A DNA stretch of 64,000 bases from Mytilus trossulus (taxonomy: Eukaryota), in contig NC_086374.1 of NCBI RefSeq assembly GCF_036588685.1, forward strand, positions 65,286,001-65,350,000, in the 5' to 3' direction. This document shows, in pieces, positions 1 through 64,000 of the stretch (within the stretch, counting starts at the first letter, position 1; every line of letters starts with the position of its first letter). The translations under genes and the position numbers were made by a program. The notes below the pieces were generated by a model that did not search any database, had not been told where the DNA came from, and saw only the letters and a list, made by a program, of their open reading frames with translations.

Positions 1-133
1 TAAAGCACGTAGCCAATCAGATTCTGGCTTACTTAATGGTCATTTGGGTCTGTCAGAAAGTAGAACACAGGAGAGTGGTGCTGAGGGTGTTAAAATGGGA
101 TTGTTGTTCCAAGCACGGAGTTTGGATGATAGG
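1..133 (+). CDS. AKNA: AKNA-like protein, exon truncated by window start (KARSQSDSG...GLLFQARSLDDR)
   Basis: Open frame from nt 2 to donor AGG|gtaatt at 133/134, phase 0. Joins the next exon as QARSLDDR|MESFKTLL, resembling vertebrate AKNA 'QASQFLAKVESFERLI' (from memory). Confidence 0.8.
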
Positions 134-261
134 GTAATTAATATATTATACAACTATATGGTGTTCTCTGGATGTTAGTTCACAGAAATGAAATTACTCA
201 TAGTCCTTTAGATTCTGAAATAATGAATTCCACAATAATATATATAATTATACTTGATCTT

Positions 262-428
262 AATGTGGATTCATTTTTTTTCGTGGAAATATGATTTCAT
301 GGTTTTGGCGATCTCTGCATGCAAAACCTAAAGAAAATGTGTAGTGTTGAACATTGGAATTCGTTGTCCCACTGTACCCACAAAACCAACGAAATTGGTA
401 TCCAACAAATAATGATGAATCCACAGTA
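262..428. mobile_element. Short MITE (TIR tgtggattcat/atgaatccaca), Tc1/mariner-type
   Basis: Terminal inverted repeats. Same family as 5140-5351. Confidence 0.7.
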
Positions 429-1217
429 TTTTAACTTTAAAAAAAATACTTGAAAGTTTAAAAAGTTTTTTTAATAGCCGATAGTATTTTATGGTTTCAT
501 GTCACTATTTGATCGAATTTTTATTTCAAAATTTAGCTGATAATCATTTTTTTCGCCAACAAAATACCTTAGCAAAAGCAGGGGGAAAAAAATCTTTTAT
601 TTATTTGGTTAAATCACAGCTACATTGATCTCTTGTATTAAACATCATATTAGATCCCTTATGTACCTTTATCTCTTGTTCATTCTTGTACAACTTATAA
701 ACAAACCCATTTGGAAAATATTCAACAATTTTACTCATTGAAAATCCTTTTACACACAATTGATCAATTCTTATCCCGACAATGTGATAAATGAATTTAA
801 TGGTCTGACTTTTAAATATTCATACGTAATTGTAAGGGATTGATTTCAAATATTTTGGAATTTAAAGACCATCAATTTATTTACATAAACTTTTTTGAAT
901 AAGGTGTGCTGAAATTCTTTTTGAAATTTGTGAAACAAAACTTTTTGTTATTGTGATTTAACAAAATAAATAAAAGTATCTTTTTTTCAGATTTTGCATG
1001 AATATGGTAATAGAAATGCTGACACTCTTAAATTTTATTAAATGATTTTTATGTTTTTGCTCTACATTTATTATATAAAACACAACTGATTATATCTCTG
1101 TAGAATATATATAATTTTCCTAATTGGAATGAAAGAAACATAAAAAAAAAAAATGAAGCAAGCATCCACTCCAAATCTACAATCTGTGGTTCAAAAGAAA
1201 AAGCCTCATCAACTATA

Positions 1218-1692
1218 TTTATACCCCCGCTTTCAAAAAGGGGGGTATACTGTTTTACCTCTGTCTGTCCTTCCGTCAGTCTATCAGTCAGTCCGTCCGT
1301 CCCATGAATATTTTTCGTCGCATTTTTCTCAGGAACTACATTACAAGGATTTCTGAAATTTGGTTTCAGGGTTTATCTAAGTCAGCTATACCATGTGATG
1401 CGTTTTCAGATTGATCACTTGACAACTTCCTGTTTACCGAACACTTGTATGATTTTACACATGATAGCCAAGTTGAAAATTTTCGTCACATTTTTCTCAG
1501 GAACTACAATACAAGGATTTCTGAAATTTGGTTTTAGGATTTATATAAGTCAGCTATACCGTGTGATGCGTTTTCAGATTCATCACTCGACAACTTCCTG
1601 TTTACCGAACACTTGCATATATTTACACTATTAATATTATCCACTTGCAGCGGGGGTATCATCAGTGAGCAGTAGCTCGCAGTTTCACTTGT
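1218..1692 (+). mobile_element. Helentron-associated (HINE/DINE-1/pearl-like) non-autonomous element
   Basis: 5' subTIR tatacccccgc with adjacent inverted copy, (GTCC/GTCA)n microsatellite, ~2 internal 168-bp repeats, 3' subTIR gcgggggtat, hairpin gagcagtagctc, T-rich flanks. Confidence 0.85.
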
Positions 1693-2167
1693 TTCTCTTT
1701 TTTCTAAATCTAATGATATCATATATGCTGGAAAACCTTGGTTTAAAATGGCATTGATCTGGAGGTATTAAACACTCATTTTAAAAGCATACAGTTGTTT
1801 TTAAAATATAAGGTTAATAAACTTTGAATAACCTGGAACTACACTAATCAAATACAGAAAAGGCATTGTTCTTGAAAAGTATAAATGTAAATATTTAAGG
1901 TGGTATAGAAGACTACAGGGAGATAACTCTGTAAAAATCAGCTGAACCTAAATAATGTTTAATTGTTCAGGAAATATTAAGCTTTCAATGACCAATTTGG
2001 TGTTAGTCAAACTGCTATTTGTCCAACAATTTTTTTTCCGATAAAGTGTGTGGTTTAAGTTTTTTGATTTTTTTTTTATATTTTTGTTATAGGGTCGAAA
2101 TTTTATGAAAATTAAATGTTTGGTCTTATATATATGTTTCAATGTTAAAATATTTCTTTCTTTTCAG

Positions 2168-2722
2168 ATGGAATCATTCAAAACTTTGCTGGAAGAAAAA
2201 CAATTGACTCATGAAGAGAAGGCTAAAGTTTTTGATCAGGTCAGAACAAACCATGAAAGACTGAGACATGACTATTTACAGTCAAAAGAAGATTATAACG
2301 TTCTGAAACGGTCACAGCCTAATTTAACTGATATTAATTTTGATGGAGACAAAGAGCTAGAGGGAGAATTATTCAGACTTGGTATGAAATTTGATGAAAT
2401 CCATGAAGAAATTGAACAAAGTGAAAAAGAAAAAGCCTCGGAACGACAGCCTTTTCAGAAAAAAATGGTTGATGCAAACACTTCAGACATGTCAGATGTT
2501 AATTCTAGCGACCATGAAGGTAGATCTGTTGACCAAATGAAAAAGAAAATAAAAGGAACCATAGCTGGTGATGATTTGATTAAACCAAGAGAGAACTCTG
2601 AATTTGAACAGAAAGTGAAACAATTACATGAGGAATATAGTGCTTTAATGGATAGGTATCGTAGATTGAAACAAATGGCTCAGACACCAGAGAGGGAAGA
2701 GGAAATAGATAATCTTGTCCGT
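2168..2722 (+). CDS. AKNA: AKNA-like protein exon, coiled-coil region
   Basis: Acceptor ttttcag|ATG, donor CGT|gtaagt, phase 0-0. FDGDKELEGELFRLGMKFDEIHEEIE resembles the recalled AKNA block FDPRRELEAEIYRLGSCLEELKEHID. Confidence 0.9.
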
Positions 2723-2886
2723 GTAAGTGTCATTGACTTAATTTATAAAGTAGCTTCTGGTTTTTTTGGGGAGGGGGGATAAGAACTTTCTTATTAACTG
2801 TGTATATAGTAAAAAAACAGTACATCAAACACATTGCTTCCTTTTTACCACAAAACTTATGGTGCAAATAATGAACTGTTTTTACT

Positions 2887-3494
2887 GAACATTTGAGTAT
2901 ACACAAATCTGTAGTACTCTGAACATTTGAGTATACACAAATCTGTAGTACTCTGAACATTTGAGTATACACAAATCTGTAGTACTCTGAACATTTGATC
3001 ATGAGTATACACAAATCTGTAGTACTCTGAACATTTGATCATGAGTATACACAAATCTGTAGTACTCTGAACATTTGATCATGAGTATACACAAATCTGT
3101 AATACTCTAAACATTTGAGTATACACAAATCTGTAGTACTCTGAACATTTGATCATGAGTATACACAAATCTGTAGTACTCTGAACATTTGAGAATACAC
3201 AAATCTGTAGTACTCTGAATATTTGAGTATACACAAATCTGTAGTACTCTAAACATTTGAGTATACACAAATCTGTAGTACTCTGAACATTTGATCATGA
3301 GTATACACAAATCTGTAGTACTCTGAACATTTGAGTATACACAAATCTGTAGTACTCTGAACATTTGAGTATACATAAATCTGTAGTACTCTGAACAATT
3401 GAGAATACACAAATCTGTAGTACTCTGAACATTTGAGTATACACAAATTTGTAGTACTCTGAACATTTGAGTATACACAAATCTGTAGTACTGA
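2887..3494. repeat. Intronic minisatellite, 34-bp unit, ~17 copies, five with a 6-bp TCATGA insert
   Basis: gaacatttgagtatacacaaatctgtagtactct repeated. Accounts for the spurious minus-strand ORFs at 2730-3529. Confidence 0.97.
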
Positions 3495-3797
3495 CACATA
3501 AATTGTATACAAAGTGAAGATATATTCAAAAGAACAAATATGATAAAATCTTATATGTCAATAGTTATAAATAAGAAATTTGATATTTTCTGCACTTTAA
3601 TTAAATCATTACAAACAGAATGTCCTGTTATGTCATTTGGTTTTTCTTTTCATATAACTTTGAGAGCTCACTATTTCCATTTTTTCGGAGTAAGAATGGG
3701 AAAAGTTGACCGATTTTCTGCCAACAAAGACATAATTGTATAGTTAACTAAATATTTTTATTTCTGAATAGCTTCATGTGTAAATTATATTTTATAG

Positions 3798-3862
3798 AAA
3801 CTAAGAAATATTTGTGATGACGAACCAGATATCTTTAGAATGCCAAGGGAATTACAAGAAAG
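3798..3862 (+). CDS. AKNA: AKNA-like exon (KLRNICDDEPDIFRMPRELQE)
   Basis: tttatag| acceptor, AG|gtaag donor, phase 0-2, open frame. Confidence 0.85.
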
Positions 3863-5139
3863 GTAAGATCACTTATTCATCAATTACTTAAGGTTAAAGG
3901 TATAGCCAGACATTTGAAATACAAATTTTTGTCTTTGTTTCAGCAGATAGCCAGAAATTTCTTGCATGCTATTTTATATGCTTTTTAATGCTTAACGCTA
4001 ACAATAACAATATTAAAATTTAACAGATTAAAAACTAACATACATCATAATAATAATTTCTCTGTTTACTATATACATACTTTCCTTTTGATGTAATACA
4101 CAATAAAAATTAAGCATCAGTTATAAGCAATGTATTACCCTACTCTACAAGGGGTAAACATGTTTCACTGTAGTTTGAGAACAATTTATCCAAATTTCAT
4201 GAAAATTAAAATAGTTGTTTCTTATGATGGTCAAATGATCTATATACTTTTAGGTGAAAATAAGATTAAAATGTTTTAAGTTTTGGGACTTTGTAACTTA
4301 AAAACAGGGATGTGTGGGGGTGGGGGGTGGGGGGTGGGGTGTGTGGGGTGTGAGGGTTTCACATATTGTGCTGTATCTCAAAAATGATTTATGATTATTG
4401 CTTAAAACTTCACACACTTGTTAGCTATATAAATTTGAAGATCTGTATACTTTTTAGTGATGACTCTTCATTTTGTTTTTGAGTTATTCAATACCTATTG
4501 AGCTTTTGGTAAAAAAACATATAAAACATATTGTTATCAAATTTTTTTCTGTCTCTTACATGTGTATATAAAGTTCCTATTGAGCAGGGATAAGGAATTA
4601 ATCAGAATATACTTAGCATGACTACCTGTACAACCCCTGTGTTATTCCAAAAACATTTAATTTTGTTAATTTCACAAAACGTAGGGTGAATCATGCGCTC
4701 GTGGCGCAGCTGTTTATTGATATTTCAGATACTTACTTCCTGATTGCATATATACTTTAGATATTTCAATAGGGATGTTAAGTTCTCATCACACCTTTCT
4801 CCATAATACAACAAAATAACTATATATGGTCAGCGGCCCAAAAGTAATGTTGTAACAAAGTATTATATACATGTTCTTTTCAGATCTATCACACACCCAC
4901 TTCCGGTTTTCCTTTAATTTGAAATACAAGTGAGAAATAGCCCAATAACACATGCATTCTTGTTAACATCATGCTTTGACTATATTAACTTAAGCTCTCT
5001 GATGTTTTAGTTATATTGCTGGTCTACTTTGAATCTGCAGGATTTAATTTATAACACTGCATGTACATTAACACACGGAAAAAAACCTAAAAAATTGTAA
5101 TTTTCTATTATTCAGAGCATGTACACTTCAAAAATAATG

Positions 5140-5351
5140 TACTGTGCATTCATTAATTTTTGTTGGATACCAATTTTCGTTGATTTCGTGGTTACTGTTA
5201 AACCACGAAATTAAATATTCAACGATTGACAAATTTTCTAAAGGCTTGTATGTCGATTTCATCTAAACTACAAAATTAAATATCCACGAACATGCAAGTT
5301 TTCCCTAATCCACGAAAATTGGTAGCCACGAAAATAAATGAATCCACAGTA
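5140..5351. mobile_element. MITE with TA-flanked TIRs
   Basis: tactgtgcattcatt...aatgaatccacagta. Confidence 0.75.
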
Positions 5352-5488
5352 ACTAGTTCTAACAAAATTGCTTTTAACAATGTCATATTCAAAACTTGAT
5401 TGTATCTAATGTCCTAACTGACATATTGTTCCATTTTATTAACTTTTTTCTTAATTTTGATCTTGCTTTGCTTGGCTTTCTAACACAG

Positions 5489-5572
5489 CCATCGTCTAAC
5501 TCCTTCTAACAGTAGTGCAGCAGCTTCTAGCCGCAGCAGTAGTACTAATTGGTTCAATGAAGAAATTGAAAG
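5489..5572 (+). CDS. AKNA: AKNA-like symmetric exon (HRLTPSNSSAAASSRSSSTNWFNEEIE)
   Basis: Pyrimidine tract plus cacag|, donor AG|gtaat. 84 nt, phase 2-2, open. Confidence 0.7.
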
Positions 5573-5962
5573 GTAATTTGCATAATGGGTATAATTATGT
5601 ATTTTGATGTATTGTAAGTAGTTATCTGTAAGACTCTGAGGTAAACAAAATGTGGCTATGTTACATACATGACATAATGAATATGAAATGCTGGTAGAAT
5701 ATAATAAAGAAACTTATGAAACTGGAACCAAGTTACTGTAACAGGAAATATCACCTGCAATGAATTGCAAATATTAACCCATACTGCTTTGGATGATTTA
5801 GAAAACTTTTTTTATAAATGCAATGGACTAGTACTGTTCAAAACTTAATTAAAGAAAGATTTGAATAAATGAATGAAATAAAAAATAACCAAAAAAAATG
5901 CAAGTGTGATAGTAAATAAATCCCAATATTGAAAACTTTATCAGCGGATACATTTTTTACAG

Positions 5963-5995
5963 TTCCTCACCAGAGGAAATAGAAACTGATGATGG
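5963..5995 (+). CDS. AKNA: Candidate 33-nt microexon (SSPEEIETDD)
   Basis: ttttttacag| acceptor, GG|gtaagt donor. Phase 2-2 fits the surrounding phase-2 intron; open frame. Confidence 0.55.
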
Positions 5996-6420
5996 GTAAG
6001 TTGGTGAAATATGGAATTCTGGGTAAAAACTTTCAACTGTAAAAGGTAATTGTGGTAACTACCAGTAATACAAAAAATGATTAAAATTGGAGTTAGGATA
6101 TTACAGTGAAAGTATTGGCTTTCATAAACATTATGGTTTTCATGATTGTTTTGAGGCCGTAAGTCTTGAATTGGATACCCAGAACTCCATATATTGCAGA
6201 TGAAAAGATATGTTTGTGGATTTGGCTAAAATGGCAGATTTGACACTGTATTTAATTTTATAATGTAATGCATATATTTGTTATGAATGTTTTTTATCAT
6301 GTATTTACTAGTCACATTATCATCACATAACATTTGCTGTAACATGAAATTCTGCTCATTTATTGATACATGCTTTTTTTTTATGTTTATTTATTTATTG
6401 CAATTTAGATTTGAAACTAG

Positions 6421-7510
6421 TTTTTTGTCGAGCCTGCAACTTTTGTTGCAGAAAGCTCGACATAGGGATAGTGATCCGGCGGCGGCGACAGCGGCTACGG
6501 CGGCAGCGGCGGTGTTAGCTCACTTCTTAAAAGCTTTATATTTCAGTAGGTAGAAGACCTGGATGCTTCATACTGTGTATATAGATGCCTCATGTTACGA
6601 ACTTTCCGTCAGTCACATGTCCAATGTCCTTGACCTCATTTTCATGGTTCAGTGACTACTTGAAAAAAAAGTTAAGATTTTTTGTAATGTTAAATTCTCT
6701 CTTATTATATGTAATTGGATAACTATATTTGGTATGTGCGTACCTTGCAAGGTCCTTATGCCTGTCAGACAGTTTTCACTTGACCTCGACCTCATTTCAT
6801 GGATCAGTGAACAAGGTTAAGTTTTCGTGGTCAAGTCCATATTTCAGATACTATAAGCAATAGGTCTAGTATATTCGGTGTATGGAAGGACTGTTAGGTG
6901 TACATGTCCAACTGGCAGGTGTCATCTGACCTTGACCTCATTTTCATGGTTCAGTGGTTATAGTTAAGTTTTTGTGTTTTGGTATGTTTTTCTTATACTA
7001 TATGCAATAGGTCTACTATAATTTGTGTATGGAATGATTGTAAGGTGTACATGTCTAGCTGACAGGTGTCATCTGACCTTGACCTCATTTTCATGGTTCA
7101 GTGGTCAAAGTTAAGTTTTTTAGTTTTGGTCTATTTTTCTAATACTTTATGCATAAGGTCAACTATATTTGGTGTATGGAAATATTTTATGATCTTTATG
7201 TAGGTTACGCAGGTTTTATTTGACCATGACCTCATTTTCACGGTCCATAGCTAAGTTTTAAGTGTTTGTGTTTTGGTCTGTTTTTCTTTATTTATAAGCA
7301 ATAAGTCAACTATATTTGTTGTATTGAAGAATTGTTAGCTGTACATGTCTGCCTGGCATGGTTCTTCTGACCTTGACCTCATTTTCATGGTTCATTGATC
7401 AATGTTTCATTTTCTTGGTTAATGTTGAGTTTATGTGGCTATATATTTAGGTCTATAAAGATAGTATCAAGAGTAAAGAAGGCGAGACATTTCAGTGTGT
7501 GCACTCTTGT
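6421..7510 (+). mobile_element. HINE-type element with (GGC)n tract and ~6 internal ~147-156 bp repeats
   Basis: 5' palindrome tgtcgagc...gctcgaca, GGC microsatellite, repeated gacctcattttcatggttcagtg, 3' end ggcgagaca...gtgtgtgcactcttgt. Confidence 0.85.
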
Positions 7511-8906
7511 GTGAATTTAATATAGTACTGAGAGATCAATAATCAGGAGAGTGACTTTTGCTTTGAGTACCATTGCAAAAAATATTAGAGGGGTCTTTTA
7601 ATAGGTGGCCTGTTGCAAGGCAAAATTTCTGTCCCCTTTCCAATTTCAAGTTATTTTTTAAAAAGTCATAATTATCCACCTTTCATCTTGGCTCTTGAAA
7701 GTCTAAGTTATACAAACCATATTCATATCTTAGACACTACACAGCTACTTTTGCATAGGTACTATTTCTGTACTAAAAATATGAAGTACTAGAAATTTAC
7801 TTTTGATATTTAGTACTATTTTTTTACTTTAAAATTGTTGTATACAAAGAATGATAATGTAACACAATGTGTGGAAGCATCTTCGGATGGAAAGTCAACT
7901 AAAAGTAGGTCACTGTGACCTTCAATTATGCTTCATTGATTAAGGTTAAAAGTTTTTATCCAAGTTTGTATGTCAGCACTTTGCATAAAAGTACTCTACA
8001 AAACAGAAACTTGGGTTTAAAGAGTTCATAGATGTAAATGAAAAATACAGAATTATATTGACATAAAGAAATACAATAAAATTCAGTGATAGTTTTAAAT
8101 ACTTTAATTGTTGCACCAGCTGCATAACTCTAGATGTATATCTTTAAAGCAAATGATAATATAGAATTTGTATTATTTTAAACATTACTGTCGTATTTTA
8201 TCTCTGGTCATTATTATATGTATAATTTAGCATGACAACTTTTATTAAACATAAACTGCATTGTATATTGTTTAATAATTTCATACAAAATAGTGAATAC
8301 AATTGTTACAACTGGACAGGATGTATTGCAATAGTCATCACAAAAATAATGACACTTTTTGTTATTTTTTTAATCACCTATATATTTAAATTGTTACATA
8401 CTCACATGGTGTATAATTCACTTTTGGCATCATAATTTCATGCAGTTGAATCTATTTCCACTTAATTTTTTTTAATTTTTAAATTTGATCGATTATTTCC
8501 AAAATATTGCTAACATAAGCATTCATCAATAGTCATAGTGGATATTATTTTTCAAAATGTGAAATTTAAATTTAATGAACATGATTTTAATTAAAGAATT
8601 TTACATTCAATCACTATCTTGCAGCATTCAAAATTTAGAAAATTGCGATTAGAACAGAGTGTAGAAAGCTATTTGGTCGCAGACATGACAACTTTGTATA
8701 CTAATGGAAATAGCTGAAAAATATTAAAAGAAGAAAATTTTATTCTTCACAAGAGAAGTCTAGCTGACAAAAATAATTCAGTCTATTTATATAACTTTGT
8801 AGGTGGGTCTCTTGTATGAATTAACAATTAAAGCAACTATGTTTATTTTTTTTAATATTTTATTACTGATTATTTAGAGTTTGACTAATAAGTTAGCCTA
8901 TTACAG

Positions 8907-9054
8907 GTGGGAACAAATACATGATGGAGACGAAGAAGCTAGACTCCTGGGGCGGCGACGCCCATCAGAGGCAGTATCAGAAAATGGACCTATGCAAAAT
9001 GGAGTCAGAAGAAAAGAACCTTATGCAAGTGTAGAAAATCAAAGTTTTACAAGG
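8907..9054 (+). CDS. AKNA: AKNA-like exon (WEQIHDGDEEARLLGRRR...NQSFTR)
   Basis: Branch-like ctaat at 8885, ttacag| acceptor, AGG|gtttgt donor, phase 2-0. Confidence 0.85.
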
Positions 9055-9368
9055 GTTTGTAGTTGTGAACAATTTTTTTTGAACTTTTGACAATGCAGAA
9101 GCTTATTAGATAAAATACTGTGTAATTGTCAAGATAACAGAATTTGCATTGCATGATAAAATTATGACCAAAAAAGGCAAATTGAAGTATTTGTTTAAAT
9201 TTTTCCTTCTCAGATATTTGTGGTGAACAAATGAATAAGATAAGATATATAATTTTTTTACCAAACAATTTCTTTGAAAAGGTTTGAAATATAATTAAAA
9301 AAATAAATTTAGAATTTCACTTTACTTTTGGTTGAAATGTTGTAGTAATTTGTCACATGTTTTTACAG

Positions 9369-9444
9369 GGAAGAGAAAATAATCCAAATGCATCTATGGA
9401 AAATGCTCATGACAGGTCAAGGTCACACCAGGATATGAATGGAG
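9369..9444 (+). CDS. AKNA: AKNA-like exon (GRENNPNASMENAHDRSRSHQDMNG)
   Basis: ttttacag| acceptor, G|gttagt donor, phase 0-1. Confidence 0.85.
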
Positions 9445-10104
9445 GTTAGTATTTGTCTTATTCAGTAGATATGGATGCTAGTTGAGCAAAGAGGTAATTT
9501 TCATGTCAGTGTTGTAATAAAAAAAATAAAAGTCAATATGAAATACTAGCTTACTTATCAAACCAATTCAGTTTAAAGAATGCTGCAATAGAAAATGACG
9601 AGTAAGCTGACCTATAATGAATTTGATATGACAACTGAGATTTTATTTATCAACTTGCACTTCTATTGCAATTCTGTTATAAGCAAAAATTTCCAAGGGC
9701 TGTTGGCTGATGAAGAGCAAGTGGATCAATCAATTTTAACATTCTGTGGTTTGGTGGTTTTAATGAAGTTCCTCTTAGTGTGTTTCTTAATAATTAGAAT
9801 AAAAGATAAGTTGATTCAAGCAGCTTTTGTACTGGTATTCAGGATTGTGGAAGAAAATGTTAAATGGCATTGTAAAGGAAGTGCGAAAGATTCCAAATGG
9901 ACATTCAAACTTATTGGTCAAAAATAAACTGACAATCTTAGGCCAAAAAACTAAAAATTATTGAAAGACAAACAACAGTATGTAAACACAACATAGAAAA
10001 CTACCGACTGAGAAAAAAACAAACCACCAAAAACTGAGTAAAAGTTTTCTTATTTTAAGTACTTAAAAAAGAAAATAACAATCTGTCAGTTATAAGATCA
10101 TAGA

Positions 10105-10420
10105 TATAAGAAGATGTGGTATAAGTGTAAATGAGACAACTCTCCATTCAAGTCACAATTTGTTAAAGTAAACCAGTATGGTTTAAAATACTGTCTTCAA
10201 CTTGAAGCCTTGGCTCACATCGAACAGCAAGCTATAAAAGGGCCCCAAAAATAGGAAAAAAAACCATTCTAATTTATGTAAAAGAGCAAGAAATAAGAAA
10301 CACTTCTGAACTACATCAACTAATGACAATCACTGAACATCAGTTCCTAACTTAGGACAGGTGCAAACAAATGCAGCTAGTTTAAAACATTTTATTAGGT
10401 ACCAACCTTCATCTTAACCT
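10105..10420 (+). repeat. Abundant dispersed SINE-like repeat (also ~14700-15010, 29580-29925 minus, 44236-44530, 53215-53560, 56140-56530 minus)
   Basis: Shared head aagaagatgtggtat...aatgagacaactctccat. Confidence 0.8.
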
Positions 10421-10533
10421 GTATTGAAGTGTACTATGACATGAATAAATATGTCAGCCATATTTATTCCTTATTTTGAAAAAGCATTTCGGGCAGCAAA
10501 TCATTTAAGATGAAAATTTTACTTACATTATAG

Positions 10534-10721
10534 ATCTGACAAGAGAAAGTGGTTTACCGGGATCCTACAACTTTTCTGGGAGCCAAGGTAGCTTATCATC
10601 CAGAGACAGTAGAGGGAGATCACCCAGGGAGTTTGATCGTTCATTTGATAGAGATTCACCTCATTTACCTCGCCCAAGAAGACATGATCTTAGAGACCCT
10701 AGACGCATGGATAGAAAAAAG
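10534..10721 (+). CDS. AKNA: AKNA-like exon (DLTRESGLPGSYNF...DPRRMDRKK)
   Basis: ttatag| acceptor, AAG|gtttgt donor, phase 1-0. The real frame differs from ORF-track entry 10549..10788. Confidence 0.85.
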
Positions 10722-11324
10722 GTTTGTGAGGATTTGGGGTAATGCAAAAATGTTCTCATTGGTGAAGGCTGTACAGCATGTACAGTGACTTGCAATATTG
10801 CTTTTATCTTCATCATAAGAACTCTAGTGTTATAGTTATCTCATTATCAAGCATGCCACATCTCCTTATTGTTATATGTAAATATATAAATGTTTAGAAT
10901 TGAATAACAACAAAAGCTGCTATAATAAGAATTATTCAAACATTTAAAACATTGGGATTTTGTGACTTACCAAAAATAAGCATAATTTAATTTCGTGGAA
11001 GCAATAAGTTATGTAATCATTATTAAGAAATACAAGTTGTTGAAGATGGACTTAGATATGATAACAGTGATACTTTGTAGAAAAACATTCAAAATATTCT
11101 TCTATCCTTTCAAAGGTTACTTGCAAAAGAAAAGTTATTTTGATGACATAATCTGGTCATTTTAGTTCAAAAACTAACAGTTTTCAATACACTGTGTGAA
11201 AACAAAATCATTTATATAGTAATTATATAGTGCAGTATCATACTTCCATGAACAATGATATAATCCCACGATTATGGCTTATAGGATCTATACTTATAAG
11301 ATATATATATATACTCTATTGTAG

Positions 11325-11587
11325 CATAGTATGTCTGGCAGTATGCAGAGTTTACAGGATAGTGGAATATCAGACCAAGAGAATGGGGCCTCAGGAGGGG
11401 GACCACTGTCAAATATTCCAGGTCCAGGCAAATTTAAAGAGATGACCAAACAAAGGAATGCTCCTGATGCAGACAGTGGTTTCATTGGTTCAATTGTTGG
11501 GTCAGAGGTCAGTCAACTCTCAGCAAGGCAACAGCAACAGCAGCAGCAGCCATCGTTGAGACTTAGAGGTCCACCTGCTTCACCAAG
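11325..11587 (+). CDS. AKNA: AKNA-like exon with DSGFIGS motif and polyQ
   Basis: tgtag|CAT acceptor, AG|gtaat donor, phase 0-2. PDADSGFIGS resembles AKNA PETDSGFVGS (recalled). Confidence 0.9.
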
Positions 11588-12040
11588 GTAATATTATGAT
11601 AATAGTAGTTCACAGATTAACTGTTAGAGACAAGGTGTTTAGTCAGTATTTGGATAATATCAGTGAGTAAACTCAACTTTAGGAGAGTGTCAGTTGAAGG
11701 CAAATTTTTGAAAATAAAAAAACCTATATAAATAGCTGTGATGCATAGAAAATTGAAGACAACAAAAATGAATAAAATGTGGAAAAAAAAGAAAAAAGAT
11801 AGGGTGTATTGATCTTTACAAAAAAAATATACATCCGCTTAACAAAAATTCAAAGCACCTTTTTTTAAAAATTAATCTCAAAATCACAGTGAGTTCTTCA
11901 AAACCAGGCTGATTTCTGCTGTTTGGTCGAGTTGTTGCCTCTTTGACACATCCCCTCATTCTATTTTCAATTTTATTTAACAGGCAATGCAATATTAAAT
12001 GTGATATTATAAATTGTCTGACACTCTCTGACATTTGTAG

Positions 12041-12303
12041 ACCCAATTCAAGACAAAGAGATTCTGACAGTTCAATGGCAAGTGCTCGTGTAAGAAATAA
12101 GGATCGTCCACCTTCAAGGGATTCTAATCGTTCAAGGAATAGGAAAGATCAATCATCACAGTCGAGGGATTATACAGATGATAGCTACACTCTAACCACA
12201 GAAAGTGAGATGAGTTTTGAGATTCCGTCTGAAAGACGTAGCAATAGAGGTGGTAGAAAGAGGGGAGGTAGTTTGGAGAATACAATAGAAGAGGAAGAGG
12301 AAG
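12041..12303 (+). CDS. AKNA: AKNA-like Arg/Ser-rich exon
   Basis: tttgtag| acceptor, G|gtattg donor, phase 2-1. Frame of ORF 11943..12332. Confidence 0.88.
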
Positions 12304-12624
12304 GTATTGTCATAGCAACAATATATTTTTGATTTTTATAGTTTTCGGGTTAGATGTGTACATGGATTTTTTATTTTCATTTTTATTAGACAAAATAATA
12401 GAGTTTTTGTTTTGTATTACACTTTTTATTTTCACATGCTTCAAGCTGAATATGAGCACTAATTTCTAGTTTGTTGTTTAAGTTTTGTAACTCATGCTGC
12501 TGTATTGGTACTGAAAGTTGCATATTATTATTTTTCTGTCAATTTCAGGATTTCAATATTGCTATTGATCTATTTTTTTTAGTCTTCTTCATATATAATT
12601 TTGTAAACAATGATAAATTTCCAG

Positions 12625-12714
12625 GATCATCTATAAGTTTTACTACGCTGGATGAAAGCAGAGAGTCCCATCAGCCGTTTTTGAATTTAGGTCTCCATTC
12701 AGCAAATCGGAAGG
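12625..12714 (+). CDS. AKNA: Candidate 90-nt cassette exon (SSISFTTLDESRESHQPFLNLGLHSANRK)
   Basis: tttccag| acceptor, G|gttagg donor. Phase 1-1 fits the phase-1 intron; open and GC-richer than flanks. Confidence 0.45.
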
Positions 12715-14169
12715 GTTAGGATGTTTGTGTGTTAGAACAATCACTGTCTATTTCCATTAGTTTTATCACCGTGCTTTTGTCCGTGTGATATTTCACATTC
12801 CTATCATACCATATCACATTTGAAATACATATTAATCATATCAAAGAAGATATTGGTCTTATTCAAATATATCTGCAGAAAAAGTGCATTAAGCATGATC
12901 AAGTTCCATGAAAGATAAAATTTTATTAAAAATGATCATGAAGGATTTCTCTTTCAGATTATCTAGATTTATGTTGTTCTTAATTCAACACAAATCATAC
13001 ATATTTACATTTTTCATTGAACTTGGAATAAATGGTACACCATATATTCATACAAACATAGCCATTACATATGTCGTACATGTTTGTTTGTTTTGCTTTG
13101 TTATGTTTCATGATTGTTTTGCTAAATTGAAAATCTTAAATTTATTTGAAATAAGCAGCTTTTTAAAAGAAATGAGAGAATTAGTTATGTTTTTAATGAG
13201 AAAAAAAGTCTTTTCTTTTCTGATTAAGTGTGATTTGTTTAAAAAAAAAAAAGGGAGATTACTCATCATCTATTTATTTCTTTAGTTTTTACACATTACA
13301 TGATTGATCCTTCCTAACAATGTAATGCACACACATTTATTTGTGTTTGGGCACCATACATTAATCTACACAACATCAAGTTTTTGGGGCTCTGAAGGAG
13401 AGCTGTAGGTTTAAAAAATTCTCTGTTGAATAATCATTATAGAAATTGTCAATTGTTTTAATTCTTTTGAGACATATTCTTGATTCCTTGTTCAAAGCAT
13501 GTGTCAATCTTGGCTCTAAATAATAATTTGAAATGACAAATAATACTTGTGATTTTTTTTTTTTTATATTAATTTAATACATAATTTCATTCCCTTAATG
13601 TGTCATCTGTATTTAACTAAGTATTGCAGGCATGTTTATTATCATGGCTGACTTGGGCACAAAAGTGACAGCATTGAGGATTTAATTATAATCATAATTC
13701 ATCCTTTTTTCATGACTTGGGAAGAACAGTTCTGATACAATATTTACTGTATAAAGCAACATTTATTAGCATCTGAAGATAGCCTTTTGATGTTTAAGCT
13801 AGATTGATACAGCAATGCTACCACAACATAGAATTTAGTTTAAACATATTTCATTGTCCAAAAACATTAACAATAGGATCAGACAACAAATTTTGAACTT
13901 AGAAAGTTTTCTCCATTACATACAAATAATAGATAATTGAACAAATTAAAATATATGTAAATAACATCATATCAAATATTAATATCGAAAGATGAAATGA
14001 ACAAAAATTGAAAGGACATGGCTCATAAATTTCAATATGTTTTCATAGAAATGTAAATGTTAAGGACTAGAGAAGATTCCCTTATATGTAATACATTTCT
14101 TTAACAAAATCAAGTAAAACTAAACTTGCTGTATGGTTAGAAAGTTCATTTTATTTTATTAAATTTCAG

Positions 14170-14683
14170 AGAGACCAAGGTCAAAGCTTAGTCAACATTC
14201 TAGAGCCAGTGTTAGATCACAGGACAAAAGATCTCCACAAAAATCAAAACAGAAACCTGCAAAAGCAACTAAGATGTCAGATGATGATTTGACTCCTAGA
14301 GCTACACCAAATCAAAGTTTCTCAAATAGTTTTAATCGAACCAGTGAACTTTATTCATCAGAGGAGGAAACTCCTCGACCCTCATCTTTAAACAGATCTG
14401 CACAAAAAATGAAACCCATGAAAGCCTTTCCCATAGACCCTAGACCAGATTCAAGGTCAAAGGTTGAAAGACCATCAACTCCAAGATCAAAAGGAGAGAG
14501 AACTCCAACTCCTAGATCTGGGAGAGCAGAAACTCCAGTGAAGAAACAAGATGTTCCCAAAACTGAAATTGTACGACAGACTATGAAACCTGAGGTGAAA
14601 GACATGGCTGCCGGTTCAGATAGTGAAGACACAGTTGAAGAGTCTATAGCAGAGACAACTGCTACTCGAGGGTCAACAGGAAG
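14170..14683 (+). CDS. AKNA: AKNA-like Ser/Pro/Arg-rich exon
   Basis: tttcag| acceptor, AG|gtaaat donor, phase 1-2. Frame of ORF 14274..14687. Confidence 0.9.
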
Positions 14684-15505
14684 GTAAATATCTCATAAAT
14701 AGAAGAAGATGTGGTATGAGTGACAATGAGACAACTCTCCATCCAAGTCACAATTCGTAAATAAAAACCATTAAAGGTCAAAGTACGGTTATTGACACAG
14801 AGCCTTGGTTCACACAGAACAGACATAAAAAAGGGCCACAAAAATTACTAGTATCAAACCATTTAAAATGAGAAACAAGAAACACTTATGACCATACCTG
14901 CCAACCTCTGAAACCTTCAAAGAGGGAGATCTCCCTCTCAGCTATAACAGCTGAGGGAGAGATTTTGCACCCAAGTTCTGACCCACATCAACAAACAACA
15001 ACTACTGAACATGATGCACTGTTTTGTAGCTTGAAAACATATTTTTCCATGAGCAAGGGTGTATGTATCAAACTTTGCAGAACTGTGAATTAATTTATGT
15101 GAAATAAACTTATTTCTATTAATGTAAAACTTCTAATCCTATAGCATTACAAAAGCTTTAACTGTCACAAAAATGTGTTGAATGCCACAGATTCCTAAAT
15201 AGTAATATTTGGTCTAAAGATAATATTTGATGAAGGACACATTATTCTAGTTCAATAAACAGATTCTAATTAAGTATTTGATTTACAAAACTGCACAAAC
15301 TTTCTCTTAAATTTTATCTACCACAAGACTGAATATTTATGTGTTGAAATTGATGCTTTCATTTTCAAATAAAAATCTCAAAATTCAAACAATTAATTGT
15401 TCTTTGAATGACTGTTTAGAATGAATTAAATCTAAATCAGAGATTTAGTGTAATGTGATCTCTGACTAAAACAAAAGCTGCATATACCTTGATGTTTTTT
15501 TGTAG

Positions 15506-16471
15506 TGACAGACTGAAAATATTACAGGATGAAATAGGAAGATTGAGGGAGGAGTTTCAAAAAGCCACAAATCAGCAGCGACAGGCTTTACAACAGCAAC
15601 TGCAACAACCTCAACCTCTCCCTCAACAAACCATTCAAAATCAAGATCAGTATTTTGACCCTACTGAAGACCCCTATGCCTTCATGAGAGGACCAAGAAG
15701 AAGAGCTAACTCATTTTCAGGTGGTCCATCCAGAGATTGGGATGAGTGGTTTCGCTATCCTCTACAACATAATGCAGATGGAGATATTCCACTTGGTTAT
15801 GCTGCAGCTGATTCATATGCTCAGCGTCCTCCTCCGCCCGAAGTATTACCTGAACCACCAAGATCTCGACAGAGAACTCGTAATAGAAGAAGACATCGAC
15901 ATGGAGGGGTGACGATAGAAACTCAAACCATGAATGGTTACGACTCTGACCAATCACCAACAAGAGCAACTGCATCTACTGTAACTGACGACCACTTATT
16001 AGAATATTATGTGCCTAGATATTACACAACAGGGACCCAGCAAACTCAACCGAGGGCCCCTAATATGCAGAGATATTCGTCTCAGCCAAATCTTGCATTT
16101 ACAACGACCCCTCCCCCACCACCAGCTCCACCTATGTCAACTCATATGCCGACAAGCTCTTATGCCACACCTATATCTGCTGGGTACAGAACAAGGAGAC
16201 AAGCACAACAAGTTCATACATCACCTCAGCAAAGACTATATTCTTTTGATGACCTTGATGCAAGGGATCAAGGTCAAGCTCAGCCTGCAGGATATGTGAT
16301 TGTTGAACCTCAGACTGGACAGATACCAAGACCTGCTCCACCCCAGTATTCTATGAGGACTGAGACATGTCCTATGTGTGGGGGATCATCATCCCACACC
16401 CATGGTGATTATATATATGAAGTTCCAGTAGAGAGACCACCAATGGCATATATGGTACAAGGTTCTCCAAG
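15506..16471 (+). CDS. AKNA: AKNA-like large exon (coiled coil LKILQDEIGRLREE, Pro/Gln-rich, CPMCG)
   Basis: tttgtag| acceptor, AG|gtaaga donor, phase 2-2. LQDEIGRLR resembles AKNA LQEEVSRLR (recalled). Confidence 0.92.
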
Positions 16472-17176
16472 GTAAGAAACATAAAAATTAGGACTTAATC
16501 TAAAAGAAACATTTCTCCTACATAAGACAACATTTCCAAATCTTCTGTTTGTTGATAGTTTAAATAAAGGGATGTATGGACTTGGATTGAAGAATAGAAT
16601 AATTAGATTTTCATTTAGTCTGCGACTATGTTGCAGGCTTGACAAAAATCTAAATTTTCCATTCTAAACTAGAGGTAAAGACTAAGGAATGCAGTTAACA
16701 GCATAATACATGTTGTTTTAGACTTTTTGTGAATTGTAATGTTTTTAGACAGTAGATAGATTATAAGTTAACAGAAAGTCTGAAGTATACATGATAGACT
16801 TATCAGGAGGAGGGCAGGGCCTTTTTTTTGGGATGTTGTGATCGGGTATTTTTAAGCTCAGGATTTTGGGATTGATCCTTTTGGGATTGGGGAATTCTTT
16901 TTTCAAATTCCGGGATGTCTGGATTTAAATTTCTTTGAATTCGGGATCTCAAGATTTTATGTTTTTAAGCCCGGATTTCTGGATTAGGACCCCTCCAACC
17001 CCCCTCACTCATTTCAAGAAGACTATAACTTTTTTAATATAGAATTTTGTTTATTAGTATTGGCCTAGTACAAACAGTTTATTCATATCCAATCACGATA
17101 TTACTGTTCCTCATTTGAATGAAATATTTGCAGCAATTACATGTATTGAAAAACATTTGTAACCATGTTTTTTTAG

Positions 17177-17332
17177 AGGGAAACCACCTCGACCAAGAAG
17201 AAGATCTAAATCAGCCTCATCAAGAGTCAGACATTATTCTCCAGATGGCAGAAACAGAGCAAAATATATTGTTAAAGAATACTACACAGAAAGTTCAAGT
17301 GCTGAATCTGAAGATGAAGTTCATGTCAGAAG
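17177..17332 (+). CDS. AKNA: AKNA-like exon (GKPPRPRRRSKS...EDEVHVR), copy 1
   Basis: ttttttag| acceptor, AG|gtattg donor, 156 nt, phase 2-2. The real frame differs from ORF 17119..17454. Confidence 0.88.
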
Positions 17333-17766
17333 GTATTGGTCTTGTGAGAAAAAATGTAGTTTGTTCTTGTAAAATTGGGAATTTAAAAAAAGAAAGTAAT
17401 AAAAATAACAAAATAATCCATGCAAACCCTGACCCCTCCCCTAGAATTAGGTGAATTGAAAGGAAAACTATTTTGTCTTCTAATTCCTATTTCTCAAAAG
17501 GACTTTGACATTGAGGTATGTATTTAGTTTGTAATGTGGTCTTAATTGTCTTGTAAAGGCTTATTGTTGAACAAAAAAAAAAGGTTAGAAACAAGCACAA
17601 ACTTGTATTAACATTTTTTCTTGCAACTTGTAACTTGCCAGATCAACCTGAATTTTATAAATGGCCTTCTAAACATTTAAAGATATCACATAAGTAATTT
17701 CACTTGTCCAGCTTGAAATTGATTTAACTTATACAACAAAATGTAGATGCTCTTTGTTTTCTGCAG

Positions 17767-17812
17767 GGGGAGAAACAGAGGAAGAAAAGGTAGAGGAAGA
17801 AAATACAGAAAG
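17767..17812 (+). CDS. AKNA: AKNA-like short basic exon (GRNRGRKGRGRKYRK), copy 1
   Basis: ttctgcag| acceptor, AAG|gtaaag donor, phase 2-0. The frame stays open past the donor to 18151. Confidence 0.82.
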
Positions 17813-19530
17813 GTAAAGCTAAGGTCTCGTGCTGGGGGTCAAGGTCAAAGTAATGAACCAAACAGTGTTAGTCATGGCAACACTGTGAATATGTCACCTA
17901 ATATCGTTGGCACACTTAGTACTATTTCTCATCTGTCGTCTGCCAATCAAAGCACTTGTAGTCACAATACTGCTGCACTTCCATCTGCTAATCAAAGTAC
18001 TGGTCAACTAGATGTCCATTTTATACCACGTGTCAGCACTCCTGTTACTATAGTGACAGATGTCATTACTAACTATGCTTCAGACTCTGAAGGGGTATGT
18101 TGTGCATGTGCATCTGTTGGCTATATAGATGATGTTTACTTTCGTAGATAGCTATGGTCTTTTTCACTGTTTTTGCCTGTACATACCAATAATGAAATTT
18201 GAAGTCATGCATGATGTTTGAAGTAAAGTAGAAAGTATAGAATATATTAAGTTATGAATGAATGAATGCTCATAGTATGTAAAAATGTTTGGTTGTGTAT
18301 TTTACATGGCATGAATTTCTTTGAGTTATTTTTTATGGTACCATAGGTTTATATTGGTTGAACATTATAAGAACTAAACTAGCAAATACTGCCTTTAATT
18401 TAATTCAAAATCAAAGCAGTAATATAACTTGGTAATATACTGAATTTATTGACCTGCATATATACATATACATTTCAAAAATTTTAAGCCACCAACTTTT
18501 CATCTTTTCTGCATTATTCTGACTGTTCGAGCTAGTTAGTTGCTCTATTTTTGTCCTATGCAATGAAAGTGTCAAAGAAGTGGCATAGAGAACTTAGATT
18601 GTTGGGTGTTAACAGTGGCATCAACATTCAGATTCAGTCTGTTGTTAAAGTTTTTTTATGACAACACTAACTTTCTCAAACTTTCAGGGATACTTGAACC
18701 TATTAAGCTTCTTCTTGATAAATCTGAAGCAAAATTTTGTAAATATTTTTGTTCAACATTCTGTATTTTTGTGGAGTTTGCATCATTTTATGTCCAAAAG
18801 TCTAACAAAGTGATCCATTGTTCTGTAGTGTCCTGCAGCGGAGTCAGCATTGAGTTTCAGTTTGTGATTTCAAACACCAACAACTGTCTAATCTTTACAT
18901 AATTTAAAACAAAATGTACACAGCACTTTTCTCCTTATCAAGAGATATCTTTCAGACCAAAATTTAGATTATTTTATGCCCTGCCTAAGATTATTCCTTT
19001 GTACAATATCCAGCTAGAGGTTTTGTTGAATTAGTTTCCATGATGTTGTGGTTGCAGCAACTTGAAACTTAATTATCATTATAATGTAAACTTTTTGAAA
19101 TATGTGCCTTTTATGGTTTTGACCCAGATTCCATGGTTCACTGAACATGGAAATGTAATAGTTTGGACACTTCTACACTATAAAAGAACCAATAAGATTT
19201 TTCCATTTCCACAGTAATGTTGAGTACTTTTATTGCTAGGCACACTCAGTTTCTGGCTTGCATGTTAGGGTAATGTATAGTGAACTGGACGCCATTCTGA
19301 TTTAACACACAGGCATGTGAAGTCATCAATTCACAGCTGTTAATATTTAACAATCATAAATTGTAATTCATCATAGGCTGATGTCTTTATAATCATTTAA
19401 CATGAAGTCTTTTAAAACATAAGACTTGAAATAGTCAAAGTTGATGTTTTGATGTAATTTAATAATCTGATAATTGAGTTTTGTGTCTTTAAAAATAAAA
19501 ATTGTTGTACATGTACCTAGCTGTTTGATT

Positions 19531-20686
19531 AAAGGAGTAGATCCGGTAAGGACCGATTTTGGCCTCAAATTTAAGTTTCATCTGACGAAAGATTTTGACC
19601 ACTTTTTAAACACTTAAGGGGGCTCGGCTCGCGGGTCTAAATCAATTTTTTTATTTAATATAGGATTTCTCTATATTTTTCTATATATTAACTTTATCTT
19701 TTACCTAATGGAAAAATGAAATAAAAAAATGGGGTCACCGTGCATTTACGCTCACAATCTGCCTTCGAAAAAAGCATACATTTTTGTAAATGTCCTTTTT
19801 TTCTGTTGAACTAACAGGAGAAATATTGGTAATATCGAAATAAAAAAAGAATTAAATAACTGAAATTGGTTAAATTTTACAATTATTCAGTTTATGTACA
19901 GTCTATTTGAAAACAACAATAAAAAATATAGGTCACCGATGAGTTAAAAAAGATATTTCATTTTTAGAGCCAAAAAATAGCATTTTTGCATCAAAGGGAG
20001 ATAATTTGGAGCTTTTTCAATGATATCTAAATTCTAAAAGTCACCTGGGGCCAACATTTTTTTGATTTTTTTGAAAAATTCTTGAACCATAAGATTAAGT
20101 AAAAGCTACTTAAGGTAATTAATAAAATTTGTAAAGAAAAATGATTGTTTCATTTTTTTCTGAAAATCTTATACCCGCGAGCCTCCTCAAGTGTCTATTT
20201 CATATGATTCAATTAATTTATGTGCAAGATTTTAACTTATTTAGTCAATAAAAATGATCCGATTCAAGCTCAAATACGAAATTTCTACCAAATATTCGAA
20301 AAAATGGCACTTTTCAGATGGTTTTTGTCAAAAACGAAAGTGGCTGCATCGTGTTCATCCTCAATCTTTACATATGTTATGTATTATCATCAAATACAAC
20401 TTCCATTTCAATATTTTGGATGAACACGAATGCAGCCACTTTCATTTTACCCGGAAACTGTCTAAAATGTAACTAAAATACTGGAATTGTGAAGATTTCA
20501 GTAATTTAGCACGACTTCATGGTGCTAGTACCCAATATATGTGCATTGTATTGTCAAAAACAGCCCATATTTATGTAGCAGAACCATTCTACTATCCAAT
20601 AACTAAGAAAAAGTTTAAATTTTAACAATTTTGTAAAACTGCCATATTTTGGGGCCAAAAAGAGGTCTAACTGAACCTACTCCTTT
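19531..20686. mobile_element. TTAA-site (Kolobok-like) non-autonomous DNA transposon
   Basis: Imperfect TIR aaaggagtag.../...ctactccttt. Absent at the paralogous site ~39410. Confidence 0.8.
19618..20186. mobile_element. Nested TTAA-site MITE
   Basis: ttaa|ggggg...ctcgcgggt ... acccgcgagcctcc|tcaa. Confidence 0.78.
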
Positions 20687-21315
20687 TCAACAGGGTTTTC
20701 CAAAGGAAAATATGGTTATCAATTTGGTACGGTTTATGGTCTAGCAGCTGTCAACAGTTTTTTTGCAATTACCTTTGATTCATTCTACCAATGTTTTTAC
20801 AAATTTGATATGTTGTTACTGAAGACAAAATGGAGGTCAAGTTAAATACAGATTTTCCCTTTTACCATCCAGAGGTTGTTGTTTTTAACAATTGGCTTTT
20901 TGTGTATTTTCCAACATAGATGATTCAGTTTTTGCCATTCAAGAGTTGTATTGGTTGATTTTTTGGAAATAATGCATAGAATGTGGCAGGTCAAAAAGCC
21001 TGAAATTGTCAATTTGACAGCTCATAATTCCTTGTTCAAATCTCAGTATTAAAGATTGAGAAAAGGAGTAAAGAAAGTTTTGACTACAGAAAAAGTCACT
21101 TTTTCAACACAGTGTTGATTTTCAATTATCTTAGATTCAAATAAATATGATCAACTGTGTGATAGTTTAAATCAATGAAATTAATAATGCTGTTTTGTAA
21201 AAAGCTAATAAACACATTTAATTTTTTTTGTTATACTAACTTTAATGCCATGTAGAATTATAACCAGTAAACTCTTTTGTGGTAGTGTAACTTTTGATAA
21301 AATTAAAATTAATTA

Positions 21316-22153
21316 CCGTATTTGGCCGTGTATAGTACGCATTTATGTATAGTCCGCACCCCCTTTACATTCCCTTAAAATCGAGAAAAAAAGTTTTGTA
21401 AAAAAAAAAAAAAAAAAAAAATTATTGTAAAAGTCTAGTTCACTGTAAAAATCCATTGAAAGAGAGCTATTCTCCATGTATTTTATAAAAAAAAATAATT
21501 ATGTTTTATTTATTTCATAAAAAAATGAAATGGTAGAACTTTTCATCAGGTAGTTAATATCTAATAATTTTATATAAGTAGTTATTAATCAAGAGATTCA
21601 TTTTAAAATCAACATTTGTCTAAGTATGTCCAAGCTGATATATAATATAACAGAAATAATTTGAATATTATGGAACAAAAGAAAAAAGAGATCAAACATT
21701 TATCTAAATTAATTATCAGTAATCAAAATTTTAAAAGTATTTAATCTTATATAATCTTTTCATTGATCATGTTGTTTTATTGCCTGGGATTATAATATTT
21801 AACACCTGTCAAAACTTCACATCATTATTTAATTGCTACACACCCATACTTAATCCTTAATTACCTCTCTTGATTACCTATACAGGATGTCACACCTTTA
21901 CTTTTAATAATCAATTTTGAAAAGGAAAGTTAAAAAGAATAAAAGAATAAGAATTAAATGAAGTAAATACAATAAACGTCTCCAATATACATTGCTGATG
22001 CAGAAAAAACGTAATTAAAAAAAAATAAAAAAAAAAAAAATTTTTTTTTTTAATAAATTTCGAAAACCGTCTATAGTTGTGTATATTCCGCACCTCTTGT
22101 ACAAACTACATATTTAAGGAAAAAAAGTGCGGACTATACATGCCCAAATACGG
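21316..22153. mobile_element. Tc1/mariner (pogo/Tigger-like) MITE, TA TSD
   Basis: ta|ccgtatttggccgtgtatagt...actatacatgcccaaatacgg|ta. Absent at ~40040. Confidence 0.88.
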
Positions 22154-22200
22154 TATAGAGGGTGCCTTGAAGCCAGGGCATAGTATTACAACTACAATTA

Positions 22201-22535
22201 ACAGGCTATTATTTGAACTTGGAATTATTTTTAAATATGGAATTTGCTTGATTTCTTGTTATTGAATTTTTTTTAAAATTCCATGTTTATTCTGTACTGA
22301 AATGTTCTGTGCTGCGCACAAAACTTTCTATTACAAAGAAAATAGTATATTTTCATTGGAATGTACTGTGCTGTGCACAACACTATCTAACCAACATACA
22401 TTGTATGGAAAGTGTTATTAACCGCTCAAAAGATCATAATACCAAATAAACATGGAATTTATTAAAAAAAATTAACACAAGAAATTATGCAAATTCCATA
22501 ATTAAAAATAATTCCATGTTCAAATAATAGCCTGT
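22201..22535. mobile_element. Foldback MITE with long TIRs, TA flanks
   Basis: acaggctattatttgaacttggaattattttt...aaaaataattccatgttcaaataatagcctgt. Absent at ~40087. Confidence 0.88.
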
Positions 22536-23171
22536 TAATAGTACATTTGTACATACGAAATATTGGTATTAATTTGGTTGAAAACTTGTTCCATAACTTG
22601 AACCCTGTTACTTTTCAAATGGCAGTTTCTCATGTTTTTAACTGTCAAGGTTCTTTGTATCAAAGTATGGCTCTCCATACTTTGAATTTATCGTTTCTCA
22701 TTTAGTATTAGGGAATAAGATCCAGGCTGGAAATACAATCTTGACATACGCTTTAAGACAACTTGATAATTTGACACATTTGAAGACTTTAAAATTGTGT
22801 TTTTTGTGAAGTGTATTTTAATGTGTGATTTGACCATACTGTTTTGCTCTTTATGTTTCATTTGTATTGCTAGATAATTTTGTTCACTGTAGATTTATTC
22901 TTTACAATATGTTAAAAATGTATTTTTCTACCATGTCAAATGATATTTATTCAATCATTGATAATAGTAACTATAGATTATTAAATAATGGTAGGAAATT
23001 AATGACATATTTCAGAAAATATATTTTCCTTTCCTTTTTATTGGTAACCATTGTATATTTTTTTAACATAGAAAAAAACATTTTGGTTTAAACAGTATAT
23101 GTTTCTTTTCAATTTGGAAATTGTCTTGACTGCCATTTAAATAATATTAATTCCTTTTTTATTTTTTATAG

Positions 23172-23318
23172 GCTAGATCAGACTATGAGGATGACCTGAA
23201 CCGATCACTTAATTTGACGGAAGAAATTGATGGTTTGACACGAAGAATGATGGACACTGTAGATGGAGAACTAAGACGTGCAGGAAGGAAAAAAGAATTT
23301 CGCTCATCTATTTGGTAG
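23172..23318 (+). CDS. AKNA: AKNA-like terminal coding exon (ARSDYEDDLNRSLNLTEEIDGLTRRMMDTVDGELRRAGRKKEFRSSIW*), copy 1
   Basis: ttttatag| acceptor, phase 0, TAG at 23316-23318. Resembles the recalled AKNA C-terminal helix LNKALSRAVQAAESVRSTTRQMRSSLSADLRQA. Confidence 0.88.
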   Translation, partial: ARSDYEDDLNRSLNLTEEIDGLTRRMMDTVDGELRRAGRKKEFRSSIW

Positions 23319-24258
23319 CACAGGAAAATCTCTTGGAATTATAAAAAAAAAATTGAAGCTGTGATATTCTGATAAGGTTCAGAACAAGATAATATAGTTA
23401 AGAAATAATTAACCAAGATAATGTAGCTCAACAATTAGACATGAGAAACTTTAGTTGATGCCTTAAATACATTAAATGATTGCCCATGACAGTATAATTA
23501 AAAAAAAAGTGCTGGTGCTTTGTATGTATACAAAAAAACTATATCCTTTAGCACCTTAGAATATCATTTGTTTCTACAATACAATATAAAACTTCATTAG
23601 AATTGTATTATGATGAAAGAAGTTGCATTTATAGATGTTTTTTAAATGTTTGACCAATCAACTATATACATTGTCTGTGATATTTTTAATTTATTATAAC
23701 TTATTTATATTGTTTTTTTATGTTTTAAAAAGGATGCTTGTTATTATCTTTTGAATGAAAATTTAATGATATTTCTGAATATTGAAGTTGCAATACTTTG
23801 AGGCAATTAAAAAAGAAAAAATCTCTATTCAGCAAAATGTTGCAATTTCTTTTTTGTATTTAAAAGTAGCAGAATAAATCAGAATATCATTTTCATTTTT
23901 GATCTAAATAACAGACTTCTAAACTAATCTGTATTTTGATTTTTGTATGTGTCTTTTATATGATAAACATTATATGCATAATTTTTAATTCCATCCAGTT
24001 ATTATTTATCCTAGTACATGTATATGTTATAAAGTTTTACATTTTTTCTTTATTTTTTTTATGATGAATATTTTCCATTCCAGATAAACGTTTCAGTTTT
24101 TTTTTGTATAATGTTTTACTTTCTTGATTTTTTTTATCTGATTCCATCCATTTTTTAATGTCTGTGATTTATGTTTTAATCTGTGTTTTATTTTAAACAG
24201 TATATATGTTTGCCTTTACACAATATTTTGTATCTTTTGTTTTCTTTCCGTCCCACAC

Positions 24259-24356
24259 ATATCAGTATTTTATTGTTATTAAGCTGATACACATCCATGA
24301 GGATTTTATATCAGTATTTTATTGTTATTAAGCTGATACACATCCATGAGGATTTT
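24259..24356. repeat. Exact 49-bp tandem duplication
   Basis: atatcagtattttattgttattaagctgatacacatccatgaggatttt x2. Single copy at ~41835. Confidence 0.95.
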
Positions 24357-26947
24357 ATGTTAAAACAATCTCAAGATAGAAATGGACATATCATTATCAT
24401 TGTATCAAATACCATATCGTATTGTCATTTGTTCTAATGATTTTTTTGCTAAAATTTGTCAAAAAAGTATGAGGATAATTATGATATAGATTTTAAAAGT
24501 GGACACCCAACATTAATGGTCTCCCAACCAAATAGGGAGTTTTTCCTTTGAAATAAAATACCTAGAGTTGATATAATCAAATGAAATTCCTTTGGTAATG
24601 TTTTCCATTACATTTGATCTGTCGTGTAAAAATGTTTCTATATGTAAAAAAAAAAATCTGTGTTAAAAACCTGTTTAATTACATCAATTCTCTTGAAACT
24701 TGAAATGAAAATTCTATATTTAAGTTAAACAACAACAAATGGAAGTTTTTAACGACCTTTGCACGTCGGTTAAGACAAACGAGAAAATTAATATTTTTTA
24801 TTAATAAATCTCTTTAACTAAAATTGATCTAAATACAAGTAAACACTTAAAGTCTTATTTGTGTGCCCAAGTAGTTTATGTATAAAAAGAACCTATTCTG
24901 ATTTTTAATGCACACCATTTGTTGATTTAGGTAGATGGATTTTGGGGGTTTGGATCACTCATGTCTTTTCTTTTTTTTTGTTACTTTTTGTCTTGACTAC
25001 ATGTATTATTTCTTTTAAGTTTATTTCCCTTGATAATACTATGTCATTTCGCCTGTTATAAAGGGATGTCTCATTGGCACTTGTACCACATCTCTGCATA
25101 TTTTTAAAATAGTTCCATAAATGAAACAAATTCTGATCATAAACATACGTAGTGCCTAAATAATTATTACAAAAGTATTTAAAATTCACCTTACATTTTG
25201 TAATTGCATTTTCATTTCTGATACAAAGCATAGTTGGAAATGTAGTATGAAGTTATTGTAGGAAAATCAAAACTTTATTAAAAATACAATGAAACATATT
25301 CATGTAAATAAATCCATATTTTATTTTACATTTTCTGATTATAGTCATTTTATTTTTACAATCATGAACCATGAAAGATGTTATTTTCTTCTTCATGATA
25401 AAATAACAAAAATTTGATACATTTTTGTTCTTGTCAAATGACAAAAATGAGGTATTAACAGTAACTATCTTATTTAAGATTTAAGGATGAAATGGTCAGT
25501 TTTCATTATTCTTATATACCTCTGTATTTTATGTGCCTCAACGAATTCTGAAGAAGTAATTTTACTTCTTTTTATGAAATAAGCAGAATGTAGTTTTTAA
25601 ATGTATTTGAAAAGGTGAGAGGGAGAGCTCTGTGATCACATAAGCAAATTATTCAAATAACATTTATTTTGATTTCCATCCTTATTTATCAAAAAATTCA
25701 AACAAAAACTGACATTAAAATGTATTGCTTATTAAAACAGTTCTTAAAAATGTAAAAAATAATCTTATGTTTCTTACTCAAAAGAATTTGTATTTTTTTT
25801 TATTGTTTGAGTGTCTCATTGTTAATCCAAAAAGAATACATCTTATTTAATGTACCAGTACACATATAATAGTTGCATCATCATTTAAACTTTGACCCAA
25901 TTACATATGCATTAATCATGATCAGTATTTATTTGACGTTTTTAATTGATGACCATTATATATAAGGAAAAGTATATGTTAGAAGTTGTCATCAACAGAG
26001 AGATGTGATAAGGACATTTTCTGGTCCATGGAATCTTAATTTCACTATGTAATAAATATATATCAATTATCATCTTTTACATGTCAGAGCTTATCAGATG
26101 TTTGGAATACATTGAATATATTATTCTTATATATTACATTTTGACCCCAAACATCAAATGGTCTAATGTATGAAAAAAGCTGCAAAAAGTTCTTAAATTT
26201 CACATTTTGTAATTGAAATTTAGATATAAACATCTTCACCAAATAAGATATATTCTTTAAGATGTCTTTTCCAAAGATAAAAAAAAGCATTGCAAATATT
26301 TTTCTTAGGGTCACGTATTAAATATTGCCAAAAAATATGCCAATTTTTAATTATTTATCATATCAATTTTATATCATCATTGAATTAGTGCACTGAAATT
26401 AGCATATTTAATTCCATTTAAATTATCTGTAATCAGAGATTCCATATCTTTCATGTTGGTAATGTTAAAAAAAAAAGACTTTATCACATCTCATCTTATT
26501 GGAGTTACACAAACAAGATTTATTAATGTATTTTTTAGAGAAAGAAATACAAATAAATTATATTTATCTACAATTGTCTCTTCCTTATTTAATTCCATTA
26601 TAATACAACAATTGCACATACTTACTATTCAATGACACTGACAAATATTTAAGACTTGCTTGTGACAAAGGTTGCAAAACCTGCTGCTAATAAGCTTTAT
26701 ATTTCAGAAGATAAAAGACCTGGATGCTTCATACCATGATTAAATATGCTTTGTTTTACAAAGAATTCATCAACCTTGACCTCATTTTCGCTGTTCAGCA
26801 AGTGTTTATAAAAATATTAATTTATTTTTTTCATTTGAATTTTCACTTATTGCATTGTAAAAGGATAACAATACTTGGGATATAAGTTCCTTTTTTCAAT
26901 GTTGAACTTGACCTTGAACAAAAAATGATGTAAATATTTATGTCGTT

Positions 26948-27224
26948 AGTATTACCAATGTTAATTCAACTGATCGGGCGGAGTTTACGTTTTAATTTGC
27001 ATAAGGACAGTCTATTTCAAGATGTGTGTGATAAGGATGATTACCGTTATAATTATAACTTATTTCTAATCACCTATCAGTGTCATCAAAGGAATTTACA
27101 AAACAATGACTAGACACTTCATTGGTGAGTTTATCCTAAAACACCTATATATTGATGGACTGGTTTATTGTGAGCAAATCGGTTAAACTCCGCCCAGTCA
27201 AGTGAAATAAATCGAGTAATACTA
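26948..27224. mobile_element. Inverted-repeat element (MITE- or Crypton-like)
   Basis: tagtattac...gggcggagttta / taaactccgccc...gtaatacta. Confidence 0.6.
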
Positions 27225-30200
27225 CATTAAAATCTGGAGGCCACAAAATATAATTCTAAGCAAGACACCAGTTAATATAAAAAAAACATCTTTATCACAC
27301 GAATTGTCATTCACAAATTACAAATATGATAATCTTTATATTTAAAGGTACTGTGGTGCACATATCAGCCTTGAAATAAAGAGTCTGTGTTAATCACCTG
27401 TTTCTGTTTTTGAAATCATGTAAAATATGATTAAAATCATAATGAAAGGTATTTGACACCATAATAATGATTAAGACCAAGTCATCCCATTGTAGTCTTA
27501 AAATAGTAACTGAAGACCCCTTATCTTTATTTAAATTAGTTTTCAATTTCTGACCAATTGAAATTGTTTTGTGTACATTTTTTCCATAGACTTCTATAGG
27601 GAATCCCTATGTTCTATGTTTAGCCATGGTGGCCATGTTTGATAGATGGCATGTTCATCAGATACATTTCTCAACCAAGATATCCCTTTGGAAATTGTGA
27701 CTAGATTTAATTCTATTTGGGCCAGTAGATTAAGTGGGAAATAATTTTTTAAAAGATTACAAAAAATTAGCCATATTCTTTAAAATTAACTATTTAGGGC
27801 AATAACTCCTCAAGTGGTCAATTGAGTAGTTTTGTCATATTGTCCTGACTTTTGACAGACGTAAAAAATGTGACTGGTTAAACCTGTTTTAAGGGGCCAA
27901 CCCTCCTTTAACCTGGGACAGAAGTGTAACAATCCAACATAACAACAAACTAAAAATAAGGTGAAAATGGCTTTACTCGTCAGTGATACAAAGAAGAAAA
28001 AACATCTTACAAAACATATCAGACGTGGTAGGGTATTAATACTTCACAACACAAAAGACACAGAGTACAGATTTGAAAGTACTCACAGTTACTGAAAACT
28101 GGTTCAAGTTCTTAAAAAAAAAGAAGTAAACTAACAAAAATACCTTCAAATCGGAAAGTCCCTTATCAAAAAGTCATATCAAAAGCTCAAACACACAAAA
28201 TGAAACTGAGAATTTTTTTATCAACTGTCATCTTCTAGAATTGGAATATCCTGATGTCAAAAAGGGTAAATACCACTACATGATCACATATTAAAATCAA
28301 CAGATAAAGCAAAAAAACAACAAGGGTTACCAATATGTTAGATCACAAGGAAATTGTAATGATCCAGATATAAGAAATTAACTCTAAATGCCTATTTTCA
28401 ATCTCTTGAATTAGTAACTTGTTCATAAATAGTTGTGGGCCATGGGGTTTCCATTTTTCTTTTCTTTATATGGTGATAGTTTTGTCTTAAAAATAAAAAA
28501 TAAATAAATCAACGAGCATTCCTTGAGACCATAGGTGAATTTGGTGCCTATCTAAACATCAAAGCAGGATTCAGAGTGTGGAACAAAAATACACATAGTC
28601 ATGTAAGTGTTTGGTATCACTATAATTTTTGACTTCTGTTCTCATACTATGAACAACAAATTTATGTATTTTGTTCAAAATATTTTCGTTCTCCATAAAT
28701 GTTTACATAACATCAAAATTATTTTTATTTACCTTTGTATATTATTATACGATGCGGTCGTATGTTGGTATTGTGCCGTCGTCTTCGTCAGCACCACAAA
28801 ATGAAGAGGGGGATAGGAGGAGCCCAATTTCGAAATCCCGAGCTTAAAAACACACGATTCCGGAGTCCCGATAAAGGTCCTATCCCCCCTCAAGGAAGAT
28901 TGGGAGTTATTTTGGGGGTTATGATTCCAACAGTTTAGGAATAAGGGACCAGCAAGGAAACATTTTTTTACTAGTTTCCAGACAATGAATTGTGGAGCAG
29001 TATATGGATCTCTCTGAAATGATGCCACAAGTTTCCATACCACTAAGGGATGGTTAGTATAAGCCAGGGGATATAGCTCAAACCGTTTAGGAATTAGAGT
29101 AAAAAAGGGGGAAAACAAGGGTTTAATGTATAAAAATGGACAATCATTTAAGTACAATACATAATTTAAAAGAAGTCTAATGAAGGTTATTCAAACATAA
29201 TTTATGACCAAATCTTGAACACAAAAGCGCAAATACAATTCTAAATTTTTTGACTACAGTTATTCTTTGTCAAAAACCTATTATGTGTCAAATAGTTAAT
29301 TACAATCTAAATTAAGTCCTATATCAAGCGTGAATATTGTGTCCATTTTTTCCCCAATTGATCAGAGTTGGACTTCTGCGGTCGTATCCTGCTGCGCTTG
29401 GTGAAGCAATTTATTTTGTTCGGCGGCATTTTGTCCAAGGTTATTGATGTCTTTCTGATATTGTTTAAAGTATCACCCAATATCTTATTGATTTTGCATT
29501 TAAATTGTTTCATAGATCAAATTTATTAGTGCAGTGTATGTTTACTTGTTTTTGTGTTCTGATTGAGTTAAGCCATTTCCATTGGTATTTTATAGTGTGT
29601 CTTTCAATGTTTTGATGTTACACTATTTTATTAGGTAAGGGTGAAGGTTGGTACCTATTAAACCAGCTGCGTTTGTTTGCGCATGTCCTAAGTCAGAAAC
29701 CTGATGTTCAGTGGTTGTCGTTTGTTGATGTGGTTCATAAGTGGTTTTTTTATATAGATTAGACCGTTGGTTTTTTCCGTTTGAATGGTTTTACACTAGT
29801 CTTGTGTTCCGGTATGAGCCAATGCTCCGTGTTGTAGATTGTACTTGACATTACTTGATGGTTTACATTTACAAATTGTGACTTGGATGGAGAGTTGTCT
29901 CAATTGCACACATACCACGTCTTCTATAGAGAGCAATATCGGAAATTATGTTATTTATTTTCAGAACCTGTTGCAAACCTTTAAACTAAATCTTGAATAA
30001 ATGATACTTTAATATAAGTTTTTTGGTGCTTATTTGAAATCAGCTGTCACAACGGAACACAGGTTACCATCAATCATTTCCATGCTTACCAGACAAAACA
30101 AAAATCCCTTTGCAGAAACATTTTGACCTAATCACGAACATAATTGATACTATAAAGTGGGTAGACAACGCCATATTGCATATTGAATATTCTTTCCTTT

Positions 30201-32453
30201 GATGCCAACATTATTTAAGGAAAAGTACCTGATAGTCTTGATATAATTTAAAATTCACAAATAACCCAAATTCCCTTATACAAATGCAACAATGCCGTCT
30301 TTCCACACTGATCTATGTCCACACTTGTAATTTATAAAACACATATATGTGTTATGTTATGATAATCCCAATATTTTATTTGATAATATTTATAAGTGAT
30401 GTTGGTATATGTATGCTAAAACTTTGAAAACACAAATTGTTGAAAATTTACTTATTCAGAATTATATATTTTATAATAAGTCTAAAACAAGTGGACTTAT
30501 AAGTTAAAATAGTATATATATCGTTTATGTAATTGCATTATTGCTAATCAAACTTTTCAATATTAAAAAAAAACCAACATATGTTCAAAACTAACAAATA
30601 TATAAATATATTATCAACAAAAAATATATTCGAAACTTGAAAAAATATCTGCAAAATTTTCTTTTGACCCTGGAACGCAGCAAAAATTGTTTAAAAGAAA
30701 AGTGCCAATCCAAAGTGTAAAATTTCATGTCTGCCTCATTTGTTGGTTAAAATTTAGAAAATATACCTCTTATTCTGATGTTTGTTTCTAAAAATTTGAA
30801 TATGACCTCTAAAATGGCCAACCTGTACAATATTAAGCAATTTTTTTGGCATACCAAAGCATTGATTTAGAATCTTGCTTATGAAAAATCCATTTCTAAC
30901 ATCAAAGACAACTTTAGACCTAATTTCGTTAAGAAAAGCCATTCCTTAAAAAAAAAAAAAAATAACAAAAAAAAAACCAACGTCAACAGTTAATAATTGT
31001 CTCTGATCTGATCTGTTATGATTATGATTATTGTCCAATGTACAGTCCGGGAATGTTACAAAACTTCTTTGTAGGCTTAACATCTATCCAGATTCATGTG
31101 TGTATATATGTCTCTGATCTATCTAAAATGATAAAAGAAAAGAAAAAAGTTATATTTAATTTATGAAATAGAGCAGTCAACATACGTGTGAATACAATTC
31201 ACAAATGTCGTTGTTCGTAAAAAAAAAATCATTTGTCCAAAATATAAAATAAACTATTTCTGTAAAATGCATTTTTAAATTCTGTTTCTTAATCTCAAAC
31301 ATATTTAGTTTTTCCTAATTAATAATGCACGCAAGTTATTCAACAGTTCAGGAACGGGCTTTCTTGATTCAGATGTGTTCCTTCAAATAAACATTGATAT
31401 TTGATGGTAAAGGCCATTCTCCATGTGGTCATGTTCTAGTTTTTAGTGCAACCAGAGATGTATATAGTACTATTCTCTGGTGCAACATATTACTCTCCTA
31501 TTTTCCTTGTTCACTGGACACTTATAATGGAATATTGTTTGTATCACATAGTTAGTTGTCACAAGCAACCCATCGGGTATTACATATCAGGAACATATAT
31601 GTTGATATTATACTGTTCCCAGTTCAATTGGTGTAGGAACTGCTATTCACTTATCCGCAGCACCTGGGTATTATCGGTAACGTTCATGTTTAATTTTTCA
31701 TCTTGTAAAAATGTATGCTTCACTATGTGTATCTTCATTGCTTTCTTTTATTTGAATTCATTGTTGACTATCTTTGTGAGACATGCTCTGGGCCATTTAT
31801 AGCCCAACAAATCAAATGGATATTGTCCTGTTTAGTGTTGAATATAAAAAAAAACTGGGTGTCTTTTAGGTTTTTGTGTTTATGAGTTGCCGTCTACATC
31901 TTTTTCTCACTATAAGGTATAGTATTTGCTTTTGAGTGAGAACATATTAGGGTCATATTATACTTGTGAAAGCAACAACATTTTAAAATAACTTTGATTG
32001 TTACTTTATTAACCCAATCTCGGAGTTAAAAAGCACTTTAAACCAACCATTATGAAAAGCAGTATAAAATCTTGCAGTGGCATTGACCGTGTGGTTGTAA
32101 AAATCCAAGACTTCCTGTATATAACACTAACCAAATCAGTTAAGAGTTCAAAGCAAATACGAAGTTTAAAAGATGTGAAAGACAAACATTCCGAAATGCA
32201 GTGCCAAAATTTGCTAAGGTGACTTGTATTTATGGATAAAAAAATCTTATTTTGACAGGTTTTAACGACTTTTTTACTGGCGTAGCATCGCTTTATTTCT
32301 CACCAGTTGATCGAATCAAAGGTCTTGTCAGTTACTTCGATTTATACTGTCAAAGTTTAACTCGTAAGAAAAGCTACGATATTCAAAGTATGATGCTAGT
32401 AAATACTCAAAAGGAAACAAATAAAATATCAGGAAACGTTTATCTTCAATTAC

Positions 32454-32715
32454 CTTCCTTGCACTCCACTAATATTTCGATTAAGAAGACGGTTACTGGT
32501 CGATTCTTCTATCCCAAATTTTTCCTCTGTAAGTAGAGGAAGTCGTAATTGACAGTTTCTCGGATCACAAGGATCAGTTGAACTAAACTTGTACACCATA
32601 GTCAACTGACAATTGTTGGTTTCTGTATATCTTGTTCCACTGGCTACTTCTTGAGACGGATATCTTGTTCCACTAGGAACTACTTGAGACGGATATCCAG
32701 CAGACTGTTCCTGGA
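32454..32715 (-). pseudogene. Exon-like ORF of an unknown repeated gene/pseudogene (QEQSAGYPSQVVPSGTRYPSQEVASGTRYTETNNCQLTMVYKFSSTDPCDPRNCQLRLPLL...)
   Basis: ttatag| acceptor and AG|gtaatt donor on the minus strand, 262 nt open, internal 33-nt duplication. Confidence 0.5.
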
Positions 32716-34601
32716 CTATAACACAATCATATAAAACATGTTTGAAATTGATAGTGATTCTTTACTGATTACAGCAGATTTCAATGAGTGTGTAGCCAAA
32801 GGTAATATCTTTGGTTAGCTTGCTTTTTAGCTGAACCGTGAAGTAATTGTTAGGTTAGGTAAACTACCCTCCTTTCGAAGTAGCATAGTCCAACAGACAG
32901 ATTGTTTTTTTTTCTGTAGGACTAGTCTATTCTTAAAGTATACACTCCGCTGTAACATCAATTGAAATGATGTACTTCTAATAAACTGTTTGACCAATCG
33001 TTTTGTAGTATAAACGGTCAATAGCAGTCTAAATATCAATACGAAACTTTTTGGGTTCACAAAGTCAAACAGATGGTTCACTTCCATCAAGCTTGGTGCT
33101 GCTGCGGAGTATAAGTCCAGTGATGAAAATTTAATACCAACTTTTCTATTTTCTACAACTCGATTTCATTATTTCTTTTTAAACACTTTTTTCTATTGTA
33201 ATCATAATCAAGGTGATTTTAAATTGCATGATAATATTTTCCTTTCTCTCAGAATTGTTTTGGCTTGGTTTACGGTTTAAACGGTTTACGCCTTTACCTT
33301 AATTATGGTTATGTTTACCGGCAAATTTTCACTATTATAGAATTAGAGAAAATATATATAAAGGAAATATGACTTGTAAAAGGAAAAACTAAAATGAGAG
33401 TTGGAATGATAATATACATTTTTGAATAAATCAAAAGTTATTATTACTTTACTACATATTTAATATTAAATATTCCTACCATTCATTTCAGCTATCAACT
33501 TGAATCGTAGACTATCCATATATACTATAGTATACAATCAAATGTATACTCAAAACAAAAATAAAGCTGTACAAAAGTAGCGTTTTCTTTCAATACATGT
33601 ATTTCAACATCCACCTTGGTAAGAACCTGTTGTGCTATTTATATTGTAATTCAATTATTTATTAGAAAAAGCCGAACATCTTATTTTTGGCGACCGTCAG
33701 TAAATAAGACAGTCTTAAATGTATATGTGGCATTCTTTATTTCATGTCCGAAGGACGATTAACACAAACGCTAAAATTTGTAATTATTTAGTGAGAGAAC
33801 ATTATCTGCATTGCGAAGTTAAAAGATGTAAAACTAATTGTTTTACTAGACTGAAATGCTCTTTTGAAGTTGTGCTATAAAAGAAACAATAAATCGTACG
33901 ATTTCAAAACTTATAAATCATTCTTTGCAGCAAAGTTCAGAAGAAACACTTTTCATTGTTTCGATTCCTGTTAATTAATTTTATTATAACAGATGGTTGA
34001 ATAATGAGTTAGTGTCCATGTGCAAGCATTTTGTTGATCAGTATATAGGATTCACTAGAGTACATTTAACGTAGATAGATTTCACGTATTTAGGGCAGAG
34101 ACAAATAAGAGCGCCACTACACTGGGTTCATTTATTTTTTATTATATATTTATAGTTATACGTCACACAACTTTAAATTCATACTATAATCTATTTTTGT
34201 ACATTAAATAAGGAAGATATATAAGACGAACAATATCGTGGACATATTTTCATGTTTTATGCAGCATGCAAAATTGTAGCTTTATAACTGAAATTAGTGT
34301 GTTTAGTAAATATTTCATATTTCACACCAATATTTATTTTAGCATACTTAAGCATATAGTAGATAATAGATAATGCATAACAGGTTGATTATAGATGAAA
34401 GAATTGTCTAACGTATATTCCATTGTACTACATTATGCTGTAAAAATATAAATAATGTACTGACAATCACTTATTTATGTTCAAAATTGAATGTATTAAT
34501 AGTAGTCGTGAATACTAGAGATGACAATCTTTTTGCAGATCAGCGTTTTGAAGGTACAGGAGTACAATGTAACTGGAATATTAATTTGTGTTTATGTGAT
34601 T

Positions 34602-35790
34602 ATAATGAGAATGGAAATGGGGAATGTGTCAAAGAGACAACAACCCCATCATAGAGCAGACAACAGCAGAAGGTCACCAACAGGTCTTCAATTCTGCGAG
34701 AAATTCCAGCACCCGGAGGCGTCATTCAGCTGGCCCCTAAACAAATATATATACTAGTTCAGTTATAATGAACGCCATACTAGACTTCAAATTGTACAAA
34801 AGAAACTAAAAATAGCTAGAGGCTCTTAAGAGCTGTGTCTATGTGGATATTAAACAAAGGACACAGATGGAATCATGACAAAATTGTGTTTTGGTGATGT
34901 TTTTGAAGTTCTTACTTTACTGAACGTCCTTGCTACTTACAATTATCTCTATCTAAAATGAACTTTGCTCATTAGTAACAGAGGAAATTATTTAGTTAAA
35001 AATTACAAAAAAAATAACAAGTTTATGAAAAGTGTTAAAAAATGACTGTTAATGGCAATAACTCCTTAAGGGGTAAAAACTGAACATTTTGATCATGTGG
35101 ACTTATTTGTACATCTTACTTTGCTCAACATAATTGCTGTTTACAGTTTATATCTATCTATAATAGTTTTCAAGATAATAACCAAAAACAGCAAAATTTC
35201 TTCAAAAATTGCCATTTGGGGGACAGCAACCAAACAACCGGTTGTCCAATTCATCTGAAAATTTTGGGACAGATAGACATAAACTTTGGGCCAGGTGAGT
35301 TAAAAATAATTCAAGACTAAAAAGGCTAGATGCTCGTGACTTGGAAAAGGCGCAAACATGCGGCGGGGTTAAACATGTTTACGAGATCTCGACCCTCCTT
35401 TATACCTCTAGCCAATGCAGAAAAGTAAACCCATAACAATACGCACATTAACATTCAGTTCAAGAGAAGTTCGAGTTGATTTCAGAAGATGTAACCAAAG
35501 AAAATAAACAAAATGACAATAGTACATAAATAACAAAAGACTACTAGCAGTTAACTGACATGCCAGCTCCAGACTTCAATTAAGCTGATTGAAAGATTAT
35601 GTCTTCATCATATGAATATCCGGCACAATCCTTCCCTCGAGGGATTTCGTATCATATATACCATCATAACATATATAAGAAGAACCTAAGCCGTGTCATA
35701 CTAACAACTGGGTTTTAAATAAATGTGTTTAGTTCCGATGCAAAGACCTTATATAAGTGAATCAATATTAACGCCAACATAAGCAATCTT
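34602..35790 (+). mobile_element. Dispersed repeat interrupted by a minus-strand HINE-like element (~34813-35305)
   Basis: Uninterrupted reverse-complement copy at ~50100-50502. The host resumes at ataattcaagactaa after the insert. Confidence 0.8.
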
Positions 35791-35937
35791 TAATGATCTA
35801 CTCATTTTTGAATGAATTACAATGACTTATTGTTTAATGCAGTATAGGCCCTGCTCATTGTTGTAGGCAGAAACGTGACTTAATGTTATTTATGCGGCAT
35901 GGGCTCTGCTCATTGTTGAAGGCAGTAAAATGACTTG

Positions 35938-36447
35938 TTGCCTTTAAAATGGCCCACAATACTTATACCATAGACTCGTACGAGTTTGTCAGTAGAGGGT
36001 TAAAAGGAGGATATGGTATCCCAGTTTACAACGAATTCGAACTGAACTATTGCGGCTGGCCAAACTGAGAAATTCTCTACATCGACCATTAAACCAGAGG
36101 TAGAGGTTGGTTATGCCTCTAAAAAAGCACATATCACTTATGCCCTTGACCCGTAAGAGTTAGTCAGGAAAGGATAAGGAGGGGGGTACTCTGGTATATC
36201 ACAAATTCGAAAATGAACTATTACCGGCTGGCCAAACGAAGAGATTCCCCACGTGGGAAATGATACCAGAGGAAGAGGTACTTATTGCCTTTAAAATGGC
36301 CCATAATACTTATACCCTAGACCCGTACGAGTTTGTCAGTAGAGGGTTAAAAGAGGGAAATGGTATCCTGGTTTACAACGAATTCGAAATGAACGATTGC
36401 CAGCTGGCCAAACTAAGAAATTCTCCACATCGACCATTATACCAGAG
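35938..36447. repeat. Satellite patch of three ~173-bp monomers (A-B-A')
   Basis: tgcct(t/c)taaaa...accagag recurs at ~35939, 36114 and 36286. Units 1 and 3 are more alike than either is to unit 2. Confidence 0.85.
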
Positions 36448-36898
36448 TTTTTAGACAGTAGATAGATTATTAGATAATAGAAAGTCTGATACATGATAGC
36501 TGATCAAGAGGAGGGCAGGTCTTTTTGGGGGATGTTGGGATCGGGTATTTTTAAGCTCAGGATTTCGGAATTGGTCCTTTTAGGATCAGGGAATTCTTTT
36601 ATCAAATTCCGGGATGTCAGGATTTAAATTTCTTTGAATTCAGACCTCAAGATTTTATGTTTTAAAGCCCGGGATTTCAAGATAAGGACCCCTCCACCCC
36701 CCACCCCCCTCTCAACTCATTTCAAGAAGACTATGACTTTGTTAAAATATAATTTTGTTTATTAGTATTGGCCTAGTAAAAACAGTTTATTCATATCCAA
36801 TCAAGATATTACTGTTCTTAATTCTAATGAAATATTTGCCATTGAATGGCATGCAGCAATTACATGTATTAAAAAACATGTAACCATGTTTTTTTTAG

Positions 36899-37054
36899 AG
36901 GGAAACCACCTCGACCAAGAAGAAGATCTAAATCAGCCTCATCAAGAGTCAGACATTATTCTCCAGATGTTAGAAACAGAGCAAAATATATTGTTAAAGA
37001 ATACTACACAGAAAGTTCAAGTGCTGAATCTGAAGATGAAATTCATGTCAGAAG
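36899..37054 (+). CDS. AKNA: Duplicate of exon 17177-17332 (copy 2; may be non-functional)
   Basis: Same length, AG/GT intact, open frame, G>V and V>I changes. Confidence 0.6.
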
Positions 37055-37677
37055 GTACTGGTCTTATGAGAAAAAAATGTAGTTTGTTCTTGTAAAATTT
37101 GGGAATTTAAAAAAAGAAAGTAATAAAAACAACAAAATAATCCCCTGACCCCTTCCTCTAGAATTAGGTGAATTAAAAGGAAAAGGATAAAAAACAACTC
37201 TTTTGTCTTCTAATTAAAAAGGACTTTGACATTGAGGTATGTATTTAGTTTGTAATGTGGTCTTAATTGTCTTGTCAAGGCTCATTGTTGAACAAAAAAA
37301 GTTAAAAACAAGCACAAACTTGTATTAACATTTTTTCTTGCAACTTGTAAAAGTAAAAACACAAAAATACTAAACTCCGAGGAAAATTCAAAAAGGAAAA
37401 TCAAAAATCAAAAGGCAGAATCAAATGTCCAAACACATAAAACGAATGGATAACAACTGTCATATTCCTGACTTGGTACAGGCATTTTCTAATATAGAAA
37501 ATGGTGGATTGAAAATGGTTTTATAGCTAGCTAAAGAATGTCAGATCAACCTGAATTTTATAAATGGCCTTCTAAACATTTAAAGATATCACATATCACA
37601 TAAGTAATTTCAGTTGTCCAGCATGAAATTGATTTAACTTGTTCAACAAAATGTATATGCTCTATTTTTTTCTGCAG

Positions 37678-37723
37678 GGGGAGAAACAGAGGAAGAAAAG
37701 GTAGAGGAAGAAAATACAGAAAG
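37678..37723 (+). CDS. AKNA: Duplicate of exon 17767-17812 (copy 2)
   Basis: Identical exon, splice sites intact, read-through frame open to 38113. Confidence 0.6.
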
Positions 37724-40700
37724 GTAAAGCTAAGGTTTCGTGCTGGGGGTCAAGGTCAAAGTAATGAGCCAAACAGTGGTAGTCATGGCAACACTGTGAA
37801 CATGTCACCTAATATCTCTGGCACACTTAGTACTATTTCTCGTCTGTCGTCTGCCAATCAAAGCACTTGTAGTCCTAATACTGCTGCACTTCCATCTGCT
37901 AATCAAAGTACTGGTCAACTAGATGTCCATTTCATACCACGTGTCAGCACTCCTGTTACTATAGTGACAGATGTCAAAACTAACTTTGCTTCAGACTCTG
38001 AAGGGGTATGTTGTGCATGTGCATCTGTTGGCTATATAGATGATGTTTCCTTTCGTAGATTGCAATGGTCTGTTTCACTGTTTTTGCTTGTCGATATCAT
38101 TAGTGAAATTTGAAATTGTGCATGAAGAGTAAAGTAATGTAAAAACTATAGAATACATTAAGTTATGAATGAATGAATGCTCAAAGTATGTAAAAAAAAT
38201 TGGTTGTGTATTTTACATGGCATGAATTTCTTTGAGTTATTTTTTTATGGTCCCATAGGTTGAAAATTATAAGAACTAAACTAGCAAAACTGCCTTTAAT
38301 TTAATTCAAAATCAAAGCAGTAATATTACTTGCTAATATACTCAATTTATTGACCTGCATATATACATATACATATACATTCCAGCAATTTTAAGCCACC
38401 GACTTTTCATCTTTTCTGCTTTATCCTGACTGTTAGAGCTAGTTAGTTTCTCTTTTTTTGTCCTATGCAATGAATGTGTCAAAGAAGTGGCATAGAGAAC
38501 TGAGATTCAACGTGACATCAACATTCAGACTTAGTCTGTTGTAAAGTTTTTCATGACAACACTAACTTTCTCAAACTTTCGGGGATACTTGAACCTAAGC
38601 TACTTCTTGGTAAATCTGAAGCAAAATTTTGTAAGTATTTTTGTTTAACATTCTGTATTTTTGTGTAGTCTGCATCATTTAATGTCCAAAAGCCTAACAA
38701 AGTGATCCATTGTTCTGTATTTTCCTGCAGCGGAGTCAGCATTAAGTTTCAGTTTGTGATTTCAAACACCAACAACTGTCAAATATTTACATAATTTTAG
38801 ACAAAATTTAGACAGCACTTTTCTCCTTTATCAAGAGATATCTTTCTGACCAAAATTTAGATTATTTTATGCCCTGTCTTAGATTATTCCTATGTACCTT
38901 ATCCATCTAGAGGTTTTGTTGAATTAGTTTCCATGATGTTGTGGTTGCATCAACTTGAAAATTAATTATCATTATAATGTAAACTTTTTGAAATATGTGC
39001 CTTATTATGGTTTTGACCCAGATTCCATGGTTCACTGAACATGGAAATGTAATAGTTTGGACACTTAAACACTATAAAAGAACCAATAAGATTTTCAACA
39101 ATAATAGTACTTTTATTGCTAGGCACCCTCAGTTTCTGGCTTGCATGTAAGGGTAATGTATAGTGAACTGGACGCCATTCTGATTTAACACACAGGCATG
39201 TGAAGATATCAATTCACAGCTGTTAGTATATAACAATCATAAATTGTAATTCATCATGGGTTGATGTCTTAATAATCATTTAACATGAAGTCTTTTAAAA
39301 CATAATACTTGAAATAGTCAAAGTTGATGTTTTTATGTAATTTAATAATCTGATAATTGAGTTTTGTGTCTTTAAAAATAAAAATTGTTGTACATGTACC
39401 TGTTTGATTAAATATTCAACAGAAAAATCTGGCTATCAATTTGGTAGGGTTTGTGGTCTAGCAGCTGTTTACAGTTTTTTTTGCAATTATCAATAATTCA
39501 TTCAAGCAATGCTTTTACAAATTTAATATGTGGTTACTGAACACAAAATGAAAGTCAACTTGAATACTGATTTTCCCTTTTATCATCTAGAGGTTATGGT
39601 TTTTAATAGACTGACAACGGCTCTTTGTGTTTTTTGCAACATAGATGATTTAGTTTTTGCCATTCAGGAGTTATAATATTTGATATGTTGGAAATAATGC
39701 ATAGAATGTGGCAGGTAAAAAAGCCTGAAATTGTCAATTTGACAGCTCATAATTCCTTTTTCAAATCTCAGTATTAAAGATTGAGAAAGGAGTAAAGAAA
39801 GTTTTGACTACAAAAAAAGTCACTTTTTCAACACAGTGTTGATTTTCAATTATCTTAGATTCAAATAAATATGATCAACTGTGTGTGATAGTTTAAATCA
39901 ATGAAATTAATAATGCTGTTTTGTAAAAAGCTAATAAATACATTTAAGATTTTTTTATACTAACTTTAATGCCATGTAGAATTATAACCAGTAAACTCTT
40001 TTGTGGTAGTGTAACTTTTGATAAAGTTGAAATTAATTATAATTGGTGCGTCAATGTCAGAGCATAGTATGTTTATTACAACTTCAATAGTACATTTGTA
40101 CAAACGAAATATTGGTATTAATTTGGTTGAAAACTTGTTTCATAACTTGCACCCTGTTACTTTTCAAATGGCAGTTTCTCATTTTTTTAACTGTCAAGGT
40201 TCTTTGTATCAAAGTATGGCTCTCCATACTTTATCATTTCTCATTTAGTATTTGGCGAACAAGATCCAGGCTGGAATTACAATCTTGACATATGCTTTAA
40301 GACAACTGGATAATTTGACACATTTGAAGATTTTAAAATTGTGTTTTTTGTGAAGTGTATTTTAATGTGTGATTTGACCATACTAATTTGCTCTTTATGT
40401 TTCATTTGTATTGCTAGATAATTTTGTTCATTGTAGATAGTGAATATTTTGTATTCCTTTTATTCTTTTCAATATTTTAAAAATGTATTTTTCTACCATG
40501 TCAAATGATATTTATTCAATCATTGATAATAGTAACTATAGATTATTAAATAATGGTAGGAAATTAATGACATATTTCAGAAAATATATTTTTCTTTCCT
40601 TTTTATCGTGTAACTAATGTTTATTTATTTAACATAGAAAAAAACATTTTGATTTAAACAGTATATGTTTCTTTTCAATTTGGAAATTGTCTTGACTGCC

Positions 40701-40736
40701 ATTTAAACAAAATTAATTCCTTTATCATTTTTATAG

Positions 40737-40883
40737 GCTAGATCAGACTATGAGGATGAACTGAACCGATCACTTAATTTGACGGAAGAAATCGATGGTT
40801 TGACACGAAAAATGATGGACACCGTAGATGGAGAATTAAGACGTGCAGGAAGGAAAAAAGAATTTCGCTCATCTATTTGGTAG
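40737..40883 (+). CDS. AKNA: Duplicate of terminal exon 23172-23318 (copy 2)
   Basis: Acceptor and TAG intact. D>E and R>K plus three synonymous changes. Confidence 0.6.
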   Translation, partial: ARSDYEDELNRSLNLTEEIDGLTRKMMDTVDGELRRAGRKKEFRSSIW

Positions 40884-43800
40884 CACAGGAAAATCTCTTG
40901 CTTGGAATTATAAAAAAAAAAAATGGAAGCTGTGATATTCTGATAAGGTTCAGAACAAGATGATATAGTTAAGAAATAATTAACCAAGATAATGTAGCTC
41001 AACAATTAGACATGAGAAACTTTAGTTGATGCCTTAAATACATTAAATGATTGCCCATGACAGTATAATTAAAAAAGTGCTGGTGCTTTGTATACTAAAA
41101 AAATATATATCCTTTAGCACCGTAGAATATCATTTGTTTCTACAATACAATATAAAACTTCATTAGAATTGTATTATGATGAAAGACGTTGCATTTATAG
41201 ATGTTTTTTAAATGTTTGACCAATCAACTATATACATTGTCTGTGATATTTTTAATTTATTATAACTTATTTATATTGTTTTTTATGTTTATACCAATAT
41301 GTCTTAACAAGGATGCTTGTTATTAACTTTTGAATGAAAATTTAATGATATTTCTGAATATTGAAGTTGCAATACTTTGAGGCAATTAAAAAAGAAAAAA
41401 TCTCTATTCAGCAAAATGTTGCAATTTCTTTTTTGTATTAAAAAGTAACAGAATAAATCAGAATATCTTTTCATTTTCCATCTAAACAGACTTCTAAACT
41501 AATCTGAATTTTGATTTTTGTATGTCTTTATAATGTTTTATAGATGATAAACAATATGTGTAATTTTTAATTCCATCCAGTTATTATTTATTCTAGTATA
41601 TGTTTTAAAGTTTTACATTTTTTCATGAAGGATATTTTCCATTCCAGATATTTGTTTCAAGTTTTTTTTTGTATAATGTTTTATTATGTTTCATTTTTAT
41701 ATCTGATTCCATCCAATTTTATTATGTGGGTGATTTATGTTTTAATTTGTGTTTTATTTTAAACAGTATATATGTTTGTCTTTAGTACTCTTTACACAAA
41801 ATTTACTATCTTAAGTTTTCTTTCCGTCCCACACATATCAGTATTTTATTGTTATTAAGCTGATACACATCCATGAGGATTTTATGTTAAAACAATCTCA
41901 AGATAGAAATGAACATATCATTATCATTGTATCAAATACCATATCGTATTGTCATTTGCTCTATGGATTTTTTTGCTAAAATTTGTCAAAAAAGTATGAG
42001 GATAATTATGATATAGATTTTAACAATGGATACACAATCTTAATGGTCTCCCAACCAAATAAGGAGTTTATCCTTTAAAATAAAATACCTAGAGTTGAAA
42101 TAATCAAATGAAATTTCTTTGGAAATGTTGTTCATTACATTTAATCTGTCGTGTAAAAATGTTTCTATATGTAAAAAAAAAATCTGTTTTAAAAACCTGT
42201 TTAATTACATCAATTCTCTTGAAACTTGAAATGAAAATTCTATATTTAAGTTAAACAACAACAAATGGAAGTTTTTAACGACCTTTGCACGTCGGTTAAG
42301 ACAAACAAGAAAATTAATATTTTTTATTAATAAATCTCTTTAACTAAAATTGATCTAAATACAAGTAAACACTTAAAGTCTTATTTGTGTGCCCAAGTAG
42401 TTTATGTATAAAAAGAACCTATTCTGATTTTTAATGCACACCATTTGTTGATTTAGGTAGATGGATTTTGGGGGTTTGGATCACTCATGTCTATATTTTT
42501 TTTTGTTACTTTTTGTCTTGACTACATGTATTATTTCTTTTAAGTTTATTTCCCTTGATAATACTATGTCATTTCGCCTGTTATAAAGAGTTGTCTCATT
42601 GGCACTTGTACCACATCTCTGCATATTTTTAAAATAGTTCCATAAATGAAACATACGTAGTGCCTAAATAATTATTACAAAAGTATTTAAAATTCACCTT
42701 ACATTTTGTATTTGCATTTTCATTTCTGATACAAAGCATAGTTGGAAATGTAGTATGAAGTTATTGTAGGAAAATCAAAACTTTATTAAAAATACAATGA
42801 AACATATTCATGTAAATAAATCCATATTTTATTTTACATTTTCTGATTATAGTCATTTTATTTTTACTATCATGAACCACGAAAGATGTTATTTTCTTCT
42901 TCATGATAAAATAACAAAAATTTGATACATTTTTGTTCTTGTCAAATGACAAAAATGAGGTATTAATAGTAACTATCTTATTTAAGATTTAAGGATGAAA
43001 TGGTCAGTTTTCATTATTCTTATATACCTCTGTATTTTATGTGCCTCAACGAATTCTGAAGAAGTAATTTTACTTCTTTTTATGAAATAAGCAGAATGTA
43101 GTTTTTAAATGTATTTGAAAAGGTGAGAGGGAGAGCTCTGTGATCACATAAGCAAATTATTCAAATAACATTTATTTTGATTTCCATCCTTATTTATCAA
43201 AAAATTCAAACAAAAGCTGACATTAAAATGTATTGCTTATTAAAACAGTTCTTAAAAATGTAAAAAATAATCTTATGTTTCTCACTCAAAAGAATTTGTA
43301 TTTTTTTTTATTGTTTGAGTGTCTCATTGTTAATCCAAATAGAATACATCTTATTTAATGTATCAGTACACATATAATAGTTGCATCATCATTTAAACTT
43401 TGACCCAATTACATATGCATTAATCATGATCAGTATTTATTTGACGTTTTTAATTGATGACCATTATATATAAGGAAAAGTATATGTTAGAAGTTGTCAT
43501 GAACAGAGAGATGTGATAAGGACATTTTCTGGTCCATGGAATCTTAATTTCACTATGTAATAAATATATATCAATTATCATCTTTTACATGTCAGAGCTT
43601 ATCAGATGTTTGGAATACATTAAATATATTATTCTTATATATTACATTTTGACCCCAAACATCAAATGGTCTAATGTATGAAAAAAGCTGCAAAAAGTTC
43701 TTAAATTTCACATTTTGTAATTGAAATTTAGATATAAACATCTTCACCAAACAAGATATATGCTTTAAGATGTCTTTTACAAAGATAAAAAAAAAAGCAT

Positions 43801-44537
43801 TGCAAATATTTTTCTTGGGGTTACTTATGAAATATTGGAAAAAAATATATGGCAATTCTGAATTATTTATGATATCAATGTTATATTATCATTTAATTAG
43901 TGTACTGAAATTGACATATTTAATTTCATTAAAATTATCTATATTCAGACATTCCATATCTTTCATGTTGGTAATTTTAGGGTCTAAAAAGACTTTATCA
44001 CATCTCATTCTGTTGGAGTTACACAAACAAGATTTATCAATGTATTTTTAGAGAATAAAATACAAATAAATTATATTTATCTACAATTGACTCTTCTTAT
44101 TTATTTCCATTAGAATACACCAATTGCACACATTATTCAATGATACTGACAATTATTTTAGGCTTACTTGTAACAAAGATTGCAAAATGTGAGATATAAT
44201 TACAATGCAACAGTAAAAACTATTTTATAATAAAATTAGAAGATGTGGTATGAGAGCCTTAATGAGATAACTCAAACTAAGTCATAGTATGTCCCAAAAA
44301 AAAATTTAAAAATGAATAAAACATTATTGGTCAAAGTATGGCCTTGGCTGCTACCAAACAGTTAGTTATATAGAGCTCAAAATGACTAGTGTAAAACAAT
44401 TCAAACAATAAACCCAACTGTATACAAAACAAGAAACACTGATGAACCACACCTACAAACAACAACCACTAAACACCAGGTTCCTGGCTTTAGACAGTTG
44501 CAAACAAATGAAGTGTGTTTGAATGTTTTAACCTGTT

Positions 44538-45160
44538 GACTTGCTAGACAACCTCAAAAGCAATGTTCACTTCTTTTCAAATGACACTTTCGTGTATCTA
44601 ACATTATCATCACTGACTGCCAGACCCTCTTATCAGACTCACTTATATTGGAACAATTGGGGCACGAATGGTTGATGCCATTTAACTCAGACAAATGTGA
44701 AAGCCTCAAAATAAAAATATAGCAACACACCATAAAGTTTAATAACAAAAATACCGAACTCCAAGGAAATTTCAAATGAGAATGTTCCTTATCAAAAGGC
44801 AAAATCAAAAGCTCAAACACACCAACGAACGGGAAAGTTTTAACAACTGCCATCTTCTGGACTTGGAATTTCCTAATGTGGAAAATGTTAATACACAATA
44901 TATGATCACATATCAAAATCAGCAGGTAAAGCAAAAATATAAGGGTTACCAGTATAATAGATCTAACATGGAACTCAAAAATAAATAACATCACAAATAA
45001 GGCAAATGCATCACCAAGACTTGTTAGAAGATATGTTTTAAAAACAAACAGATTAAAAACAAAAGAATGTCCTACAAAAATATGTCAGACCAAAATTGAA
45101 TATTGAAGTGTTGTCTATGGCAACAAAAAAAAAACAAGAACATAAAATGGAAATGATTCA
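44538..45160 (+). mobile_element. Degenerate CR1/L2-group LINE RT C-terminal fragment, interrupted at ~44720-44980
   Basis: Translates with frameshifts as DLLDNLKSNVHFFSNDTFVYLTLSS (FADD motif decayed), DCQTLLSDSLILEQLGHEWLMPFNSDKC, INNITNKANAS, RPKIEY. Confidence 0.75.
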
Positions 45161-47204
45161 AATTAAGGAAACTAACTCTAAATGTTTATTTTCAACCTCT
45201 TGTATTAGTACATCGTTCATATATAGCTGTGTGCTATGGCGTTTTTTTTTCTGTATTGTTATAGTAATGGGTTTGTCTTTAAACATAAATAAAATTAACG
45301 AGCCTTCGTTTAGACCATATGTTAATTTGGTGCCTATCTAAACCCCAAAAGCATGATTCAAAGACTGGAACAGAACAAAACTGCTGTTCAAAACTCATAA
45401 ATCTATGGACAAAAAACAAAATCGGGGTAACAAACTAAAACTGAGGGAAACGCATTAAATATAATAGGAGAACAACGACAAAACATTAAAATGTAACACA
45501 CAGAAACGGACTAAGCATTAGACAAAATCATATGAGAATAACAAATATAACATCAAAACCAAATACCTGAATTTGGGATAGATAAGTACCGTGACACGTT
45601 TTATAGAAATGTGAATTTACACTGAAAAATAAGAGAAAAAACGACACAACGGAAACACAACGTTAAAATGTAACACACACAGAAACGAACTATAATATAA
45701 CAATGGCCATATTCCTGACTTGGTACAGGACATTTCTATAGGAAAAAATGGTGGGTTGAACCTGGTTTTGTAGCATGCCAAACCTCCCTCTTTTAAATAT
45801 GAGTTTTTGGTGCTACTTTGAAAACCAAGATGGCTGTCACAACGGAACACAGTTTAATTACCACCAATCCCTTCCATGCTTACCAGACAAAATAAAAACA
45901 TTTTGACCTCATTACGAACACAATTGATACTATGGTTGGTGTAGAACGCCATATTGAATATTCTTTCCTTTGAAGCCAACATTAAAATTTAAGAAAAAGT
46001 ACCTGATAGTCTTGATAAAAAGGCACATATTTACGTCCATTATTTTACTTTTCACACATGGCAAATATAATTTGAAATTCCCAAATAACCCAAAACTCCT
46101 TATAAAAATCCAACAATGTCTTTCCACACTGATATATGTCCACATTTGTAATATTATAAAACACATTAATGTGTTATGTAATGATAATCTGAATATTTTA
46201 TTTGATAATATTAATGAGTGATGTTGGTATATGTATGCTAAAACTTTGAAAAAACAAATTGTTGAAAATTTACTTATTCAGAATTATATATTTTATAATA
46301 AGTCTAAAACAAGTGGACATACAAGTTAAAGAAGTATATATATAATCGTTTATGTAGTTGCATTATTGCAAATCAAACGTTTCAAAAAAAAAAATGTTAA
46401 AAACTAACATTTATATAAATATATTATTAACAAAAAATATGATCGAAACTAAAAAATAAATATATGCAACATTTTCTTTTGACCCTGGAATGCAAAGTGC
46501 CAATCAAAAGAGTAAAATTTCATTTCTGCCTCACTTTTTGGTTAAAATTTAGAAAAATACACCTCTTATTCTGATGGTTTTTTTTTCTTAAAATTTGAAT
46601 ATGACCTCTGAAGTGGCAAAACTGTACACTATCAAGCAATTTGTTTTGCATACCAAAGCGTTGATTTAGTACCTTGCTTATACAAAATTAATATTTCTAA
46701 CACCAAAGACAACTTTAGACCTAATTTCGTTTAGAAAAAGCCATTACTTGACACAAAAAGAAATTAACACAATAAAGAAAACAACGTCAATAGTTAATGA
46801 TTGTCTCTGATCTGTTATGATTATGATTACTGTCCAATGTCCTGTCCGGGAATGTTACAAAACTTTTTTGTAGGCTATACATCTATCCAGAGACAGGAGT
46901 GTATATATGTCTCTGATCTATCTGAAATGATAATAGGAAAAAAGTTATATTACATTTTTGAAATAGAGCAGTCAACACACTTGTGAATACAAATGTCGTT
47001 GTTAATAAAACATCATTTGTCTAAAATATAAAATAAAATATCTCTGTAAAATGCATTATTAAAATTCTTCTTCTTAATCTCAAACATATTTAGTTTTATC
47101 TAATTAATAACGCACGCAAGTTTTTGAACAGTTCAGGAAAATATTTTCTTTATTCAGACATGTTCTTTCAAATAAACATGGATATTTGATTATAAAGTCA
47201 CTAT

Positions 47205-47205
<1 letters not shown>

Positions 47206-47275
<70 letters not shown>

Positions 47276-47434
47276 TCTTTATTTAAAGAGGGTTGCACAG
47301 TTAGCTATAAAGCTAATCTTCCCTGAGGCCCTCATGAAATACAATGAAACATAACAAACAATTACAAAATATCAAACAGACACACATACATGAATAATGA
47401 AATAACAAATTGTCATGAAGTATACAATTTTCAT
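47206..47434 (-). mobile_element. LINE-like 3' end with AATAAA and (TTA)~22 tail
   Basis: Minus strand ...gggaagattagctttatagctaactgtgcaaccctctttaaataaagaa(tta)n. Absent from the paralogous sites ~31420 and ~57955. Confidence 0.65.
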
Positions 47435-47474
47435 AATAAACTCATCATAGATACCAGGACTAAATTTAGTAAAT

Positions 47475-47518
47475 ACGCCAGACGCGCGTTTCGTCTACAT
47501 AAGACTCATCAGTGACGC
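47475..47518 (-). ncRNA. Minimal type I hammerhead ribozyme in a retrozyme-like repeat (~47435-47617)
   Basis: gcgtca CTGATGA gtct-tatgt-agac GAAA cgcgcGTC tggcgt. Stems I and II pair; stem III is the palindrome acgcgcgt. Confidence 0.88.
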
Positions 47519-47664
47519 TCGAATCCAAAACAAAAAAGTTAAAAAGCCAAAGAAATTACGAATTGAAGAGCATTGAGGACCAAAATTCCTAAAAGTTTTG
47601 CCAATTACAGCTAAGGACATCATTTTATAGTTTTTGGTGCAACCAGAGACACATAATAGTGTTA

Positions 47665-48337
47665 TATACTAGTCAACAAAAGAAACGATACACGACTTTT
47701 TTTTTAAATTAAAGATACAGTTTTCCGTTTATAGGACCAATATTGAAGGTAGTTATACTTAATGACCATGGAAATATAAATCCGTTTACAAAAAAAATGT
47801 TTTTGCTTTCATGACGTCATTTTGCGAAATTGATTTGCCATAGACAGTATGTCATGTAAAGTGAATTTAAAATAGCGGTAACAATCTGAAAACTTATCCG
47901 AACGGTTCCAAATTTACAGTGTGTTGTTTCCATATCTAAATCATCTATTTTCTTTATTTTTTTGCTTTTTTTGAGATTTCAGAAATCACTTTTTTTTACC
48001 AAAAATAAAAAAAAAAACAATATTTCAACCAATTAGTTACAAAATGATCTTAACTTGATTAGCATATTGAATAATTTTAAACAAATTGGAAACTCATTTA
48101 GTACTTAAAAAATTGTGTATCGATTTTCTATCTAACTTTCCGCCAAAATAATTTGCACCCTATGATTGTTTTCACAGAATTTAGTTACTTTTCGACATGT
48201 TTTGATTTTTATTATCATATGTGCATACTTTTCAAATGAAAGCTTTTTAAAATAGTGTATCTCATTTGTTTATATTTAATATTTTTTGATAAATTTTAGT
48301 TCAAAGTCGTGTATCGTTTCTTTTGTTGACTAGTATA
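47665..48337. mobile_element. MITE with ~34-bp perfect TIRs in a TA site
   Basis: tatactagtcaacaaaagaaacgatacacgacttt / aaagtcgtgtatcgtttcttttgttgactagtata. Empty sites at ~31470 and ~58015. Confidence 0.92.
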
Positions 48338-49908
48338 TGTCTCTGGTGCAACATACACTACTCTGCTGTTTTTCTTGTTCACTAGACACTTATTATAATG
48401 GAATATTGTTTGTATCACATAGTACTAAATTGTCATAAGCAACGCATTTGGTATAACAAATCAGGAACATATATTTTGACATTATACTGTTCCCAGTATA
48501 AATGGTGAAGGAACTGCTATTTATCTGCAGCACCTGGGTGAAACTGTTATCGGTAACGTTCATGTTCAATTTCCGGCCCAACAAGGTGAATAGACACTGG
48601 TCTGTCTAGTTTTTAAGATATATTTTTTCCTTGGATGTCTTTTGGGTTTTTGTCTCATTAACGTTTACCTAATAGTCCCGTCTACATAGTACCGTCTTCA
48701 TCTTTTCATCACTATAAGGTATAGTATTTGGTTTTCAGCAAGAACATTGGGATATAATACTTTTGATGGTGCTCAGCAGCATTTTAAATTACGAAATTAT
48801 TTTGATTGTTACTTGATTAACCTAATCTCGAACACTTTTAACCAACGTTATGAAAAGCAGTGTCAAATCTTTATTTATACTGAAATCAGAAGATGTGGTA
48901 TGCTTGCCAATGAGAACTTTCCACTCGACACCAAATGATGTCGATGTAATTCACTGTATTACGGTTTTCAATAATGAACCAACCACATATTGTATAATAT
49001 ATAGTAAATTATGAAAAGCAAAATATATTCTAAACAGTGAGGAAAAACAACGGTCTTTTTTATGTACATATTAATAAACAGAAACGCAGAATAGAGTGAA
49101 GTTTCACACGATTGAGAATACTAGACAATGGTTTAGCAACACTATAAACAAGAACAAACTTTGAGAAACCGGTTGAATAAGGATTGACTTGTCAGGTTGA
49201 CACACACACATACGTGCACAAACCCACACACACTAAAAGGCTAAGGATATAAAGTATTAATCTAAGAGCTGGCATAGTTATGAAAGCTAGTTAAAAATCA
49301 ATCACAACTAAAAAAAAATCATGATTTCTAGACTATAATATCAATCAGTATACAACCACTGGATTAAGTGTACAATACGTCATACAGAGCCTGAAGAAAA
49401 CTTAACTTGTCCATTCATACTTTGGATAAATGACCAGTAAACTACATAGTAATAAGTTCATGCCAGGCCTATCATGCTGACTACTGGGCTTATTATACCA
49501 GCAGGGAAATTTACCCAGTTGTTGTTACATATAATTAAAGATACATTGCTTTTAATTTGATATATACATAACACGCAGTTGTTAGAATCAAGACAATTGG
49601 CATGTCAACTCAATTACGAAGTTTATTAGTACTAAAAAGTTGAAATAATCACCAATTATTTCGAAATATATTGCCAAATCTCTGTATGGCCAGTTATTCA
49701 TATAGGGGTAAACTAGAGTGTTCCGAACGATTTCAACACTTTGTCAACAGGTAACCTACAGAATAGTCTGCATCAATAATATTTCATATCTTCACAGGAG
49801 GCTAAGCTCTAGCATTGCAATACCTTCGGGTACAAAAAAATCCACTGGCAGTGATATTGACCGTGTGGTTGTTAATAGTTATCAAAGGTACCAGGATTAT
49901 ATCTTAGT

Positions 49909-49951
49909 ACGCCAAACGCGTGTTTCGTCTACATAAGACTCATCAGTGACG
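49909..49951 (-). ncRNA. Hammerhead ribozyme variant (GUU site) with an adjacent decayed core duplicate
   Basis: cgtca CTGATGA gtcttatgtagac GAAA cacgcGTT tggcg. Partial repeat at 49951-49975. Confidence 0.7.
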
Positions 49952-50742
49952 TTTCGTCTGCATAAGAATCATCACCAAAGACATCAAAATTTTAATGTAA
50001 TATATGATCACGTATGCCCTCTATATATAAATCTAATCAAATCAATTGAGAGGTTAAAGGAAATAGGGGTTTAAGAGTTATGAAAACCAAACATTCATAT
50101 ATTCTGACATCAGACTCGGACTTCTCTTGAACTGAGTTTTAATGTGCGTATTGTTATGCGTTTACTTTTCTACATTGGTTAGAGGTATAGGGGGAGGGTT
50201 GAGATCTCACAAACATGTTTAACCCCGCCGCATTTTTGCGCCTGTCCCAAGTCAGGAGCCTCTGGCCTTTGTTAGTCTTGTATTATTTTAATTTTAGTTT
50301 CTTGTGTACAATTTGGAAATTAGTATGGCGTTCATTATCACTGGACTAGTATATATTTGTTTAGGGGCCAGCTGAAGGACGCCTCCGGGTGCGAGAATTT
50401 CTCGCTACATTGAAGACCTGTTGGTGCCCTTCTGCTGTTGTTTTTTATTTGGTCGGGTTGTTGTCTCTTTGACACATTCCCCATTTCCATTCTCAATTTT
50501 ATATAAGTAGTGCCTAATTTTGATATTTGTGGATAAAACAACCATGTTTGCGGTTTTAACTAGCGGGATATCCCTTTTTTACTCACCAGTCAATGTTGAT
50601 CGAATTAAAGGTCTCGTTAAATATTTTGATGTATACGGTCAAAGTCAAAATCGTAAAGAAAAACTACGATATCTAAACGATGATTCTAGTAAATACTCAA
50701 AATAAAAAAATAAAATATCAGGAAACTTTTTTCTTCTATTAC

Positions 50743-50971
50743 CTTTCTTGCATTCCACTAATATTTCGAGTAATATGACGGTTGCTGGTCGATTCCTCTA
50801 CACCAAAGTTTGCTTCTGTAAGTAGAGGAAGTCGTATCTGACAGTTTCTCGGATCACATGGATCAGTAGACCTAAACTCATACACCATAGTCAACTGACA
50901 AGTGTTGGTTTCTGGATATCTTGTTCCACTAGGAACTAATTGAGACGGATATCCAACAGACTCTTCCTGGA
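50743..50971 (-). pseudogene. Paralogous exon-like ORF (229 nt, open)
   Basis: Lies within ORF 50739..51095. Splice dinucleotides are at equivalent positions. Confidence 0.5.
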
Positions 50972-52289
50972 CTACAACATAATCATATGTAACATGTATG
51001 AAATTGATAGTGATTCTTTTTTTTTTAATAAAATGTAAAGATGACATACTTCTAATAAACCGTTTGTCCCACCGTTTTGACGCACTTTTCAACATCTGTT
51101 TTGTACCACTCGATTTTTCGCGATGATTAACATAATAAAAGTGTTTTTAAATTGCATGATAATGGGTGTTTTTCTTTTCTTTCTGGACTCTTCTGGTTTG
51201 GTCTGATGTAGAATCATTCGGAGAATAGGGAATAGTAACCTTTAATTATTGTAATGTTTACCGGTAAAATTTCACATAACTCTAGAATGCAGAGAAAATA
51301 TATGAAGCAAAAAATAACCTGCAAAAAGAAAGAATGAAATAAACATACTAGTAATGATAATATGAAATATCAAAATAAATTAAAAGTTATTATAACTTAA
51401 CTACATATCATATTTTGAACGTTCTTACCATTCATTTCAACTATCAACTTCAATTATCGACGATATCCATGTGAACCAGAATATACTAAAAACATAACAA
51501 AAAATATCTCGCTCTTTGTATTGTAAATCAAGTATCAGTAGTTATTAGAAGAAAATCATTAATTTATTCATCGAACTTCTAATGAAACATTTATATCGTA
51601 TGATTTAAAAACTTAGAAAAATTGCGCCCCAGTAAAAAGTGGATAACAACGATCTTGTTTCATTTCCTTTGTTATGATTAATAGTAGCACAATTAAATAT
51701 ATGATTTAATGAGTACCCGTAATGCATGTTATACTATTAAACCGTTGAAATGTGAACTTGTTTGATAAGATTTGATCTTTTTCGATTACTATCATTTTAT
51801 AGATCATTTGGTGCGTATTATAAGAATACATTTGTACTATTAACTACTTTAAGTACGTTAGATAAGGAAGAAGATTTATAATATGAAAAAGATGAAAAAA
51901 GTGGCTACTAGAAAAGGACGAAAGGTCTTAAAAAACCCACAAACTGGAATTTATCTTTGTTTGAGACGGCTCCATTAATTCGGAATAACTTTAGTTCTTA
52001 TCGAAAAAAACTGCCACATTTATGAGAAAATGCAGTACGATTGCCAAATATCAAAATTTAAGTCATAATGTAACATAAAATATTGTCTCCCAACGAATAT
52101 TGTACGCGGACATTAAAGAATTATAAAAGAAATAATAAAAACCCAATTTGTTCAGAGAATCATTGAAGGTCTTTCCACATCATTTTTTTTAAATTACTGA
52201 TGAGAAGCTAACTTCGAATTACTCAAAGAAATTATTGGCGTCCAAGCATATCATGTGTCTTCATTCTAATTCTTCTAATGGTCTTCACC

Positions 52290-53560
52290 TTCACTAAACA
52301 AGATATATATGTTTTAAGATGTCTTTTACAAAGATAAAAAAAAAGCATTGCATTGCCAAATACCTTTCTTGGGGCCCAATGATTAATTATTGGAAAAACT
52401 ATATGGCAATTATGAATTATTTATGATATCAATGTTATATTATCATTGAATAAGTGTACTGAAATTAGCATATTTAATTTAATTTAAATTATCTGTATTC
52501 AGAGATTCCATATCTTTCATGTTGGTAATTTTTGGGTCCAAAAAAAGACTTTATCACATCTCATCCTATTGGAGTTACACAAATAAGATTTATCAATGTA
52601 TTTTTAGAGAAAGAAATACAAATGAATTATATTTATCCTCAATTGACTCTTCCTTATTTAATTTATCTGCAATTGTCTCTCCTTTATTTGATTTAATTAT
52701 AACACAAGACATTTTTACGGACGTCATCACAAGTTGGTTGACTGTTATCGAATAATCGTTTCACCGATGATATGGCATATGTTTCTTATGTCGTAACTAC
52801 AATACCCTTCCCTTTTCATGAATATGACCTACAGAATCAGACTATTTTCCGGGTTTGTGATAACATAAGCAACATGACGGGTGCCATATGTAGAGCAGGA
52901 TCTTTTTACCGTTCTGGAGCACGTGAGATCCCCAGTTTTTGGTGGGTTTCGTGTTGCTCAGTCTTTAGTTTTCTATGTTGTTTCATATATGTAACATAAT
53001 ATGTCTATATGTCGTTTTTATTTTTAGCCAAGGGTTTGTCAGTCGATTTATGCGTTTGACTGTTCCCCTGGTATATTTCGCACCCTTTTAATTGCACATA
53101 ATTACTCTTCAATGATACTGACAATTATTTCAGCGTTGCTTGCGACATAAATTGCAAAATGTGAGATATAATTACAATGCATCAGCAGAAACTATTTCAT
53201 AAGAAATTTAAAAAAAATGTGATATGAGAACCTTGATGAGACAACTCTCCATCTAAGACACAATGTATAAAAAAATAAACCATTATAGGTCAAAATACGG
53301 CCTTAATCACAGAGCCTTGGCTTCTACTAAACAGTAAACGTTGTCAGTTTATTTTCGATTTATGAGTTTGATTGTCCATTTGGTATCTTTCGTACCTCTT
53401 TTACAGTAAGTTATTAAGGCCTAAAAATTACTAGTTTAAAACAATTCAAATAAGAATGCCATCAGTCTAATATGTATACAAAACAAGAAACATATATGAA
53501 CCATATCAACAAACGAAAACCCCTAAACGTCAGGTTTCTAGCTTTAGACAGTTGCCAAAC
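52290..53560 (+). repeat. Third copy of segment ~26235-26680 / 43745-44510
   Basis: Shared caaagataaaaaaaa(a)gcattgca...ggagttacacaaa(c/t)aagattta. Confidence 0.85.
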
Positions 53561-53849
53561 ATTTTTGTTTTGGCATTTGAATTCTCACTTATTACAAGTA
53601 AGAGGTAAGTAAGTGGTAATTACCACCCGTGACTACATTTATATATAATCGCGACTACAGTGGGTTTTTTAATATATATTTATAATAGTTATGCGTCACA
53701 CAACTTTAAATTCTTACTATAATCTATTTTTAAAAGAACATTGATTCAGGAAGATATATAAAATGATAAATTAAAAATAGAGGAATCATAGTCATCATAT
53801 ATACCTGAGACCACTCAACCTTAACACATGTGTTATAAATAGTTTGGTC

Positions 53850-55576
53850 AGTATATGCTGATCAACTTAATGCTTGCACACGTAAACTGAAACTAACTTA
53901 TATTTCATTATACAACCATTTATTATAATAAATTAATTTACAGGAATCGAAACAATAGAAAGTGTTTCTTTTGATCTTTGAGTCAACTTTGCTTCAAAGA
54001 ATGATTTATAAGTTTTGAAATCGTATGACTTGTTTCTTTTCATTGAATAGCACAACTCCAAGAGAGCGTTTTAGAATAAAAAACAATTATTTTTACCTCT
54101 GTTAACTTCTCAACGAAGATATTTTTCTCTCATTGAATAATTACAATTTTTACGGTTTTTATTCATCGTCCTTCGAATATGAAATAAAAAATGCCACATA
54201 TACATTTAAGACTGTCTTATTTACTGACGGTCCTCAAAAATAAGATGTTTGGCTTTTTCTGATAAATAATTGAATTACAGTACAAAAAACAGGTTCCAAG
54301 CAAAGTGGATATTGAAATATATGTGTTGAAAGAAAACTTTGAACTTTTGTACAGCTTTGTTTTTGTTTTGAGTATACATTTGATTGTATATATGGATAGT
54401 CTACGAATCAAGTTGATAGCTGAAATGAATGGTATGAAATCTTAATATAAAATATGTAGTTAAGTAATAATAACTTTTAATTTATTTTAATAATGATATA
54501 TATAATCATTACTATGCTTACTTAAGTCTTTCTTTTAACAATGCCTCTGCTGGTGGACTATTAGTCCCCGAGGGTATCACCAGCCCAGTAGCCAGAACAT
54601 CGACACTGGCATGAAAATACGGATTTTTTGTGTTATTAAAATTTGCTGTTACAAAATGATAGAAATTATTATAAATTAAGGAATATATCTTTCTCGTGCA
54701 AAACTCTGATTCTTTTCACGGATTTGGCTATACTTTTTGGACCTTTTGGATTATAGCTCTTCAACTTTGATATAAGCTTTGTATATTAAATATTTTGGCA
54801 ACGAGCATCACTGAAGAGACATGTATTGTCGAAATGCGCATCTGGTGCAAGAAAATTGGTACCGTTAGTTTTATTAATTAAATAGCTGAAATGAATGGTA
54901 TGAAACCTTAATATAAAATATGTAGTTAAGTAATAATAGCTTTTAATTTATTTAAATAATGATATATATAATCATTACTATGCTTACTTAAGTCTTTCTT
55001 TTTAACAAGTCATATTTACTTTATATTTATTTTCACTGCATTCTAGAATAGTGAAAAATTGCCCGTAAACATAACCATAATTAAGGTAATGGCGTTAACC
55101 TATTTTTCCTTCAACTATTCCCAGAATCAGCAAAAAAGCTTCATATTTACCTTATTAATATCAATTTGATTTTTTTTAAACATTTATCATGTATTATGTT
55201 TCTTGTCACTTGTGTATACTATGTTTGCATTTTAACCCGTCAGGGTTTCACTTTTTTCAATAAAGTTTATGATATATATATTTAGACTGCTATCGACCGT
55301 TTATGCTACAAAACGGTGGGCCAAACAGTTTATTAGAAGTACATCATTTCAATTCTTTTAATCAGAAAAGAATCCCTATCAATTAGACATGATTATATAA
55401 TTATGTTGTAGTCCAAGAGGAGTCTGTTGGAAATCTGTCTCAAGTAGTTCCTAGTGGAACAAGATATACGTCGCAAGTAGTACTAATTAGTGGAACGAGA
55501 TATACAGAAACCAACAATTGTCAGTAGACTATGGTGTACGAGTTTGGGGCAACTGATCCTTGTGATCCAAGAAACA
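53850..55576 (-). repeat. Inverted partial copy of the block (~60100-61400 / ~32555-34045)
   Basis: The reverse complement matches, e.g. ttagactgctatcgaccgtttatgctacaaaacggtggg (~55282) versus ~60321-60359. Confidence 0.9.
54805..54848 (+). ncRNA. Minimal type I hammerhead ribozyme in a ~340-bp retrozyme-like insertion (~54541-54882)
   Basis: gcatca CTGAAGA gaca-tgtat-tgtc GAAA tgcgcATC tggtgc. Palindromic stem III atgcgcat. Confidence 0.88.
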
Positions 55577-58500
55577 GAAAGTTCCATACCACAAAGAAAT
55601 GGTTAGGATAAGCTTTGGGGTGGGGGCTTTGGCTCAAACCTTTTAGGAATTAGGGGAGAAACAAGGGTTTAACGGTTTAAGGAAAAAAACTTAAGTACAA
55701 TACATAATTTAAAAGCAGTCTGATGGAGCGTTCAAACATATTTATGACAATATCTTGAGCACTAAAACAAAAATAAAAATTCATATCATATAAACAATTC
55801 TAATTTTTTTTACTACAGCTATTCTATGTCAAAAACCTATTATGTGTCAAATAGTTAATTACAATCCAAATTCAGATCTTTATCAATCGTGGATATTGTT
55901 TCCACCCCCCCTCCCCCAAATTGAACAGGGTTGGACCTCTACTTACGTATCCAATTACGCTCGACGAAGCAATTTATTTCATTAAGGTTATGGATGTCTC
56001 TCTGGTATTGTTTAAAGTCTCACCCAATATATTTTTGATTTTGTATTTACATTTTGTCTTAGATCAAATTTATTCGTTCAAAGTATAATCACTTGTTTTT
56101 GTGTTTGTTAATATGTCTTTTGGTTGAGTTAAGCCATTTCCATTGATATTTTATAGTTTAACTTTCAATGTTCTGATGTTACACTATTGTATTAGGTGAC
56201 GATGAAGGTTGGTACCTATCAAAACGTTTAAACCCGCTGTATTTATTTGCACTTGTGACCTGTCCTAAGTCAGGAACCTGATGTTAAGTGGTTGTTGTTT
56301 GTTGATGTGGTTCATAAGTGTTTTTTTCTAAATATTATATTTGATCGTTGGTTTTCCTGTTTTAATGGTTTTACTCAAGTCATTTTTTGGGACCCTTTAT
56401 AGCTTTCTGTTCGAAGTGAACCACGGCTCTGTGTTGAAGATCGTACTTTGACCTTACTTGATGGTTTACTTTTACAAATCGTGACTTGGACGGAGAGTTG
56501 TCTCATTTGCACACTTACCACCTTACTCTATATAGGACATTATTGGAAATCCATACCTGATTTTTTTATTTATCTTACAGAACCAGTTGCAAGCCTTTAA
56601 ACTAAATGTGTCATAATAATACTTTGTTGATTCTAAATTTAAGATTTTAGTGCTTATTTGGTATCCAAGATGGCCGTCACGACGGAACACAGGTTACAAT
56701 CAACCTTTCCATGCCTACCAGAGAAAAAAAACTTTTGCATAAACATATTGACCTTATCACGAACATAATTTATACTATGATGGTTGGAGAACGCCATATT
56801 GAATATTTATGTTCTTTCTTTTGAAGACAACATTTAAATTTCAGGAAAAGTACCTGACAGTCTTAATAAAACGGAACATAGACACTTTCATTATTTTACT
56901 TTTCATACATGGCAAATATAATTTGAAATTCCCAAATAACCCAAAACTCCTTATACAAATCCAACAATGTCTATCCACACTGATATATGTCCACATTTGT
57001 AGAATTATAAAACCCATATATGTGTTATGTTATGATAATCTGAATATTTTATTTCATAACATTATTTTGTTATATTGGTATATGTATGCTAAAAATTTGA
57101 AAACATTTGTTATCAGTGAACACAAATTGTTGAAAATTCACTAACTCAGAATTATATTTTATAATAAGTAAAACAAGTTATAAGTTAAAGTAGTTTATAT
57201 ATATATATCTTTTATGTAGTTGCATTATTACAAATCAAACGTTTCAATATGAAAAAAAAATATATGTTCAAAACTAACATTTATATATATATTATTAACA
57301 AAAAATATGTCCGAAACTTAAAAAAAATATATGCAACATTTTCTTTTGACCCTAGAACGCAACAAAAATTGATCAAAAGAAAAGTGGCAATCCAAAGTGT
57401 AAAATTTCATTTCTGCCTCATTTTTTGTTTAAAATTTAGAAAATATACCTCTTATTCTGATGTTTGTTTCTTAAAATTTGAAAATGACCTCTAAAATGGC
57501 AAACCCGTACAATATTAAGCAATTTGTTTTGCATACCAAAGTGTTGATTTAGAATCTTGCTTATGAAAAATCAATTTCTAAAATCAAAGACAACTTTAGA
57601 CCTGATTTCGTTTAGAAAAAAAGCCACAACTTAAACAATAAAGAAAACAACGTCAACAGTTAATGATTGTCTCTGATATGATTTAAATTCATAATGTTAT
57701 GATTATGATTACTGTCCAATGTCCAGTTCGGGAATGTTACAAAACTTCTTTGTAGGCTATACATCTATCAAAAGACATGTGTGTATATATGTGTCTCTGA
57801 TCTATCTGTAATGATAAAAGAAAAGATTTTTTTTTCATATTTAATTCATGGATAAGAGCAGTCAACATACTTGTGATTACAAATGTTACATATATATATA
57901 TAATTCAGACATGTTCCTTCAAATAAACATGGATATTTGATGGTAAAGTCACTACTCAATGACATCATGTTCTAGTTTTGGGTACAACCAGAGAAATACT
58001 ATAGTATTATATATATATATATATGTCTATGGTGGAACATAAACTACTCTCCTGTTTTCCTTGTTCACTAGACACTTAAAATGGAATATTGCGTGCATCA
58101 CATTGTCCTAAGGACTGCATCGGGTATTACAAATCAGGAACATATAGATTGATTTTCTGTCCCAAGTACAAATGGTGTAGGAACTGCTATCCACTTATCC
58201 GCAGCACTTTGGTGTTATCGGTTACTTTCATGTCCAGTCTTTCATCTTTTATGCTTCACTATGTGTATCTTCGTTGCTTTCTTTTATTTGAATTCATTGA
58301 TGACAATCTTTGTGTTACTTAATCGTGGCCATTTATAGCAAAACAAATTAAATACACATTGTCCTGTTAAGTGATAAATATAAACAAAAATCCCTGGATG
58401 TCTTTTAGGTTTTTGTGTAATAGAGTTGACGTCTCATTAACGTAAACTCCACAGTTATGTTTGTTCAGCTTTTCCTCATTGTGTGTATAAGATATATTAT

Positions 58501-59996
58501 TTTCTTTTGAGTGAGAACATATCATACTAGTGAAAGTAGCAACATTTTAAAATAACTTTGATTGTTACTTTATTAACCCAATCTGGAAGTTAAAAAGCAC
58601 TATAAACCAACCAAATCAGTTTTTCAAAAGACATACGATGTTGAAGAGTTGTGAAAACCAAATATTCCGAAAAGCAGTGCCACATTTTCTTAACAGTTAG
58701 GATTCTACTTCGTCAAAATTATCTCCCCATTACGCCAGTTAGTTTTCACAACCGTAAAAATGAAAGCCATTTTTGGGATGACGCGCTGCCTATTTTGCTC
58801 TTGAAAACCGATAAATTTATCTGCATAGCACCATTACGATCCTCATATGTCAGTTGTATTTTAAAAGACAAATGTATCTACTAGCTAATTAGCAACAGTT
58901 AAAAAACTTAAATTTATTGTCTAATCGGTTGTCAGGTGGAATTTTGAAAATTCATAAAAAAAATCTAATTGAATATTTTTTAGGAAGGGCAGACTAGATT
59001 TGTTTAGTGGTTGAAGACTATTAACCTTTAGTTATCACAAACAAAAAACAATATTTTATTCGAAGATATGCTTTTCCATCATCCGACTTGAAAGACTGTC
59101 GTCAAGTACTTTTAATAAAAAATATCTATTAGAACACACCTACTCTATTTTTATGATTCATTAGTTAGGTATTTCACTTGACCCATATATTTCATCTTTT
59201 AGTACTGTGATTTTTTTATGTTATAAAGTCAACCTGTAGGTTTGATATATAAAATGATTGAATCTGAAGCGAGATGATGTATCAAATATTCTTGATTTTC
59301 AAGTAAAAATATTCAACTCAAACATGCCCAACATAAAAAGGTGCACTCGATTTTCTCTTTTGAATACAATTGTTACCCATTTTTTAGATTTTTTTCTTGA
59401 GTCACATAAGGCAAGGGCAGACACGAAAATTACCGAACTAATAGATTGATATGTTTTCCGTCCGTGGTAATTTTTTTTTAAATCAGAGGTTATGCATTTT
59501 CTACATCCAACTTGATAGATTGCCATGTCGTCGACTTGATATCTAATTGTTCTGCTTAACGATGTAATAGATAAATTGAAACCTTATGCAAATGGTGTTT
59601 TTATAATAGAACACTTCGTAATTGAGAAGAAAATTGTAATTTGATTTGTTTCTATTAACTTTAAATTTTTTGTTACTATAGTAAACATTACAGTAAGCAT
59701 TTATTGCCTTCTCTAATAAAGAGTTTCGATTCTTTTGTTCTATTTCAACCAGGTTTCCGCCTGTTACGGAAACCTTTAGATTCTATCTATGGATATAAAA
59801 ACCTAGTTTCGACAGATTTTAACGGGTTTTACTGGTGTGGTATCTTCTTTATTACTTATCATTTAGTGTTTGTTGAATCAAAAGTCTTGGCCAAAGTTAA
59901 AATCGTAAAGAAAAACTATGATATTGATAAATATTTAACTAGTAAATACTAGTACTCAAAATAAAAAAAAATCAGGAAATCTTTATCTTCAATTAC

Positions 59997-60225
59997 CTCT
60001 CTTGCATTCCACTGATATTTCAATTTAGATGACGGTTACTGGACGATTCCTCTATCCCAAAGTTTTCTTCTGTAAGAAGGGGAAGTCGTATTTGACAGTT
60101 TCTCGGATCACTAGGGTCAGTTGACCTAAACTCATACACCATAGTCCATTGACAATTGTTGGTATCTGGATATCTTGTTCCACTAGGAACTACTTGAGAC
60201 GGATATCCACCAGACTCTTCCTGAA
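59997..60225 (-). pseudogene. Paralogous exon-like ORF with in-frame TGA
   Basis: 229 nt, splice sites intact, TGA at 60020-60022 where the other copies have CGA. Confidence 0.5.
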
Positions 60226-61783
60226 CTATAATACAATCATATAAAACATGTATGAAATTGATAGTGATTCTTTTCTGATTAAAAGCAATTGAAGTGATGT
60301 ACTTCTAATAAACTGTTTGTCCCACCGTTTTGTAGCATAAACGGTCGATAGCAGTCTAAATATAAATATGAAGCATTTTATGTTGACAAAGCCAAACGGA
60401 TGGATCATTCCCACCAAGCTTTTTTGTACTGCGGAGTATAAGTCCAGTGATAAAAACTCAATACCATCTTTTCTGTATTCTATTCTGTTTTCTACCACTC
60501 GATTTCATTTAAACGTCAATTTTTTTTTATAGTAATCATAATCAAAGTGATTTTAAATTGCATGATAATGTTTTTTCTTTCTTTTGGGATTGTTCTGGCT
60601 TGATCTGATTTTGGTAATAGTTGAAGGGAAAATTGGTTTACGCCTTTACCTTAATTATGGTTATGTTTACCGGCAATTTTTCACTATTCTAGAATGCAGA
60701 GAATATATATAAAAAGTAAATATGACTTGTAAAAAGAAAGACTTAAATAAGCATAGTAATGATAATATCATTATTAAAATAAAGAATTATTATTACTTAA
60801 CTACATATTTTATATTAAGATTTCCTACCATTCATTTCAGCTATCAATTTGAATCATTGACTTTCCATACAATCACATGTATACTCAAAACAAAAACAAA
60901 GCTGTGCAAAAGTTGCATTTTCTTTTTATACATGTATTTCAACATCCACTTTGCTTGTAACCTGCTATTTGTAACTGCAATTCAATTATTTATTAGAAGA
61001 AGCCGAACATCTTATTTTTGACGACCGTCAGTAAAAAAATGTGTCTTAAAGTTTTTAAATGTGTCTGTGGCATTTTTTATTTCATGTTCGAATGACGATG
61101 AACACCAACCGTAAAAATTGAAGTTATTTAGTGAGAGAACACCATCTTCGTTGAGAAGTTAAAAGATGTAAATATAATTGTTTTATATTCTAAAACGCTC
61201 TCTTGGAGTTGTGCTTTTCAATGAAAAGAAACAAGTCATACGATTTCAAAACTTATTAATCATTCTTTGCAGCAAAGTTGACTCAAAGATCAAAAGAAAC
61301 ACTTTCTATTGATTCGATTCCTGTAAATTAATTCATTATAATAAATGGTTGTATAATGAAATATGAGTTAATGTGCAAGCATTTTGTTGATCAGTATATA
61401 TGAGTATTACACCCGAATAATCGAATATATCCCACGTGACTTAACTATAAGTGAGGTCGGAAAAGTCGCGTAACTATATAAAGTAGTATTTACATAGTAA
61501 ATCCCTTCGGCCCCGACTTCAGTAAGCCGACAGAACATTACTCGCACCGGCTACTTTTTATTAACCCGAATACTGTCAGTCGTTATATTCCGCTGATCTC
61601 CGTCTAATCTCCGATTGCTACATAGGCTATAGGCCGCTAGAGGGCGCAGAATTATTGGAGTTACGTTTATATATATTTATATATATATACAACTCGTCTA
61701 AACATCAACCCAACAATGTTAGATATGTAAAATTTGCTTTCGCAAATTTTTGGTTCTTCCCTCACCGGGATTCGAACCCATGC

Positions 61784-63076
61784 CAGGGCCGTAACTACAT
61801 TGAGGCAAATGAGGCAAATGCCTCATGTTTGAAATTTCAAAAAAAAAAATAAAACAAAAGATTGTCTCCATATCAAATTGTTTTCACGGAAAGTGTCTTG
61901 CAAGAAGCAAGTTCTCTTCACTCTCTGATGTCGCCCCTGCATGTTTTTAGTGATCCATGTTCATTTTACTTTTAGTTTTCAAAGTTGATGGTCTATTGTT
62001 TGCACTTCAGTGTCCCCGGGTTTGTCTTTTATTCATTTATTGTCATACTTTATTACTCTAGTCTGAGTGTTGATTTTCATTTGTAAACATGTGATTTTGC
62101 AATATTGCATGTCCACCGATGTCCAGACATTGTGCGAGAAAATATAAAAAAATATACGATGCTACTGGACATAGAAAAAAAATTGTCGTTTCTGCATGGA
62201 GAATTGAACACGATATCAAAGAATGCAAAACTGGTTCTTTTTATTGTAGATAAAACTAGATATCTGACATGGTTTAAATTTAAAAGTTAGACCACAAATT
62301 TTCCAGTATCAAATCATCTATTAAAACATCAATGGTTTGCCATATGACCTTTTGCATTGAAGCATTACATTTGCATCAAGTCGTGTTGAGACCCTCAACA
62401 GACAATAAAGGAATATGGAATAAACGTGCACGGTACCTAATTTCACACAAAGTCAATGCATATAGAAAAAATATAAATGACCAATGCATGGTTAAAGTTT
62501 TTATTCCTGTTCTTCGTCTTGATAGCTGCTGGAGGGTCAACAATAAAGAAATTATTAATACCGTATAACAAGATCAAGATGATCCTTAATGTCGACTTAA
62601 GTAGTACTAGTACTTAAAGAATAATACTGCACTGTCACTATATTTTTAAAATCTAGTCATAAAAAATCACCAAAGTCTAAGCACAATACACAGGCACTTG
62701 TTTCTATCCATTGGAAGAACCACTATCAACGTATATTTACTGTGGCACATTACAAGACAAAAACAGACATACAGATCTGACCGTTTTATTGATTATGAGA
62801 ATTACTATTTTTTCCTTTGTCCTACACATCGGTCTACTTTTAATGTTGTCCCCGTAAAACCTAAAAGTCTTAAATTACAATGCATGCTCCAATCGATGTT
62901 TTTGCTTTGAGACAAGAAAATTGTCGAAAACAAAATCTAAAAATTAATTGCGTTTCAATAAAAGAGAGTCCGGGAAATGCTCAGAATGCACGATTTTGCT
63001 TTATTTTTCTCAGAGCTTCGCAGACCCATCTCCAAATATTTTGCCTCACAATTAAAACAGGCTAGTTACGGCCCTG
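61784..63076. mobile_element. Non-autonomous hAT-like element, 14-bp perfect TIR
   Basis: cagggccgtaacta...tagttacggccctg, flanked by CATGC on both sides. Confidence 0.85.
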
Positions 63077-63085
63077 CATGCTACT

Positions 63086-63420
63086 TAGGAGATAACTGTA
63101 TTGTATTTTAAGCTCCGACGGCATCAATTGGGGATTTGATGGTCGCACATTAAGTTTACTGGCGACGCGTTAGCGGAGACAGTAAACGGGTATTTGCGAC
63201 CATCAAATCCCCAATTGATGCCGTCGGAGCTTAAAATACAATATTGTTATCTCCATTCTAATGAAACTGACAGAAAACAACGTTAAAACATGTATTTTTA
63301 AAAAATCTGTCATATGCCGTCTGCGCTTGCGCGTAGGTCCCATAGCATCAATTGACTGCCATGTAAGAAAGTGACGTTATCCAATCAAAATGAACGTTAC
63401 AAACGTTGTTGCATTAGAAT
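63086..63420. mobile_element. Crypton-like palindromic non-autonomous element
   Basis: Hairpin with ~60-bp arms (63088-63253), then a second inverted pair attctaatg/cattagaat. No TSD. Confidence 0.6.
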
Positions 63421-64000
63421 GTGATATCGTGACACCAAATCGCCTGCATATATATATATATATTTATAGTATACGTCACTTTAAATTCTTACTATATTCT
63501 ATTTTTAAATTTAGTACATTAAATAAGGAAGATAATAAAATGAAAAGGACAAACAATATCGTAGCTTCAAGAAAAGGTCAAGGACTACCAAAGACTCAGT
63601 CGCACACAGAAAAATAAACTGGATTTTTACTTTGCTAGAAACAGCTCTATTATCAAACCGGAATAACTCAGTCAGCCTCAATTGAAATAATAAAAAAAAA
63701 AACACGCGACACATAAATAAATAGTATGAGAAAATTTAGTACGATTCCACGTATCCATCTTAGGTAATTGTGTTACATAAAATATTGTCCCATATGAAAT
63801 ATTTTCCGTCCGACAAAATTTCATAAACAAAATTGTCTGCGGACACTTGTATATCTCATAATAGAAATGAAATATTAATGTCCTCACCCGCCTCCCTCTA
63901 GACAGTATTACATTATGCAGTTCTGACTGTCTATGATAATATTTCACTGTGAAATACTGTCCATGGAAATACTTCTTATCAAATTATTACAAAATAGTAT

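What the first reader, a model, noticed from the sequence alone, without database searches (positions are those of the whole stretch)
47206..47617. Retrozyme fragment joined 5' of a LINE-like 3' tail as one copy-specific insertion
Seen on the minus strand, in order: retrozyme-like body, intact hammerhead (47518-47475), ~160 nt of LINE-like 3' UTR ending in AATAAA, then a (TTA)n tail. Both parts share orientation and both are absent at the paralogous sites (~31420, ~57955). Inference: a template-switch chimera in which a LINE RT primed on its own tail and jumped to retrozyme RNA. Retrozymes are usually presumed to rely on Penelope-like RTs, so a LINE route would be unexpected.
Basis: partly seen in the sequence, partly recalled or inferred. 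Interest (0 to 1): 0.7.

Follow-up and report, generated by a model that had tools for sequence, protein, structure and literature searches.

The report
Retrozyme abutting a LINE tail
A piece of a common self-cutting RNA repeat sits directly against the tail of a LINE jumping gene, but its end carries the repeat's own usual insertion signature, so this is likely two separate insertions at one spot rather than evidence that LINEs spread these repeats.

Summary
Anatomy confirmed. A 182-nt retrozyme fragment with an intact type I hammerhead, about 160 nt of an APE+RT LINE 3' UTR and (TTA)23 lie in one orientation and are absent at both paralogous sites. The LINE-template-switch reading is not favoured. 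(1) The retrozyme stops at its family's fixed 3' end (24 of 30 sampled matches end there), the kind of end a Penelope-type RT leaves. (2) TTATTA, a duplication typical of this LINE family, flanks the LINE alone; none flanks the whole. (3) Genome-wide, retrozymes upstream of TTA runs show no sense bias (3 vs 7; 8 vs 13). Best reading: two insertions at one site, probably retrozyme first (0.6). One-event routes stay open (LINE RT switch 0.2; hand-off to a Penelope-type RT 0.15), because exact abutment is rare and population data were inconclusive. A second retrozyme-LINE composite (contig C10) has an internal breakpoint and an outer duplication, so it is the better chimera candidate, but one case is near chance (0.3 expected). 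This scan had already noted the fixed end and the Naiad link on other DNA of this genome. Even a true chimera would be a U6-L1-like by-product, not a mobilisation route.

The parts
47435..47616 (-). 5'-truncated non-LTR retrozyme fragment (monomer positions about 31-208 of a 363-bp unit), one hammerhead only
   Evidence: 92-95% identity to tandem and solo copies
47475..47518 (-). Type I hammerhead, core intact; predicted cut between 47481 and 47480
   Evidence: Rfam RF00163, 33 bits, E 2.4e-4; cut site read from the model alignment, not assayed
47435..47443 (-). Family-wide fixed 3' end of retrozyme insertions, about 41-46 nt past the predicted cut
   Evidence: 24 of 30 sampled motif matches end here; 19 of 23 distinct ends read ATT next
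47434..47439 (-). Junction TTATTA: candidate target-site duplication of the LINE alone; five of its six letters are also retrozyme end
   Evidence: 6-nt match to the tail end; the A at 47434 is in 2 of 41 family copies and in none of the nearest ones
47276..47436 (-). Last ~160 nt of the 3' UTR of a young APE+RT LINE family (likely CR1/L2 group)
   Evidence: 97-98% identity to other copies; upstream ORFs with Exo_endo_phos_2 and RVT_1; 127 exact tail-motif matches
47288..47333 (-). Predicted 3'-terminal stem-loop of the LINE
   Evidence: fold -17.4 kcal/mol, z -1.55, weak
47278..47283 (-). AATAAA before the tail, conserved in the family
47206..47275 (-). (TTA)23 tail of the LINE; the last ATTA is ambiguous with the host target
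47616..47663 (.). Host flank 5' of the insert (minus-strand sense); aligns to both paralogs; 1-nt overlap with the retrozyme, no duplication
47152..47205 (.). Host flank 3' of the tail; aligns to both paralogs

Best explanation
The insert is a retrozyme fragment ending at its family's fixed 3' end joined directly to a 5'-truncated LINE tail, and it likely arose by two successive insertions at one ATT-containing site. Inferred order: first a Penelope-type (likely Naiad) RT/endonuclease cut at the host ATT, started at the retrozyme RNA's usual internal start and copied about 180 nt without duplication. That left TTATTA at the retrozyme's 3' junction. The LINE, whose (UUA)n tail would pair with such a site, then primed there, truncated after about 160 nt and duplicated TTATTA. 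The reverse order (LINE first with an ATTA duplication, retrozyme second into the 5' copy) gives the same sequence but is less likely, because the tail offers 23 other ATT sites. Shown: identity of the parts, fixed end, junction letters, family duplication pattern, lack of orientation bias. Inferred: the enzymes, the order and the number of events.
For: (a) Fixed end: of the first 30 of 6,532 exact matches to the retrozyme 3' motif, 24 end within 0-13 nt (23 within 0-7) and 6 run on; 5 of those 6 end at the same point one unit later. PLE RT initiates at fixed internal RNA sites that match genomic ends, and its endonuclease cuts 5'-ATT-3' (PMC11167929, parts 1-2 of 4 read). The sequence just past the fixed end matches the 5' region of N-terminal GIY-YIG ORF elements in 6 loci (scores 49-62 vs shuffled maximum 41). 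(b) The LINE family makes short duplications overlapping the tail: at least 6 nt in 9 of 47 filtered copies (window copy included) vs 5.6% in shuffled pairs; at least 4 nt in 29 of 47 vs 28%. The window copy scores 6 nt at the retrozyme/LINE joint and shows none at the outer boundary. (c) The A at 47434 is neither the retrozyme's usual T nor the G/T of the nearest LINE copies, but matches host ATTA. (d) No sense bias: retrozyme end followed within 400 nt by (TTA)5 at 3 loci vs (TAA)5 at 7; sense vs antisense retrozyme upstream of a TTA run 8 vs 13 rows; true L1 chimeras are 95-98% sense (PMC11838501 section 21). (e) Tail-like runs and other LINEs do interrupt retrozymes independently (L187, L192).
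Against: Exact abutment is rare: a rough estimate is 0.001-0.15 expected cases for 127 copies, depending on the assumed number of ends and target preference, so the model leans on whole-genome selection across all LINE families. Five of the six TTATTA letters are supplied by the conserved retrozyme end, so the duplication argument rests on one base, which could be a mutation or a non-templated addition (2 of 41 family copies carry A there). Absence of an outer duplication is weak evidence, since about half of the family's copies show none above chance. Both parts are similarly young (3-4 private changes in 179 nt vs 2 in 158 nt), which fits one event as well. A second composite with an outer duplication exists (L150). 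No single-part allele has been seen.
Confidence: 0.6

Rival explanations
1. One reading: one event in which the LINE RT primed on its tail, copied about 160 nt and switched (or read across an RNA ligation) to retrozyme RNA, as in U6-L1 chimeras.
For: Same orientation, clean joint with 2-nt overlap, both parts absent at paralogs, similar youth. Retrozyme circles are abundant in mussel gonad (PMC7229834 section 14). L150 (contig C10) carries retrozyme positions 4-95 joined to a 58-nt tail of the same LINE, inside an older antisense retrozyme with a 7-nt exact (10-nt with one mismatch) duplication around both parts.
Against: A LINE RT has no known reason to land on the retrozyme's fixed end (about 2-3% of a 363-nt circle), which is not the ribozyme-made RNA end. 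There is no outer duplication here and no sense bias genome-wide. L150 is one event (its two C252 copies are 99.97-100% identical over 3,081 nt) against 0.32 expected by chance among 99 copies, and its piece shares variants with the neighbouring array (92% to one unit), so a local template is possible.
Confidence: 0.2
2. One event, two enzymes: the LINE RT stopped after about 160 nt and a Penelope-type (Naiad) RT bound to retrozyme RNA used the free cDNA end, or the open break, as primer at its own start site.
For: Explains at once the exact abutment, the co-orientation, the fixed retrozyme end and the similar ages. [quoted passage not shown]
Against: Needs two different complexes at one break; no precedent in the papers read; only 1 of about 6,500 exact retrozyme ends is joined to a LINE tail within 400 nt; the junction A fits a host duplication without it.
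Confidence: 0.15
3. DNA-level origin: a deletion or repair event joined a retrozyme and a LINE that had inserted apart, or the junction is an assembly error.
For: The region is a patchwork of duplications and indels.
Against: Host bases on both sides are in register with the empty paralogs, so no host DNA is missing; the probable source run matches the 3' flank in one piece, although no independent run spans the junction.
Confidence: 0.05

Closest known systems
Metazoan non-LTR retrozymes, Mytilus galloprovincialis 350-390-bp family (Cervera and de la Pena 2020, PMC7229834; passages, section 14 and Discussion read; supplement not readable)
   Same: Type I hammerhead in 360-363-bp low-GC tandem repeats, thousands of copies (6,532 exact motif matches here; about 5,000 reported there), no LTR features.
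   Different: This copy is half a monomer with one ribozyme, so it could not release a circle by itself; it abuts a LINE tail. Sequence identity to the published clones could not be checked.
Penelope-like element insertion signature (Poseidon_Ac, PMC11167929, parts 1-2 of 4 read; Naiads, PMC8557442, passages read; retrozymes as non-autonomous PLEs, bioRxiv 10.64898/2026.07.22.740005, part 1 of 5 and passages read)
   Same: Fixed 3' end downstream of the ribozyme, variable 5' truncation, ATT at the junction, no microsatellite tail of its own.
   Different: The mobilising enzyme is inferred from the end pattern and a shared motif, not assayed.
U6-L1 and other RNA-LINE chimeric insertions (PMC11838501, abstract and section 21 read)
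   Same: Non-coding RNA copy 5' of a strongly truncated LINE 3' end, same orientation.
   Different: Those are recurrent, 95-98% sense for U6/U3 and flanked as a unit by the duplication; here there is no outer duplication, no sense bias, and the RNA piece ends at its own element's start site.
CR1/L2-group LINEs with microsatellite tails (ZfL2-1 5-bp TSDs, PMC4245944 passages; tail/target overlap in CR1, L2, RTE, PMC6007223 passages)
   Same: AP endonuclease plus RT, short 3' UTR with predicted stem-loop, triplet tail, 4-8-nt duplications overlapping the tail.
   Different: Clade not determined; no Repbase or Dfam library was available. The CR1/L2-group label rests on recalled RT motifs.

Membership tests
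Metazoan non-LTR retrozyme | Type I hammerhead with intact core | tested here: met
   (33 bits, one under gathering); the free-energy minimum of the isolated fragment does not show the ribozyme fold (z 0.24)
Metazoan non-LTR retrozyme | 150-450-bp unit occurring in tandem elsewhere in the genome | tested here: met
   363-bp tandem units, 92-95% identical
Metazoan non-LTR retrozyme | Two ribozymes in tandem at the locus (active, circle-forming copy) | tested here: not met
   single hammerhead in a half monomer
Metazoan non-LTR retrozyme | Self-cleavage and circular RNA expression | not testable with these tools
   no assay; RNA runs not examined
APE-type LINE 3' end | Contiguous with AP-endonuclease and RT ORFs in longer copies | tested here: met
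   L014/L138: RVT_1 E 1e-35, Exo_endo_phos_2 E 1e-6
APE-type LINE 3' end | Fixed 3' tail, variable 5' truncation, short target duplications | tested here: met
CR1/L2 clade | RT phylogeny with reference elements | not tested
   no reference set obtained; label recalled from motifs
RNA-LINE chimera (U6-L1 type) | Same orientation, RNA 5' of truncated LINE | tested here: met
RNA-LINE chimera (U6-L1 type) | Target duplication flanking both parts | tested here: not met
   none at the outer boundary; TTATTA flanks the LINE alone; weak, as many family copies lack one
RNA-LINE chimera (U6-L1 type) | Recurrent independent events with sense bias | tested here: not met
   3 vs 7 loci and 8 vs 13 rows; family-specific: 2 sense events, 1 unrelated antisense neighbour
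RNA-LINE chimera (U6-L1 type) | Both parts arrive together (no single-part alleles) | tested here: inconclusive
   both absent at two ~80%-identical paralogs; public contigs did not resolve the site
PLE-type insertion | 3' end at the family's fixed RT start | tested here: met
PLE-type insertion | Mobilisation by a PLE protein | not testable with these tools
   only a shared motif with N-terminal GIY-YIG elements

The most novel reading that the evidence does not exclude
Retrozyme RNA is captured into LINE insertions in a single event: at this locus by a hand-off in which a Naiad-type RT bound to retrozyme RNA extends the LINE's unfinished cDNA from its own start site (or by a LINE RT switch), and at the C10 locus by a LINE RT switch to an internal site. 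This would be the first retrozyme-LINE chimera class and, for the hand-off, a case of two unrelated RTs building one insertion.
Probability: 0.3. Interest if true: 0.55.

Novelty: new member of a known kind. Interest (0 to 1): 0.22.

Why it matters
If sequential, it is an ordinary nested pair of known mobile elements and adds only a small illustration that a retrozyme's fixed end creates a target for TTA-tailed LINEs. If one event, it would extend RNA-LINE chimeras (U6, U3, 5S) to circular ribozyme RNAs, and the hand-off version would show two RT classes acting at one break. It would not show that LINEs are the normal helper: about 6,500 retrozyme ends lack LINE tails. No retrozyme-LINE chimera turned up in the paper searches made (listings and abstracts only; open-access library).

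Tried and rejected
Closer paralogs that might hold an intermediate state: only the two in the window exist. Population alleles: 20 runs listed, 2 with at least half the words, 1 possibly the source. Seven runs were laid: only X1 (possible source) spans the flank; the right-end contigs of X2 and X3 read like the paralogs; one X4 contig (98 nt, depth 4.8) runs 58 letters past 47205, which hints at an allele without the long triplet run, but its letters were not shown and positions 47198-47230 were skipped as repeat. No conclusion drawn. Other sense hits of the generic patterns: L186, and 6 of the 7 non-window rows examined (L232 was skipped as a duplicate of L231); none has this LINE's tail at the retrozyme end. 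27 of 127 exact tail matches were not listed and not fetched; searches cover them only for exact motifs within 400 nt. A hammerhead-bearing PLE as direct parent: the retrozyme-like ribozyme 1.1 kb past the ORF in L213 is not shared by its sister copies, so it was treated as a separate insertion. Dating by private changes did not separate the parts. The idea that the junction A comes from a LINE sub-lineage was rejected: the two A-bearing copies are 9 and 13 differences away, while the nearest copies differ at only the junction base and two private sites. Duplication search around 30 retrozyme copies gave chance-level matches (no shuffled control run), so retrozymes here appear to insert without one. 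The MITE at 47664-48338 was rejected as part of the insert (48 host bases intervene). The supplement of PMC7229834 could not be read; it holds the mussel sequences that would settle family identity.

Full report
Setting. The window is G000:C2:65286001-65350000 of a 1.30-Gb, 541-contig assembly. The finding lies in one of three ~80%-identical local paralogs.

Observation. On the minus strand the order is host, retrozyme fragment (47616-47435), LINE 3' UTR (47436-47276) ending in AATAAA, (TTA)23 (47275-47206), host. Rfam finds a type I hammerhead at 47518-47475 (33 bits, E 2.4e-4, gathering 34). The three-way alignment shows both parts absent at 31424/25 and 57960/61 with host bases in register.

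The retrozyme part. It matches a 360-363-bp tandem family at 92-95%; a 22-nt motif near its end has 6,532 exact matches. This fits the mussel family of Cervera and de la Pena (about 5,000 ribozymes, 350-390-bp repeats; PMC7229834 section 14; their sequences could not be read). Of the first 30 matches, 24 end within 0-13 nt of the motif and 6 run on into another unit, 5 of which end at the same point one unit later; after removing duplicates, 19 of 23 ends continue with ATT. The window copy ends exactly there, 41-46 nt past the predicted ribozyme cut. A second subfamily ends at the equivalent place. Frangieh et al. show that a PLE RT starts at fixed internal RNA sites that coincide with genomic ends and that its endonuclease prefers 5'-ATT-3' (PMC11167929). 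Following a lead from earlier notes of this scan, I aligned the retrozyme segment just past the fixed end to 30 GIY-YIG loci: it matches the 5' region of the N-terminal-GIY-YIG (Naiad-like) family in 6 loci, scores 49-62 against a shuffled maximum of 41; three higher-scoring hits are ordinary retrozyme copies nearby. So the breakpoint carries the retrozyme's own, likely Penelope-type, signature.

The LINE part. The tail is 97-98% identical to many copies; longer copies run into an RT ORF and an upstream endonuclease ORF (RVT_1 E 1e-35; Exo_endo_phos_2 E 1e-6). An 18-nt tail motif has 127 exact matches, of which 100 were fetched. Among 47 copies kept (at least 93% identity, 5' end inside the stretch, no upstream continuation, unique 3' flank; window copy included), duplications overlapping the tail are in excess: at least 4 nt in 29 vs 28% in shuffled pairs, at least 6 nt in 9 vs 5.6%. 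This agrees with the 5-bp duplications of ZfL2-1 (PMC4245944) and the tail/target overlap of CR1, L2 and RTE (PMC6007223). The clade label is recalled, not tested.

Junctions. 5' boundary: one shared C and no duplication. 3' boundary: the tail's last ATTA aligns with the host target, which reads ATTG and ATGG in the paralogs. Internal joint: retrozyme ...GAGTTTATT, then A, then LINE TGAAAA. The retrozyme normally has T at that base; the LINE has G in 23, T in 16 and A in 2 of 41 copies with intact context, and the two A copies are distant. Read as TTATTA, the joint repeats the tail end and is a typical duplication of the LINE alone. This rests on one informative base and is moderate evidence at most.

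Is there a class? Retrozyme end followed within 8-400 nt by (TTA)5 occurs at 3 loci (window, an unrelated run, and an antisense LINE that truncates a retrozyme), against 7 loci for (TAA)5. An internal retrozyme motif upstream of a TTA run gives 8 sense rows and 13 antisense rows, and none of the 6 other sense loci examined is a retrozyme-LINE joint. Known L1 chimeras are 95-98% sense (PMC11838501). For this LINE family there is one more joint: L150 on C10, retrozyme positions 4-95 joined to a 58-nt tail with a 1-nt overlap, lying inside an older antisense retrozyme whose positions 138-147 appear on both sides. Its two copies on C252 are the same event; a second motif found none and the antisense control found one unrelated neighbour. 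L150 looks like a single insertion and supports the possibility of capture, against my preferred reading of the window. But retrozyme sequence covers 0.32% of flanks in the sense direction, so 0.32 such junctions are expected among 99 copies, and the piece may come from the local array (92% to one unit, 94% over 54 nt to another).

Population test. Inconclusive (details under Tried and rejected).

Mechanism. Best: two insertions. A Penelope-type complex put the retrozyme at the host ATT, leaving TTATTA, and the LINE then primed on that site and duplicated it. Against: exact abutment is expected only 0.001-0.15 times for this family on rough assumptions, and the parts cannot be separated in age. 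Rivals: LINE RT switch (0.2), which must hit the fixed end by chance and leave no outer duplication; hand-off from LINE RT to a Naiad-type RT (0.15), which explains everything but has no precedent in what I read; DNA-level or assembly origin (0.05).

Comparison and verdict. Both parts are members of known kinds. The composite works like a nested insertion and fails two tested features of U6-L1-type chimeras (outer duplication, sense-biased recurrence). The literature already leaves LINEs open as helpers while favouring PLEs, and the genome-wide end pattern points to PLEs. No retrozyme-LINE chimera appeared in searches (listings only). Interest 0.22; 0.55 if single-event capture is shown.

Noticed in passing
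L150 = G000:C10:63853635-63859152 (also L248; duplicates L249, L250 on C252): Retrozyme piece (unit positions 4-95) joined 5' of a 58-nt tail of the same LINE, inside an older antisense retrozyme array, with a 7-10-nt duplication around both parts: a better candidate for a one-event chimera than the window locus.
   Followed up: partly
window 47664-48338: About 675-bp MITE-like element with perfect 36-bp terminal inverted repeats, inserted in a TA-rich stretch, absent at both paralogs, 48 bp from the finding.
   Followed up: no
window 49881-49975, minus strand: Second, short retrozyme remnant (hammerhead core plus 3' tail, 85% identical) with a small internal duplication, 2.4 kb from the finding.
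   Followed up: no
window 54793-54845, plus strand: Hammerhead-like motif of another family (CUGAAGA...GAAA), resembling one seen downstream of a GIY-YIG ORF in L220; not detected by Rfam.
   Followed up: no
LINE family, e.g. L074, L078, L084, L098, L102, L127, L150: Repeated 5' truncation at about 57-59 nt from the end, at the base of the predicted 3' stem-loop.
   Followed up: no
L187 (C10:26383542-26386885) and L192 (C7:68373487-68376872): An antisense LINE of another family truncates a retrozyme inside its hammerhead; a bare triplet run interrupts a retrozyme near its end.
   Followed up: partly
L204, L205, L209 about 900 nt upstream of the GIY-YIG match: The repeats upstream of Naiad-like ORFs contain a stretch resembling the 3' terminus of the second retrozyme subfamily.
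   Followed up: no
L107 (C4:47987265-47992782): LINE copy flanked by an unusually long, about 30-bp imperfect duplication.
   Followed up: no
window 63106-63236: Long near-perfect hairpin (Rfam MIR2619 52 bits, far below gathering 113), likely a small inverted-repeat transposon.
   Followed up: no
window 16741-26679 vs 36447-44187; 28145-34050 vs 44771-51500 vs 55582-61403: Large local duplications at about 90% and about 80% identity, with inverted pieces at 53852-55575.
   Followed up: no

What the first reader, a model, noticed from the sequence alone, without database searches (positions are those of the whole stretch)
54417..55007. Hammerhead retrozyme-like monomer flanked by a ~124-bp direct duplication
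Seen: a ~340-bp element (~54541-54882) carries an intact hammerhead core. It sits between two near-identical ~124-bp copies (54417-54540 and 54883-55007) of sequence that is single-copy in the paralogous blocks (~60730-60843, ~33375-33493). Known: minimal hammerheads with palindromic stem III are typical of Penelope-like elements and non-LTR retrozymes, which produce small circRNAs in mussels. Typical TSDs are under ~20 bp. Inference: this is a very long TSD, or a repair-templated insertion of a circular ribozyme RNA, which would bear on how retrozymes integrate.
Basis: partly seen in the sequence, partly recalled or inferred. Interest (0 to 1): 0.8.

Follow-up and report, generated by a model that had tools for sequence, protein, structure and literature searches.

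The report
Mussel retrozyme copy with 126-bp target duplication
A single copy of a known mussel ribozyme-bearing mobile element sits between two copies of a 126-base stretch of host DNA, an unusually long but genuine footprint of its insertion.

Summary
Window 54541-54876 is one 336-nt unit of a ~350-nt tandem-repeat family with an intact minimal type I hammerhead (54805-54848, cleavage after 54842). The family fits the published description of Mytilus non-LTR retrozymes. The unit lies between two direct copies of host DNA (54416-54541 and 54882-55008, 123 of 127 identical). That DNA is single-copy in three local paralogous blocks and absent elsewhere in the genome.

The copy ends at the family's fixed 3' terminus (...TTATTA), 34 nt past the ribozyme cleavage site. 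In 59 family arrays the 3' end is fixed and the 5' end varies (21 nt to 11 units). This is the pattern of target-primed reverse transcription on a circular or multimeric RNA. I therefore read the 126 bp as a very long target-site duplication.

It is rare but not unique. One other array has a clean ~552-bp duplication of unique DNA and one has a probable 387-bp duplication. Most arrays have none beyond about 9 nt. Long target duplications are already documented for other non-LTR elements. Other notes of this scan report retrozymes elsewhere in this genome. Verdict: a real feature, a new member of a known kind, of moderate interest.

The parts
54416..54541 (.). Upstream copy of the duplicated target (126 nt, ATAGCTG...AACAA). 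Base 54541 (A) could belong to the target or to the element.
54541..54876 (+). One 336-nt unit of the ~350-nt retrozyme repeat. It lacks the 14 nt (CTAYCACTGGGTCG) that join units in arrays. It ends at the family's fixed 3' terminus (...TTATTA). GC is 35.7% and there is no open frame above 58 aa.
54805..54848 (+). Minimal type I hammerhead: helix I GCAUCA/UGGUGC, core CUGAAGA...GAAA, helix II GACA/UGUC, palindromic UGCGCA in place of helix III. The predicted cleavage is after 54842. It is identical to the commonest family variant.
   Evidence: 193 of 242 pattern matches in the loci carry this exact string; no Rfam hit
54877..54881 (+). 5-nt filler ATTAA between the element's 3' terminus and the downstream target copy. 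Its origin is unknown.
54882..55008 (.). Downstream copy of the duplicated target (127 nt).
60727..60844 (-). Closest paralogous empty site (87-90% to the flanks). The target is present once and flanks continue on both sides.
33374..33495 (-). Second paralogous empty site (about 84-85%).
51324..51450 (-). Third, more diverged paralogous empty site (about 79-82%).

Best explanation
A non-autonomous hammerhead retroelement (non-LTR retrozyme) RNA was copied into this site by target-primed reverse transcription.

Proposed steps. A nick in the bottom strand between 54415 and 54416 gave the primer. Reverse transcription started at the family's fixed internal start site (...CUUAUUA, 34 nt 3' of the ribozyme cleavage site). 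It ran across the cleavage and ligation site, so the template was a circular or uncleaved multimeric RNA. It stopped 14 nt short of one full round. The 5' end of the new copy was then joined to the top strand 126 bp downstream of the first nick instead of a few bp. Fill-in duplicated those 126 bp.

Shown: the anatomy, the empty sites, the fixed 3' end and variable 5' ends of the family, and the rarity of long duplications. Inferred: the order of events, the nature of the template, the enzyme (a Penelope-like or LINE reverse transcriptase), and how the distant second join arose.

With a single hammerhead the copy cannot release a unit-length RNA by itself, so it is most likely a dead-on-arrival copy.
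For: (1) The 126/127-nt repeat abuts the insert exactly and is single-copy in three paralogous blocks. The flank DNA occurs nowhere else in the 1.30-Gb genome (5 matches, all inside the window).

(2) The two copies are 96.85% alike but only 79-90% like the paralogs, and they share derived states. Copy 2 therefore came from copy 1, not from a paralog.

(3) The insert belongs to a ~350-nt repeat family (223 matches, a lower bound; arrays with period 350-351).

(4) In 59 independent arrays with both ends in hand, every 3' end lies at ...CTTAT(TA). The 5' ends vary from 21 nt to 3882 nt. The 59 comprise 32 from the BLAST-chosen sample and 27 from the 3'-end-pattern sample.

(5) In the 27 pattern-chosen arrays there is no pile-up of 34-nt copies ending at the ribozyme cleavage site. 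The lengths nearest 34 nt are 23 and 37 nt.

(6) Other clean cases exist. L044 has a ~552-bp duplication, 97.5% identical, that abuts both ends. Its first ~470 nt are present only twice in the genome. L043 has a 387-bp duplication present only twice in the genome, starting at +1 after the 3' end.

(7) Short contigs from public runs cover both junctions: run X1, record 5 covers 54847-54936 with 0 differences; run X2, record 13 covers 54442-54594 with 4 differences.

(8) Precedent: variable TSD length in PLEs is explained by variable distance between the two strand cuts. Long TSD-like duplications are reported for L1, Dualen and R9.
Against: Long duplications are rare in the family. 53 of 59 arrays show no such flank duplication of non-repeat DNA. 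Junction matches of 6 nt or more occur in only 11 of 59 arrays, against 7.1% in a shuffled-pair control. The usual second-strand join is therefore close by or leaves no duplication, and a 126-bp stagger needs a special explanation.

No empty allele, and no allele with the duplication alone, could be looked for properly. The runs are short Logan contigs, no listed piece spans the whole structure, and X2 and X3 have no depth over 54926-55141.

Five filler bases at the 3' junction are unexplained.

Four apparent long flank repeats were not target duplications: L007 and L075 (abundant repeat families), L041 (a minisatellite) and L049 (unique DNA but the wrong geometry). Such signals need checking one by one. 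L022 and L071 were not checked.

The reverse transcriptase partner was not identified.
Confidence: 0.75

Rival explanations
1. One-step break repair. A broken or stalled replication end first primed on retrozyme RNA or cDNA, then re-invaded the sister or template strand 126 bp behind the break by microhomology-mediated or break-induced synthesis. Insert and duplication arise together without a second endonuclease cut. The outcome looks like a long TSD, but the second half of the event is host repair.
For: Most family members show little or no TSD, so a dedicated second-strand cut at a fixed distance is not evident. In L044 the 5' join lies in a 12-nt patch where target and element agree at 9 of 12 positions, and the 3' join shares 4 nt. 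[quoted passage not shown]
Against: The 3' end of the insert is the canonical family terminus, so at least the first step is ordinary target priming. In the window the 5' join shares only 1 nt. Sequence alone cannot separate this from a distant second nick.
Confidence: 0.12
2. The 126-bp tandem duplication existed first in this paralog, and the element later inserted exactly at the junction of the two copies.
For: The region lies in locally duplicated DNA, so duplications do occur here.
Against: It needs an insertion at one exact base of the region. The same exact geometry recurs independently at L044, in unique DNA. None of the three paralogs carries the tandem duplication.
Confidence: 0.05
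3. Assembly artefact. Two haplotype versions of the flank were placed on either side of a heterozygous insertion.
For: The two copies differ by about 3%, which could be allelic divergence in a heterozygous bivalve (my assumption, not tested). L044 lies on a small 1.25-Mb contig.
Against: Independent short contigs match the element-to-copy-2 junction exactly (X1) and the copy-1-to-element junction (X2, from another study). Contigs also cover copy 2 into the right flank (X1 record 6, X4 record 32). No simple assembler error gives this order.
Confidence: 0.05

Closest known systems
Non-LTR retrozymes of Mytilus galloprovincialis (Cervera and de la Pena 2020, PMC7229834; passages read)
   Same: Type I hammerhead lacking the loop-loop contacts. 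Repeats of about 350-390 bp, found as dimers up to large multimers. Low GC (35.7% here) and no coding capacity. The authors' proposed mobilisation is a target-primed or RNA-primed reverse transcriptase copying a circRNA into tandem cDNA.
   Different: This is a solo unit (336 of ~350 nt) with one hammerhead. The paper says only that TSDs, when present, are larger than 4 bp. In the passages I read it does not describe a fixed 3' terminus, a 5'-truncation spectrum or long duplications. I did not compare this sequence with the published clones.
Penelope-like elements (pLTRs with minimal hammerheads; PMC8557442, PMC3846280 and preprint 10.64898/2026.07.22.740005; passages read)
   Same: Minimal hammerhead with a palindrome in place of helix III. 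Head-to-tail partial tandems. 5' truncation. Variable or absent TSD with microhomology at the 5' join. Short terminal redundancy resembling the PLE 'tail': arrays of n units plus 11-31 nt. An inverted 5' fragment at L048.
   Different: There is no RT/GIY-YIG reading frame here. PLE TSDs in the passages read are 8-10 bp or none. No link of this family to a particular PLE was tested.
Very long target-site duplications of other non-LTR retrotransposons: R9 of rotifers (126 bp) and Dualen-4b of Chlamydomonas (median 900 bp), both as cited in PMC9977147; large TSDs at L1 insertions (10.1101/2024.12.14.628481)
   Same: Host DNA of 100 to 1000 bp is duplicated on both sides of a reverse-transcribed insert whose 3' end abuts the downstream copy.
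   Different: In R9 and Dualen the long duplication is the family rule or a majority outcome. Here it is a minority outcome (2 solid plus 1 probable of 59 arrays) of a non-autonomous ribozyme element.

Membership tests
Non-LTR retrozyme (metazoan hammerhead tandem-repeat retroelement) | Type I hammerhead with intact catalytic core | tested here: met
   Motif and helix check at 54805-54848. There is no Rfam support. Self-cleavage was not assayed.
Non-LTR retrozyme (metazoan hammerhead tandem-repeat retroelement) | Family members occur as head-to-tail repeats of a few hundred bp (350-390 bp in Mytilus) | tested here: met
   Arrays have a period of 350-351 bp, up to 11 units within a locus and longer beyond the loci. 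The window copy itself is a solo unit.
Non-LTR retrozyme (metazoan hammerhead tandem-repeat retroelement) | Low GC, non-coding, no LTR/PBS/PPT | tested here: met
   GC is 35.7% and the longest stop-free stretch is 58 aa. The flanking repeat is host DNA, not part of the element. PBS and PPT were not searched for.
Non-LTR retrozyme (metazoan hammerhead tandem-repeat retroelement) | Expressed as self-cleaved linear and circular RNA | not tested
   Only DNA-type contig runs were laid. This solo copy has one hammerhead and could not release a unit by itself.
Non-LTR retrozyme (metazoan hammerhead tandem-repeat retroelement) | Sequence identity to the published Mytilus retrozyme clones | not testable with these tools
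Target-site duplication from target-primed reverse transcription | Duplicated sequence abuts both ends of the insert and is single-copy at an empty site | tested here: met
   Alignment A1 and blastn. The empty sites are paralogs, not alleles.
Target-site duplication from target-primed reverse transcription | Insert has the family's defined 3' end next to the downstream copy, with a variable 5' end | tested here: met
   All 59 arrays examined end at ...CTTAT(TA). The 5' start phases are spread over the unit.
Target-site duplication from target-primed reverse transcription | Typical length (under about 20 bp) | tested here: not met
   It is 126 bp here. The family norm is 0-9 nt. It is therefore an atypical, long TSD.
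Penelope-like element | RT plus GIY-YIG endonuclease reading frame, or a pLTR derived from such an element | not tested
   The element has no ORF.

The most novel reading that the evidence does not exclude
The family's genomic copies may be direct footprints of rolling-circle, target-primed reverse transcription on a circular ribozyme RNA.

Observed features that fit: synthesis starts at one fixed internal site 34 nt past the ribozyme cleavage site. It runs through the ligation site. It tends to stop inside the hammerhead or when it returns to its own start. 13 of the 38 arrays of 300 nt or more start within -15 to +31 nt of a whole number of rounds (P about 9e-4). The window copy and two others stop at exactly n rounds minus 14 or 15 nt.

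On this reading, the rare 126-552-bp target duplications mark a distinct way of closing the event: the cDNA end is captured far downstream on the target, by microhomology or a replication-coupled step, rather than at a nearby second cut.
Probability: 0.25. Interest if true: 0.7.

Novelty: new member of a known kind. Interest (0 to 1): 0.42.

Why it matters
How metazoan retrozymes re-enter the genome is still only a model: a reverse transcriptase of a PLE or LINE copying a circRNA. This locus has built-in empty sites in its paralogs, which gives an unambiguous insertion anatomy.

Together with 58 other arrays it shows three things. The 3' end is fixed and lies internal to the ribozyme-processed RNA. 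The 5' end is variable. Host DNA duplications of 100-550 bp occur occasionally.

This supports a continuous (circular or multimeric) template and target priming. It also gives concrete sequence signatures for a genome-wide or experimental test. The long duplication itself is not new in kind, because other non-LTR elements make them.

Tried and rejected
1. Campbell-like integration of a 466-nt circle carrying the 126-bp stretch. Rejected: the 126-bp sequence is never associated with the element elsewhere and exists only in the four local blocks.

2. Copy 2 templated from a paralog (ectopic repair). Rejected: copies 1 and 2 are 96.85% alike but at most 90% like any paralog.

3. Long flank repeats as a general family feature.
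- L007 is an abundant repeat (7895 first-look candidates; the other flank is no closer than unrelated copies).
- L075 is an abundant tandem family of about 575 bp.
- L041 lies in a roughly 32-bp minisatellite.
- L049 is unique DNA present twice, but the copies do not abut the array. It is unresolved.
- L043 is unique DNA present twice and starts at +1, but 308 nt of an abundant repeat sit between the upstream copy and the array. I rate it probable only.
- L022 and L071 were not checked for copy number.

4. The autonomous partner. L069, L072 and L083 share the last 21 nt of the element followed by (TTA)n. They are 99% identical copies of one low-copy stretch without a reverse transcriptase frame. 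This is no lead.

5. Rfam found no hammerhead.

6. The RNA fold of the unit is no more stable than shuffles (z = 0.54).

7. The read test for an empty allele or a duplication-only allele was inconclusive. Only short Logan contigs were available, and 21 further joints and most records were not shown.

8. Searches for prior description of retrozyme TSD lengths or a fixed 3' end (and passages) found only the statement that TSDs, when present, are larger than 4 bp. Supplements (for example Supplementary Figure S9 of PMC7229834) were closed and may hold more.

Full report
**What is there**

The window is G000:C2:65286001-65350000 of a 1.30-Gb genome in 541 contigs. Between 54416 and 55008 the sequence reads: target copy 1, element, 5-nt filler, target copy 2.
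- Copy 1 is 54416-54541 and copy 2 is 54882-55008. They are 126 and 127 nt long and differ by three substitutions and one single-base indel.
- An alignment with the three paralogous blocks in the window (60727-60844, 33374-33495 and 51324-51450, all on the minus strand) shows the same stretch once, with the left and right flanks continuing on either side.
- A search of the whole genome with the closest paralog returns five matches, all inside this window. The duplicated DNA is therefore local, non-repetitive sequence, and the paralogs serve as empty sites.
- The two copies resemble each other far more (96.85%) than any paralog (79-90%). Copy 2 was therefore made from copy 1 after the paralogs diverged.
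- The blocks are part of a set of local segmental duplications.

**The element**

Window 54541-54876 matches a repeat family with at least 223 matches in the genome, a lower bound. In arrays the period is 350-351 bp.
- The window copy lacks the 14 nt (CTAYCACTGGGTCG) that link the end of one unit to the ATGCC start of the next.
- It carries a hammerhead at 54805-54848: helix I of 6 pairs, CUGAAGA, helix II of 4 pairs, GAAA, a palindromic UGCGCA in place of a real helix III, then UC and the cleavage site after 54842.
- This 44-nt string is the commonest variant in the family: 193 of 242 pattern matches in the loci, with overlapping loci counted more than once.
- Rfam does not detect it at gathering score or at E<=10, so the ribozyme assignment rests on the motif check. 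Cleavage was not tested.
- The unit has 35.7% GC and no open frame above 58 aa. Its fold is not unusually stable.
- These features fit the description of the Mytilus galloprovincialis non-LTR retrozymes: about 5000 type I hammerheads without loop-loop contacts, in repeats of about 350-390 bp, expressed as abundant circRNAs (PMC7229834, passages).
- I could not compare sequences with the published clones. The organism names of the runs that hold this stretch are coded, apart from 'mollusc metagenome' and 'gill metagenome'.

**How the family sits in the genome**

I collected two samples of arrays with both ends in hand.

Sample 1 came from the best BLAST matches to the window unit (30 loci and 19 further places).
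- I dropped loci that show the same array twice and arrays that run off a locus: L002, L004, L011-L015, L017-L020 and L023-L028.
- This leaves 32 arrays.

Sample 2 came from a pattern search for the exact last 20 nt followed by a base other than C.
- The search found 51 places. 12 were already in sample 1.
- 30 of the 39 new ones could be fetched. The last 9 could not.
- After removing three duplicates (L068, L072, L083), 27 remain.

In all 59 arrays the 3' end lies at ...CGTTAATCTTAT(TA), while the 5' end varies.
- In sample 2, which is not biased by length, 22 of 27 copies are shorter than one unit (21 to 329 nt).
- No copy ends at the ribozyme cleavage site. Such a copy would be 34 nt long. 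The nearest lengths are 23 and 37 nt.
- The fixed end lies 34 nt downstream of the cleavage site (54842 versus 54876).
- A ribozyme-processed linear unit could therefore not serve as template for copies that cross this site. The template must be continuous there, either circular or an uncleaved multimer.
- This is the pattern expected from target-primed reverse transcription with 5' truncation. It agrees with the model in PMC7229834 of a primed circRNA giving tandem cDNA.

**5' start phases**

The 5' ends are not uniform over the unit.
- 20 of 59 fall at unit positions 270-314, inside the hammerhead.
- Among the 38 arrays of at least 300 nt, 13 start at positions 320-350 or 1-16. Their lengths are a whole number of units minus 15 to plus 31 nt.
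- The expected fraction is 13.4%, giving a binomial P of about 9e-4. All 13 are in sample 1 (13 of 32); sample 2 has 0 of 6.
- The window copy, L008 (686 nt) and L016 (1036 nt) start at position 15, 15 and 16, that is, one, two and three rounds minus 14 or 15 nt.
- Seven others carry an 11-31-nt terminal redundancy. This resembles the 30-40-bp 'tail' described for Penelope-like elements.
- I read this, with caution, as the enzyme stalling when it comes back to its own start on a circle. The sample is small and partly chosen by BLAST.

**Is the long duplication typical?**

It is not typical.
- Exact matches between the two junctions of 6 nt or more occur in 11 of 59 arrays (18.6%). The control, pairing the 5' junction of one locus with the 3' junction of another, gives 7.1%. 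The longest match is 9 nt.
- A BLAST of each upstream flank against its downstream flank flagged nine loci.

The window and L044 are clean.
- In L044 (C30:970200-973600) a 408-nt array lies between two copies of about 552 bp that are 97.5% identical and abut both ends.
- Of the 551-nt query, the first ~470 nt occur only twice in the genome.
- The 3' join shares TATT with the target. The 5' join lies in a 12-nt patch where target and element agree at 9 positions.

L043 is probable.
- A 387-bp stretch occurs only twice in the genome, at 85% identity, and starts at +1 after the array.
- However, 308 nt of an abundant repeat lie between the upstream copy and the array.

The others are not target duplications or are unresolved.
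- L049 has unique flank DNA present twice, but with the wrong geometry.
- L007 and L075 are copies of abundant repeats.
- L041 lies in a minisatellite.
- L022 and L071 were not resolved.

The count is therefore 2 solid and 1 probable long target duplication in 59 arrays.

**Reading**

The canonical 3' terminus says the first half of the event was ordinary target priming at a bottom-strand nick between 54415 and 54416.

The unusual part is the second half. The 5' end of the copy was joined to the top strand 126 bp downstream. Either the second break was that far away, or the cDNA end was captured there by host repair or replication.

Passages on PLEs attribute variable TSD length to variable distance between the two cuts. 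PLE insertions with 8-10-bp TSDs, with none, and with microhomology joins are described in PMC3846280.

Long target duplications are documented elsewhere:
- 126 bp in rotifer R9 elements, and a median of 900 bp for de novo Dualen-4b insertions (PMC9977147);
- 1-10-kb tandem duplications at L1 insertions, 'regarded as large TSDs' and ascribed to break-induced replication (preprint 10.1101/2024.12.14.628481).

A 2026 preprint argues that animal retrozymes derive from PLE pLTRs. In the passages read it does not analyse their target duplications.

**Rivals**
- A pre-existing tandem duplication hit exactly at its junction is unlikely. The same geometry recurs at L044, and no paralog has the duplication.
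- An assembly artefact is unlikely. Short contigs of two runs from different studies match the two junctions (X1 record 5; X2 record 13), and others cover both outer boundaries.
- These are contigs, not reads, and none spans the whole structure. No joint that skips the element was among those shown, but 21 joints were not shown.
- A one-step repair event cannot be told apart from a distant second nick by sequence.

**Verdict**

The element is a member of a published family, and long target duplications are a known, if rare, outcome of this class of mechanism. The more informative result is the family-wide insertion anatomy, which needs a larger census before it can be relied on.

Other notes of this scan report retrozymes with target duplications elsewhere in this genome, and a ribozyme-bearing insertion with a (TTA)n tail at 47206-47617 of this window. 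I checked only the latter, and only in part.

Noticed in passing
window 47206-47660 (minus strand): A second hammerhead type (GCGTCA-CTGATGA-...-GAAA-CGCGCG-TC, at 47518-47475) is followed about 200 nt later by a long (TTA)n tail at 47206-47276. The retrozyme's own 3' end, C(TTA)2, resembles such a tail. Both might use a reverse transcriptase that primes on UUA repeats.
   Followed up: partly
window 49909-49952 (minus strand): A degenerate copy of the second hammerhead type, with TT instead of TC at the cleavage site and a non-palindromic stem III.
   Followed up: no
L001, L008, L016 and ten other arrays: The 5' ends of arrays cluster at a whole number of units (minus 15 to plus 31 nt) and inside the hammerhead (unit positions 270-314). 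Three arrays, including the window copy, stop at exactly n units minus 14 or 15 nt.
   Followed up: partly
L048:2282-2362, next to the array at 1233-2284: An 81-nt inverted fragment of the element lies head-to-head at the 5' end of an array. This resembles the inverted 5'-truncated copies of Penelope-like elements, or L1 twin priming.
   Followed up: no
L055 (5' junction) and L044:2789-2934: The 5' ends of retrozyme copies are joined directly to the ...GATAACTAT end of an abundant element. L005 carries the same abundant element in the flank just downstream of its 3' end. These may be template-switch chimeras. L043 likewise has 308 nt of another abundant repeat at its 5' end.
   Followed up: partly
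L069, L072, L083: Three 99%-identical copies of a stretch contain only the last 21 nt of the element followed by (TTA)3-4. There is no reverse transcriptase frame within 2.4 kb upstream.
   Followed up: partly
window 54589-54608: In array copies this stretch is a perfect hairpin with a TTCG loop (GCCAGTAC-TTCG-GTACTGGC). The window copy has four changes there that break the inner pairs.
   Followed up: no
window 54473: A contig of run X2 that spans the copy-1-to-element junction has G where the reference copy 1 has A. G is the state of copy 2 at the matching position. This could be polymorphism or conversion between the two copies.
   Followed up: no
window 16741-34047 vs 36447-44187 and 45791-61400: Large local segmental duplications at 75-95% identity make up much of the window. 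The block around the finding is an inverted copy of 60.6-61.4 kb and 33.3-34.0 kb.
   Followed up: no
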